Shown: positions 1-64,000 of the stretch, in pieces
Numbering within the stretch: the first letter of the stretch is position 1
How the letters are laid out: every line of letters starts with the position of its first letter
DNA from: Octopus bimaculoides
Lineage: Eukaryota
Assembly (NCBI RefSeq): GCF_001194135.2
Contig: NC_068987.1
Coordinates: forward strand, 193,183 to 257,182
Length of the DNA stretch: 64,000 bases
Direction: 5' to 3'
Position numbers and translations under genes: made by a program
Notes under the pieces: model-generated
Told to the model about the DNA's origin: nothing
Database searches by the model: none
Seen by the model: only the letters and a program-made list of their open reading frames with translations

Positions 1-259
1 GCCCTCCCCTACCCTGACTCCTATTCACAGTCCTTCCTCTCTATATTCTTGTCTTTCTAGAATCCCCAAAGGTTTTCACAATGCTGATTACACTTGGTTC
101 TCTAGAGCCATGGCCACCAGCCCTTTCAGACCAGTCCAATAAAAGAAAACCATCCAATTGTTTTCCATTCATGTAAAGACATGTGGGTGAACATGTATTT
201 GGAAACATGCATGGTGCACTTGCATGAAACGAGAGTGAATGGTAGTTTGAAATCCTTAC

Positions 260-374
260 CTCTTCACAGATATCCAGTTTACTCTGGGATCGGCCAAAGA
301 TAAGGATGATCCTTACAATATAAGGAGGGGGCAAAGTAGGGTCCTCCATGATGGGAAGTTCACAGTTGCGAAGG
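260..374 (-). CDS. BABAM1: BABAM1/MERIT40 coding exon 5 (gene continues beyond the left edge)
   Basis: Acceptor tctcatctccatttcAG and donor GTaagg; 115 nt, phase 2 in, phase 0 out. Encodes (I)LRNCELPIMEDPTLPPPYIVRIILIFGRSQSKLDICEE, matching the MERIT40 ELP..PPPYVVRTILVYSR segment. Confidence 0.9.
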
Positions 375-737
375 CTGAAATGGAGATGAGAAACAAGCAA
401 AAGATTAAAGGTAAAGAACAAGAACAACAATAAGTGCCAATGATGGCAGGAGAAGAGGTTAAAGAGATAAGACATTCATTTGCAACAGGTGTACAACAGG
501 TGTATTTACACTTCAGTTTTGACATTATCAACCATATCAATATGAACCTAGTCAGTGCAATCAACTTTGTTAGTCAAAGTCAGCTCAGGGTCAATATATT
601 TCCTTAAATATACATAGTAAATAGGGGCTAAGCTCCTTTTGGATACTCAAGATGAGTGAGCTGCATCTTTTTAAGAGAGTAAAGAAATGTGAATAAGCAA
701 TATCTTTGTCATTATCTTGAAATACTAAAGAGTAAAT

Positions 738-1750
738 TTATTCAATAAAATCGCCAATGGCTCCAACCATGGCCTCCAGACGACTTCCAAATCTCCTGCA
801 ACTCTTCTGGATGGTCTCCTTGCTTAAGTTGGTGAATGCTGCCATAATCCTTGCCTTCAGTTCATCTTTGGTGTTACAAGGAATTTTCTTGGTCTTTCGC
901 TCAACTGAGCCCCACACACAATAATCAAGGGGGTTGCAGTCTGGTGAGTTAGGTGGCCAGATGTTAGGGGTGATGTGGTTGCAGAAATTGTCTGACAGCC
1001 ATGACTGGGTTCTGTTTGTGTGACACGGTGCAGAGTCCTGTTGCCAGAAATAGGGTCTTCCAGCAGCCACTCTCTTTGACCTAGGGCAGCACTACCTCCT
1101 CCAGGCACTTGATTTAGGCCTCCATGTTGAGTGTGAGGCCGAGTGGGAAGATGAATGTAGGCATAGCATCACCATCACTAGTGATCACTCCAAACACCAC
1201 AATGTTGATTGGATGTTTGATTTTTATCACTCTCGCTACATGTTTTGGGGACACGGCAAGCCAACGCTTGTTCTGTGAGTTCACCATCTGATCGTGGCAG
1301 AAGTTTTTCTCATCTGAGAAAAACCAAAGCATGTTCGGTTGGAGGGGATGCTTGAGTTTGTTCAAAAGCTTTGTAGTGTGGTCTTTCCCCTTGTCCTTAA
1401 TGGCTTGGCATAAAAATTGGCTCTTCCTCATCTTGTACGAGGAATACCGAATGTTTTCGTGCCCAACCTGCCTGATAAGAATCTCAGACACTCCCATGGC
1501 TCTGGACCTTATTGATTTGGAAGGTTCTTTGTTAATCATGGCCTGGATCTCACCAACAACTTCAAGAGTTCTTTTCTTATCAAAATGATCAGAGTGAGTA
1601 TTCCGAGCTGCCATACCTTCGTAATTACCATTAGACTCATCAGCTATACTGTCATCAGATTGACACCCAAACACTCTGAAATGTTTGTATTGGAGCTTCT
1701 GGTGCAAATGCCAAGCAGTACAGCGTGTCGTTTCCAGATTTCTAGCAGAG
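738..1750 (-). mobile_element. Decayed Tc1/mariner-superfamily transposase, maT (DD37D)-like, in BABAM1 intron 4
   Basis: Two frameshifted ORFs (1114-1707, 738-1070) carry WFFSDEKNF, WQQDSAPCH and WPPNSPDCNPLDY. There are 36 residues between the 2nd and 3rd Asp in this copy, closest to DD37D. TIRs not resolved. Confidence 0.85.
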
Positions 1751-2192
1751 TGAATAGTGTTATGATGCTGTTTTTCTTACAGACAGTGCCCAACTAACCC
1801 TACTGTACTGTGTAGTCGACAAAATCAGAGACAAACAATGAGCATGCCCAAAATTAGAAATATAAAATAGTAAACAATTTATCCATCGCACCCTGCATGT
1901 ATATATATGTGGATATTTTACACCTGACATACTAAATGCCTGTATAATTTTCAGTAATGTAAGGTGTGACAATGTTTCTCAAATAAAACTTGTAATTCAT
2001 TTACAAAACTTTTTTTATGTTGCCATTCTTTTACAATTCTGCTAGAAATACTCACCGATACCAATGTCTGGTTTGAAAGAAGAATACTTTGCTCCATTTG
2101 AGGGTGACAACATTTCAGTTGTTGATGTTGAAAGTCTGACAGATGACAATGCAGCTATCACAATTTCATCATCATCATCAATCACAGCTGCA

Positions 2193-2276
2193 TTGTCATC
2201 TATCACAATTTCATCATCATCAGTCAGCTGACAATGCAGCTGTGACTGATGATGATGAAATTGTGATAGATGACAA
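2193..2276. repeat. Perfect 34-bp inverted repeat with a 16-nt loop
   Basis: 2193-2226 ttgtcatctatcacaatttcatcatcatcagtca is the exact reverse complement of 2243-2276. Confidence 0.95.
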
Positions 2277-2379
2277 GATTGAGATTGATGAGATTGTCAG
2301 ATCTGAGGAGGAAGCTCGGTATAATTTGATGAACTTCCTTGTGTCAAGCAAATTCACTGAGAAGGTTTTGTCAGTTCAG

Positions 2380-2660
2380 GACTATAGCAGATGTCATTTC
2401 TCAGAAGTGAATTGGTCAAGTTTGAAATATGTGAGCAGAAACTAGAATTGAGAAGTCTAAGAATAAACGTAGCAAAGACAAAAGTCACAGGAGAAAATTT
2501 TTCTGATCTCTACTATCGTCAGGTAAGTGGCCCTTTTTGATGTAAAGGAGAGGTGTAAGCAGGAACTCTATACGAAATAGTGTAAGCAAGAGATGAAGCG
2601 AAATCACAGACTGAGTGAGAAAACATAAATGTGCAAGTGTGGCTAACATTAAGAATACTC
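2380..2660 (+). mobile_element. RTE-type LINE reverse-transcriptase fragment
   Basis: KFEICEQKLELRSLRINVAKTKV parallels KFQMWKQGLVSKSLRVNLSKAKA of the RT fragment at 33428-33763. It is followed by a decayed GKWP..GVSRNSI Cys-rich segment. Confidence 0.6.
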
Positions 2661-2833
2661 ATGAAATGAATTCTTTCAAATAACCAAAATACTCTGTAGA
2701 AATAGTAGACAGTCCTTTGTAATGAAGCCTTGTAAAAAAAAAAAAAATGTTACTATTAACATGTTTGGAGTTACAACCTGATGAAAATATTGGTAGAATA
2801 TGGCAGAAAGATACAGATTAGACTAGTACTTAC

Positions 2834-2940
2834 ATAGTCTTCAGCACGGACCCAACATCAAGATTTGAACACTTGTAAGTTTCATCCAAATTTTCCAACA
2901 AATTTGCAATTTCCCTGGGGTCATTAGTAAAACTGTGGTA
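2834..2940 (-). CDS. BABAM1: BABAM1/MERIT40 coding exon 4
   Basis: Acceptor ttttcttctcatctattttAG and donor GTaagt; 107 nt. Encodes YHSFTNDPREIANLLENLDETYKCSNLDVGSVLKT, matching MERIT40 TSDPRELCSCLYDLETASCSTFNLEGLF. Confidence 0.92.
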
Positions 2941-3188
2941 CTAAAATAGATGAGAAGAAAAGAAATGGTTGAAGAGATGGCATCCCTAAAATCAATATTA
3001 GTTTTTTTAATGCAGTGATTGAGAAGAAGGGGTGGCTAGGGTAGTGTTTAACCAGTAGCTCAGCCCCGATCCAGTAAATCTGTTATTAAACATCAAAGTC
3101 AGAATCACACAGCAGAGTTGGATAAAAGTATGGTCCATGAAAACGAAAAAAAATACAAGCTCAGAATGGACTGTCAGAGAGAACACAA

Positions 3189-3304
3189 CCTGTCTAGACT
3201 GGACAACCATAGGAAACATATCCTGTCTAGACTGGACAGCCATAGGAAACATATCCTGTCTAGACTGGACAGCCATAGGAAACATATCCTGTCTAGACTG
3301 GACA
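3189..3304 (+). repeat. 33-bp tandem repeat, 3.5 copies
   Basis: Unit cctgtctagactggacagccataggaaacatat starts at 3189, 3222, 3255 and 3288 (partial). Confidence 0.95.
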
Positions 3305-3941
3305 TTTGAGAATCTACACGTCGAGATGGTAACATTGTTTCACATACATTTAACCTGACCCCAAAAGGAAAAATCTACATCAGTCATGCACCACATGTGG
3401 CCCATGGGACATTCGAAATGGCACACCTAATGAAAAATTACCTTGAAGGTGTTTGTAGTAATGCAGCTCACCTGGTGATGAGTTATGTCCAATGCAATCC
3501 ACTCCTTAGAAAGGGCTGTCAAGTCTGCTCTACATGGTCACTTGAATTGCTAGAAATAACAGCTTAATCTACATCAAATTACAACCTACCAGCCTCAAAA
3601 AGGATGGAAACTTGGAATCCTAAATATAGAAAAAGGTAAGATCGTATATGGAATGCCTTGGACCATAGGTTTGATTAACCAGAGCAGGACTAACGCTAAA
3701 CAACAATATATGTAATTAACCACTGCATGCCAGAAGTAAAGTGTGTGTGTACACTTTCAAATGATTCTTCATCAGGTTATATTTTGGGTGCAACATCTTC
3801 AATGGAAAGTGATCTGCTCAGGTAGAAGTGAACTGTGTTGTAGGACACCCACACACACACACAATATGGCCTACCCAGACAGCACTGTTATGTGGTAAAA
3901 CATGCACAAACACACACACATTAATAAGCAAGGTGACCTAC

Positions 3942-4062
3942 CCAGGTGGCAGTATCATGGAGTGTGACAAAAGCAAACCGATGATGGTTGTCTAGTCTGT
4001 GTTTACTTTGGACAAATAAACCAATTGTTCTTTTGACCAGTTGAAGAGTAGAAAAGCGATCT
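3942..4062 (-). CDS. BABAM1: BABAM1/MERIT40 coding exon 3
   Basis: Acceptor aatatttcAG and donor GTaggt; 121 nt. Encodes (G)DRFSTLQLVKRTIGLFVQSKHRLDNHHRFAFVTLHDTATW, matching vWA-domain KMIEMFVRTKHKIDKSHEFALVVV. Confidence 0.93.
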
Positions 4063-5358
4063 CTGAAATATTAAAAAGAGTTTTACGATCTTCACCAAAC
4101 ATCAGAACTGATTGATCAATCAACATGAAATTGTCAAATAAAATACGACCTAAAATATGTTGTCATCACCATGGCCACCACTGTCATTGCTGTCCATGCT
4201 GTCCATGCTGGCACACTTTGCCACAGTCTGATAATATTCATTCAAAGTCATTATCCTCCTTAGAGAACCAAGTCTTGCTTCTACGTTTTATTTATTTATT
4301 TTTTTTTTTTTGTTGGGGGTCAACAGTTGAAGGTCCTGTCTCTAACCACTTAACAGAGTGAAATGAGTAGAGTTTAGAACTGAACTTTGTCTTCTTTTAT
4401 GCTACATTTCTGGGAATAACCTCTGTTAATTTACTCTCTGCACCCTTCAAATCAAAGTAACAAGGCTTGGAAGGATATAAAAAAGGTAATTTGATGATTT
4501 GGGTAAATAGTTTTTAAATTAATTATACATCACAATTATGTAATTATGCATTTGGTGTTGTTTATCTTAACGAAAACAGCTGCTGAGCAAAATAAAAGCA
4601 ACATGTAAAATTTATGCTTTTCTGCTAAATATGAGACTAGAATATGGAAGATATTGCAAGCAAGATGTTGTCTCTCTTCCTCCAGCTGGGACTAAAGAAA
4701 AAGAGATGATAGTGTTCCACACGTCAGTAGTTTGGTAAGGGAGTAAAGGAGGTTAGTTCAACAGATGATTCCATCTCAGTAATTAAAGTCCATGAATGAT
4801 TCAGTAATGAAATGGAGTAGCCATCTCTATGGTAACAACATTTTCTCTAAAAAAAGGATTGACTCACCTCCCAGAATATTGGTTTCTGCTTGTTCTCTTT
4901 CTCTAAATACTGGGGTAGCTACATACCCGCCCCACCTAAGACAGTCATCGTTGATCCTTGCATCACCACGTCCTACTGTGTCCCAGGGAGCCATCCAACC
5001 CTTTCAACAGTATTCAGATGACTTCTGTGTCAAATGTAAAACTTATTTATTCACATTGTTTTCAATTAATCATGCATTATCTCATAGCTTTGAGATTTCA
5101 ACAATAAGACTGTTTACTTTTAGAATGACATTGCTGGGTAGGTTTGAGAGGCTGGATATGGTTGGTTTGATCAAGAAACAAATAGAATATTTGGACCCTG
5201 GACATGGCTGCTTTAAATGCTAAAAGATTCAACACTTGTATTAATTAGTGCTATTAATTAGTGTCACTAAGCTGTGGTCGTAAATGTGTATCATTGGAGA
5301 GTATTACTGATCTTTGCTATCGAAGTGTGGTGAAATACAAAAATACGTTTAGACTTAC

Positions 5359-5417
5359 CCAGCTCTTGAAAGAAATTTCATCCGTTCCATTTCTGAACTG
5401 AGATCCAAACACAATAC
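5359..5417 (-). CDS. BABAM1: BABAM1/MERIT40 coding exon 2
   Basis: Acceptor ttctcctcttacacAG and donor GTaagt; 59 nt. Encodes VLCLDLSSEMERMKFLSRA(G), matching IICLDLSEEM. Confidence 0.93.
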
Positions 5418-5559
5418 CTGTGTAAGAGGAGAAAATAGTATGGAGAAGAAGGAGAAAGAGAGAGGAGGGGGGGAGGTAAGAAGACATGTGAGAAGGAGGT
5501 GGTAAAACAGTAAGTATGGTATAAATCAATTAATAAACAGAAAACCAAGGAGAAAAAAA

Positions 5560-5960
5560 ACAAATGTATACCCATTCAGAAAGCACACTACATTTGAGGC
5601 TTCTCATGTTCAACTTTTCTCTCAGGGCGCTTACACTCTGTCGTGTCTGCACACTGACATTACCCATCCAGCAGATCATACTAACTTCATTCCTTGCAAG
5701 CCTCTTTGCATCTCCTCAGCATTCATGGCCCATGTTTCACTGCCATGTTGCATGGCTGTTCACACACATCATACAGTCTACCTTTCACTCTGAGTGAGCG
5801 GCCCTTTGTTGCCAGCAGAGGTAGGAGCTTTCTGAACTTTGCTCAGGCTACCCTTATTCTAGCAGCTACGCTCTCAGAGCATCCACCCCCCACTACAGTA
5901 TTGGTCACTTAGGTAGCACAACTTTGCAACTGTTATCATTGACTTTCCCTCTGCAGTGGA
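5560..5960 (-). mobile_element. RTE LINE RT C-terminal fragment
   Basis: Closely similar to 22900-23310 (e.g. catacagtctacctttcact, agcagaggtaggag, tgaactttgctcaggcta). Confidence 0.75.
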
Positions 5961-7967
5961 CTATCTTTCAATATACAGAACAATGCCCACCTCTTAGCTT
6001 TTTATCTTTGTTCCCAACAGAATGTATCTTCATTCTATGTACAATATGCTGAATCCGCTAGCATTCAACTTCATTCTCCCCATCAATATAGAGTGTGCTG
6101 CATCACAATTCTTTCCCTCTTCTCACCTTGATACACCACTGAACCACTCTTTCTGATTATGGATTTACCTAAAGAAGACCTGCTGATCCAATTAGATTTA
6201 ATTGGACCCCCCACCCCACCACCATCCTCCTGCTGCACATATTGAACCACAACAAATCTCATTGATGAGGAGCAAACTTTCCACTCCTCTAACCAATATT
6301 TCTCCAATGATGGAATATTTGATTTATGGAGTCTTCACTCGATACGATGCTCCAAGAGCTGAGATATCCCAGAAACAGCTGCCAGGGACTACCTTTACCA
6401 GTTTATACCATTTTTATCATTCGTTATGTAGTCAAATTTTTAGATTGAATCAAATGAAATCAAATCTCCTGGTCCTGCCCCCACTAATCCTTTGCCTCTT
6501 CACATTGCTTTCACTGAGTCAAAGGGAAGCCACCATTAGCCATTTTTGAAATGAGACATTTACACAACCACAACCGCAGTTCTAACTGGAATTTTGGTGG
6601 CACATCTATTTAAGCATTCAGAACACATACCTATTAGTATGAGTCATCTTGACCTTAACCTCTTATATATATATATATATCTAGAGAGAGAGAGAGAGAC
6701 AATGGGCTTCTTTCAGTTTCCACCTACCAAATATAATCACAAGGCTTTCGTCAGCCTGAGACTACAGTAGAAGATACTTGCTCAAGGTGCCATACAGTAG
6801 GACTGAACTTGGAAGCAAGCTTCTTACCGTTCAGCCACGCCTGTGCCTATCTGTAAATAAACCAACACCAGTTGTCACGTAAACACAATCACACATATAC
6901 ACGACAGGCTTCTATACAGTTTCTGTCCAAATCAATTCCCAAGACATTAGTTGGTGCAGGACTATAGTAGAAGACATTTGCTCTGGGTGGTGTGTCGTGT
7001 GACCGAACTCAAAAGACACAGAGTTGTGACATGAACTTCTTAATTCCAAAACTAAACATGACATTAGATAATTGTTTTACATAAAGGAGAGAACAAAATA
7101 ATTTTCTCTAATTCTGTTTAATCCTGTGGTGGCTTTAAGCTAATGACAGTCACGTGGTGATGTATATATATATAGAGAGAGATATTTTGCGTATGTAGAC
7201 AAAATTCTTGTGTCTGGAGTTACATTGTACGTGTTTTGTTTTTTTTTATTATTATTCTATGTTGTATGTTCAGCTTTATCTTAAAGTAATATTTTCTTTA
7301 TATCTAGTTTAATGTTCGAGTTTTTACAATATGTGTATAGTTAATTTTGGAACAACGTCATTAATTCATGAGGAGAGGGCGCAAGTTGATTACATTGACT
7401 GCATTATTTGACTAATACTTTATTTTATCAACTCTGAGAGGGTGAAAGGCAAAGTTGACCTTAGCAGTATTTGAACTCAGACGTTAAGAGACGGAAAAAA
7501 GTCGCGAAGCATTCTGTTCGGCGTGCAAAACGATTCTGTCAACTGATAAGACAATAAAAACACAACATACACATATAATATAACGATAAAGAAAACACAA
7601 TTTCTAATAAAACAAACAGAAAATATAAATTCTATCCCAGACAAACTATGACTCAACAATACTTATGATTACGGTCAACATTTCAAAATATTTGTTTTAG
7701 GAATAAATATTTTGTGGGTCATATCTTTTGTTTTTGAAACATTTACGATGGTTAAACGTGTAGCTAGAACAACAGTAACAATTACAAAACACAACTCCCA
7801 GCTAACGAGGGAGCTCCTATGCGATCGTTCACCCTGTTAGAAATAGCAACTACATTTCTTTTAAATCGCATGCAACTATTAAAAGAACGGAAAGAACACA
7901 TTGAACAGAATAATCCGAGGAGAAATGGAATGGTTAAACTCCAACAACAATTACTGCTACTACTTAC

Positions 7968-8366
7968 AAGTTTCTCGGGACAGTTAACACCGGCGCATAT
8001 TTTCGGGATGGCCACATGTTCCGAGTCTGTTTGGTCGTACTGTGTCCGTCGAAGGTCAGCAGGGAAGTTAGTAGACATCAAATTGCTTGCAGCGGATGTA
8101 GGTCGACATCCGAGTTTCATGGTAGTGTCCACCTCTCGTAGATTAGCAATTAATGACGACGCCGATGAACTGGAATTGAGCGAAGTAGCAGAGGTACAGG
8201 AACCAGACATCGCAGAAGATGGACTCGAAGCCGTGGTCGACCGTCCTGGCAACTCAATAATATCGTATTCAGGCAGCACACTTGCCACCAATTGGGCCTG
8301 CAGTTTCATTTCATTTTGTTCATTTCTCTCGGAATTTTTCATGTCGTGGTCTTCACTATTATCCAT
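7968..8366 (-). CDS. BABAM1: BABAM1/MERIT40 first coding exon (Ser-rich N-terminus ending VNCPEKL)
   Basis: ATG in aaaATGg context; 399 nt ending at a GTAAGT donor (7967-7962). GVNCPEKL spliced to VLCLDLS reproduces the MERIT40 hallmark VNCPEKVIICLDLS. All phases are consistent across the 5 exons. Confidence 0.92.
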
Positions 8367-9231
8367 TTTGAAAGCTCAGACATTCCAGACTTGACGTAAA
8401 TGTCGTGGTGGTCACACTTGCCACTTCTAATATTTGACAAAAGAAATTTCTTCACCGAAATTTTACAAGAGCAAAGGGGAGACAATCAGTGTTTGACGAA
8501 GAAAAATAATTAAGAAAAGCAAAAAAAAAAAAAAAATTTAGATTTTTTAATAAATAGTTTTAAAGAAATAAATTGAATTTAATGGAGAACAACTTCATCT
8601 GAAATGAGTTAATGTTTACAATATACACCGGCATGAAAAATCGCCCCCCCCCTCCTTTTTTCCCCTGAAATTTTTTCAGCGAATTCCTGTTTTCGATGAC
8701 GGAGATTCTGAACAGGCCGAAAACCATTTTTACAAAATTTTAAATCCCACCTCCCTACCCTATATTTTTTAAATTTTAACTTTTGTTTTTAATTGTTTTT
8801 TTTTCAATCGACGTGGGAAAATATGGAGATTANNNNNNNNNNNNNNNNNNNNNNNNNNNNNNNNNNNNNNNNNNNNNNNNNNNNNNNNNNNNNNNNNNNN
8901 NNNNNNNNNNNNNNNNNNNNNNNNNNNNNNNNNNNNNNNNNNNNNNNNNNNNNNNNNNNNNNNNNNNNNNNNNNNNNNNNNNNNNNNNNNNNNNNNNNNN
9001 NNNNNNNNNNNNNNNNNNNNNNNNNNNNNNNNNNNNNNNNNNNNNNNNNNNNNNNNATCTGCTCACCTTTCTGCAAAAGTTTCTTTCAGAGTAATTTCCC
9101 GCAGCAATATGACAAAATGAAATGAAAAAGTTAATTTTTTATTTAAAGAAATTCTGGAAATTTTTCTTCGCCGTAAATCCATTCATTTCTCGATAAATAG
9201 ATTCGTCGACGCGAGACCATTTCATATGCAT

Positions 9232-9990
9232 CAGATGTGGTGTGCAAGAGATACGACTTCACTACTATGGTCATGTGCTGCTTATGGATGAGGAGAGCTG
9301 TGTGAAGGAGTGCCACTCCCTAACAGTGGAAGAAACCCGTGGAAGAGGTAGACCCAGGAAGACATGGGATGAGGTGGTGAAGCATGACCTTCGAACGTTG
9401 GGCCTCACAGAAGCAATGACAAAAGACCGAGACCTCTGGAGATATGCTGTGATTGAGAAGGCCCGGCAATTAAAGTGAGATCACCATACCAGTGTCACAT
9501 AACCAGTCCATTTAAAAAGTACCTTTGAATCGTTGGGCAACTTTCCATGCTTGAGGAGACCCATTGAGTCAAGTAAAATCAAAATCACAATCACAATCAG
9601 AATCTCAATCAAATCGAAATCAAAATGGAAACTGAAGTTGTGGCAGATGCCAGTGCCGCCTGACTGGCTCCCTGTTCCAGTGGCACGCAAAACGTACCAT
9701 CCGAACATGGTTGATGCCAGCCCCTTGCCCCGAGTGGCTCCAGTGCCAGTAGCATGTAAAAAGCACCATCCGAACATGGCCGATGCCAGTATCACCTGAC
9801 TGGCTCCCATGCCGGTGGCACGTAAAAGCACCCACTACACTCTCGGAGTGGTTGACGTTAGGAAGGGCATCCAGCAGTAGAAACCTTGTCAGACCAGATT
9901 GGAGCCTGGTGCAACCTCCTGGCTTGCCAGTCCTCAGTCAAACCGTCCAACCCATGCCAGCATGGAAAACGGATGTTAAACAATGATGAT
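9232..9990 (+). mobile_element. 3' end of an RTE-type LINE (RT C-terminus plus 3'UTR with a (GAT)n-type tail)
   Basis: RLHYYGHVLLMDE..GRGRPRKTWDEVVKHDL is typical of the RTE C-terminus. The 3'UTR recurs in many copies across the window (e.g. 22330-22750, 38240-38460). Confidence 0.85.
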
Positions 9991-10574
9991 AATCTGCTAT
10001 GTGTCATCCATATATATTTAATATGCTATACGTATCTGTATAAACCCTATTCCACTATTGATTATTCTACAACATATATTCCACTGTTACCTTTTGTAAT
10101 CAACTCACAGACAGGTAGCATGTCTTCAACTCACACCTGTTTACTTTTTACATGGTATGAATTTCTTGATTTAAGGAGAACAAAAAAAAATCCCCAAATA
10201 TTTTGAAATTGCTTGAAAATTCAGAAGGCCAAGGCGTGTAGGGGGGGGGGCTCCTCATTTCTCTACCAAAAGTATTGTTCATTGGGAACTTTTGCCATGA
10301 AAGTTAGTCATGTTTATGATATACATTTGTAGCTTTTGCAAGGGATATGTCAATTATGTTGTAGATATGCAACTTTTGCATCAACTAAACCAGCGATCCC
10401 TTGAAAACTTCTTTGAAAGTGTATATAACCTGTTTGTAAGATCATGGACCCAGGTTTAAAGAAGCATATATTTTAGTAGTTTTTTATACTTACACTCGTA
10501 CATTTATGAAATGAGGAAGAGTATTTATTATAGAAAATAACAATGTCAAGAAACAAGTAAATCATTGACTACTA

Positions 10575-10940
10575 CAGCTTGCTTACCAACCACATAGTTC
10601 TGGGTTCAGTCCCACTGCGTGGCACCTTGGGCAAGTGTCTTCTACTATAGTCTCAGGCCAACCAAAGCCTTGTGAGTAGATTTGGTAGGCGGAAACTGAA
10701 AGAAGCCCGTCGTATATATATATGTATATATATGTGTATGTGTGTTTGTCCCCACAACATCGCTTGACAACCGATGCTGGTGTGTTTAGGTCCCCGTAAA
10801 TTAGCGGTTCGGCAAAAATGACCGATAGAATAAGTACTAGGCTTACAAAGAATAAGTCCTGGGGTCGATTTGCTCGACTATAGGCGGTGCTCCAGCATGG
10901 CCGCAGTCAAATGATTGAAACAAGTAAAAGAGTAAAAAGA
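10575..10940 (+). mobile_element. tRNA-derived SINE (abundant family)
   Basis: Head gggttcagtcccactgcgtggcaccttgggcaagtgtcttctactatag and tail ggcggtgctccagcatggccgcagtcaaatga recur at 13832, 29430, 34140, 61600 and 63830. Confidence 0.8.
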
Positions 10941-11144
10941 GTAAACCTATGATATTTGGGAAGTGACAAATGAAATTTTATTTTCCTGTTATTTTGGCAT
11001 TTTTATTTGATTCCCATGCTTTCATTAGCAATCTTCATCATGCTTCCAATTGGAAAAACCGAATATTCACACATACAAACCAAAATGTAATTATCACAAC
11101 GTTTAGTAAAACTCCAGTCATTAATGGTAATTCAGGTATTTCTA

Positions 11145-11354
11145 TTAGGTTGGTGCATAATTACTGCGATTTTTTTCAATAAATTTTATGCAACAAAAAA
11201 TTTAAACAAAACGCCAAGTAGAAATTGAAATAGATGGTGAACATGCTCCGAAATAATCATTTAAAGATGTTTTTGGTTATAAAGGTTATTATTGTTTTTG
11301 CTGAATAAAATTTATTGAAAAAAAAAAAGCCGCAATAATTATGCACCAACCTAA
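11145..11354. mobile_element. Mariner-type MITE, 210 bp, TA target-site duplication
   Basis: TIRs ttaggttggtgcataatta ... taattatgcaccaacctaa, flanked by TA (11143-44, 11355-56). The terminus resembles Hsmar1/MADE1. Confidence 0.9.
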
Positions 11355-11942
11355 TAATAGCAAGGATTTCAGAAACATAGGAATAAAGAGTAACCTCCCC
11401 TTATTTTCACAATACTTGTAATTGAATGTATATTACACGCACATACATACACATATGTATTATGCACATACATATGATAAAATGTTAAGTTTCTGTGCGC
11501 GCAATGATTAGGTCTCGAGTTTATGACGATCGAATAAACAGCAATTCTGTTAAAAAAAAATGTATTTCTTTATTATTAACAAAATATGGAATGTCTCTAC
11601 TACGAACGACAGAACAGGTAACTCACACAACAATAAGGAGGTGAGTTGCTGTGTCTCTGACACAGCAACAATAGAATCCACTGGAACAGTTTAATTGATT
11701 CTAGAAGTTAAGAGATTTAGTTGTGCCGCTACTCCCGTCGTTCATTCTCCTCTTCACTGCCACAGACACTGATCTTTGCTTCTCCATTCTGTCTGTAAGC
11801 TTCTGGCTAATATACGACAGTTGTTCTTGTCAGAACAAAAATTCACCAAAGGTGAATTTTTTTTCTTCTACCAGTAAATTGAATGGGTCGTTAATTATTG
11901 GCGACGGAAGCAGTATTAGTACCGAAAGGTAATCTGTATATC

Positions 11943-12058
11943 CAGGGTCAGCCCTAGGGTTGCTGGTACCCCGCTGACGGTCGTGGAAATTTCTTTGTTA
12001 CGCCCTCCTTGGCGCCTCTGGTAATTGCCCGAGCTGCCGGTACTTTGAACCGGCCCTG
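11943..12058. mobile_element. Short hAT-like MITE
   Basis: Ends cagggtcagccc ... accggccctg; the 8-bp flanks tgtatatc and tttatgtc match 6/8 (decayed TSD). Confidence 0.5.
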
Positions 12059-12630
12059 TTTATGTCCAACATAATGCGAATGCCTTGTTAGAAAACACCG
12101 AATATTGCGTTATTAGCCATGAGGGAACTTCTCAGATAGGTTCACCAAGCGCCTATAAGAGAGGATCTCTCAAGTCTAATAACGCAGTATTCCATGTTCT
12201 AACAAGGCATCCACATTAAGTTGGATAAACGGGTTGCTTTTTCAGTGGCTGATGTTTTTATGACAGCAGCAATATTTGAGTGGTTTGTATTGCTTACTGG
12301 TTTCGATTCCCTGTTACACAAACAGTTTTCGTCAACTGACATAATATAACAGGTACGTATGTACTATGATTGTTGAGTGTGGTTTACCTCTAAATCTCTG
12401 GCTTGAACCGCAATTGAAAAATGTGATGTTGAGACTACCCATCAAAGGCGACTAGAAGTGGTTTCTCCTTGAGCGGGTAGGTATAGACATATATTTGAAT
12501 ATAAAGAGATTGAAGATTCTTAGAATCTTTGGATATATGTTTATAGATGTCTTGTTCAAAATGCTCAGAGATAAAAAAAAGTTATTAAAATTACGTCAGA
12601 TTATTTGTACCTGGTCACAGGAGTAGTTGT

Positions 12631-13830
12631 ATGGAGTACGAGAAGATGGCTCAGAAGGTGGGAAGCGTCATGAAGTTGTCGCTCGCCAAAGGAATTATGG
12701 GAAGGATGGAGAAGAAAACGATTACCTATAAGGTGTACTCGTTGAAAGGAAAAAAGGCAGAAGTGGAAAAGACGCTGAGGGAACGTACATAACCAAAGGA
12801 AGAAGATATGGGACAATGGTCGTCCAATTTAGGACAGTAGAGGAGGCTGGCGAGTGTGGCGGTGAAAACAGAGGAGGTAGTGCTTCTGCCCACATACCTT
12901 GGAAGAAAGACTTCCAAGGTGAGGGTAGAAGTAATTCCACTGGATATAGNNNNNNNNNNNNNNNNNNNNNNNNNNNNNNNNNNNNNNNNNNNNNNNNNNN
13001 NNNNNNNNNNNNNNNNNNNNNNNNNNNNNNNNNNNNNNNNNNNNNNNNNNNNNNNNNNNNNNNNNNNNNNNNNNNNNNNNNNNNNNNNNNNNNNNNNNNN
13101 NNNNNNNNNNNNNNNNNNNNNNNNNNNNNNNNNNNNNNNNNNNNNNNNNNNNNNNNNNNNNNNNNNNNNNNNNNNNNNNNNNNNNNNNNNNNNNNNNNNN
13201 NNNNNNNNNNNNNNNNNNNNNNNNNNNNNNNNNNNNNNNNNNNNNNNNNNNNNNNNNNNNNNNNNNNNNNNNNNNNNNNNNNNNNNNNNNNNNNNNNNNN
13301 NNNNNNNNNNNNNNNNNNNNNNNNNNNNNNNNNNNNNNNNNNNNNNNNNNNNNNNNNNNNNNNNNNNNNNNNNNNNNNNNNNNNNNNNNNNNNNNNNNNN
13401 NNNNNNNNNNNNNNNNNNNNNNNNNNNNNNNNNNNNNNNNNNNNNNNNNNNNNNNNNNNNNNNNNNNNNNNNNNNNNNNNNNNNNNNNNNNNNNNNNNNN
13501 NNNNNNNNNNNNNNNNNNNNNNNNNNNAATTTAGAAGACCCTCCCTCCCGGTGAAAAAGGTTACGAATGCATGGCGGAGAGAATGGTGTCACTAAATGAT
13601 GGAGAAAGGGGAAAAAGGATTGGACTGAAGGAGAAAAAGCAGTTCGGACCCAGAGGTGGCGAGTGGTGTTACTCAGTGTGGGGTGAGTAGCACACTCTTC
13701 GTAATATCATTTTCAGATATCATATTTTAATTTGTTATTCGTTATATCATATTTTATTTTTATATTTTTAATTGTTATATGTCCCCACATGTGTTGTAGT
13801 GTCCCTTTCTGGCAATTCTAAAAGAAATAA
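12631..13830 (+). mobile_element. ORF1-only non-LTR retroelement, copy B (centre in N gap)
   Basis: KGRRYGTMVVQFRTVEEA aligns with RGRRYATVEVQFTTEEEA of the 24626-25890 element. The 3' end (tccccac..ttgtagtgtccc..aaataaa) is similar, and there is no room for an ORF2. Confidence 0.65.
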
Positions 13831-14832
13831 AGAAGCTTGCCTCCCAACCACATGGTTCAGTCTCACTGCCTTCTGCTGTAGCCTCAGACTGATCAAAGCC
13901 CTGAGTGAATTTGGTAGATAGAAACTGAAAGAACCCCGTCATATACACGCCTTTTGTGTTGCTCCCACACCACTGCTTGACAACTTGATACGTCTGGTCC
14001 TATAACTTAGGGCACCGGCAAAAGGGATCGACGAAATAAGTACCAATCTTAAAGAAAAAACGTCCTGGGGTCAATTCATTCGACTGAAATTCTTCAAGGC
14101 AGACCCAGTGCTTATCGTCACTGTCTACAATTTTGTTCCAAATGCATTCAAAGTTGGTAACGGATTAACTTTTCTACACTAATTATGAAAATGAAATTCA
14201 GTTTCCCTATAAATTCATAACTAAAAGCTTATTAGCCTTTAAAATTTGCAAAATTTTGGTATTTTAGCCAATCAGAAGCGAGTATTTTACACATCAACGA
14301 GAAGTTCTGTTAGCTGATAGCGAAGAACGGTCTCCATAGTAACCAAAGATGCTGTGCATGCCCACAAAATGTAAAATCTCCAAATTGAGTGTCTGGGCAT
14401 GTTTGAAGTGTGGAAACAAACGCCGTTCCATGGTTGACTCTAATCTTTGAATTTATGTGGAGATGATATGAGAAAGATAATTGAATTTATTAACTCCTAG
14501 AGTGTATGACAAACTTTCGTTCTTGAATTTTTTAAACTAATAAAAGCCTACTTTAAGCAAAGTTTTTACTTATTTTTAGCAACTCCTGTTGGTTTGCTCG
14601 TAGCTTTTACATATTTAATTTGCTCGCCAATGTTTTAAATGTTTTCCCCCGTTTACAGTAGCGAGTTTAATGTTATTGCATACAGGTACCCCCTCCTCCT
14701 CGTTACTGTGACGAACGCGCGGTTTGATGATTGACTGAAAATGATTAAACCTGTAGCATTTACGCAAAATTTTTCAGAAATTAATGAATGACAAATTCGC
14801 GTACTACTAAAGCAGCGCGGTCCCGAACGCGC

Positions 14833-15071
14833 AGTCGTGAGTGGTCGATCCTAACCCTAACCCTAAACACGTATTCATTTGCACACGCGGGTTAGGGATA
14901 GGGTTAGGGATAGGGTTAGGGTTAGGGACAGGGTGAGGGGACAGGGTTGGGGTTAGGGACAGGGTTAGGGATAGGGGACAGGGTTGGGGTTAGGGACAGG
15001 GTTAGGGTTAGGGACAGGGTTAGGGACAGGGTTAGGGATAGGGTTAGGGTTAGGATCGACCACTCACGACT
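14833..15071. repeat. 32-bp inverted repeat enclosing a degenerate telomere-like (TTAGGG/ACAGGG/ATAGGG)n array
   Basis: agtcgtgagtggtcgatcctaaccctaaccct (14833-14864) is the reverse complement of 15040-15071. The G-rich hexamer array spans about 14890-15055. Confidence 0.9.
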
Positions 15072-16107
15072 AGCTAGCGCGGACGCGCNNNNNNNNNNNN
15101 NNNNNNNNNNNNNNNNNNNNNNNNNNNNNNNNNNNNNNNNTCTCATAAGTGTCAGAAAAACGGATATTTTTAAATAAAATTTTCTGCAAAAATCTTTCAG
15201 ATTCGTTAGTTTACGAAAAGAGAGAGAAAAAATGGCGGATGGTCACTGTGACACACTTATGTTGCAAAATGAAATTTGAAGTTATGTAAGAATTAGTACC
15301 CGCCGAGCACTTTTTTTTTTTTTTGCATTAAAGTTCAGTATAATTGCAATTTTCACCATTTAAAAATATCCATTTTTATGAAAATTACGAGGAAACAAAT
15401 TCGAATGAGGTGGACGACACACGTTTATAGTTACTTCGGGTGTTTTATATACGTTGTATGTTTCGATCAATTTGATATCTTGGTCAAACATCAGAAGTGT
15501 AAATAAATGATATAACACACTTCTCTCAGATTTATATTCAAAGAAATCTTCCGAAAACCAAATTGCATTATATTCATCCCAATTTTTGTAAATATTGTTT
15601 TATAGGTCACCATCTGACATAAAAACTAATTTTCGACGGTATTCGAGAAATTCCTGTAAATAACTGCCAAATCATGCACGAGAATAAAGAAAAGGACTCA
15701 GGCCTTAAATAAAGATTGTTTAGAGGTATTAAGATGGTAAAGTACGGTGAAGAAGAAGAATAACAAAAAGCATTCAATTCTATGATTCTGTTTATTTAAT
15801 GCACGTTTGTAGCGGAAAATATATATGGCCATCACCAAATGCATCAATATATATATATATTTAAAAATATAGCATATTTAATGAATCGAACAAAGCTTAT
15901 AATCATTTTAACAATTACATATAAAAAAAATAAATGGAAAATATATTTATCTTTTTAGCAATTTAAGTTTTCAGTAAAATATGTAAAAATTTACGTTTAC
16001 GCCTTCTTAATGTTGCATGCTTGTGTGTGAAAGGGAAAAGCATAGAATTTGTCAAGATGAAAAAGTACTTTACTCTCTTTTAAGGAGCCTGTTCTATGTA
16101 TAATAAA

Positions 16108-16878
16108 CTACATTTGATTAGCTGGAGGCTCAAACTTGAGTTTTTTAGTTAACGTCGACATAATGCAAGGCATTTGTTTGCATTCTTTGAAATCAGGCGC
16201 CTTATCGCTTTCAAATTTCTTCGCAGCAACATGCTTAGAAACAGCTGTTAAAAGTATCATCATTTCGTATGTGGTGCCATATTTTATCAGAATTTTACTT
16301 AGGATGTTAAAAAACCACGACCCTTCATCTTCATTTTTAAAAGACGAATAATCAGGACACGATGAAAAGTAAAGCAGCGTATCTTCCTCAAGTCGATATT
16401 TTGAAACTAGTTCCTCGTTTGCATTAACTTTCTGCTGGTCATCAACATTTATATCAATCTTACTTCCTCGCGATGCTTCCACAAAAATCAATTTAGGTAC
16501 TCCGATTAAAGATGAACATCTATCGGCCTTCAGATAAGAAAGCAAATCGTGAACCTCTGCCACATCCGCACATTCAGGCTTCGTTTCATCACTTTTCATA
16601 ATTACACACAAAATGCAATCAATATCTTTGATATTAAACTCTTTAGAGACCTCACACATTTCTTCGAATGTGTGTACTTTGATATCTGTTTCATTAAATC
16701 CAAGTACTCCTAAGGCATTTCGAATGTTTTCTACTTCTTTTTGGAACGGTCCATCCTTGAAAATGTAGGCTACTCTTCTCTTTTTTTGTGTCATAACATA
16801 ATTATCGAAATATTTCTTTATATCTTCCGCGGTTAATTTGTTTATAGGCATTTTCGAAGAGCCAGTCTTGAAAGACAT
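16108..16878 (-). CDS. Intronless caspase-fold (peptidase C14) protein A, predicted catalytically inactive, no prodomain
   Basis: 256-aa intact ORF with DCILCVIM, PKLIFVEASRG (QACRG with C->S), EGSWFF and KQMPCIMSTLTKKLKF. The SHG His position reads MKSD. AATAAA lies on the minus strand at 15791-15796. Confidence 0.9.
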   Translation of the reverse strand: MSFKTGSSKMPINKLTAEDIKKYFDNYVMTQKKRRVAYIFKDGPFQKEVENIRNALGVLGFNETDIKVHTFEEMCEVSKEFNIKDIDCILCVIMKSDETKPECADVAEVHDLLSYLKADRCSSLIGVPKLIFVEASRGSKIDINVDDQQKVNANEELVSKYRLEEDTLLYFSSCPDYSSFKNEDEGSWFFNILSKILIKYGTTYEMMILLTAVSKHVAAKKFESDKAPDFKECKQMPCIMSTLTKKLKFEPPANQM

Positions 16879-18098
16879 ATTGACTTTATCACATAAGCCA
16901 AACTGTACTTCCTGGTAATCAGCAGTTTCTCTCAGCTCACGTCATTTACACAAAGGCAAATTTCAATAAATCCATTTCCTTCGTTTTGAAAGATATGTAT
17001 CGAATATTTCATGTATTTCCAAAGTTCAAAATCAGTTTAAGACTCAGATGTGTGAGTAGTAATCATTTTAGGATTTTGGTCCCTTTTTGTGAATTACCAG
17101 CAAACAATCGGAGATAGGGCACACATGGCGGAGACCTAACCCGCCCCTTCTACTTTATTTTCTAATTTAAAAAAAAAATTTTTTAACGGAAACACGTTTT
17201 CGGGTTTGATTTCGATTCTGAAAAAAAAATTGGCAAAAATCGCAACTTCACCCACCACCCATTTCTTCATTTTTCAGAATTTTTGGGGGGTGGGGTTGAA
17301 TTACGTAGAAAATACGGAGATTATATAATTCTGAACAAAAATTGTTTGTAAAATTTCAATTTAAAAAAAAAAAAAACATCTCTCCCTTCCCGATTCTACA
17401 ACCTTCAAGCAAGCTATCCACATGCTAGAAATAACAGCCAAATCTCACACAAACTCTGTTTCCCTTTAACTTCCAGAAATTTCGATATACACAGCGATAG
17501 AGGGGTCGGGTTATGTCTCCGTAATGAGACCAGCGAAAATCAAAGCAATATTTGCTGTGAAGAGACAATCAAATCCAAACACGACAATCAATTAAAACTC
17601 TCCCACCCCCTTAATGAATCGAATGTCCGAAAGAAGTTGTTTTTCGTAGACAAAATATAACATCAATTAACATAATCTGTAGGACTTTATTAAGAATGAA
17701 TATTTTCATAAGTTTTGATTAAATCAAAGAATCTATTCGGTCAGCAAATAACTCGATTTCCCTAAGGACCAAAATTGAGTAGAATTGTTTAGTACAGATT
17801 ATTTAAAAGATTGAATAAAGCTTTCGTCATTTTAACAATTAAAACAAATGAAAAATACTAGATTTATCCGTTTAACAATTAAAGTTTTGGATTTGTATTT
17901 TTTATGCGGTTTTTCTATTTTATGTATCATACATGTAAAATACATTAAAAAAATTACGTTTTAGGTTTCAAAAGTCAAACTACGTTTTATCTTGGTGCTA
18001 CGCATGTGTGTGTGTGAAAGGTGGAGCATCAGAATTTTGTCACCGTAAGTCTCAGTAATTAAAATGAAAAACATATTCCATCTTAGCAGACCCTCTAT

Positions 18099-18190
18099 GG
18101 CGAAGGTAAAGAATACGTACACCAGGTGTTTAGGGTTAGTTGTAGGGGTTACGCCGAAAACCGGTGGTGTATGTATTCTTTACTTCCGCC
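18099..18190. mobile_element. ~90-bp hairpin/MITE-like element in the 3'UTR of caspase-like gene B
   Basis: Arms ggcgaaggtaaagaatacgtacacca / tggtgtatgtattctttacttccgcc. A homologous copy lies in the opposite orientation at 26606-26692. Confidence 0.8.
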
Positions 18191-18219
18191 ACCTTCTATA
18201 AAATAAACTTCATTTAATT

Positions 18220-18924
18220 CTAATTACGTTCAAATTTCAGTTGCTTCGTTAACGTTGACATAATATAGGGTATTTGTTCACGGCCTCTGGTTTCCTCTTT
18301 AATACAGTTAGAAACAGCTGCCAAAATTGTCATAATATCATACGTGTTACCATATTCTTCCAGAACTTGCTTTAAAAATTGCATAAAATATGAGCTTCTT
18401 GTGCTATTATTGTCAGACGCACAAACGATGAGCATATCTGCAGTGCGTGGAATTGTATGCTCTTCTTCAAATCCAAAGCGGTCAGCATCGCATTTTTCGA
18501 TAGCATTTTCGTCCTTCGAACAAGGAGTTGTTACTACAAAAATTAATTTGGGTTTACCTTTTAAAGATGGCACTTTTCTAAGTATTTCATTTAACGATAT
18601 AACACTGTCGTATGTTCGGATATAATTTCCTGGGTGCATATAACTTAGAAATGCACAAACAAAGCAATCCACGTCACGATCCTGAAACACTTCATCAAAC
18701 TTTGATATTTCACTGGTTGACATATCAGTGTATTCAGTGATATTATCTGCCAGAAATCCAAGCCTTATTAATGCCTGTTTCAATAAATCTTTGTCTTGGG
18801 ACGAAGCATCACGAGTTCCGTTGTTAGCGAAATTCGCATTGCTGAAAATATGGGCGAAACTGTTTTTTGTCGGCATTGGATCGTAATAACTATAAAAGCC
18901 CATAACATCTTCCTCCGCCGCCAT
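18220..18924 (-). CDS. Intronless caspase-fold protein B, canonical catalytic residues lost, no prodomain
   Basis: Intact ORF; the likely start is MAAEE at 18924 (aaacATGg), with an in-frame non-ATG extension to 18951. Motifs: TRDASSQDKDLL, DCFVCAFLSYM (SHG->SYM), KPKLIFVVTTPC (QACRG->VTTPC), EQIPYIMSTLTKQLKF. Confidence 0.88.
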   Translation of the reverse strand: MAAEEDVMGFYSYYDPMPTKNSFAHIFSNANFANNGTRDASSQDKDLLKQALIRLGFLADNITEYTDMSTSEISKFDEVFQDRDVDCFVCAFLSYMHPGNYIRTYDSVISLNEILRKVPSLKGKPKLIFVVTTPCSKDENAIEKCDADRFGFEEEHTIPRTADMLIVCASDNNSTRSSYFMQFLKQVLEEYGNTYDIMTILAAVSNCIKEETRGREQIPYIMSTLTKQLKFERN

Positions 18925-19701
18925 GTTTAAACGTTTCACCGATGCACACAATTGAGGTCGTCACCCGCAACGGATTAGTATCAGTCAAATAATTGTTTCG
19001 AATTCTGACAGCAAAGCCAGCAACGTTAAGGATCTAGGGTGTAGTCCGTTACATGGATTCCAGTGCTTAAACGGTACTTTTTTTTTATCACCCTCGGAAG
19101 GACGAAAAGTACAGTTAAAATGGACAGAATTTGAACTCAAAACATAAAGAGCCGGAAGTACTTCCGCTATGTATTTTGCCTGACGTAATAACAATTCTAC
19201 CAGATGACCATGCTAAAGAGGTACATTCAACCATTCTTTCACAGAGTGTGTATATAAGTACCAGTTGAGCACTGGGGGGGGGGATGTCGTCGATGTAATC
19301 GACTTAACTACTCCTGTATAGGAGTATAAAGATTGCACACCTCTGCCAAGCCAACGTCAGAGAGAAGGCTCATTAGCACAGTATGAATGTCGAGCTCAAA
19401 TTCACAGCCCCCACGTCAGACCTTCGGTCGAGTGAACATACTGAAGCCCTTGCCCTGCAGTGATCGGAACATGGGCGTCTCCCCAAGTGTACCAACCCTT
19501 AATTTTGTTTCCCTATGTTCTTGAAAATAGATATTTTTTCAGGAAATTTTCTAGAAATCAGCTTCAGATGAGGTAGATTTCGTTTATAATACAATTTGTT
19601 GTGAAAAAGATTCTTCCGTGGGTGAAATTTGTTACAGACACCTTTCAGAGTGTGTAAATTACGATTCTATTTGAATCTGATGTGTGTAAACGGAAACGGT
19701 G

Positions 19702-19747
<46 letters not shown>

Positions 19748-19779
19748 TTGCAATTTTTTCAAAATTTCAAATTCACTGA

Positions 19780-20900
19780 TTTATGGATGTATCAAGTAGC
19801 ATTTGATATAGACAAAGCGTTTCATGCTGGTCTTCTCCATAAACTCTCTACCTTTGGCATAAGTGGAAAGGTCTTTGATGTTGTCACTACATTTCTTTCT
19901 GGTTGTTGTGTGTCACTCTGGACAACATTACTTCTGAGCATGCCATCATCAATGCTGGCGTTTTTTTGTCCCAAAGCTCTATAGATCCAATTCCATTACT
20001 CTTTTTAGATGAATGATCCATTCTGCCAATGTTCTTCAATCCATCAATGTTTACACTGATGATGACATTATTTTGGCTTTTTTGGAAATCGCTTTCACTT
20101 GACACGGCTGGAATTTGGTACTAGTCTTGGGGGTGGATCTGCAGGCTATTAAAAAGTGGGGTGAGAAATGGCTAGTAGCTTTCAACCTTGGCAAGACCAA
20201 ACTTGTCTTTCAGTAGGAAACATGACCCCTATCTTTCTCTCATTTACATGAATTACAGGTGTGAGGTATCACATGATGAGACAATCAAACCAGTTGGGGA
20301 AAGGTCTTCTTCGAGTCTGCTTGGTTTTACTTTCTCACCTGAACTTTCTTGGGGTTCTTACAATCAGTTGGTTGGTCTGCTTCCCATAAAATTGGGTCAC
20401 TGTATTGGTCAAAGGACTAGCTCACATCCGAGGCCATTTTGTATCTTTACAAGTCCAGAATTTGTCCTTGTATGGAATACTGTTGTCATATTTGGGTAGG
20501 TGAATCATCTCTGGTACTTATATACACAGTCTGTAAAAGAATGGTTGAATGTACCTCTTTAACATGGTCATCTGGTAGAATTGTTATTGCTTCCACTCTT
20601 CAACTTTGCAACTCTTGTCACATCAACATATGTTATTGTCACAGCTCTGATTGATTTTCTCTTTAATTCCAGATCACTTTGCGCCCTCTTTTGCTGATTT
20701 CAAACTCACAGCATCTTCAACCAAATGCTGTTGTGCTTCCGTGAATAAGGAAATCTTTTTCCAGGCATAGATTTTTTCCTCAAACTGCCAGACTTTAGGA
20801 CTCTCTTCCATCTCATTATTTTCCCCCTTCTTAGGACCTTAACTCTTTCAAATATAAACTAGGTTCATTCCATTCATTTCAATTTCTCCTTCAAAGTCTT
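19780..20900 (+). mobile_element. Highly decayed CR1/L2-like LINE RT fragment
   Basis: VAFDIDKAFHAGLLHKLSTFGISGKVFDVVTTFLSG, plus remnants of YTDD and the LYKSRICPCMEYCCHIW thumb region. Confidence 0.7.
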
Positions 20901-21340
20901 TTATTCTAAGTGAATGCTCACTTTGTTTAGGACTTTCCTATAAAAAATATAAATAAATAAATGTGGCTATTGGAGAAGCATAGGAGTTAACAGAAAGATC
21001 TTAAATTTTGTACATTAGCTGAGAATATCTATAACTGATTGCTAAAATATAGCATGTAGTTGTTACAAAATAATATTTGGTTAAATTGTTCATTTGGAAT
21101 CACAAGCAGAAGGAAGAATGAAATAAAGAATTATGGACAATGGAATGTGAAATCATGCAGAGTTTGAGTAAGTGGAGAATAGGGGAAGCAAATAAATATT
21201 TCAGAGACGTATACAGAATGTTTATGAATTTGTTTTGCAAGATTCCTGATGTGAAGTCGTGTGTTCAAACAGATATTGTTGTATTTCGGGATGGTCATTT
21301 TATTTATTTATTTTTTATCAAATAAACACACACACACACG

Positions 21341-21386
<46 letters not shown>

Positions 21387-22329
21387 TCATCATCATCGTT
21401 GTTTAACGTCCGCTTTCCATGCTAGCATGGGTTGGACGATTTGACTGAGGACTGGCGAACCAGATGGCTGCATGAGTGAATTACAATTGAGGTATGCATG
21501 TATCATGTGGGTGTTCTATTTGTTGACCAATCACCTTTCAGAAAATCATGCCCCACCCGTCAAACACATCATTTCAGATGTGTTTGAGATTTGTGCTCAT
21601 TTTCACTAGTTAAGCAGGTTAGTGCCAAAAGCTTTGCAGAATTCTGATGGCATTCAAGTAAGAAATGTCTCAGCTCTCACCAAGCAAATCAAGAAAAAAG
21701 CTTCAAAACTTTTTGACAGTCTCACAACTTCCAGGTAACTAATGGCCAAGCAAATTCACCTGAGTTGGTCCTTACATCCTAATTTTGCTACCAGGGAGCA
21801 TTTGATAATTCATGCCTTCATGCTCATCTTTCCCTTAATAAAATCTGTTGTTAAACGTTTACAACTATGAAGGTGCCTTAGTGGTTACTGTATTCGACTC
21901 ACAATTGTAAGGTTGTGAGTCTGATTCCTGGTTATGTCCTTCAGCAAGACACTTTATTTCATGTTGCTCCAGTTCCCTCAGCTAGCAAAAGGGATTTGTA
22001 CCTGCATTATGAAGGGCCAGCCTTGTTACACTCTGTACCACACTGAATCTCCCTGAGAACTACATAAGGGTACACGTGTCTGTGGAGTGCTCAGTTAGTA
22101 TGTGCAACCAGCTTAATCTCACATCATGATTTGTATAGCATCAACTCTGACAATGGTAACAAGAAGAAAAAAATACCATTGTGTGACAGATTGACAGTCA
22201 CTAGATATTTTACAGTTGTATCCTTTCCAATTAGGCTCCTTTGAAATATGTTTGCAGTTAGTATTATTACTAAGATACCCATCTCAGATTGAACTGGGTC
22301 TGACAGACTCATATCCCTCGTATATACTT

Positions 22330-23900
22330 TCCTCATCATCGTCATTTAATGTCTGCTTTCTATGCTGGCATGGGTTGGACAGTTTGACTAAGAACTGGCA
22401 TGCCAGGAGGCTGCACCAGGCTCCAATCTGATCTGGCAAGGTTTCTACAGCTGGATGCCCTTCCTAGTGCCAACCACTCTGAGAGTGTAGTGTGTGCATT
22501 TTGTGTGCCACTGGCACTGACTACACTCTGATGGTGCTTTTTATGTGCCTCCAGCATAGGAGCCAGTCAGGCAGCACTGGTATCAGCCATGCTCAAGTGG
22601 TGCTTTTTTACATTGCACTGGCATTGGCTACAACTACAATTTCATTCAGTTCAACAGGTCTTCTCAAACACAACATATTTCCCGACGATTGAAGAGTGCT
22701 TTTAAATGGGCCAGTTATGCAATACTAGCATTGGCCACAGCTACGATCTCACTTGGCTTGCCAGGTCTTCTCAAGCACAGCATATCGCCAAGGGTCTTGG
22801 CTGCTTATCATTGACTCTGAGGCCCAACATTTGAAGGTTGTATTTCACCACCGCTTCCCATGTCTTCCTGGGTCTACCTCTTCCACAGGTTCCCTCCACT
22901 GTTAAGGTGTGACACTTCACACAGCTGTCCTCATCCATATGTAACACATGACCATACCAGCACAATCGTCTCTCTTGCACACCAGATTTGATGCTTCTTA
23001 TGTCAAACTTTTTTCTCAGGGTACTTACACTCTGTTGTATATGCACACTGAAATTACACATCCAGTGAAGCATACTAGCTTCATTTCTTGCAAGCTTACA
23101 CATGTCCTCAACAGTCACAGCCCATGTTTCACTGCCATGTAGCATGACTGTTTGCATACATGCGTCATACAGTCTACCTTTCACCCTGAGCGAGAGACTC
23201 TTTGTTACTAGCAGAGGTAGGAGTTCCCTGAACTTTGCTCAGGCTATTCTTATTCTAATGGCAATGCTCTCAGAGCATCTACCCCCATTACAGACTTGGT
23301 CATCTAGGTAACAGAAGCTATCAACTACTTCTATTTTTTTCCCCCTAGCATGTGACGGAAGCTGTTTTCTGCACATTTTCAGTGTTTATTGCACCTGTGC
23401 ACATTTGCCACACACAAAAACTATCTTCCAGTTAGCCTTCCTTTGATATTGCTGCACCTCATGTCCATAGCTTATACCAGGTACATCTTATGGAGTTTCT
23501 ACCTACACCCTTTCTACAGATCGAGCAGGGCCATCTACCTGAAGGGGTTTGTGATTTGTCTACCTTCCTATTTATTAAGACTTAGGTTTTTGCTATGTTG
23601 ACTCTAAGGCCCTTCAATTTTAGACCTTGCTTCCACACCTGAAACTTCTCTAGTTCAGGTAGTGACTCAGCTATTAGAGCAAGGTCATTAGCATAGAGGA
23701 GCTCCCAGAGGCAGTCTGTCTTGAATTCTTCTGTGATTGCCTGGAGGACTTTGGTGAATAAGAGGGGCTGAGAACTGATCCTTGGTGAAGCACTACTTCT
23801 ACCTGGAATTCTTCACTATACTTGTTGCCACCCTCACCTTACTGACAGCGTCCCTGTACATGGCTTGTACAACTCTCTCACCAACCACTCATCTATCCCT
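22330..23900 (-). mobile_element. RTE-type LINE 3' portion (RT remnants plus 3'UTR)
   Basis: KGRLYDACMQTVMLHGSETW..RRLCWYGHVLHMDE..GRGRPRKTW (22771-23184); the 3'UTR is the same family as 9480-9990. Confidence 0.85.
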
Positions 23901-24469
23901 AGTTCCTTTATTTCAGAGTATTTTATTGTCACTGTTATATATATTACTCTTCTTATTTTCATTAGAAGTAGTGTGTCGAGAAGACACTCAACAAGAAATT
24001 GAAACAAAAGTGAAAAAAGAAAGACAAAAATGGTTTCAAATTTTGTCCCAAAGCCAGCGATTTTAGGGGAATGTATTTAGTCAATTACATCGACTCCAGC
24101 GCTCAGCTGGTACTTTCTGTTTACCATTTTGGTAAATTTATAGTTTCACAACAGACTCGATTTCGGTAGTAAATAATTTTTTTCTTCTGTGGCTTTTTTG
24201 GGTGCAATCGTCTTAGGTGACCTCGTAAGCTATTGGAAATGCATTTTTTTCTGCGGAAAACGGAGGGTGTGTGTGTGTGGGGGTGTCGGAACCTTGGAAA
24301 TTCCCCTTTTGACCCCGTCTTCTGCGTTTTTTTGCTTTCATTGCAATCGTCTTAATTGACCTTATTTCATCGATCCCGAAAGGACAAGATGAGCTCAGCA
24401 AAATTTGAACTAAGAACTTAAAGAAATATTGATGAGCATTTTTTCCGACGCACTAACGATTCTGTCAAT

Positions 24470-24625
24470 AATAATAATAATTCTTTTCTACTCTAGGCAC
24501 AAGACCCGAAATTTTGAGGGAGGGGGCCAGTTGATTAGATTGATCCCAGTACCCCCGAAAGGATGAAAAGCAAAGTCCACCTCGGCGGAATTTGAACTCA
24601 GAACGTAAAGACAGACGAAATACCG
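24470..24625 (-). mobile_element. 3' part of a tRNA-derived SINE split by an insertion (5' part resumes at 25891-25930)
   Basis: Intact copies (44160-44365, 52800-52870) read gaaatacYgctaagcatttcgcccggcg. Here gaaataccg ends at 24625 and ctcagcatctcgccc resumes at 25891. Confidence 0.8.
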
Positions 24626-25890
24626 ATTTATTTATTAGGAATAAAGCCCTAAACATAGATGGGGACACCACAAGTACAGACAAGACTACAGTGGGGATAA
24701 AAATCATAAAACGAATGAAAATGGACGCATGGGCCCCACTCCCATGCAGTACCATTTGAACCGTTATATGTATTATTTACAATTGTTCTTTTTTTTCCCT
24801 TTAATTTCATACTTTTTTTTTGTCTTTAGTAAAACTTCATCAGTGGTTCGATATCTCTCAAATCCACCACTGGTGGAAACTCTTTGAATTCCACCTCCAC
24901 CCCTGGTGGGTCAATGTTATCTCCACACATCTCTTTCAATTTTCTGTAGTTCTCTTCTTCTATCAATATTGCCTTCATATCCTCTGCGTAGACGTATGAA
25001 GGCCCCTTCACTCTTACTATTGAGTGTAACTTGATTATTTTTTTCTGTTTCAACATTTTGTGGGTACGTTACATAATACCATACTCCTACTCCTCCTTCA
25101 TGTGGCCCCTTTCTCCACATGTGAAACACACTGGCCGCCTACCCTCCACAGTAACTCTCAGTCTCACATTTTCCGACAGCACAATCTCCTTCACCACACT
25201 GTTCAAGTCCTCCGTCGTTGCCTGAATCGTCAATTCGATCCCACATCCCCAGCAATCTACCTTCTGGGTCCTTGCTGCCTTCAGTATCATCCCGTCCTTC
25301 GTACTACATATTATGGCTGTCATCAGCCATTCCTCTTTCAATTCGGGTGGCACCTTAACCCACACGTTTTTCACACTACGAGCACCCATTCCTTTGTGCA
25401 GTGCTTTATTGCTTCCTCCTCCGTTGTGAACTGCACCTCCACAGTAGCGTATCTTCTCCCTCTCGTAATGTATGTTGTGAATCTTTTTATATTCTTAACA
25501 CATTCCTCTATGGCCTCTCTTGGTGCTATTTCTATATTTCTCGTGGCTGCCTTCATGGTTTTAAATATAACCTTTCTTTTTGTCACGTTGGCCGATCGCT
25601 CTTCAGGCGGTGTCAGCTTCAAAATGTTTCCTTCCTTTGTGAGTAATTTCTCACTCGCCTTCATCGTTCTAGGCTACACTTTTATCTCGCGGACCCCCAA
25701 CTCTCGCTCGTCTAGTCTTCTGCCCGGAGGCAGGCCGCATAACTTGGGCCTGCCTCCGGCTCCTCCTCCATTTTCTCACAATGGGAAACAAAACAACAAT
25801 TAACGAATTAACAACTTTGGCAACAATTCAAAAAACAATGGCAACAAGTCAATAAACAGTTCAACATAAACTCACCTATTAACTTCACAG
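24626..25890 (-). mobile_element. ORF1-only non-LTR retroelement, copy A (L1/Tx1-type ORF1, frameshifted)
   Basis: ATG at 25771 starts MEEEPEAGPSYAACLR (SYA motif), followed by an RRM-like RGRRYATVEVQF and a zinc knuckle CFTCGERGHMKEE* (last Cys replaced by a stop). It ends ...cctaataaataaat. No endonuclease or RT is present. Confidence 0.75.
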
Positions 25891-26149
25891 CTCAGCATCT
25901 CGCCCCCGGCGTGCTAACGTTTCTGCCAATAATAATAATAATACTAATAAAATGATTGTATACAGTGTTTAGGAGCAGAACCCGTCATTATAGGGAAAGT
26001 ATTCATCTTTTCGAAAAACATTCAAGCAGTTCTTTGGAAGCAACCTCATGTTTTCCATTCAAAATGCATAACAGAAAGACTTCACGTTACGGAAAGACTA
26101 TAAGTCAGACGACATTTTCATAACACGTGGGAAGGCAGACGACACATTT

Positions 26150-26209
26150 TCCAACTTCCGCTCCCACAATCCATCGCTTCTTCCGCCTTTCTCCACCGCA
26201 AAAATGGCG
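26150..26209 (+). promoter_or_regulatory. EIF3H core promoter: ETS-like ACTTCCG, TCT/5'TOP motif, YY1-like AAAATGGCG over the start codon
   Basis: CCTTTCT at 26186-26192 fits YCTYTYY; aaaATGgcg lies at 26201-26209. EIF3H is a known TOP-class mRNA in mammals. The TSS is inferred only. Confidence 0.55.
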
Positions 26210-26263
26210 ACCAGAAAGTCTGCGAAAGAAAGCGTGATCGATTATGTCCAGATCGACGGACTC
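26204..26263 (+). CDS. EIF3H: eIF3 subunit H exon 1
   Basis: MATRKSAKESVIDYVQIDGL followed by a GTAAGT donor; YVQIDGL|VVLK is the eIF3h MPN N-terminus. Confidence 0.93.
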
Positions 26264-26605
26264 GTAAGTAGTTAACTGTCTTATAATATTATGTCCAGAT
26301 TGATTAATTTGTAAGTAATTAACTGTATTGTATTAGAACTTGATTGATTAATAATTAGCGCTGCTCTGCATCACTAATTTCATTATTTAAGTCCCACGTT
26401 TGTGACAAATAAACGGGAAAATGAGAAAAACTGAATTTAAAATAAAAGAAAAAAGAAACGAGTCCTAGAATCGCAATTACTTTCGATAAAATAGGAATTC
26501 TGAAAAACGAAGGAAAGCGAGTCCTCTCTCCACGAGGCCGGAGGGAAAAACTGTTTTAAATCTCCACGGATTTCTCATCATTAGACACAAAATACTTCAT
26601 CATAA

Positions 26606-26692
26606 GTGGCAGAGGTAAAGAATACGTGCACCACCCGTTTTCGGCCAAACAAAATCCCTAATCACCGGGTTTGCGTAGTCTTTACTTTCGCC
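26606..26692. mobile_element. Second copy of the ~90-bp hairpin element, in EIF3H intron 1
   Basis: Its reverse complement aligns along its length with 18099-18192. Confidence 0.75.
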
Positions 26693-28822
26693 GTTATCAG
26701 AATCGAATACTTAAATACAACAGTATAAAGACAATTTTCTTTTTGATAGAGACATTGTGTACATTAACAAAAGCAACCATGAAAACATTTTTTAAAATGT
26801 CATTGTAGCCAAAAAGGGAACATTATGTTATAATCGGCCGTTATTAATGATTTGGCGTTTATTAGTATTTCCTGCCCACCAATTGTGTTCTTATGTGTAA
26901 AGAAAATCCATCACTGTTGGACTTGTCATGCAACCCCAGGTCAGTCCTTATCGAGCAGAAAAAAGACTCAGATGTGATCCAGTCGTGTTCCTTTCCGCCT
27001 CCCACTTTTTTTTAGGGACTAATGTAGCTACAATTTTCTTGAAGGTGGAGAAGCTCTGCGAAATTTCGAAAGTTCAATAAAAGATTTACACCCGTAGAGA
27101 TTGAATTCAATAACACCCAACAAATAGAATAATATTAATAGAGTATATTATTAACGTGGAGACGGAATGGCCCTGTGGACAGGGCAGTGGAGTCGCGGTC
27201 GTAGGATGCAAGAGTGAAGACTACTGGTTTGGTCATATGTTGTATATGAATGAGGACAGTTGCTTAAAGAAGTGCCAATCGCTGAAAGTGGAGGGTACTC
27301 GTGGAAGCTGCAGACCCTGGCACGTCGCCATCATCTCTCTTTTGCACTCTCACCCTCTCGCTCTGTCTCGTCCTTGATCACTGTCTGTCTCTTTCTCTTT
27401 CCTACTGACTTCGGTAACCATGTATCGCCTCTACAGCAAGACACCTGTTTCTATCCTGTCACACTCTAACCTCTCTTCACCTGGCACAAGACAACCTCCT
27501 CCAATACACCCACTCAAGAATCTTTGTTTTGTGAGTTACCTGGTGACCCTGCCAGAGCTGGTGCCATTTAAAAAGCATCCAGGCCACTCTGTAAAGTGGG
27601 TGGCATTAAGAAGGGCATCCAGCTATAGAAACCATCCCAAAACACAGGACTTGGTGCAGCTCCTGTCAAACCATGGAAAATGGACATGCAATTATGGTGA
27701 TGATGCACACGACACATCACATCTGTGTGAGAGACTTGTACATATGTAAATATTGTAAGCATCTTAGCAGCACCTATTTGCTGATTGTGTTACTGCTTTT
27801 CCTATCTTCACATTCTTCATGGTGCTTTTGATTAGGGAGTCGACCCAAGTCATACATCTTCCTCATTCAGCAGCTTCTCATAATTATTTCTATGCTTCTT
27901 AGCATCAGTGATGTTGAGTGTTCCTTTTCGTAGGAAATGTTACAAAAGACATTCAAATAGAAGTTTGTAAGGAGTGATGTGTGGTGATGCGTGGGACATG
28001 TTGTTTTGTCCTGATTGAGTAGACTTCTGATTTTTGTGGGCGCAGTCTTTTATTCAGACACTGTTTATTGAGAGTTGATATTATTCAATATGTTCTATTT
28101 TTAAAGACAGTAAGGTATGATTTGAGGAATAATTTAGCTGCTATTTGTAGCAGGTGAAGCTGACTGTCTATGGCTCAACTTGCATCGTCGTCATCATTTT
28201 ATATCTGCTTTTCCTGTTGGCATGGATTAGGTTAGACCTTTCCCCACTTGCATTTCATCTAACACCCAAAACGCACGAGGGATGGGGCCACATAAAAAGT
28301 GGTGGTGCTATGTAGAAAATATGCAGTAGACTCTGTAAAATGGTTGGCATTAGGAAGGGCATCCAGCTGTAGAAACTTTGCCAGATCAGACTGGAACCTA
28401 GTGTAGCTCCTGGTCTTGCCAGCTCCTGTCAAAGTGTCCAACCCTTGCCAGTATGGAAAATGGACGTTAAATCATGTTGAATGATGATGATAATGAGATA
28501 TATANNNNNNNNNNNNNNNNNNNNNNNNNNNNNNNNNNNNNNNNNNNNNNNNNNNNNNNNNNNNNNNNNNNNNNNNNNNNNNNNNNNNNNNNNNNNNNNN
28601 NNNNNNNNNNNNNNNNNNNNNNNNNNNNNNNNNNNNNNNNNNNNNNNNNNNNNNNNNNNNNNNNNNNNNNNNNNNNNNNNNNNNNNNNNNTATATATATA
28701 TATATATATATGCAAATGAAATTTATCATGAAGGTAAATAATTTCTTGTCAGTGATTTTGATTTCTTAACGTTTTCTGATTCCTTCCATTCAAATAATGT
28801 TTATTGTTGTGTTTACTTTTAG

Positions 28823-28979
28823 GTTGTGCTTAAGCTAGTTAAGCATTGTGTCGATGAAGGTTCTGGTGGAGCTGATTTTGTGCAGGGTGTCTTGCTGGGG
28901 TTGGTTGTTGATAACCGACTGGAAATAACCAACTGTTTTCCCTATCCACGACATCAAGAAGAAGAAGAACTTGATGAGT
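28823..28979 (+). CDS. EIF3H: eIF3 subunit H exon 2
   Basis: AG/GT bounded, 157 nt; [42 protein letters not shown]. Confidence 0.96.
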
Positions 28980-30757
28980 GTAAGTAGAAATCCTATTTCG
29001 TATGTGTTCTAGACAAAGCTGCCCTTCCTGGGCCTCTTAAAACTAATGATCTTGCAAACCTATGTTGGTTACTGTAGATATTACATGTGTAACTCTACAA
29101 GTGTTGTATACTTTGTGTTAAAGCTATACATTTGTTCTGCAGCATGTTCTAGAATCAGAAACAAACACTGCTTGTGCATCTGGTACCCGTGTCAGTGGTA
29201 CGTAAAGAGCACCCATGCTGGAGGCATGTAAAGAGCACCTGTTGCACCTATGGTTGGTGTTTGGGAGAGCATCCAGCTGTAGAAACCATGCCAAACCAGG
29301 CTGGAACCTAGCACAGTTCTCTGGCTTACCAGTTCCAGTCAAACCATCTAACCCATGCCAGCATGGAAAGCAGATGTTAAATGATGACCACATACACACA
29401 TTATATGTATAAGCACAAATGTGGCTGCATAGTAAGAAGTTTGCTTCCCAACCACGTGGTTCGAGATTCAGTCCCACTTCATGGCACTTTGGGCAAGTGT
29501 CTTCTATCAAAGCCTTATTAGTGGATTTGGTAGATGGAAATAGAAAGAAGCCTGTCATATATATGTGTATGTGTGTGTCTTTGTGATTGTGCTTGTCATC
29601 CATCAATTAACAACCAGTGTTGGTTTGTCATAAACTAGTGGCTCAGCAAAAAGAAACTGATAAAATAAGCATTAGGTGAAAAAAAAATTGTAGTAGGGTT
29701 GATTTGTTTGACTAAACCCTTTGAAGGCAGTGCCACAGCATGGCCACAATCTAATGACGGAAGCAGAAAATAAAAGATGTATGGATCCGCTTGGCCTCGT
29801 GGTTAGGGTGTTCAGTTCCTAGATTGGGCAGCACATTGTGTCCTTGAGCAAGGCACGTCAGTTTACAATGCTCCAATCTACTCGGCTGAAAATGAGTTCT
29901 TGCAAGAACTTTCGCCTGTTTCCAGATTAGACACGTTCTCTTGAAAGACTGGAAAGGAAGGACTTTTTGTCTGAGATACAAACACCCTCCCCACACACAC
30001 ACAACAGGTTTCTTCCAGGTTCTATCTATCAAAACCACCACAAAGTTTTGGTTGACATAGGGCTCTAGTAGAAGACATTTACCCAAAGTACCATGCAGTG
30101 GGACTGAACTTGAAATTGTGTGGTTGGGAAGCAATTTACCAGCTGGTTAAATAAATCTTTCACCTTTTGCTAAAAAAGACTTTTATATGTGTGTGTGTGT
30201 AAATAGATATATATTTTTCAAAAGAAAATTATATATATATAATAGATGAAGACAACATTCTGCTCAGATGGTTAAGAAGTTAGCTTCCTCATTGCAAAGA
30301 GCTGGGTTCAGTTCCACTGCATAGTATCTTTGGAACCAACTTTTTAAGTCTAGCTTCAAGTATATCAGAGAGTGTTTCTGTAATTCAGCCACTCAATCTA
30401 GTTGTTAAATGTTGAATATATTGTTGTGAGGGTAGCTATATATATATAATGTATATATGTATGTGTGTGTGTAGTTGCATGACTTAGTGGTTAGGTTATT
30501 GTGCTCACAATTGCTAGATCGTTGGTTCATTTGTGGACCAAGTGGTGCATTGTGTTTTCAAGCAAAATACTTCATTTCATGGTTGCTCCTGTTCACTCAG
30601 CTGCAAATGGGTAATACTGCAATAGAATAGTTTTCCTGCCAGGGAAATGGTCACCTGTTTGTCAAGCAAGTGGGGTGGTATCATTCAAAGGCTGAGACAA
30701 TGCAAAGTGCATTGTGATCAGAGATGTATAACTGCATCCGATAATCTGGTCAATACT

Positions 30758-30805
<48 letters not shown>

Positions 30806-31047
30806 GCACGGTTTATTTGCGATCAGAGTTGTTCAGCAACTGAGGTGCTACTGTATATATAATGGGCACTCATGTACCCACGCATTCCACCTTCCCATTA
30901 TAACAGGGTTTCTTAATCACCACCATCTTCTGCATAACCTCATTACACCCCACCTTTTTTTGCTGTTTACAGTTGGTGCATGTCTGTCTTCTATGTCTTC
31001 TCATTGTTGTTATTAGATTTTAATGACTCTAAATATATTATTTTCAG

Positions 31048-31215
31048 TTCGTTACCAGATTGAGATCTTCCGTAACCTGCGCCATGTCAATATTGACCAT
31101 CTCCATGTTGGTTGGTACCAGAGTACATATTTTAATTCCTTCATCAATCGTACTCTTGTCGACTCCCAGTATAACTACCAACACTCCATTGAAGAGTCAG
31201 TTGTGCTTATTTATG
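31048..31215 (+). CDS. EIF3H: eIF3 subunit H exon 3
   Basis: 168 nt; [25 protein letters not shown]...[12 protein letters not shown]; donor GTGAGT. Confidence 0.97.
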
Positions 31216-32119
31216 GTGAGTCATTATTCATGTTTTTTTATTTATTGTTTTTCAATTTCTACCACTCACAGAAATTTCTAGGGTTTTCATAAGCAGCTGA
31301 TGATTTCAGCTGAGCTGGACCCTTCCTTTTAGACCCTACCCCCACCCCTTCCAAAGCACTAGTAACCTTGAACTCTTTACTGTGACTACCGTTATTTTGT
31401 GTTCCTGCTGTAGAAATTGCTGTTTGCTCCAGTTCAGCAAACTGGAAACAGTTTTTGTGGCTAGTGATAAGAAGGGCCAACACAATGATGCATCCTGGTC
31501 ATGATAATTAGCTGTAAAAATGACCCCAGGCTAACTGCGATCAAGGTGGACTTGTGTGATTCATAAATCTAATAAACTGGTTATGTCTTTGTTTGAGATC
31601 ATATTTTTTATGACTTAATTTAGGAAGGGAATGAGATCACGACTTTTGTTTTAGGGTCTCTGTGACAGGTGGGAGAAAAGAAAGAATATAAACTTCTTGT
31701 GAGCACTTGGTCATGGTAGGCACCCTGAGGAGGTGGTAGGGTTAACAAGAACAGTCCCTCTAACAGGCTTTCCGACAGATTCCTTCGACCAAATTCTGCT
31801 GAGGAGGTTTTGTCAAGGCTATAGTAAAAGACAAGCTACCGTGCTGTGTGATTTATAATTACATGGTTCATCATCATCATCATCATCGTTTAACGTCTGC
31901 CTTTCATGCTGGAATGGGTTGGACGATTTGACAGGAACTGGTCAGAACTGCACCAGACTTTTGTGTCTGTTTTGGCAAGGATTTTACAGCTGGATGCCCT
32001 TCCAAACACCAACCACTTTACAGTGTGGACTGGGTGCTTTTAAGTGGCACCTGCACTGACAGGGTCACCAAGTCTTTGCAAGACGAAGAACTACTTTCAA
32101 GTTTGGTGGAGCCCTGGTG

Positions 32120-32570
32120 AACCCCTACCTGTACACTGAATTTATCACTGTATTCATGGCTGACTCCCACCTTACTGACAACACCTCTCTGCATGGCTTG
32201 TACAGCTCTAGAAAGCCACTCCTCTACTTCTACCTTCCTTAGAGACCACCATATAACACAGTGGGGGACTCTGTCGAAAGCTTTTCCCAGGTTGACGAAG
32301 GGTCAGTACAATGACTTACTTTTGGTCAAGTACTTTTCATGCAGTTGTCGCATTGGGAAGATGGCATCTGTGGTACTCTTCCCAGACACAAAACGAAACT
32401 GCATCTCATCTAGTTTAATTCTATTCCTAATCAATTGAGCTATAACTCTCTCAGTAACTTTCTTGACTTTGTCTAGCAATTTAATACTTCTGCAGTTGTT
32501 TCTATTTGTATTAGCTCTACACCATCTACTGCCCAGCTCTGTACCATATTTGCCCTTTATCACATAGCTA
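32120..32570 (-). mobile_element. RTE LINE RT fragment in EIF3H intron 3
   Basis: RSIKLLDKVKKVTERVIAQLIRNRIKLDEMQFRFVSGKSTTDAIF. Confidence 0.8.
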
Positions 32571-32913
32571 GCTCTCTATATCTCTACCCCCCCCCCCCTA
32601 TTTCTGATGTNNNNNNNNNNCTCTACCCCCCCCCCCCTATTTCTGATGTAACTGCTTGCTAACTTTAGTTCCTCCTTCTCCTCTGCTGCCACCACCAACA
32701 TCAACCTGCAGCAGCAGCCTACTTTCTGTGCTGTTATGGGTTGGACAGATTGTCACAATCTAAGTCAGTTCTTATTTCGAGTCACTGTCCTTCAAAACGT
32801 GTCAAGGACCTCATCCCAAAGTTTCTATGTTGATATCTCACCAGCTCAACCCCAAACCCTGACTGAAGCAGTTTAAACTAAAACTATTTTTTTTGTTTTG
32901 AAATTTTCCTTAG

Positions 32914-33163
32914 ATCCCCTGAAAACCTCTCAAGGGTTTTTATCCCTGAAAGCGTACCGTCTCACTGATGCCATGATGGAGTTTTACAGGGAAGGTGAAT
33001 TCACCCCTGAATCAGTGAACAGGCTGAAGCTAAACTTTGAAAACATGTTTACTGAGATTCCCCTCGTTATCAAGAATTCTCATCTTGTTAATGTGCTTTT
33101 GTATGAACTTGAACAGAAGAAAAACAATGGAGAAAACTACCAATTTCTAGATTTGGCTACAAG
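32914..33163 (+). CDS. EIF3H: eIF3 subunit H exon 4
   Basis: 250 nt; DPLKTSQGFLSLKAYRLT...IPLVIKNSHLVNVLL...QFLDLAT; AG/GT bounded. Confidence 0.96.
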
Positions 33164-33229
33164 GTATGACACTTGTTTATATTTAACTTTTTTCTTTGCG
33201 TGTGTGTGTGTGTGCTTGTATGTTATTTA

Positions 33230-33890
33230 GATCCTCAAATGTAGAAGCTCTCTGAACTTTGCCCAAGCTGTTCGTATTCTAGCGACTTCCTCCACTACTG
33301 CTAACTTGGTCACCTAGGTAACAAAAGCTATCTACTGCTTCTAAGATTTCCCTGAGCATTTGAGGCAGTCTATTGTCTGCTCATATTGTACCTGCTCACT
33401 TGCCACACACAAAGACACTATTCTCAGTTAACTTTCCTGTGACATTGCTACACCTCTTATGTATCCAAAGCTTGCACTGGGTACAATGGGTGGAGTTTCC
33501 ACCAACACCCTTCTCACATATTGAACAGGGTCATCTCCTGAAGAGATTTGTGATTTGTCTATTTTCCTACTTACTAGGGCTTTGGCTTTTGATAAATTAA
33601 CTCTAAGGCTCTTAGATACCAAGCCTTGCTTCCACATCTGAAATTTCTTCTCTCGCTCAGTTTGTGATTCAGCTATAAGAACAAGGTCATCAGCATAAAG
33701 GAGCTCCCAGGGACAGCCGATCTCGAATTCTACTGTTAAGGCCTGGAGGACTAAGATAAACAAGAACTGAACCTTGGTGAACCCCTACCTGTACAGTGAA
33801 TTCATTGCTATACTCATTGCCAACCATCACCTTACTTTCAGCATCCCTGTACATGACCTCACCAACCACTCATCTATCCCTAGCTTCTGC
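33230..33890 (-). mobile_element. RTE LINE RT fragment in EIF3H intron 4
   Basis: GCPWELLYADDLVLIAES (YADD catalytic motif). Confidence 0.85.
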
Positions 33891-35046
33891 CTTGACCACT
33901 AAATAAGGGAGCAGGGGATCTTGTCAGAGGCTTTCTCCATGTTGATTAAAGCCAGCTACAGAGGTTTATTTTTATCATTTTGTTTAAACACCAAGAAATT
34001 TGATTAAAGTCAAATTCTAGTTATGTTTGCCCCATTTCCTTTTACCCAAGGTAGCATAAGTAAAGGTACCCATTGTCATGATGGGTATCATCACACTTGT
34101 ATTATTATGAGGAATTAACTATGGTTAAGGTACAGACATGAGTGTGTGGTTAGGAAATTTGCTTTCCAACCACATGTGTGGCACTTTGGGCAAGAAGTGT
34201 CTTCTACTATATAACTCTGAGCTGAATAAAAGCTCTTTGTGTGAGTTTGGTAGACAGAAACTGAAAGAAGCCTGTTGTATGTGCCTGTGCTTACATATGC
34301 ATTTCTGAGAAAATCACTCAGCTTCACATGGTCATGTTACTGTCACTTTCTTTTACTCTTTGCCTGACATCAAACCTCCTATATGCATTCTTCCATTTCT
34401 ATGTTAATCATCATCATCATCGTTTAACGTCCACTTTCCATGCTAGCATGGGTTGGACGATTTGACTGAGGACTGGTGAACCAGGTGGCTACACCAGGCT
34501 CCTCTTTTCTATATAATGTAAAATATGACAATAAAAACCAACCTACTGACCAACTTTTTTTTATATTAGCAATTTTTCGATGGGGATAAGCCTTGCTGCA
34601 GCATGGTAACGCAATTCTAATGATTAGTTGAAGAGCTGTTATCATATATTACTGTGAAATACTTGACAACAGTTCTGATGACTAATTCTTTGACACCAAC
34701 CTAAGGCCAATCCTGCTTCTCTGATACAAACTTCTTGTTTTAAAGCGATATTAATTAAAGCTTCGTGTTAATTTATGTTCTAAACACCAGTAAATTAATA
34801 ATGACAAAGCTATTTTGCTAAATTCATTTTCTAAATTAATTGTGACAAAAGGAAGTGTTTTTTAACAGAAATATGGTAACATTAGGGTTAAAGGAACAAC
34901 TATTATCATGTGAAGTATTGTAAGTGAGACCTGATGGTCAATCATAATGTGTTCTGTACTACACTAGGTGTGTAGCCCTGTGTACTGTTGAAATTGTTGC
35001 TTACTGAAAATAACTGACTATATATATTGTACGTTTCTATTTGTAG

Positions 35047-35182
35047 CTCCATGTTAGAGAAGAATTTGCGTCAGTTGATTGAATGTGTTGATGATGTGGC
35101 AGCTGACACCAACAAATATTTGACGTTCCAGAAACACTTCCAAAGGCAGCAACAAGCCAAGCAACAGTATCTTCACAAAAGG
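35047..35182 (+). CDS. EIF3H: eIF3 subunit H exon 5
   Basis: 136 nt; SMLEKNLRQLIECVDDVAADTNKY...QQQAKQQYLHKR; phase consistent with neighbours. Confidence 0.95.
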
Positions 35183-36520
35183 GTAACCCTCTCCAGGACA
35201 TTCCTTCTCTTCAAATTTAATTAATCCTTTTAAATAGCAATCACTGTCCTTTACTCGTTAGAAACTACGCAAATTAAAATGGTACTATTTACATTGAAAA
35301 CCTCACCAAAATTTTGACATTGAAATTAGGTTGTTGTGAATTTAAGGGTGAGTGTGGCTGGCCCTTATTTTTGGAAAAATCTGAACTCTGAATGCAAAGA
35401 AGCAGAACCAAGTTGCAGTTCCCAGAGTAAGGGGTCGAGGGAGCTGTTTGCAATGGGACAGACTGTGAAGTAGGAGGGTGGCATCTGTGTTCATTTATGC
35501 ATGTGAAGTTAGTGCAATTGACGCTTCCCGACTTGCTTGTTTTGTCTGTGTTGGAAATTAAGAGGAGATGGTGCATTGGCAGAACAACTGACAAAACATG
35601 TCTTGTGCTTACAATCTCATTCAGGTTAGTTTTTGCCTTTCATTCTTCTGTGGTTGATAAAATAAAGACTCAGTCAAGAACTTGGGTCAGTATCATTGAT
35701 ACCACCTCTCCAACCAAATTTCAGGCATTGTGCCTAAATTAGAAGAAAAAGAAAAAAAAAATGAATCACCCCCATCATCATCATTATTTAATATCCATTG
35801 TCCAGGCTGGCATGGGTTATACAGTTTGACAAGAGCTGGTAAGCTGAGGGGCTGCTCCAGACTCCAGTCTTATTTGGCATGGTTTCTACAGATGGATGCC
35901 CTTCCTAATAATTCTTATTTTGGCACAGGGTCAGCAATTTTAGGGTTGTGGTAGGGCTACTTGATTACATCAACCCTAATACTTAACTAATGCTCGTTGT
36001 ATTGACCCTGGGAAGGTGAAAGGCAAAGTTGACTTCAGTGGAATTGAAACCCTGTGTGATGAGCTGGTGGAAACGGTGTGAAGCTTTTGTCCAACTCGAA
36101 TAATTCTGTGAGCGTTGTTCTGCTGCTGGTGGTGGTGATTGGTATTGGGAGGATGGATTGGCAGAAGCGTTTCTGTTGGACAAAATGGTGTGTGCTGCTT
36201 GTTTGTATGCCTTATGTTCTGAGTTCAAATTTCACAGTGGTCTGCTTTGCCATTCCTCCTACTCTGGGGTCAACAAAGTAAAATACATGTCAAATATTGG
36301 AGTCAGTGTAATCAGCAAAACGTGTCCCTCTGAATTTCTGGCCATATGCTTACCTTAGAAACAATTCTTCAGGTTGGTAGAGCTTGGATGAACTGTTAAT
36401 GCTGGGCAAAAGGCCTTGCAGTATTTCAAATTGACTTTTGGTCTCCTTTCCTCAAAATTGCTAGCCTTGTGTGAAAAATCAGAATTACTATTGTTATTAT
36501 TAATATTGTTATAATTTCAG

Positions 36521-36745
36521 CAACAAGAAATGAATGCTCGTGCAGCAAAAGGTGAACCCCCATTGCCCGAAGAGGACATTAACAAGCTATTTAAACCAAT
36601 TCAACCACCGGTACGTTTGGAAACTATGTTAATAGCTGGACAGATCGACTATTACTGTACACAAATAATGGACTTCACTTCACATAGTTTTGGGAAATTA
36701 TTCATGGCTGACAGTTTGCAAAGGGTCAACAATAATCTCAACTAA
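36521..36745 (+). CDS. EIF3H: eIF3 subunit H exon 6 (terminal; total protein 331 aa)
   Basis: [26 protein letters not shown]...[11 protein letters not shown] to TAA; the summed exons give 996 nt in frame. Confidence 0.96.
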
Positions 36746-36784
36746 TGTCGTAGTGCTTCTTAGTTGACCCTCTTGAATGTTTCA

Positions 36785-36812
36785 AATAAAAAGAGCTCAG
36801 CAATGTAATAAA
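36785..36812 (+). terminator. Candidate EIF3H polyadenylation signals
   Basis: AATAAA at 36785-36790 and 36807-36812, followed by a U-rich tract. Confidence 0.6.
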
Positions 36813-37457
36813 GGTTCGATTCTTTTTCTTTATTCCATGAAAATCTGTCAAATGTTATTTAGGAATCCTAAGAGTTTCACTTGTTTAGGGTTTAAGATGT
36901 GGGTTTTTACATAGTTACCCTGCAATTCACTCTCAATCCATCAGGCTTATGAAGTCTAATTTACATCTGGTGTGTGTATATGTGCAGACACACAATCACC
37001 ATCATCATCATCATGATGTAACGTCTGTACTCGATGCCAGTCTGGGTTGGGACAGTTTGACAGGAGTGGCAAGGCTGGAGAGCTGCACCCTTCTGTTGTC
37101 TCTTTTGACATGGTTTCTATGGCTGGATGCCCTTCCTAATATGCCAACCACTTCACAGTGTGTGCAATGGGTGCTTTTGTGCAGCACTGACTTGCTGATG
37201 TGGGTTCTTTTTACTTGGCCCCCATCCCCCACGAGCCTGCAAGGTCAGGGACACTCAGCTGACGAGGGATGCAAGCAGCACAGCCATGAATTTCATTTAG
37301 TTTGATGAGGTCTTCTCAAGCACAGCAAACTGCCACAAGTCTCACTGCCTTCTCATCCTCTCTGCGAGAGGCCCAACTGATGAAGATCCTTTCTCACCAC
37401 TTCATCCCATGCCTTCCTGGGTTTACCTCTTCCACAAGTTCTCTCCACATCTCTCTG

Positions 37458-37506
<49 letters not shown>

Positions 37507-39023
37507 NNNNNNNNNNNNNNNNNNNNNNNNNNNNNNNNNNNNNNNNNNNNNNNNNNNNNNNNNNNNNNNNNNNNNNNNNNNNNNNNNNNNNNNNNNNNNN
37601 NNNNNNNNNNNNNNNNNNNNNNNNNNNNNNNNNNNNNNNNNNNNNNNNNNNNNNNNNNNNNNNNNCCGAAAACCTTCCATATCTTGCCTCGATTCAGTGT
37701 GTAGTATATATATATATGTATATATATAAAACCTATGCCAAAGAAAATGGGCATTAAATGATGATATACATTTGTATGCACATATATACATGTATATATA
37801 TATAAATTGTAAATCCAAAAAATAACAACAAAACTACAAAGGATTCCGCGGTACACGTGTTTCAAGCTTTACATGTGTATAATATAATATGTGTATAATT
37901 TACAATGTAAAGCTATCCTCAGCCGCAAAATTATTCCTCTCCCAGGAAATTATACCACCTTGGCGTTGAAGTAGGAAGAAAGGTGTGATGTAAGAGGTGA
38001 AGATCCTTTCGGTATTCTGTATAGTACTATATCTGGTATAATTCTCCACCCGGACATAATCTCTCCGGTCCTCCGAAAACCTTCCATATCTTGCCTCGAT
38101 TCAGTGTGTAGTATATATATATATGTATATATATATATGTATGTGTATATATATATATATGCATGTGTATGTGTCTATGTATGTATGTATATATATATGT
38201 AAACACGTCTATATATATGTGTCTGTGTGTGTCATCATCATCATTGTTGTTTAACATCTACTTTCCATGCTGGCATGGGTTGGATGGTTTGACTGGCAAG
38301 GTTTCTACATCTGGATGCCCTTCCTAATGCCAACCACTCTGAGAGTGTAGTGGGTGCTTTTACATGCCACCGGCACGAGGGCCAGTCAGGTGGTACTGGC
38401 ATTGACCATGCTCGAGTGGTGCTTTTTACATGCCACTGGCACGGGAACCAGTCAAGCAGCATTGATAATGGTCACTTGTCATCACCTCTGTGAGGCCCAG
38501 CGTTCAAAGATCGTGCTTCACCACCTCAGCCCAGGTCTTGCTGGGTCTACCTCTTCCACAGGCTCCCTCTACTGCTAGGGTGTGACACTTTTTCACACAC
38601 CTGTCCTCATCCATATGCAACACATGACCATACCAGAATATGCCAACTCTGAGGGTGTGGAAGGTGTGGGCCTGTGAGACGTACATACATCATCATTGTT
38701 TGTATGTAGATATATGTATGTATATATATATATATATATATATATNNNNNNNNNNNNNNNNNNNNNNNNNNNNNNNNNNNNNNNNNNNNNNNNNNNNNNN
38801 NNNNNNNNNNNNNNNNNNNNNNNNNNNNNNNNNNNNNNNNNNNNNNNNNNNNNNNNNNNNNNNNNNNNNNNNNNNNNNNNNNNNNNNNNNNNNNNNNNNN
38901 NNNNNNNNNNNNNNNNNNNNNNNNNNNNNNNNNNNNNNNNNNNNNNNNNNNNCACACACCCCCAGAACCACGCTAATAGCTTAGGAGGGAAATTTAGAAT
39001 TTCTCGTTTTATTGTGAATCGAT

Positions 39024-40328
39024 TTTGATAAAACTTTTCCCAGCTGGTTTTGCACCCCATGGCAACACCGTTCTTATGTTTTCATTATTCTGTGTAGCGT
39101 CCTTTCTTTTTTATTTCAGATTCTTCAGTTTTTGGGTGAACCACGTGAATAGCTTTCGAATGAAATTAGCCCATCTAGACATTTTTTTAAAGAAAATGAA
39201 GAGTAATGATAAATATATAGCAGACATTAAGTGTATATTTAACAGAGAACCATAATATCATAACATTTATTGACATAATGAATTATTTAGCCACATGAGC
39301 GCCATTTCAATGGATAATTTCAAAAACCCTATCAGTCATGGAATCTGTCAATTTCTTAATAGTGGCAGGTTGGTCTGCCTCTGCTGCAGCTTTGATGGCC
39401 GCCCATAAGACATCTTTCAACATAAGTTGGCGTCCATCGGCAGAAACATCTTGTTTAATGATGGACCAAAGATTTTTGATAGGGTTGAGATCTGGAGACA
39501 CTGGCAGCAACATCATCAACCTCTCATCTTGTGTGCCATAAGACCCTTGTAATGTTTGGGTGGTCCTAGCAGAGTGGCAGAGAGTGCAGTCATGCATGAA
39601 TATGAGATTGCCATCAGTATGTCATCTAGGCAGGGAGATTGCAGAAGGTGGCTGCAGTCACTCTAACCACTTCAGGCACCTTGACTAAGCCAACAAGTCT
39701 GTCCCCAATGATACCAGCCCACAACATGACTCTTCCACCCTTGTTGTAAGCATTGGTGACTCTCATCTCCAAAATAGACCCAACTGTCAGGTCCATCAAG
39801 GGTCACCCTGGTTTCATCAGTGAACAGAAGACAACAACTGTCATGTAGGGCCCATTGAAGCCTCCTGTGACAAGGCAGTTTCAGGGGTCCTCGCATTGTC
39901 CCAAGGATGCAATTTCTGGAGGTGGGGAAAATGGCTTTGCTTGTTTGTCCAGGTTTCCCTCGTAACTTGCAGCCAATGTTCTTTAAATCCTTAGCTGTCA
40001 GTCTTGGAGTCACCACAACCGGATCGTTTCGTCTTTGGCGAATGGTCCTTCAGGAATTGTCTAACTTTGTCCACTTGATGACCTAACATCTCTGCAATGA
40101 CATGAAGAGAGGTGCCTTTAGCACTTTCATTGATGATGACAGACTTTTCTTCATTGTTAAGGGCCTTTTCCATGTCACATTGTTCTTAGAGTGGAGAGAC
40201 GCTATTAGCATGGTTCACCCAAAACTGAAGAATCTGAAATAAAGAATAAAGGACGCTACACAGAATAATGAAAACTTAACAATGGTGTTGCCATGGGGTG
40301 CAAAACAGCTGGGAAAAGTTTTATCAAA
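39024..40328 (-). mobile_element. Decayed Tc1-like (DD34E-type) transposon with ~118-bp inverted repeats
   Basis: 39024-39143 is inverted relative to 40211-40328. Fragments include an HTH-like MEKALNNEEKSVII, LLFTDETRVTLDGPD and SPDLNPIKNLWSIIK. Confidence 0.85.
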
Positions 40329-43300
40329 CCCTGGATATTTAGAAAACTGGTTTCTAATCAACCAGTGGTATGTTGTAATACTGTTACATATTCTCTGTAT
40401 TTGATTTTCCAATTTGTGTCATTAGTTAAATGCCATAAAAGTTATCGAATTAGCTTCTAATTAACATGTCATTAAGTACCTGTAAGCAACATAGTTATCT
40501 TTAGGTTTATTGATGTAAACTGAACCTCAATGTTTTAGCTTATCTACGGTTTTTGTGTGCTTTATCTTATTAACTGTAATATTACAAACAGTTGCATTTA
40601 GGGCACCAATGATGTGCTGGAGATTTCTGATGTATTTGTGTTTATGTTTACCCCTGGCATTCATCACCTGTATGACCAGGCGTGACATAAGATAAGTATC
40701 AATTTATTGAGAAAACTTGTGAAGCTTACACCTGGTTGCTTAATAGAGAAGTCTCTCTTGAAATGTTCATATTTAGATGTACACTTTTCTTTTTTATGGG
40801 AAAATTTTGTTGAATTATGATCCAAACAACAGGTTGATCGTGACATTAATGAAACAAAAATTAATTATTTATGAAATGTTTGGTCATGGCTTTGTAGGTA
40901 AGAAGTTTGCTTTGCTACCAGTTCAAACTCATTGGGTGGTACCTTAGCCTAATGCCCATTGTGAGTGATTTTGGTTGATAGAGGACACTGTAGAAACCTG
41001 TCACACATGCGCGCGTGCACACGCAAAACATTTCTTCCCACAGACTTTGAGTTGACCACAGAAATTTAGAAGGAAACTGGAATCTGTTGAGAGACCATTC
41101 ATAGCAAAGTTGAACCTTCTCAGAGTTTATAATACCACTACCTGGATGTTAGGGGCCACCCCATTGTGAGTGTTGGTCTTTGCCTTCAATTTGAAAGCAA
41201 GGATTAACTTCAAAGTTGATATTAATCAGCTCCATAACCGTTTCAACATCCACCTATGTAATGTTAGTATTTCAGAGTTAAGGTGAAGTTGTGTTGCCTG
41301 GTGCACAGGCAATCGTTAGATCCTTGTTATAATTCTTGTTCTGAATTGTGTGTTGTGTTCTGGAGTAAAATGCTTCCTTTCTTGTTGCCGCTGTCCACTG
41401 AGCTGTAAATGTGTAACCCCTGTGATAGAATGATGTCCTGTTCAGGTGTGGTGGTATTGTGATCTCATTCACTGGGACGCCCTGCTGACCAACATTATGA
41501 ATGTTGAAATTCGTGACACACTCAAGTAATACAACTTGAAAAGCAAAGTCTCTCATTAAAATCATTAAGAAAGAATTAATTATACTTTTGAATTATTATT
41601 TAATGCTTGTCTTTTATGTTGGTGTGGCATGGATGGCTTGACAAGATCAAATGAGCCACTGACCAACCTGAAACTCTGATGGTCTGCTTTGGTTTGCTTT
41701 CTAGAACTGGACGCCTTTCCTAATGCCAATCACTTTACACCGTGTACTGAATGTTTTTTACTTAGCACTGGCACTAAGAAGATCACCACCAAGAAACCTG
41801 CATGAAAAGATCCCTCTAATGAGATGAGGGGCAGGGTTCTAGGTGTTGAGAGGTTAATCTGTGACGGCAGGGCAAGAACAGGCGTCTTGTGGAGTAGACA
41901 CACGGCTATCCTAGTTGTAAACAAAAGAAAAGAGAGAGATGAAGTGTCAGGGCATACTCTCTCACTACAAGAAAATGGATAAAGGGTGAATTGGGGATGC
42001 CTGGGTGGATTGGTTTGAAAGGAGAGTGACTAACAAACAGACCTGGTGAATCTCAGTTGTCGGGGCCGAAGGAGAAATGAATTGAAAAGGTGGAGGAGGA
42101 GGAGGAGGAGGCAGAGAGACAGTTTGATAAGACTTTACTCTTGAAGAAGGGAGTGAGTTGTAGGACATTGGATAGAATCTCTTATAAGTCCTCTCACTCT
42201 GCTTTAAGTTCAAACTCTGCCAAAGTCAACTTCCATTTTCTTCTTGTTTTGGGTTTGATAGGATAAGGTACCAATGATGTACTGGGATTGATGTAATTGA
42301 CTTACTTTCCCCTCAAAATTGCTGGCCTTGTGCCAAATGTTGAAACCATTAAAGGCTGCAGAATCATAGAAGAGGTTTGATGAAGATGCTTTGTGATATT
42401 TCTTGTGGCTGTTTCGATTCTCAGTTAAAATTCTGTTTGGATCAACTTTGTCTTTCAACATTTCAAGGTTGATAAAAAAATCAAATAGCAGTTGAGCATT
42501 GAAGTGGATGTAATGGACTTTGCTCTCCTCCTAAAATTGCTGGCTTTGTGTCAGAATTAGAAAGAATCGATAGGAGGCAGACAAAATGTTTAGCAATTCT
42601 TGCAGGCAAATGCTCCAAGTTTAAATTCTGTTGAGGAAGTCTTTACCTTTCATCCTTTTGGAGTTCAATAAAATAAGTACCGGTCGAGCACTTGGGTTGA
42701 TGCAATTGGTTAGTCCCCCTCCCCTCAAAATTTCTGGCCTTGTGTTTATAGTAGACCGGATTATTAGAGAAGAGTAGTCAGTGGTTGGATTCTTTTGTAG
42801 GATGATAGTAACTGGTGAGAGGAGGTTATCTGTTGACCAGTGACCAGGTAGTGGTGGCAAATGGAGCAGACCGAACCTGTTGCTTGGGTCTTGGCTCAGC
42901 TCTCCATCTTTCTTCTATAAATGTTGCTGGTTCTGCAAATGGTTATGGACACTGCTTTCTCTCCTGATTATAAGAAAGGAGCTGCAATGGCCCTTGTGAC
43001 ACACACTCCTTCCACAAAGGTTTCACCACTTTCCTACAACCAGATTTCAGGAGTCTTTGTGAATTTTGTTTCCTAACTATGTAGTCTTAGGTTTAGTCTC
43101 ACTGTGTGGCAGCTTGAGCAAGTTTCTTCTACCTTAACCTAAGGCTATAACCGAAAGCATTTGCCAAAGGTGCTATGCAGTGGGACTTAACTCAGAACCA
43201 TGTGGCTGAGAAGCAAACTTACCACACAACCATGGCTACATCACCATTATCATCGTTTAGTGTCCGTTTTCCATGCTGACATGTTTTAGACAGTCGGACT

Positions 43301-45143
43301 GGAAACTAGGCTCCAGTCTGATTTTGGCTTGGTTTCTACAGCTGAATGCCCTTCCTAACACCAGAGACGCCAAGGGTGTAAGCGGATGTCTTTTATGTGC
43401 CACCATCATGGGTGCATTTTACATGTCATTGGCACTGGCCATGAGTCTTGTTCTCAAGCACAGCAAACTGCCAAAGGTCTCTCCGATCATTTGTCATTGC
43501 CTCGGTGAGACCCAACATCCAAAGATCATAGCTTCACCACCTCATCCTATGTCTTCCTGGGTCTACCTCTTCCGTGTGTGTGGTGCTTTGTGTATCCTTC
43601 ACATTAAATGACTTTGTAAACGAGTGTCACCATTGTACAAACGAGGTTGTTTCCAGTCTTCCATGGGAAACATGTCTGGTCTTGAGTAAATATTACCTTG
43701 CACAGAAATAAGGGGAGAATGGCTACAGGAAGCCCACCTGGCCAGAGAAAACTTGGCATCAATAAATTTCTTGTGATCAATGCAAACATGGAAAAGTAGA
43801 GATTCAACAACAACAACGACGGTGGGGGGGGGGGAAGTCAATTACATCGACTGGTACTTATTTCATTGACCCTGGAAGGTAAAGTCAACCTTGGGTGAAT
43901 TTGAACTCAGGATGTTAAGCATTTCGCTTGTGCTAATGATTCTGCTAGTTCACTGCCTTATAATAATAATAATAATAATAATAATGATCCTTTCTACTAA
44001 AGGCACAAGGCCTGAAACTTTGGTGGGAGGGGAGGGCAAGGCGATTACACGGATACCTAATTTATTGACCCCGAAAGGATGAAAGGCAAAGTCCAGCAGA
44101 ATTTGAACTCAGAACGTAAAGACAGACGAATTTTGCCGCCTTATAATAATAAAAATAATAATCCTTTCTACTGGCCTCAAATTTGGGGGAAGGGATTAAG
44201 TCGATTACATTGACCTCAATGCATAACTGGTACTTAATATATCGACCCCGAAAGGATGAAAGGCAAAGTCGAACCCGGTGGAATTTGAACTCGGAACGTA
44301 GCGGCAGACGAAATATCGCTAAGCATTTCGCCCGGCGTGCTAACGATTCTCTCAGCTCACCGCCTTATAATGATGATGATGATGATAAAGCTATACCAGC
44401 AGACACTGAAGCTGCCTAGTTGCAGTATTGAACCTGAGATCACCTTAGTGGAAATCAAATTTGTTTAAGCTGCAGTCCATGCCCTTTGCTTTTCATTAAA
44501 AGATAAAGTAGTAGCGATATGCTGAGGTCTATGTTATTAATAAGAGGAGTTGGGGCATAGTTTGCTCGTTGCGAGGAAAAGAAGTCGTTATAATTGCTGT
44601 AAAAAAATGATGAGGAAACCAGCAGATCTGTGAACCAGTGGTTGGTGTTATATACGAATTGCTGTAGCTCTTTTTTTTTTTTTCAATTTAGTCTGGGTTG
44701 TGTATGTGTGGGTAACGGCGCCATCGTTTATATGTAAAATGCCCGTCAAGCTCACAGGCTGCAGCCTTGGAAGCATTCCGTTAGAGCACTTCTGTCGAAC
44801 TGAATGCTTCCCATTCATTTACAGAGAACAGCCCCCGCCATCTAGCGACAAATGGGAGGTAACTTAATGTAAACAATGCGTGAGTAAGTGTTGCCATGTG
44901 AACAAGAGGAGATAAGTGGAGGCGAAAAGTGAGTTGTGAGAGGTGGTTGGTGAGGTGAGGGGCAGGGAGGGCCACGAATCTCTCACATTCAGAAACAGTT
45001 TGCGTGTCCGATAACAACAAAAGTTGTGAGAGGCCTCTGCCGTCTCCGTCGCTCTACTTTGTCGATTTTGTAAACTTTTAAACTCTTCTCCCCCCCCCCC
45101 CAACTCATGTTAAACCTTGTTTGCCAACAAATTAATTGCAAAA

Positions 45144-46163
45144 ATGACGAACTTACCAACAAACTTACGAACTTCCAAACATGTCTTTTACATAGTTTTG
45201 TTCATTATAGCTATTTATTTTCTCGTTATGGATATTATTCTCTACGTTACACTACAGAACAATGTACTCTGCGAAAAGAATGACGGCATGTACTCTCCCT
45301 TCCGTCCTCTAACTGTGAAACTTCTGATGACCGACCCCTTCGACCACTGGATTACGAGTCCACTCATGGAATACTTTGATGAACTCACCGGATTCAGCGA
45401 TATTTTTTATTTCATTACTCCAAACATGATCAGTATTTTCCACATGTGCCTCACTATATTGGCTGGTAAACTGGTCAGTTCACCTTCCTTACACACCCGC
45501 CGGATTGCTGTGTTAGTCTTTCAGATGCACGGTCTGTTGGACACGCTTGATGGAATAGTTTACCGTGCACGAACAGGTAAAGGGCATTTATTTCAATCGC
45601 ATCGCTCTACTGTGGGTTACGTTATCGACGGTGCGTGTGATACTATTGGTGGAACGGCGCTCTGTATAGGACTGGCTGTTAATTTGTGTCGTAATCCTCC
45701 GTCTAAAAGACAGCAAAATACCTTACCTTGGACAAAAACTGACCTGCTGATGGACAGTCCAAACGGGGCTGCTACAACTACTGAAAAACAAAATGGACAT
45801 GTGAGCAAATTCACGGCTTTTTTTCGTTGCTTTTCATTTGGTATGCAATTACTTCTGGCGGCTGCCATGTGGGACAAAAGTGTAGCCAGACTCTCAGCTA
45901 TCCTTCAAGTCCCCATAAAAGATTCCTCTCTAGCTGCTCTTCAGGTAGAATCGTTACACTCTGCCAGTACATCTATTATATTTCTGTTGTGGCGATATTC
46001 TTCAGCCATAGCTTTACTTCAGATGGTTTTGTTTGCTATTTTTATAGATAAAGTCTGGGAATTCCTGACATTCATCCTTTACATCGGCTGGCCCGTCTTG
46101 ATTGCTGTGATTTTCGTTACTGAACTCCACATAAGAGCTTTACGAGAGAAAATGCACATGTAA
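45144..46163 (+). CDS. Intronless CDP-alcohol phosphotransferase, ceramide phosphoethanolamine synthase (CPES)-like, 339 aa
   Basis: First ATG at 45144 (aaaATGa). It has an N-terminal TM helix, KLLMTDPFDHWI, ITPNMIS, the CDP-AP motif DTLDGIVYRAR...GYVIDGACD and several C-terminal TM segments, the architecture of Drosophila Cpes. Confidence 0.85.
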   Translation: MTNLPTNLRTSKHVFYIVLFIIAIYFLVMDIILYVTLQNNVLCEKNDGMYSPFRPLTVKLLMTDPFDHWITSPLMEYFDELTGFSDIFYFITPNMISIFHMCLTILAGKLVSSPSLHTRRIAVLVFQMHGLLDTLDGIVYRARTGKGHLFQSHRSTVGYVIDGACDTIGGTALCIGLAVNLCRNPPSKRQQNTLPWTKTDLLMDSPNGAATTTEKQNGHVSKFTAFFRCFSFGMQLLLAAAMWDKSVARLSAILQVPIKDSSLAALQVESLHSASTSIIFLLWRYSSAIALLQMVLFAIFIDKVWEFLTFILYIGWPVLIAVIFVTELHIRALREKMHM

Positions 46164-46869
46164 ATACACACACATATACACACACGAACTTTGTCTAACC
46201 CCGTGGACGGAGCATAAAAGTTTATTTAAGATATTACGGAAATATTTAAACTAGAAAAAACTATTTAACCACCACAACAAAGGAAATAAAGTTCATACTG
46301 GAATTTACAATCTGACAAATCACCAAAAGCATAAAATTAACTGAGAAATCTGTAAAAAAAGAACAAGACCCCTAAAAAGTGGTGATCGAACTTTTGAAGT
46401 TAAATTTGGTTTCTCATGAATTTCCCTGAGGCCAAACAACTTTTCTGTGTCAACAACCTAAAGAACAACACAATATGTTTTCTTTTCTATATTTGTACTA
46501 TAATAGGCACATCTAAGATAAATTCTGAAGTTCAGTTGGAAACCACGTGATTCCATAATCGATCTCTTGGTCAAAGGTCTTCTACGATTGCTTCAGGCTG
46601 ACCTACAACTTCTGAGGGTAGAATTGGGATACGGAAACTGTGCAGATGCCCGTCACTCTTGCGCGCGCGCGCACACACAAACACACACACACACACACAT
46701 ATATATCTGTGTGCCTATATTTACAACGGTTTAAGAACATTTGGTATTCATGTTATGTCCCAGAACTAACGGTTCGACAAACGGAGATCAATATGCTCTA
46801 TACCAAATTGATGTTATTGCATATGTGTAAACCTGCAAAGGTGGTACCCCAGCATGGTCGCAGTCCAGT

Positions 46870-46906
<37 letters not shown>

Positions 46907-47011
46907 CTTTTATAAGTAATATTCTAAAAGAATATATAACTGAACTTATGTTGAGTGCTCAATTATTTTGAGCAAATAAATGTGTATATATGTATCATCA
47001 TCATCATCATC

Positions 47012-47662
47012 AATAAACTCATCAATAATATACTCAGGAAATCAATATCTAATATTTTGAAAGACATACATCCAACATGACACGTCAACATAATAAATTT
47101 AAAATTTAAAATATAAATATCAATATATATAAAAATCTGAATATAGATAAATATATGTGTGAATATATATGCGTATAAAAATTTATGCGTAATTAAGCAT
47201 GAATATTGTAAAGTCTAAAATATAAAATATAAAGAAACCTAAAATTTAAAGAGTTAAATATCTTACGATCGTTTCACGGATATTACTATAATCACAAAGT
47301 CATCCAAAGATCATCTTATTATCAGTAATTCTGCTCTTCAGAGATGCATTAAGAACCAATAGTACATATATATAATATTAAAACATTAGAAATATTAAAA
47401 AATTAAAAATAATAATAAAATATATACTGTCCTTTCTATAAATTGTCAAATTAATCCTTCTGAAATATGTAAAGTTCATTCCTTTCATCCTTTGTTGAAA
47501 TTTTAAGAGTTAAACACTTATTTGTATAAGAATTGGTATATATTTTTCTAAATGTATAGAAGACCTCGGCAAAACTCATTCCGAATAGAGATTACGAACA
47601 CGTCTAATGTCTTTCAAAATATTAAATATTGATTTCCTGAGTATATTATTGATGAGTTTATT
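47012..47662. mobile_element. AT-rich foldback/MITE-like element with 56-bp terminal inverted repeats
   Basis: 47012-47067 is the reverse complement of 47607-47662 with one mismatch. Confidence 0.75.
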
Positions 47663-47699
47663 AATTTATTAATAATATAAAAACACATATATACACACA

Positions 47700-47759
<60 letters not shown>

Positions 47760-47891
47760 AAGAGAGAGAGAGAGAGAGAGAGATGGTATTCCGTGGTACA
47801 TTTAGAGTTTGTTGAAAAACATGATTTTTAACTCATTTCGATGTCAGGGTTTGTTGCTAACGATTGCTTATCCCCAGCAAGGAACAGACTG

Positions 47892-47936
<45 letters not shown>

Positions 47937-49984
47937 ATGCATGAATATTTCAGTCACTGGACTGAATATATATATATATATACATACACACACACATACA
48001 CAGAGGTGTACGCGTGTGTGTAACTTAAATGCCTTAAAAAAAAACCACGTTATGTTGTCAGTTTTATTGTTGCTATCTACGACAACAATGACAAGGTGGA
48101 ATGTTTTGCGGTAAGTGAAGTTATCTTTCAAATTGTTTCGTTTACCTCTTGTTTGGTCGCGTCTATCAACGACTTGCACCTGGCCGCGCCAGGTTAGACT
48201 TTTTTCACCTGAGTCATATTTGTTGTGCAGATTGCTCGCCTCTAAATCTGTCCAGTAGAAGAAACTGCGCAACAATTACATTTTTTTCTTAAACGGAAGG
48301 AGATGCTGGGCCCGTGGTCTCTTCACTCACAGGCCCTTCAAAACCGGTGAGGTAATTGCCGTTGTGTATAATAAATATGTTGAATGATGGTGAGTTTGAA
48401 AATTTAATTCTATCAAACGAAACTACGAATGAATGACAGAAAAATAAAAAGTATAAAAAAATAACAGTAAAGAAAATCCTGCGGAAAAGTTTATTTTTGT
48501 ATAAACGACCAACTTTGAACAACTCAACGTTTTGTACCTGTTTTAATCTGAATAAAATGAAAACCCGACACCTCACGTTTTTTCCTTCCAAATTCCGACA
48601 CCAAGACATTTCCTTCAACTTTTTGTGTTGTTTAAGCCTCCGATCGACTCTGATCTGCCAACAGACTTGTGTGTGTGTGTGGGGGGGCGTAATCACACAC
48701 GTACAGACGCGTGTGCGCTTAACGCAAACCTTTTCTGGTAAATATTTTAAGCTGTGTCATTAGTCAATATGATTAATGTAGAACAGATTTAAATAACCCA
48801 GAGAAAAATCACTCACCACAAACACATGTGGACAGCATACCTAACTGGCGACAGCAATACACACACACACACACACACACACACACGCGCACACATTTGA
48901 AAAAGTTTCAGGTTTTTGTTTAATTTTTTTTTTTTGATTTACTGAAAGTCAATCTCGAACCAATTCTGATCAAATAAAACTATGATCATCATATATATGC
49001 ATTCCAAGCGTGGCCATCGCATATTTTGGAATGCAGTGGTAAGTTCATGGTTTTAACAAGCTGGAGCAGTACTTCTGCCGCGATACCCTCCACGAGTTTT
49101 AAAAGTAATTTGTAAAACGTGTCGTTCATTATTTAATTGTATCCCAACAATAATTAATAAACAATAATTTTGTAAATCTTTTTCTTTTGTTTTAACTCTC
49201 CATGTATTTTTGTTCATCATTTTTCCCGACCACTACGCAATTAGATACGTTGCCATTTGAGGCTTATTGTACTGCTATTTCTAGCAGGTGAATCCTTTAT
49301 CTGAATTATTTTGCCTTGCTGTGAAATTATAAACACTTTGTAAACTATATGACATGTCTAAACATTCCAACTGTGACTCTCCCAATTTTTATTCGCAATA
49401 TATAAAATAATGAAGTCGTAGAAATACTGTCCATTGTATTTTTTTTTAAATAATGTTTTGTTATGTGAGTGAGATATCGCTGTTGTTTCTAGCCAGTCAA
49501 TCGACTGCTTCCTCTGTCAGATGATGTTAATGGTAATAATCTTCTACGTGTTTTATTTCGTTTAATTTCAATTACGCGATTTAAAAAGTTTCTTTTTCAC
49601 CATCCCCCCCTCTTTATCTTTCCTTTACTCTCACCGCCACCATTACTACTCCTCTCACTCACGCTCCTACACTCACGCTCCTACACTCATTCCTTCACTC
49701 CCATTTTCACGTTTAATAATAGAAATAAATTTGGTATTTGGTTGACATTCCTCAACACACTGTGTGTGTGTGTGCAGCAGGTCGTTGTTGTTGGTGGTGG
49801 TGGTGGCTAGAGGAGGTCGACGGTGACATGGGTATGTAACGGTTGTGGTAGTGGTGGAAACAGGGATACAGGAGTTACGGTTGTGTTGGCCGTGGTGCTG
49901 GGTCATTGCCAGTGAAGTAACGTGCAAGTGGTTAACCTGTTAGACATAACAACTAAATCTTAAGAAATATTGGATCTATTTTGA

Positions 49985-50526
49985 AACGGGGGCCACATTT
50001 TTCATTAATGTTTTACGTAGTGTTTTTGGTACCGAAAGACTTTCAAACTTCGTATACTTATCTATTTTGTGTTATAGAACAGAAAAATATTTTTGTATTC
50101 GAATTTATTTCATGTAAAAAATTGTCTTATTTCGATAATTTCAACCAATCACTGACAAGTATTCAGTTGTTTATATTTACTCCTTTCGCTGATTAAGCGA
50201 TGTAAAGCGTATTTAATCTCCATACCTTTGTTTTATTTGCTTTTTTCATTTTAAATTTGCTTTAACCCTAACCCTAACCCTAAGGTTAGGGTTAGGGTTA
50301 ATTGTTTCAGAATCGTTTGTTTATGTAGTCGGCACTTAATGTATATCGGCTGAATGGACGTCAGTGATTGGTTGAAATTACAGAAATACGACAACTTTAA
50401 CATGGAATAACTTATGGATTTCTTTTTTTTTAAAGAAGACTAAGAGAAAAAGATGTTTTATATGACACATTCTACCAGTGTTCCAAGTTTCAAAGTGTTT
50501 CGTTAATGAAAAATGTGGCCCCCGTT
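49985..50526. mobile_element. Non-autonomous TIR element, Kolobok-like ends, with central head-to-head telomeric repeats
   Basis: TIR AACGGGGGCCACATTTTTCATTAA; flanks TTGA (49981-84) and TTAA (50527-30); (CCCTAA)3 followed by (TTAGGG)-type repeats at about 50264-50300. Confidence 0.7.
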
Positions 50527-51519
50527 TTAAAACTGATGTTATTGGAATTACATCACTCGCATATAGTTTCTCGATTTGAAATCCATTGAGAGGAAGGATT
50601 AGAATCTACATTTCGTTCAAATATTTCTCCTCAGACATAATATTACTAAACACGTCTGCTGCGATTCTCTGCAACCATCACTTTCTCTCTCTCTCACATA
50701 CACACACACACTCTCTCTATCTCTGTTGATTCTTTTACCTTTATTGATCATCAAGTTACCATGACTCTTCCCAGCTCTGTTTTATTTCTTTCCTCCTCTC
50801 ACCTGGAATGAGGACGATGCTAACGAGGTCCAATAAGACGTCAACAGCTCTCATATTGTCTCCTATGTTTGCGAGACTAATTAAAACACTACCAGTGATA
50901 AATATTGTCTTTACTGATTTGAAATAAATTCAGTAAAGAATTAATATTTCTCATTAGTTTTACACGGATACATTGAACCTTAACAGGATGATGAAGATAT
51001 TAATTTCAAAATTACAACAACACCAACAAAATAATGTTTATATCCTGAACCTTCTTCCTTAGAGAAACAATGTAGTGTGTTGTGCTTATTAACAAACTTT
51101 AACGTAGAAGTCTGTGACTGTGTGTGTATTCAATATTTGCATATCATCTTTACAATCACCACCAATATATATATATATATATANNNNNNNNNNNNNNNNN
51201 NNNNNNNNNNNNNNNNNNNNNNNNNNNNNNNNNNNNNNNNNNNNNNNNNNNNNNNNNNNNNNNNNNNNNNNNNNNNNNNNNNNNNNNNNNNNNNNNNNNN
51301 NNNNNNNNNNNNNNNNNNNNNNNNNNNNNNNNNNNNNNNNNNNNNNNNNNNNNNNNNNNNNNNNNNNNNNNNNNNNNNNNNNNNNNNNNNNNNNNNNNNN
51401 NNNNNNNNNNNNNNNNNNNNNNNNNNNNNNNNNAAGCTAGCCATTTTCTTTTCTTCCATTTCACTATTGTCCTCTGCTGCAACTTGTATTACTAACATGC
51501 TAAACGATCCTTAAATTAA

Positions 51520-52170
51520 CTTCGTAAACGAGATTGTAGAGATGCTTGAAAGGGGGCATGTTGATGTATGTTGCATCCAAGAGGTTAGGTGGAGAGGAGC
51601 TTCAGCTAGGTTCCTCACAGGCAAGACATATAGGTATAAAATCTTCTGGGAAGGTAACAGTGACAGAATAGGTAGTGTGAGCATACTCCTTGCTGAGAAA
51701 TAGGTCTAGAAGGTCATAGAAGTAGTATGCGATAGAGTGCTTAAGCTCAGGCTAGTCTTGCATATGTCTCACAAGCGGGCCTACCAAATGAACGGAAGGA
51801 ACACCTTTTATGATATTCTTCTGCAGGCTACCTCCAAGATGAGTGACAATGATCTCAACTTCGTGGCTGGGGAGAAACAGAAAAGAAGTTTGCCGATGTT
51901 CAGCGATGTGTGGACTAACGAACTGGTAAGTCATAGGAAAGAAATGTGTGCGCATGGATGATGATGCACTTGCTTTTAATGAGTCTGCAAGGAAAGAGGC
52001 ATGGAGATGCCACTATAAAAAAACTGCTGAATGTGCAAAATGAATGGGAGGAGGAGAATCTGCCAAAGGTTGAGTCAATTGGGGGACCAGCTACCTGAAT
52101 TGACAGTACTCTAGTAGATAAAGCTATTAAGGATATGAAGACAGGGAAAGCCCCCCCCCCCCTGACCCAT
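51520..52170 (+). mobile_element. RTE LINE apurinic-like endonuclease fragment
   Basis: EIVEMLERGHVDVCCIQEVRWRG...YKIFWEGNSDRIGSVSILLAEK then a stop. Confidence 0.8.
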
Positions 52171-52285
52171 CAGGAATAATTTAAATGAGGAAAGGAGAAG
52201 TCAAATTGACATTACAATTATTTCTGTAAACGGATGATATTATTTATTCTATATCTCATATATAATGTTACGTAGACGCCATAAC

Positions 52286-52347
52286 ATGTGGAAATATTAA
52301 TGTGGAAATATGTAATGTGGAAATATGTAATGTGGAAATATGTAATG
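52286..52347 (+). repeat. 15-bp tandem repeat, about 4 copies
   Basis: Unit atgtggaaatatgta. Confidence 0.9.
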
Positions 52348-53839
52348 ATGCTCCTCGCGTCCATGCATTTTCTTAGATGTCATGATTTGAAGACACGATA
52401 TCAATCTAATGGATTTTTGCGAGATGAGTTCTTTGGGGCATTATTATTTCACTTGTTTTAGTCATTTGACTGCGACCATGTTTACAATATGTAAATAGAC
52501 TGAAAGCTTTCACTTGATATTTTCTGTAAAATTAAGACAATTAATCATGATAAAAGGCAGATGAGTAAATCAAAAACCTCAAAGCATTTTCGGTGGAACG
52601 ATAACCGGCCATTTAATAGCATTAACGCGACATTTGACATTTGCAATAAACAGACTAGCAAAAGAATGTCCACATTATGAACTCGTGCCCTCAAATCATA
52701 ACATCCAAAGAAGAAAACTGACCATAAGAATATTATTCTATGTTACAATATACTTAATTTATAGACCCAAAAGGATGAAAGGCAAAGGCAAAGTCAACCT
52801 CAGAACGTGAAGACAGACGAAATACTGCTAAGCATTTCGCCCGGCGTGCTAACGATTCTGCCAGCACGCCGCCGCCCTGTATGTTACAATATATTATGTC
52901 ATATATTATATAACATTATATGAACTGCTCAGCGTTGGATGAAATATGGAATGATTTCGTTTGTTTACGGAAACAGTTGTAATGTCGATTTGACTTCTCC
53001 TTCCCTCATTTGATGTGTACACATACACACACACACACACACACACATGGAAGCATGTGGTTTAGTGGTTCGGATGTTGCACTCATGGTCGTAAGATTAT
53101 AATCTAGATTCCTCTTCTTGTTGAACACCTCATTTTGTGTTGCTTGGTCCACTCAGCTGCGAAATATGAGTAATGAGTGATTGACACAGTCTGGCGTGAT
53201 GTTGTATGCAATTAGGTCACGACTGTATTAGTAATTAGCAATATCAAATGAAACACTCTTCAAAGGAACAATCCTATTGTTAAAGAAACACGTGGGATTT
53301 TATAGAAGCAATTACATATATATTCTTGAATTGTCACACTTCATTCTCATTTTTCGTCCTCATTCACCTGAATAAAAGCTTGTTTGTCAGTTAGTCTTCG
53401 TTACTAGTATCTCAGCCTACTTTCCATTGCTCGCTAAATTGTTCATCGAACCCATTTTGAAAATAAAATCCTGCTCCATTCACTGCTACAATCTTGTTGA
53501 ATGCTCCAGCAACCTTCAATTCACTTTCTAAAACACTTCAACAGACGAAAGCTCAAAAGGAGCTTTTTTTGTAATGGATTTCATATTCTTTTATTTAACC
53601 AGACAGAAAAATTAAAGTCCTACAAGTTATTTTATTTCTCTACACATACAGAGCAACATTTATGGTTTCAGAACCGGTCTGGTTGCTTTTGTTATAGAAA
53701 TAAATAGTTCAGTAACTTGTAGCACAGCTAGCATGTTTTGTTTTAATCACGCCAGATACTTTGGTTTAAATTAAGCGTTTAAAAACAAACCATCTAAAAG
53801 ACTCCCAGTGCATTTTCAACTCATTTCTCTCTCTCTCTC

Positions 53840-53920
<81 letters not shown>

Positions 53921-54106
53921 NNNNNNNNNNNNNNNNNNNNNNNNNNNNNNNNNNNNNNNNNNNNNNNNNNNNNNNNNNNNNNNNNNNNNNNNNNNNNNNN
54001 NNNNNNNNNNNNNNNNNNNNNNNNNNNNNNNNNNNNNNNNNNNNNNNNNNNNNNNNNNNNNNNNNNNNNNNNNNNNNNNNNNNNNNNNNNNNNNNNNNNN
54101 NNNNNN

Positions 54107-54151
<45 letters not shown>

Positions 54152-54428
54152 GCGTGTGTGTTTATGCAGGCTGCGCAAATTTGTTTCTTGTTTTGAAAAG
54201 CATAATTTAGGTTTCGGCCAGTATTGGCCCAGGCCATGTCTAACTTAATAGCACCACCCAATGAAGTCTTTTAATCATATATGGGGCACCATGACCCACC
54301 CGAGCAAAGGGTTATTATTGTTGGAGACATATCCAGGAGTAGGAGGTTGGTCCGGGATTTTTTGAGAAATTTGTCCAGAGAACTTTTGAATTTTATAGGA
54401 TCTGTTACCGTTATGATGTATTGTGGGG

Positions 54429-54464
54429 TTAGGGTTAGGGTTAGGGTTAGGGTTAGGGTTAGGG
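54429..54464 (+). repeat. Interstitial (TTAGGG)6
   Basis: Six perfect hexamers read directly. Confidence 0.95.
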
Positions 54465-54619
54465 TATATAAACTAGATTATTTTCTTTATTCTCTTATGC
54501 AATATAATCACCTTCAGTCTCAATGACTGCTTTTATTCGAGATCAAAATCGTCTCCTTTGCTCGAATGAAATGGTCCGGGTTCACATCGGACATTACTCT
54601 GACTGGCAGCTTTCAAAAC

Positions 54620-55400
54620 AATCATTGGTGTTGTGTGGATGGTGATTGATGTCTCCCTCAGCAACGCTCCACACATAAAAGTCGAATGGATTGAGATCAA
54701 GTGAACTTGGAGGTCAAATGTTAAGGGTCATGAAAATTGTCAGCCATCCATTCTTGGGTTTTCTGAGCCTTATGTGATGGTTCAGAGTCCTGCTGAGACA
54801 CGTACAGCCGCCCATCCATAGCCTGACAACTATTTCCAGGACTTCAATGTAGCCAACGGAGTTAATTCTAAGACCTTGTGGAAAGGAACGAGGTGGCATC
54901 CCATATCCTTCTTTAGTGACAATTCCAAAGCCACGGCGCTGGTCCTGGTCAAAGTTTTGCTCGTCCGAGAAAAACTAAATCATGTTCTTCTGGGTTTTTA
55001 ATTTGTTTAATAACCTTTTAGATCTGATCAAACGATTTTCCTTTTTTTTTCCTGTCATGGCCTCGCCTCATCACGTAAGACTTGTACCGGATGTCTTCAT
55101 GGACAGCATTTCTGATTGACCCGTCTGACACATAGAGATCTTTTGTAATTGACCTCATGGATTTTCTGGAATTTCTGTCAATGATCTGCTGAACTAGTTG
55201 GATAAATTCGGGTGGTTCAGATGGTGGCGTCGGATCGTTGGGAATGCTTCTTGTGTTTCGATACTGATGGCACCATTCCATCGGACGCCTCTAACTCTTT
55301 CTGAACATTGGTGACTTTTAAATTGCTGTGCTCAGCTTTTGAAGCCGCAACTACAGCTTGCCCCGTCATTTCTTGGATTAAGATGAGTGTGTCTGTCATT
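54620..55400 (-). mobile_element. Decayed maT-like transposase, related to 738-1750
   Basis: RKSMRSITKDLYVS...IRNAVHEDIRYKSYVMRRG, QQDSEPSHKAQKTQEWMADNF and frameshifted LDLNPFDFYVW. Confidence 0.8.
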
Positions 55401-55904
55401 ATTATTTTCAGCACATCATTCTCTAATAAAATTTGGGAATTGAAGGAAAATAGTATCGATTTTAACCTTAAATGGGAAATCATCAGGAAGGCAGAACCCT
55501 ATAAAAATAGTAGATACGGCTGTGGACTGTGCTCTATGGAAATTTATAAAGTTTTTAAACTTAAGGATAATCCTAATCTAATTATTGTCATTATTCGTCT
55601 TCTTCTTTGTTGATTTATATAAGTTATTGTTAGTAGGGGTGTATATATTGTTATTTGTTCCATTATATTTTGCGTGCTTTAGTATCAATTTGTGTTTTTA
55701 TTTTATTTTCATAGAATAAATCTAGTTTTCTATTATTAAAGGAAGATATTATCCTAAAAAGGTTGGGAGAAACTGAAAATCCAAATCTGATATCTTTGTT
55801 ATTAAATATTTTTGCATATCTAGTGTTTTTAAAGTTTTATTTATAATCTTTCTAATAAATTTAATAAAATTTGTCTTTAATTGTTTAGCGAAAAGTATTA
55901 TAAT

Positions 55905-56024
<120 letters not shown>

Positions 56025-57831
56025 TATGGTCCATATATATATATAAAAGAGGCCGATAAAATAAGTACTAATCTTACAATGAACAAGTCCTTGCATCGAT
56101 TTATTCGACTAAAGGCGATGCTCCAAGCATGGCAACAGACAAATGACTGAAACAAGTAAGGACACATTAAATAATACAGTTTTAAGCAAATGGGATGGTC
56201 ACGGTTGACATTACTTTAGTCAGAGATCTACTCAACCATGGTTTAGCAGATGATAAACAACTGCTTATAATTCACCAACCATCATTATCAGGGAGAATAT
56301 ACCTATCACTGTACCGCCTGAAGCTACCCCCACCTCACCTCTCAAATAACAGCAGCCGCTTCTGGATTCTTGCCAAGAAAATCTGAATAAATTTTGCAGA
56401 TTCTGCCTCCTCGTCCCTCTTCAAGCAAGAATTTTGGCTGGTAAAACATTTGTGGCTTCTACCTCTATACTGCACCCCCCACAACACTTATACACTGTAT
56501 ACAACAAGACTCCTCTCTTCTACTCCTCTGAAATTGTGAAGTAAGAAAGGCACGTTTTTACAGTTAGATCTACAGCATCCTATCATAAGACCAGAAAGTT
56601 TCATTGGATGATGCTTGAAATGAGGGACGATTAAATTGTCTTGGATCATGGGTCAACTGGATAAGGATTGGTTCAGGGTTAAACAACAACACCAACATCA
56701 ACAACTTTTGCGATGGCATCAGCCTAACAAAACCAACGATTCTGATAGTGAGGCCACTTTCCCGAGAAAGTTCTGGTTGTGTTTTAACATTGTTTAGTTT
56801 GTAGTCTGACTGCATTCCGAGTCTGACAGTGTTCTGCCAATATATCGACAGCGTCCCGTCAGTGCTTCTTCCGTTAATTTCAAACTCTACTCTATAGTTC
56901 GTTGTTATCATCACCAAACTCTTTAACATTTCTGTGTCTAAAGGAATCTGATCCAATCTATGGAGCCTTACGACGTCATTAAACACCCCTAAAGCTCTGC
57001 AACAACAATCTCACGACCACCACATCGAGGGGGCTCTCTGCGTGGTCACTCGACTTGTTATAAATAGCAGCTAGATCCTCTTAAAATCATTCCTTACCGT
57101 CATAAAAAAAGGAAGAATTGGATGATGTATTCCGGGGAAACTCTTCAAGAAACGAAGCTGGGTGGGTGTCATGGCTGGGATGTCTTTGATAATAGCTCTG
57201 CTCGATCAGAAGTGCCTTGAGGACTTAACAATAACAGCAAGAAAGGTGCTGCTACCTGGTTACTTGATCTGCTAGAAGTAACAGATTTCTCCACCGTCTT
57301 TAAAAGAGATGACACATAAGATAACACTGGGTAATATGGTGACAAAATATATGGAGGAAGAGACGGGATGGTTATGGTTGGAACGCTTTTTGTTATAATT
57401 TTGTTCGATCAGTACTGACCTTGGGATAAAAAAAGAAACGACTATATTTCAAAGATGGTGGAATCTGTCGTAAACGAAGCCTTTATCTTATAACTTTTAG
57501 TTTGTTTCACTCCTTCGTGACAATCGATGCAGTTTGGAAAAAGGACTTCTTCAACGTGGCTCAATATCAGAGGCTGACCTGAAGCGAAACGCGGCCAAGA
57601 AGCGTTGAGTTTCACATTGTATATGCACACATACACACACACACACACGTACGCATACATGCGTGTGTGAGTTGTCTGTAAATATATTTGTGTCGTAGAA
57701 ATGACTGACTCATCCACCCGAACAGAGATTTATTACGTTGTTGAAATACAATATTATGTGGTGAGTGGGTGTGTATGTGTACGTATGTGAGCGACTGTTT
57801 GCGCCGTGTTTCTGTTTGTGATATGTGTGTG

Positions 57832-57868
<37 letters not shown>

Positions 57869-60738
57869 GTGTATATGTATGTATGACATGCAGTGTGGGT
57901 GTCTTATTTGTCATTCCACACAATACTTATTACTCACACACAGCGACACACACACACATGTAGTCACACCCATACACACATGTACACACACACGCACACA
58001 CATTGAAAACAATATTACTACCAACAAGCTTGATAATACAGGTAGCAAATAGTAGCTAGTGGTGGTGGGGTGGTGGTTATGGTAGAACAATGAACGTGAT
58101 TTTGACTTCTGAAATTGTCCCATAGAATCTGAAAAAGGAGATAAAAGTGAACAGAAAGTTTGTCTCTTGTAATCCAATCGACCGTAAATCCTTTCCACCA
58201 AAGCGACTCGCCACATTTTGCCCGTAAAATGTCTAGAAGACGCTTTGTTTTCATTAATCTCTTCTCACAAACAATAATCCTCGCTATTTTGTTGTTCTTA
58301 ATCGCACGATATATAAAGTTTATTTCATATTTAATTATTTTTTATCGTTTAATATGTAATTCTCCATGTTTTTTTTATTGTTCTTATTGAAGTTATCTCG
58401 CTTGTCTGTTGTTTTCAGATTTTAAAACCTCCCCATCTTATATATGAGAAACTCTGCTGTATTTGTATTTAATCTTTAGGACATCTTTTCTCTGGAGGTG
58501 TGAGTTAACAGTGTTGCACAAACCCAGCACTACGTGGCTGCAAATTAAACTTCTTAACTCCACAGTTGTGCATCTTGCGCTTGCGTAATAACTCAATGAA
58601 AACCATTCAACAAACACATTTCACAATGTCCTTGAGATCCTCATTGTCAAAAATGGCCTTCAACACTATTCTCATCTACCCACGAAGTACGAAATTTCCT
58701 TTTCGGATTCACGAAGTATTTCAGCTCTGATCAGTTGCTAGCAAAAGAAATAAATTTTACATGAAAATTCTATTCTTAAACAGCAAACGTCCGCAGAAAA
58801 ATAAATAGATGAAGGTTTTATGAATTCAAACGTCTACGAAAGAGAGGAACTTACGCTTAGGAAAGAACGATCTTTTAACACAAAATGTTCTGCTTATATA
58901 GCAAATCATTGCTAACACAAGACATGTCTTGTGCCACAATAAAGTAGGTGCTAACACAGTAAATACCATTCAGCATAGAATATTATCAAAGCTACAAGTT
59001 GCAGTAACAGGATATTTTGCTAACAAAGCAAATGCCTTTTAATACCAAATGCTGTCTAGGCACAGCAAATGCTGCCAACATAACGAAGGCCTGCAAACAG
59101 AATGAAGACTTTTAGACACCGAAAGTTTTTCTAACACAACCAATGCCTGTTGTGTAAAGAAAGGAGTAACAGACTATATTCTGCGAAAATATATTTATTC
59201 TTATAAAATTATGGTCTTTTAATGCAACAAAAGATTTCTTACAAAATAAAGTGGATGTTAAGAGAGAAAATGTCTTTTAACAGAAAAATATTTCGACAAA
59301 CAAAGCAAAAGCTGCGACCAAAAGAAAAGAGACGCTAAAAGAAGAAAGTTCTGCGAAAGAAATAAATCTATGCCTACAAAACAACAGTATTAAACCATAA
59401 AAAATTCCGCTAACGAAGCTCTGCTAAAACAATAAATGTTTCCGACCAGAATAAAGTAGGCCCTAACAAACTACGGTCTTTCAAGACAAAAAATTCTTCT
59501 TACACTGAAATGGTCTGCTAAGATAAATATTGAAGATGCTAACAAGATAAATGTCCGCAAAAAGAGGAATTTATATTTACAAAATAACGGATTTTTAGCA
59601 CAAATTTTTCTGTTAACATAGTAGTGCTCATTTAACAGGAAAAAAGGACTTGTACCGCAATAAAGGAGGTAAAAACGGAGCAAATGTGCTTTCGCACAAA
59701 AGTCTCGACTGAAGGAGCAAACGTCTGCAACGAAAAGAGGTGCTCACGGCGCATTTCTGGAAAAGAGAAATTTTTGCTTCTACAGCAACAGTCTTCTACT
59801 GCAAAATTTTCTATTAACAAAGAAAGTCTTTTAACAGAATGTTATAAGGTGTTACAGATGTGCTTTGAAACAAAATTCGCTTCTAACACTCCAAAATCTA
59901 CAAAATCTAAATAAAGTTGTGCTGAAAAAATACGAAATTTTAAGTATAGAGACAAGAACAACCCGTTTCACAATAGATTAGACGTAAGGGTTTCATGCAT
60001 GCATAGCATCAGCCGCACATTTAAATGTTTTCGAAACTATAACAATTATACTTATCCTACTTGAACTTCGATGGTGGGAATTAATTTTGGTGTCGTAGAC
60101 CGTTAACACCCACCCTCCACTATAAAAAAAAAATATATATAAAATTGTGGGATATTATGTTATAGGGTGGATTATATTACATTACATATGTTATAAGCTA
60201 TGTGTTGTGTTATATATAATATTATTCCATGATAATCCCTACAGAGTCTAACTTCATCCTAATTTGGTGATTATTCTCCTTTCTGTGATGCTCTTCCTTA
60301 GTAGTCTTATTATGTATATTTGTAGTGGCTTATGAAAGTAAGTCTCCCTTTGACTAAACCGCTCGAAACTATAAAATCATGCAAACAATATTAGTTGTAA
60401 TATTACGACTTATAAAACCTTTTCGGTTTGAATACTTGTAACTGCCCTCACTACCCCCATACCTATTACCCCCTCTTTTCAGGCTACCTTTATCTTTTCC
60501 CTGCCTCTAATTTTAATCCCCTATCTCTTTATATGTAGGTTACATATATTTCCTATTATATTCTATAAATTCTTATTATTTTGTTTTCTTAGTTTTGATA
60601 TCCTTACCTATTAACCTCTTGTCCCTTATCAATTGTTATTTTTCTTGTTCTTAAATTGATATTTTTCACTTAGGTCTATGCAAGATACTTATACTGTATT
60701 CATATAAGCATATAAATATTTGTGTATATGTATATATG

Positions 60739-60796
<58 letters not shown>

Positions 60797-61534
60797 AAAA
60801 ACCCTCTTTGCACATGTATCTGTATGCATTATTTTACACTTTACACATAATTATATCAGCACATATCTTTCGAGTATTTATTTTTTATACTTTAGATTTT
60901 GTAAATATGTCTTTGTATTACCATTATCTCAATATCCCGCTTCTGATTCATGGCTTAAGATTAATAGATAGTAAGTACATCTTTCCAGATATTCCATATG
61001 TAAGTGCCTTGAGCAGTCTTTAGAGAAACCACCTAATAATTAATTAATTAAGTGCAAGAATGGTTGTTAAACTGATTCTACATAATCTTCCCTTTTAATG
61101 CTTATAATTGGTACATACACACCTTTTAGTTACATTGGGTTTAATATCATTTTAGAATTCTTAAATTGTATTTTATACAACATGACAATATTGTTTATAA
61201 ACGTCCCCTCATCGTGCTCCTAATCAATTTTCACCGTATTAGCATCTTATGTTTCTTAGTGTCTTGCCCCTTTAACTGATAATTAACGTCATGATTTAAA
61301 GTCTACCCCTATCATGTCTTTTTTTATAGACAGCTACTTATATCAAATTGACTCTCCCTAATGTCTTATTTTCTTTCTCGTGCTTCTTTAAGTTTCCGTC
61401 TACCAAATCCACTCATAAGGCAAGGTGCCATGCTGTGGGACTGAACTCAGAACCGTGTGGTTGAGAAGCAAGCTTCATACCACACACCTACTACTGCGCT
61501 TTATATTTTTTTATCTATCCATCCATCTACCTAC

Positions 61535-61598
<64 letters not shown>

Positions 61599-61599
61599 G

Positions 61600-61930
61600 C
61601 GCAGGCGTAGCTGTGTGGTAAGCAGTTTGCTTTCCAACTACATGGTTCCGGGTTCAGTCCCACTGCACCTTGGGACAGTGTCTTCTACCATAGCCTCCAA
61701 AGCCTTGTGAGTGGACTTGTTAGACAGTAACTGAAAGAAGCCCGTCGTATAAATATATAGCAATGGGTGTGTGTGTACTCGTCTCCAACGACTATTTGAC
61801 AACAGGTGGCGCTGTGTTTACGTCTTTGTAACTTAGCAGTTTAGCAAAAGTCGATTTGTTTGACTAAAATCCTTTAAGATGTTGCCTCGGCATGGCCGCA
61901 ATTAAATGATTGAAGCAAGTAAAAGATAAA
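61600..61930 (+). mobile_element. tRNA-derived SINE, same family as 10575-10940
   Basis: Head ggcgtagctgtgtggtaag...ccgggttcagtccc and the conserved tail. Confidence 0.8.
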
Positions 61931-62044
61931 AGAGATGTATGTATGTATGTATGTATGTAATATATGTATGTATGTATGTAATATATGTTTGTATACATGC
62001 ATATACATATACTCACGCATTCGCGCAAGCAGCACACATGCAAA

Positions 62045-62840
<796 letters not shown>

Positions 62841-62894
62841 ATTGAGGCAAATAGCTGCAAGAAGGCAGACAATCGAGAATATTTTGGTGGTGGA

Positions 62895-63078
62895 AGGCGG
62901 GGCTGGCAGAATCGTTAGTAGGCCGGGTGAAATGCCTAGCGTATTTCGTCTGCCGCTACTTTCTGAGTTCAAATTCCGCCGAGGAGGGTCGATCAATTAA
63001 GTACCAGTTTTGTACTGGAGTCGATCTAATCGACTGCCCCCTCCCCCAAACTTTCGGGCTTTGTATCTAGAGTAGAAA
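62895..63078 (+). mobile_element. tRNA-derived SINE with an intact 19-bp target-site duplication
   Basis: agaatattttggtggtgga at 62876-62894 and 63079-63097; A-box-like tggcagaatcg and B-box gagttcaaattcc. Confidence 0.9.
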
Positions 63079-64000
63079 AGAATATTTTGGTGGTGGAGAG
63101 TGGAATTCGTAATTTTAAACACCCAGTGGTGTGTATAAAAACATTGTACAGTGTTTGTAAGGTTGTAGATATTGTATGGTTGGCGTAGTCAAACTTTTTT
63201 AATCCAGCATACCCCCTTTACCGCGTCCAGAAAGTATTGGCGTACCCCCATAGTAAGAATATGGAGCAAAATAGTTCAATATACACCCTCCCCCACCACC
63301 CAAAAATAGACAACAAACGCATATTATTTGTTATTGATTCAGTTTCATTTTCTTTAAAGCGTTCGGCTGTCATTTATGTTTCTGGAATCGATCAAATGTC
63401 ATAGCAAAAGACGCAATCAGCTCATTATAATCGATCGTTTCTTCCTCTCAAATTTCTGGCTTTGTCCATCTATAAGCAATCAATTTCTTTAAGTTTCATG
63501 TTAACATTTTTAATGCAGTGCACTAATTCCTCCCCCCCCCTCTCTCTCTCTCTCTCCTACCTGTCCTACATTGCTAGATACAGTTTCAGAGGGCCACATC
63601 CAAACCATGTTCTTCTCAGTTGTATGAAATGTCTGTTCATTTATAAACATTGTTGAAAAGTCTTCTGTCAGCGGATGCGAACGGAAAAAAGACTTTTCAC
63701 ATATTTTTCAGACACACAAGTTGGGTGGGGTTACTTCAGACAACGAGTACTCCTACAGTTTTTCTTACGTACCTGAGGAGTACGTGTCCTTGATTGTAGA
63801 ACCCCTCTTATATGATGTACTCTTTTATTCTTTTACTTGTTTCAATCATTTGACTGTGGCCATGCTGGAGCACCGCCTTAAAAGGTTTTTTAGTTGAAGA
63901 AATCGACCCCAGGACTTATTCTATCGGTCTGTTTGCTGAACCGCTAAGTTACGTGGACGTAAACACCAGCATCGCATGTCAAGCTATGTTGGGGGGGGGG

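Follow-up and report, generated by a model that had tools for sequence, protein, structure and literature searches.

We have characterized two neighboring pseudo-caspase genes, here called A and B, on the minus strand of Octopus bimaculoides chromosome CM046607.1. We propose that both are old, tandem, single-exon members of a seemingly Octopus-restricted family of short-prodomain, effector-like (caspase-3/7-type) caspases, and that they may serve as non-catalytic pairing partners. We put the probability of this reading at about 40%. Pseudo-caspases with a demonstrated role are few to our knowledge, namely vertebrate cFLIP and nematode CSP-2/3, and all of these act on initiator-type activation. 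Here we describe an effector-type family, confined to Octopus so far as public data go, in which several independently inactivated members are kept as open, highly transcribed genes.

A preliminary description of this DNA had reported two intact, co-oriented ORFs with a caspase core (256 aa and about 234 aa) and EIF3H as a neighbor. EIF3H does adjoin the two genes, and the ORFs were recovered at exactly the coordinates described, with Pfam and AF2 support. Gene A matches Pfam PF00656 (Peptidase_C14) with 102 bits (E = 4.8e-29; profile positions 24-232 of 233) and gene B with 81 bits (E = 1.2e-22; profile positions 3-232 of 233), both far over the cut-off of 21.4 bits, which places them in the caspase superfamily (MEROPS C14A). 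No other Pfam domain, DED or CARD was found in a Pfam search of both proteins. The closest solved structures by PDB sequence match are caspase-7 and caspase-3 (E = 2e-27). The AF2 models have a mean pLDDT of 80 (A) and 75 (B) and a pTM of 0.79 (A) and 0.77 (B), and their best Foldseek matches are caspase-7/3/6 (TM 0.7-0.83; E = 1e-15 to 1e-19). A and B are thus modeled as keeping the caspase/hemoglobinase alpha-beta fold, at a pairwise identity of 28% (E = 1e-19). An N-peptide of about 20-35 aa stands ahead of beta1 in both, as in effector caspases. The term "prodomain-less" used earlier is therefore right as regards CARD and DED, but "short prodomain" describes the proteins better. Features are listed in Table 1, with positions in the analyzed window, the whole stretch of 64,000 nucleotides.

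Table 1. Features of genes A and B by position in the window
Feature	Position	Strand	Remarks
Gene A CDS	16108..16878	-	256 aa from ATG; pseudo-caspase
Gene A proximal 5' leader and main transcription start	16879..16996	-	depth rises about 4-fold from the 16870-16996 bin to the CDS
Gene A motif at dyad His position	16599..16585	-	MKSDE, residues 94-98
Gene A motif at dyad Cys position	16479..16465	-	EASRG, residues 134-138
Gene A beta6 strand	16179..16132	-	KQMPCIMSTLTKKLKF
Gene A 3'UTR	15778..16107	-	proximal 3' ends at about 16000; distal poly(A) tail at 15778 after AATAAA
Gene A 3'UTR blocks homologous to B 3'UTR	16054..16015 and 15971..15875	-	
Gene B CDS	18220..18924	-	234 aa from ATG (243 aa from upstream TTG); pseudo-caspase
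Gene B 5' leader and approximate transcription start	18925..19280	-	RNA depth of about 100 drops to about 5 past 19283
Gene B motif at dyad His position	18648..18634	-	LSYMH, residues 93-97
Gene B motif at dyad Cys position	18534..18520	-	VTTPC, residues 131-135
Gene B linker motif IEKCDAD	18501..18481	-	invariant among orthologues
Gene B 3'UTR	17800..18219	-	stable hairpin 18086..18204; A-3'UTR-like blocks 18042..18002 and 17888..17800

Where LSHGE and QACRG are expected, gene A reads MKSDE (His to Ser) and EASRG (Cys to Ser, Gln to Glu), and gene B reads LSYMH (His to Tyr) and VTTPC (Cys to Thr, Gln to Val). The S1 pocket, corresponding to Arg64, Gln161 and Arg207 of caspase-3 and binding the P1 Asp, is degraded as well. 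About 11-12 residues are deleted from A, including the L1 Arg (Arg64), and SWR has become SFK, with Lys, Asn or Asp at the Arg207 equivalent depending on the species. B retains the L1 Arg (GTRDAS) and has lost the Arg207 loop, its SWR loop being short by 6 residues. Alignment, for the loops with caspase-3, hence bears out the earlier reading that the dyad was lost in a different way in each gene and that A lacks the S1 Arg loop and B the SWR loop. His and Cys are both absent in every A and B orthologue found. The replacement of the dyad His in A differs among species (Ser, Asn or Arg), the Ser at the Cys position is fixed across all A orthologues, and in B orthologues the His position is Tyr and the Cys position either Thr or Ser. 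Neither the His-Cys dyad nor the Asp-binding S1 pocket of an active caspase is present in A or B, which should therefore be unable to cleave. Other parts are well kept. The beta6 interface strand (xIMSTLxKxLKF) is near-identical in A, B and the active-looking paralogues described below; in effector caspases this C-terminal strand is the dimer interface. The intersubunit linker of B (NAIEKCDAD..GFEEEHT) shows no change among orthologues, and residues 138-156 of B have an AF2 pLDDT <50 and are modeled as disordered. Gene A is without the IEKCD/A linker site of B (the slash marks the putative point of cleavage).

RNA, whether as transcript contigs or as raw reads, aligns colinearly with the genome over both CDSs and 5' leaders. 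No canonical splice joints were found in RNA contigs or reads across the A or B CDS and leaders, and therefore no CARD or DED exon is spliced onto either gene. In-frame stops lie 22 codons 5' of the A ATG and 14 codons 5' of the B ATG. The RNA data uphold the earlier view of intronless CDSs without a CARD or DED exon, and the sequence confirms the stop shortly upstream of the A ATG. Longer, weaker 5' isoforms of A, or read-through from B, reach about 17500, and weaker read-through RNA coverage runs on from the 3' side of B toward A. The 5' leader of B holds in-frame stops and a SINE-like repeat. Loose ends at 19145 and 19149 were considered as upstream exons and rejected; the sequences are absent from the window and stem from the SINE-like repeat, not from splicing. 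The mRNAs of A and B are abundant and co-vary. Relative to EIF3H, A stands at about 2-4x and B at about 0.5-1x; in raw reads of the same run, CDS depth was 450-600 for A and 80-160 for B, with 110-310 EIF3H junction reads. Top transcript-contig depth was 1461 (A) and 681 (B), and the A:B ratio stayed at 1.55-2.6 in 8 runs spanning a 33-fold range of depths, which were not normalized for library size. Lack of expression had been named beforehand as an observation that would speak against a functional pair; both genes are strongly transcribed.

Relatives at E <1e-30 are Octopus proteins and Logan contigs; the few others are multi-domain caspase models from fish and insects (31-36% identity). As far as public data show, the family thus appears to be restricted to Octopus, in keeping with the lineage specificity claimed at the outset. 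Its members uniformly consist of p20 and p10 (about 235-310 aa) encoded by a single-exon CDS, as seen in 6/6 members checked in three species (A, B, P0004, P0016, P0007 and P0030), and gene span equals CDS length for P0004, P0016, P0007, P0030 and P0010. The O. bimaculoides paralogues P0004 (XP_014775611.1), P0033, P0030, P0031, P0016 and P0019 share with A and B the architecture, the single-exon CDS, the N-peptide motif and beta6; identity of same-family Octopus paralogues to A is 36-47%. Unlike A and B, P0030, P0031, P0016 and P0003 look active from their sequences, in which SHG, QACRG and the two S1 Arg residues are all retained. Dyad loss within the family, judged from the aligned proteins, is not unique to A and B, since His and/or Cys has been lost in at least 3 further lineages: P0004/P0005/P0013 combine SHG with xASRG (Cys lost), P0008/P0029 combine SCS or SYS with QACRG (His lost), and P0019 has NYD with EPSR. 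Among the members examined, both dyad residues are lost only in A, B and P0019; the L1 loop is absent in A and P0019, and the SWR loop is partly absent in B.

In the family tree, A and B are not sisters and are old paralogues, so the proposal of a recent, lineage-specific pair born as a retrocopy has to be given up. Because all six members checked are single-exon, any retroposition is older than the family, and the homology of the A and B 3'UTRs indicates that the two genes separated by DNA-level tandem duplication and not by two retropositions. An unsystematic look at the sequence of the A/B region gave no obvious insertion scars (poly(A) or target-site duplications). In the literature we found neither this octopus family nor the A/B pair described.

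We hypothesize that A and B work stoichiometrically as non-catalytic caspase-fold partners. Via the common beta6 interface each would pair either with an active family member or with the other, and such pairing would tune the amount of active homodimer that is formed or processed. B would probably be cut by an active caspase at IEKCD/A, like cFLIP-L, or compete as a substrate; A, which has no such site, would stay single-chain. The conservation of beta6, the co-expression of A and B and the invariance of IEKCD/A in the B linker hint at this model. Against it, effector caspases are stable homodimers with largely independent active sites, so that a dead partner need not inhibit, and the ability of cFLIP-L to activate caspase-8 likewise shows that a dead partner is not necessarily inhibitory.

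Alternatively, A and/or B may not pair with caspases at all and may soak up caspase-binding factors such as IAP-type or pathogen-encoded caspase inhibitors, or B may compete as a substrate at IEKCD/A, in either case setting an apoptosis or immune threshold. The great abundance of A and B mRNA relative to a housekeeping gene would suit such a decoy, as would the cleavage-type, invariant linker motif of B and the fast, arms-race-like change seen family-wide, including in the active-looking pair P0030/P0007 (dN/dS 0.6-0.77). IAP families are also expanded in molluscs (PMC8917759, PMC7831173). XIAP-type linkers and most protein inhibitors dock in the substrate groove and S1 pocket, however, which are degraded in both proteins, and the cleavage site is missing from A. 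We regard this alternative as possible but unlikely.

A second alternative, to which we likewise give only a minor chance, is that the caspase fold was neofunctionalized for a job unrelated to caspases, such as an epithelial or secretory structural or binding protein, or an immune recognition protein or scaffold. For a regulator, the mRNAs are unusually abundant, and the active-site loops of A and B have been remodeled in different ways. The O. vulgaris skin-mucus proteome contains many caspase-3-, -7- and -8-like proteins (PMC11431876); a search of it for five UniProt accessions of the family, those of the A and B orthologues among them, gave none. Sequence inspection and the Pfam search showed neither a signal peptide nor an added domain in A or B, and the best-kept parts (the caspase core, the beta6 strand and the cleavage-type site of B) point to continued interplay with caspases.

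The search for syntenic orthologues proposed with the preliminary description returned intact A and B ORFs at the syntenic loci of O. vulgaris (L002) and O. sinensis (L009), and transcript contigs of a third octopod (L003, L004) also carry intact A and B ORFs; both genes are hence open in four octopus species including O. bimaculoides. Estimates of dN/dS were 0.45-1.1 for A and 0.55-0.7 for B, with most comparisons at 0.45-0.7. The exception is A between O. bimaculoides and O. vulgaris, where dN/dS was 0.9-1.1 and the three codon positions change equally. In addition, changes specific to O. bimaculoides are indistinguishable from neutral, and the coding SNPs seen were 5 nonsynonymous and 0 synonymous. 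These values count against the pairing model, and they are what would be expected if A and B were transcribed, functionless relics, that is, duplicates in decay that owe their open ORFs to chance or to recent relaxation. The remaining evidence disfavors relics to the point of making them improbable. The simulated probability of acquiring no stop on a single branch of 0.2 neutral substitutions per site is 0.007 (A) and 0.016 (B), and is far lower over the whole tree. All gaps in the CDSs (2 in A, 5 in B) are in-frame, versus 22 gap events in 1.2 kb of flanking intergenic DNA, and nucleotide identity is 83% in CDS A and 80% in CDS B, compared with 75% between the intergenic sequences. Differences fall on 16-23% of the family-conserved columns and on 38-47% of the variable ones (Fisher p 1e-5 to 5e-3), change at conserved positions being 2-2.5 times rarer, and the O. 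vulgaris and third-octopod lineages show a significant synonymous excess. Since the dyad-loss states are common to all species, the loss is old and the genes have persisted afterwards.

The earlier suggestion of selection thus stands as regards the open ORFs and the spared family-conserved positions, while the dN/dS of A between O. bimaculoides and O. vulgaris falls at the value near 1 that had been set in advance as speaking against it. The preservation of the ORFs and the heterogeneity among site classes indicate that, despite this value, A and B evolve fast yet not neutrally, as far as the sequences compared can tell. The high dN/dS and the 5/5 nonsynonymous SNPs suggest either arms-race or immune-type selection or weak constraint outside the core; because all five coding SNPs are nonsynonymous, constraint in O. 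bimaculoides may be weak. It is very improbable that A and B are still proteases with a non-canonical nucleophile, such as the Ser of EASRG in A, for although this Ser occurs in all A orthologues and in P0004, P0005 and P0013, which keep the His, A has no dyad His (with Ser, Asn or Arg varying in its place) and none of the S1 Arg, Gln and Arg, B has Tyr and Thr/Ser at its dyad positions, and caspase Cys-to-Ser mutants are standard catalytically dead controls.

As putative pairing partners, A and B can be compared with known systems. CSP-3 and CSP-2 of C. elegans bind the zymogen of CED-3 and hold its auto-activation in check. Like A and B, both are inactive caspase paralogues that are specific to one lineage and lack a recruitment prodomain; CSP-3 is essentially a small subunit only, whereas A and B carry both subunits in one chain, and sequence affinity exists only at the level of the caspase superfamily. 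cFLIP-L (CFLAR) resembles A and B in that its caspase-like domain is complete (p20-p10) and lacks both catalytic residues, Cys and His. It is a regulator that pairs with an active caspase, and the partner cuts its intersubunit linker (PMC7586951), for which the invariant IEKCD/A of B is a candidate parallel. cFLIP differs in its tandem DEDs, its place in the caspase-8/10 initiator clade, its recruitment to the DISC and its pairing with a monomeric initiator, while A and B carry neither DED nor CARD, are nearest to effector caspases-3/7/6 and are single-exon genes. Bivalves have lineage-specific, partly tandem expansions of executioner-type, caspase-3/7-like genes, many of which have lost the His, the Cys of QACRG or both (Vogeler et al. 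2021, PMC7836458), and oyster Cg3A has the same His-to-Tyr change as B (PMC7836458). These expansions belong to another class (Bivalvia) and are independent, and many of the oyster members are p20 only (PMC7836458).

If A and B regulate active paralogues, this would show that evolution can turn dead effector caspases into regulators, and the pair would offer an entry into cephalopod-specific control of apoptosis or immunity. A broader and more doubtful version of the pairing model is that one retroposed effector caspase gave rise to a private, fast-evolving octopus layer of regulation over cell death or immunity, in which active enzymes stand beside at least five independently inactivated members and A (uncleavable) and B (cleavable at IEKCD/A) would heterodimerize into a dedicated brake on, or sensor for, the active paralogues. 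Such an A-B brake, if true, would be the first effector-type counterpart of cFLIP/caspase-8.

Names such as "caspase-1-like" and "caspase-7" suggest an activity that proteins of the A/B type cannot have, and annotation needs correcting in this respect. The O. vulgaris model CAI9725199.1 is chimeric, and gene A is unannotated in O. sinensis. We discarded the gag-like C-terminus of P0006, an O. vulgaris model, as an artefact of annotation; it is absent from the window, and no O. bimaculoides read supports the splice.

Genes A and B, two neighbouring caspase-like ORFs, are folded, non-catalytic, conserved and abundant, and the preliminary description of a pair of pseudo-caspase ORFs was of something real and was accurate. 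The window maps to O. bimaculoides chromosome CM046607.1 (GCA_001194135.2), ~0.2 Mb from the chromosome start, and the co-oriented ORFs lie 1.34 kb apart and share 28% identity. A Pfam Peptidase_C14 match spans nearly the whole domain (E 4.8e-29 for A, 1.2e-22 for B), and human caspase-7 and caspase-3 are the top relatives of solved structure (E about 2e-27). AlphaFold2 models were judged confident enough (pLDDT 80 and pTM 0.79 for A; pLDDT 75 and pTM 0.77 for B) and superpose on caspase-7, -3 and -6 at TM 0.7-0.83.

Active-site residues were read from an alignment with family members, caspase-3 and caspase-7, which bore out every residue-level statement made previously. In A, MKSDE stands at the LSHGE site (residues 94-98; His to Ser) and EASRG at the QACRG site (residues 134-138; Cys to Ser, Gln to Glu), the L1 segment with the S1 arginine is deleted, and SFK occupies the SWR position. 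B has LSYMH (residues 93-97; His to Tyr) and VTTPC (residues 131-135; Cys to Thr, Gln to Val), retains the L1 Arg, and has an SWR loop that is 6 residues short. Judged by sequence, neither protein can act as an Asp-directed cysteine protease.

A search for syntenic octopus orthologues found A and B intact in O. vulgaris and O. sinensis. The O. vulgaris locus (L002) has the B-then-A order of O. bimaculoides (10001-10747 and 12296-13009). Its annotated A protein, CAI9725199.1 (P0006; L002 12323-20198, OX597820.1), has the first ~125 A-orthologue residues spliced to a downstream ORF, 6.5 kb away, that is gag-like and encodes a zinc knuckle, despite the intact full-length A ORF, and is probably a mis-annotated, chimeric gene model. 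A skin-mucus proteome supplement lists a peptide from the gag part of this protein under O. bimaculoides A0A0L8H7Z8 ('Caspase family p20') (PMC11431876). The O. sinensis A orthologue (L009 12308-13021, CM016865.1) has no separate annotation; it falls within LOC115213954, a RefSeq gene of 16.8 kb that codes for B and whose isoform X2 carries an alternative C-terminus (…KFERN). In a third octopod, transcript contigs (SRR11869385, SRR11869391) carry both the A and the B orthologue as intact ORFs, at 62-66% identity. Since loss of both catalytic dyad residues is common to all A and B orthologues, inactivation is older than these species and the genes persisted thereafter.

Both genes are covered colinearly by transcriptome contigs from 8 O. 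bimaculoides runs, with neither CDS gapped, and raw reads from three 2026 RNA-seq runs contained no canonical splice joints in the A/B region. In-frame stops lie in the same exon 22 codons upstream of the A ATG, where one had been reported, and 14 codons upstream of the B ATG, so no prodomain exon can be added. Both proteins carry a short N-peptide like that of effector caspases, so "short prodomain" describes them better than "prodomain-less". For gene A, a separate transcription start is marked by a rise in read depth of about 4-fold (near 16870-16996); the 3' ends fall at about 16000, and a poly(A) tail occurs at 15778. Weaker coverage runs unbroken from B into A, indicating some read-through or long-5'UTR transcripts. 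The neighbouring gene EIF3H was used as an expression yardstick. In run X21, CDS depth was 450-600 for A and 80-160 for B, against 110-310 EIF3H exon-junction reads, which makes A a highly expressed gene. A and B were present together in all runs examined; the A:B ratio was 1.55-2.6 over the 8 contig runs (33-fold depth range), and as these are raw depths, unscaled for library size, it shows co-occurrence and not strict co-regulation. The 5' end of the B transcript contains a SINE-like repeat that makes the assembly graph branch and produces numerous loose ends and 'opposite strand' joints (19125/19254), so that the exact B start is blurred. Two positions in a 3'UTR hairpin of B show low-level T>C on the + strand (A>G in the mRNA) in 3/3 raw-read runs and are candidate A-to-I editing sites.

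Profile searches covering 5.8 billion proteins and 1.84 billion representatives placed the close relatives of A and B in Octopus species only, plus Logan contigs. Just 8 representatives fell under E 1e-30, a few of them multi-domain caspase models from fish and insects (31-36% identity), and generic animal caspases followed at <=38% identity. Each of the six members examined across three species (A, B, P0004, P0016, P0007, P0030) had a CDS of a single exon. Active-looking members (P0003, P0007, P0030, P0031, P0015-18) have SHG, QACRG and both S1 Arg. Other members lost catalytic residues independently: P0004, P0005 and P0013 keep SHG with Q/EASRG (Cys to Ser), P0008 and P0029 keep QACRG with SCS or SYS (His to Cys or Tyr) and L1 Arg to Cys, and P0019 (NYD and EPSR) lacks both dyad residues and the L1 loop. 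On CM046628.1, about 35 kb separates P0030 from P0016; P0004 and P0033 lie close together on CM046619.1. In a neighbour-joining tree the A and B clades each have 100% bootstrap and are not sisters. This, together with the single-exon CDS of all members checked and homology between the A and B 3'UTRs, contradicts the proposal of a young pair born from a retrocopy; most likely, a single ancient retroposition or loss of introns gave rise to the family, and duplications at the DNA level, the A/B tandem among them, came later.

We infer that A and B work by binding. In caspase-3/7 structures, effector caspases dimerise through an interface centred on the beta6 strand. This C-terminal strand of A (KQMPCIMSTLTKKLKF) and B (EQIPYIMSTLTKQLKF) is among the most conserved segments and nearly identical in active-looking paralogues. 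The B intersubunit linker, NAIEKCDAD..GFEEEHT, is invariant in three divergent species, is disordered in the AlphaFold2 model (residues 138-156, pLDDT below 50), and aligns with the caspase-3 IETD|S processing site and the family consensus VEKxD|A, so B is probably cut by an active caspase; the A linker has lost its processing site. The conserved strand, the B linker site and A/B co-occurrence favour a reading, with a probability of about 0.4, in which A and B would pair non-catalytically with active family members or each other and so modulate activation.

C. elegans CSP-2 and CSP-3 are among the closest functional analogues. Another is cFLIP-L (PMC7586951). Lacking a DED or CARD and belonging to the effector branch, A and B are analogues of these proteins and not members of their groups. 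The nearest phenomenon on record is the expansion of caspase-3/7-like proteins in bivalves, in which degenerate active sites occur, among them one with His to Tyr (PMC7836458). Both proteins are already in public databases as predicted entries, and our literature search found no paper on this octopus caspase family or the A/B pair.

Among the alternatives to non-catalytic pairing, a decoy or sponge role ranks first, followed by neofunctionalisation to a job unrelated to caspases. That A and B are neutral relics is unlikely. Pairwise dN/dS (NG86, LWL85, YN00 and ML) for A was 0.85-1.19 between O. bimaculoides and O. vulgaris or O. sinensis, and mostly 0.45-0.6 against the third octopod (maximum 0.75, LWL85); B gave 0.48-0.74 among three divergent species, and the active-looking pair P0030/P0007 0.60-0.77. 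O. bimaculoides-O. vulgaris protein distances were about 0.33-0.35 for A and B and 0.20-0.21 for P0030/P0007 (the same for P0004/P0005 against O. sinensis); fast evolution is family-wide, with A and B at the fast end. Lineage-specific counts gave a synonymous excess for A in the O. vulgaris and third-species lineages, for B in the O. vulgaris lineage only, and for neither in that of O. bimaculoides, which yielded small counts. Coding SNPs fixed relative to the reference in RNA run X23 were 5/5 nonsynonymous, with 0 synonymous. In O. bimaculoides, A and B may be under either weak constraint or diversifying selection. Neutrality is nevertheless rejected, upholding the earlier proposal of selection: simulation at 0.2 neutral substitutions/site left just 0.7% (A) and 1.6% (B) of sequences stop-free; the CDSs have 2 (A, 83% identity) and 5 (B, 80% identity) gaps, all in-frame, against 22 indel events in 1.2 kb of the intergenic DNA separating A and B (75% identity); and difference frequencies were 16-23% at positions conserved in other family members and 38-47% at variable ones (Fisher p 1e-5 to 5e-3). 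Retained non-canonical protease activity is very unlikely, as the A His position varies among species (Ser, Asn or Arg), which speaks against a substitute catalytic residue there.

Elsewhere in the window, a 348-aa ORF weakly matches CDP-alcohol phosphatidyltransferase (Pfam E 5.5e-5, 24 bits; cut-off 22) and may be a single-exon gene or a large exon.

Features of the window and their positions
Feature	Position	Strand	Detail
Assembly gap	~14950-15010		short N run with low-complexity repeats on either side, 1.1 kb beyond the 3' end of gene A
Gene A ORF	16878..16108	minus	256 aa
Gene A SNPs	R34T 16778, I192T 16304, A227E 16199, D229E 16192	minus	RNA run X23
Gene B ORF	18924..18220	minus	234 aa counted from ATG
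Gene B SNP	V7I 18906	minus	RNA run X23
B/A 3'UTR homology	17888..17800 with 15971..15875; 18042..18002 with 16054..16015
B 3'UTR hairpin	18086-18204	minus	stable RNA, MFE -43.5 kcal/mol, z -4.9 vs shuffles
Candidate editing sites	18179, 18180		in B 3'UTR hairpin
SINE-like repeat	~19040-19280
EIF3H	26199-36520	+	transcription start 26199-26212
EIF3H exon junctions	26263>28823, 28979>31048, 31214>32913, 33161>35045, 35181>36520	+	all GT..AG
348-aa ORF	45117-46163	+
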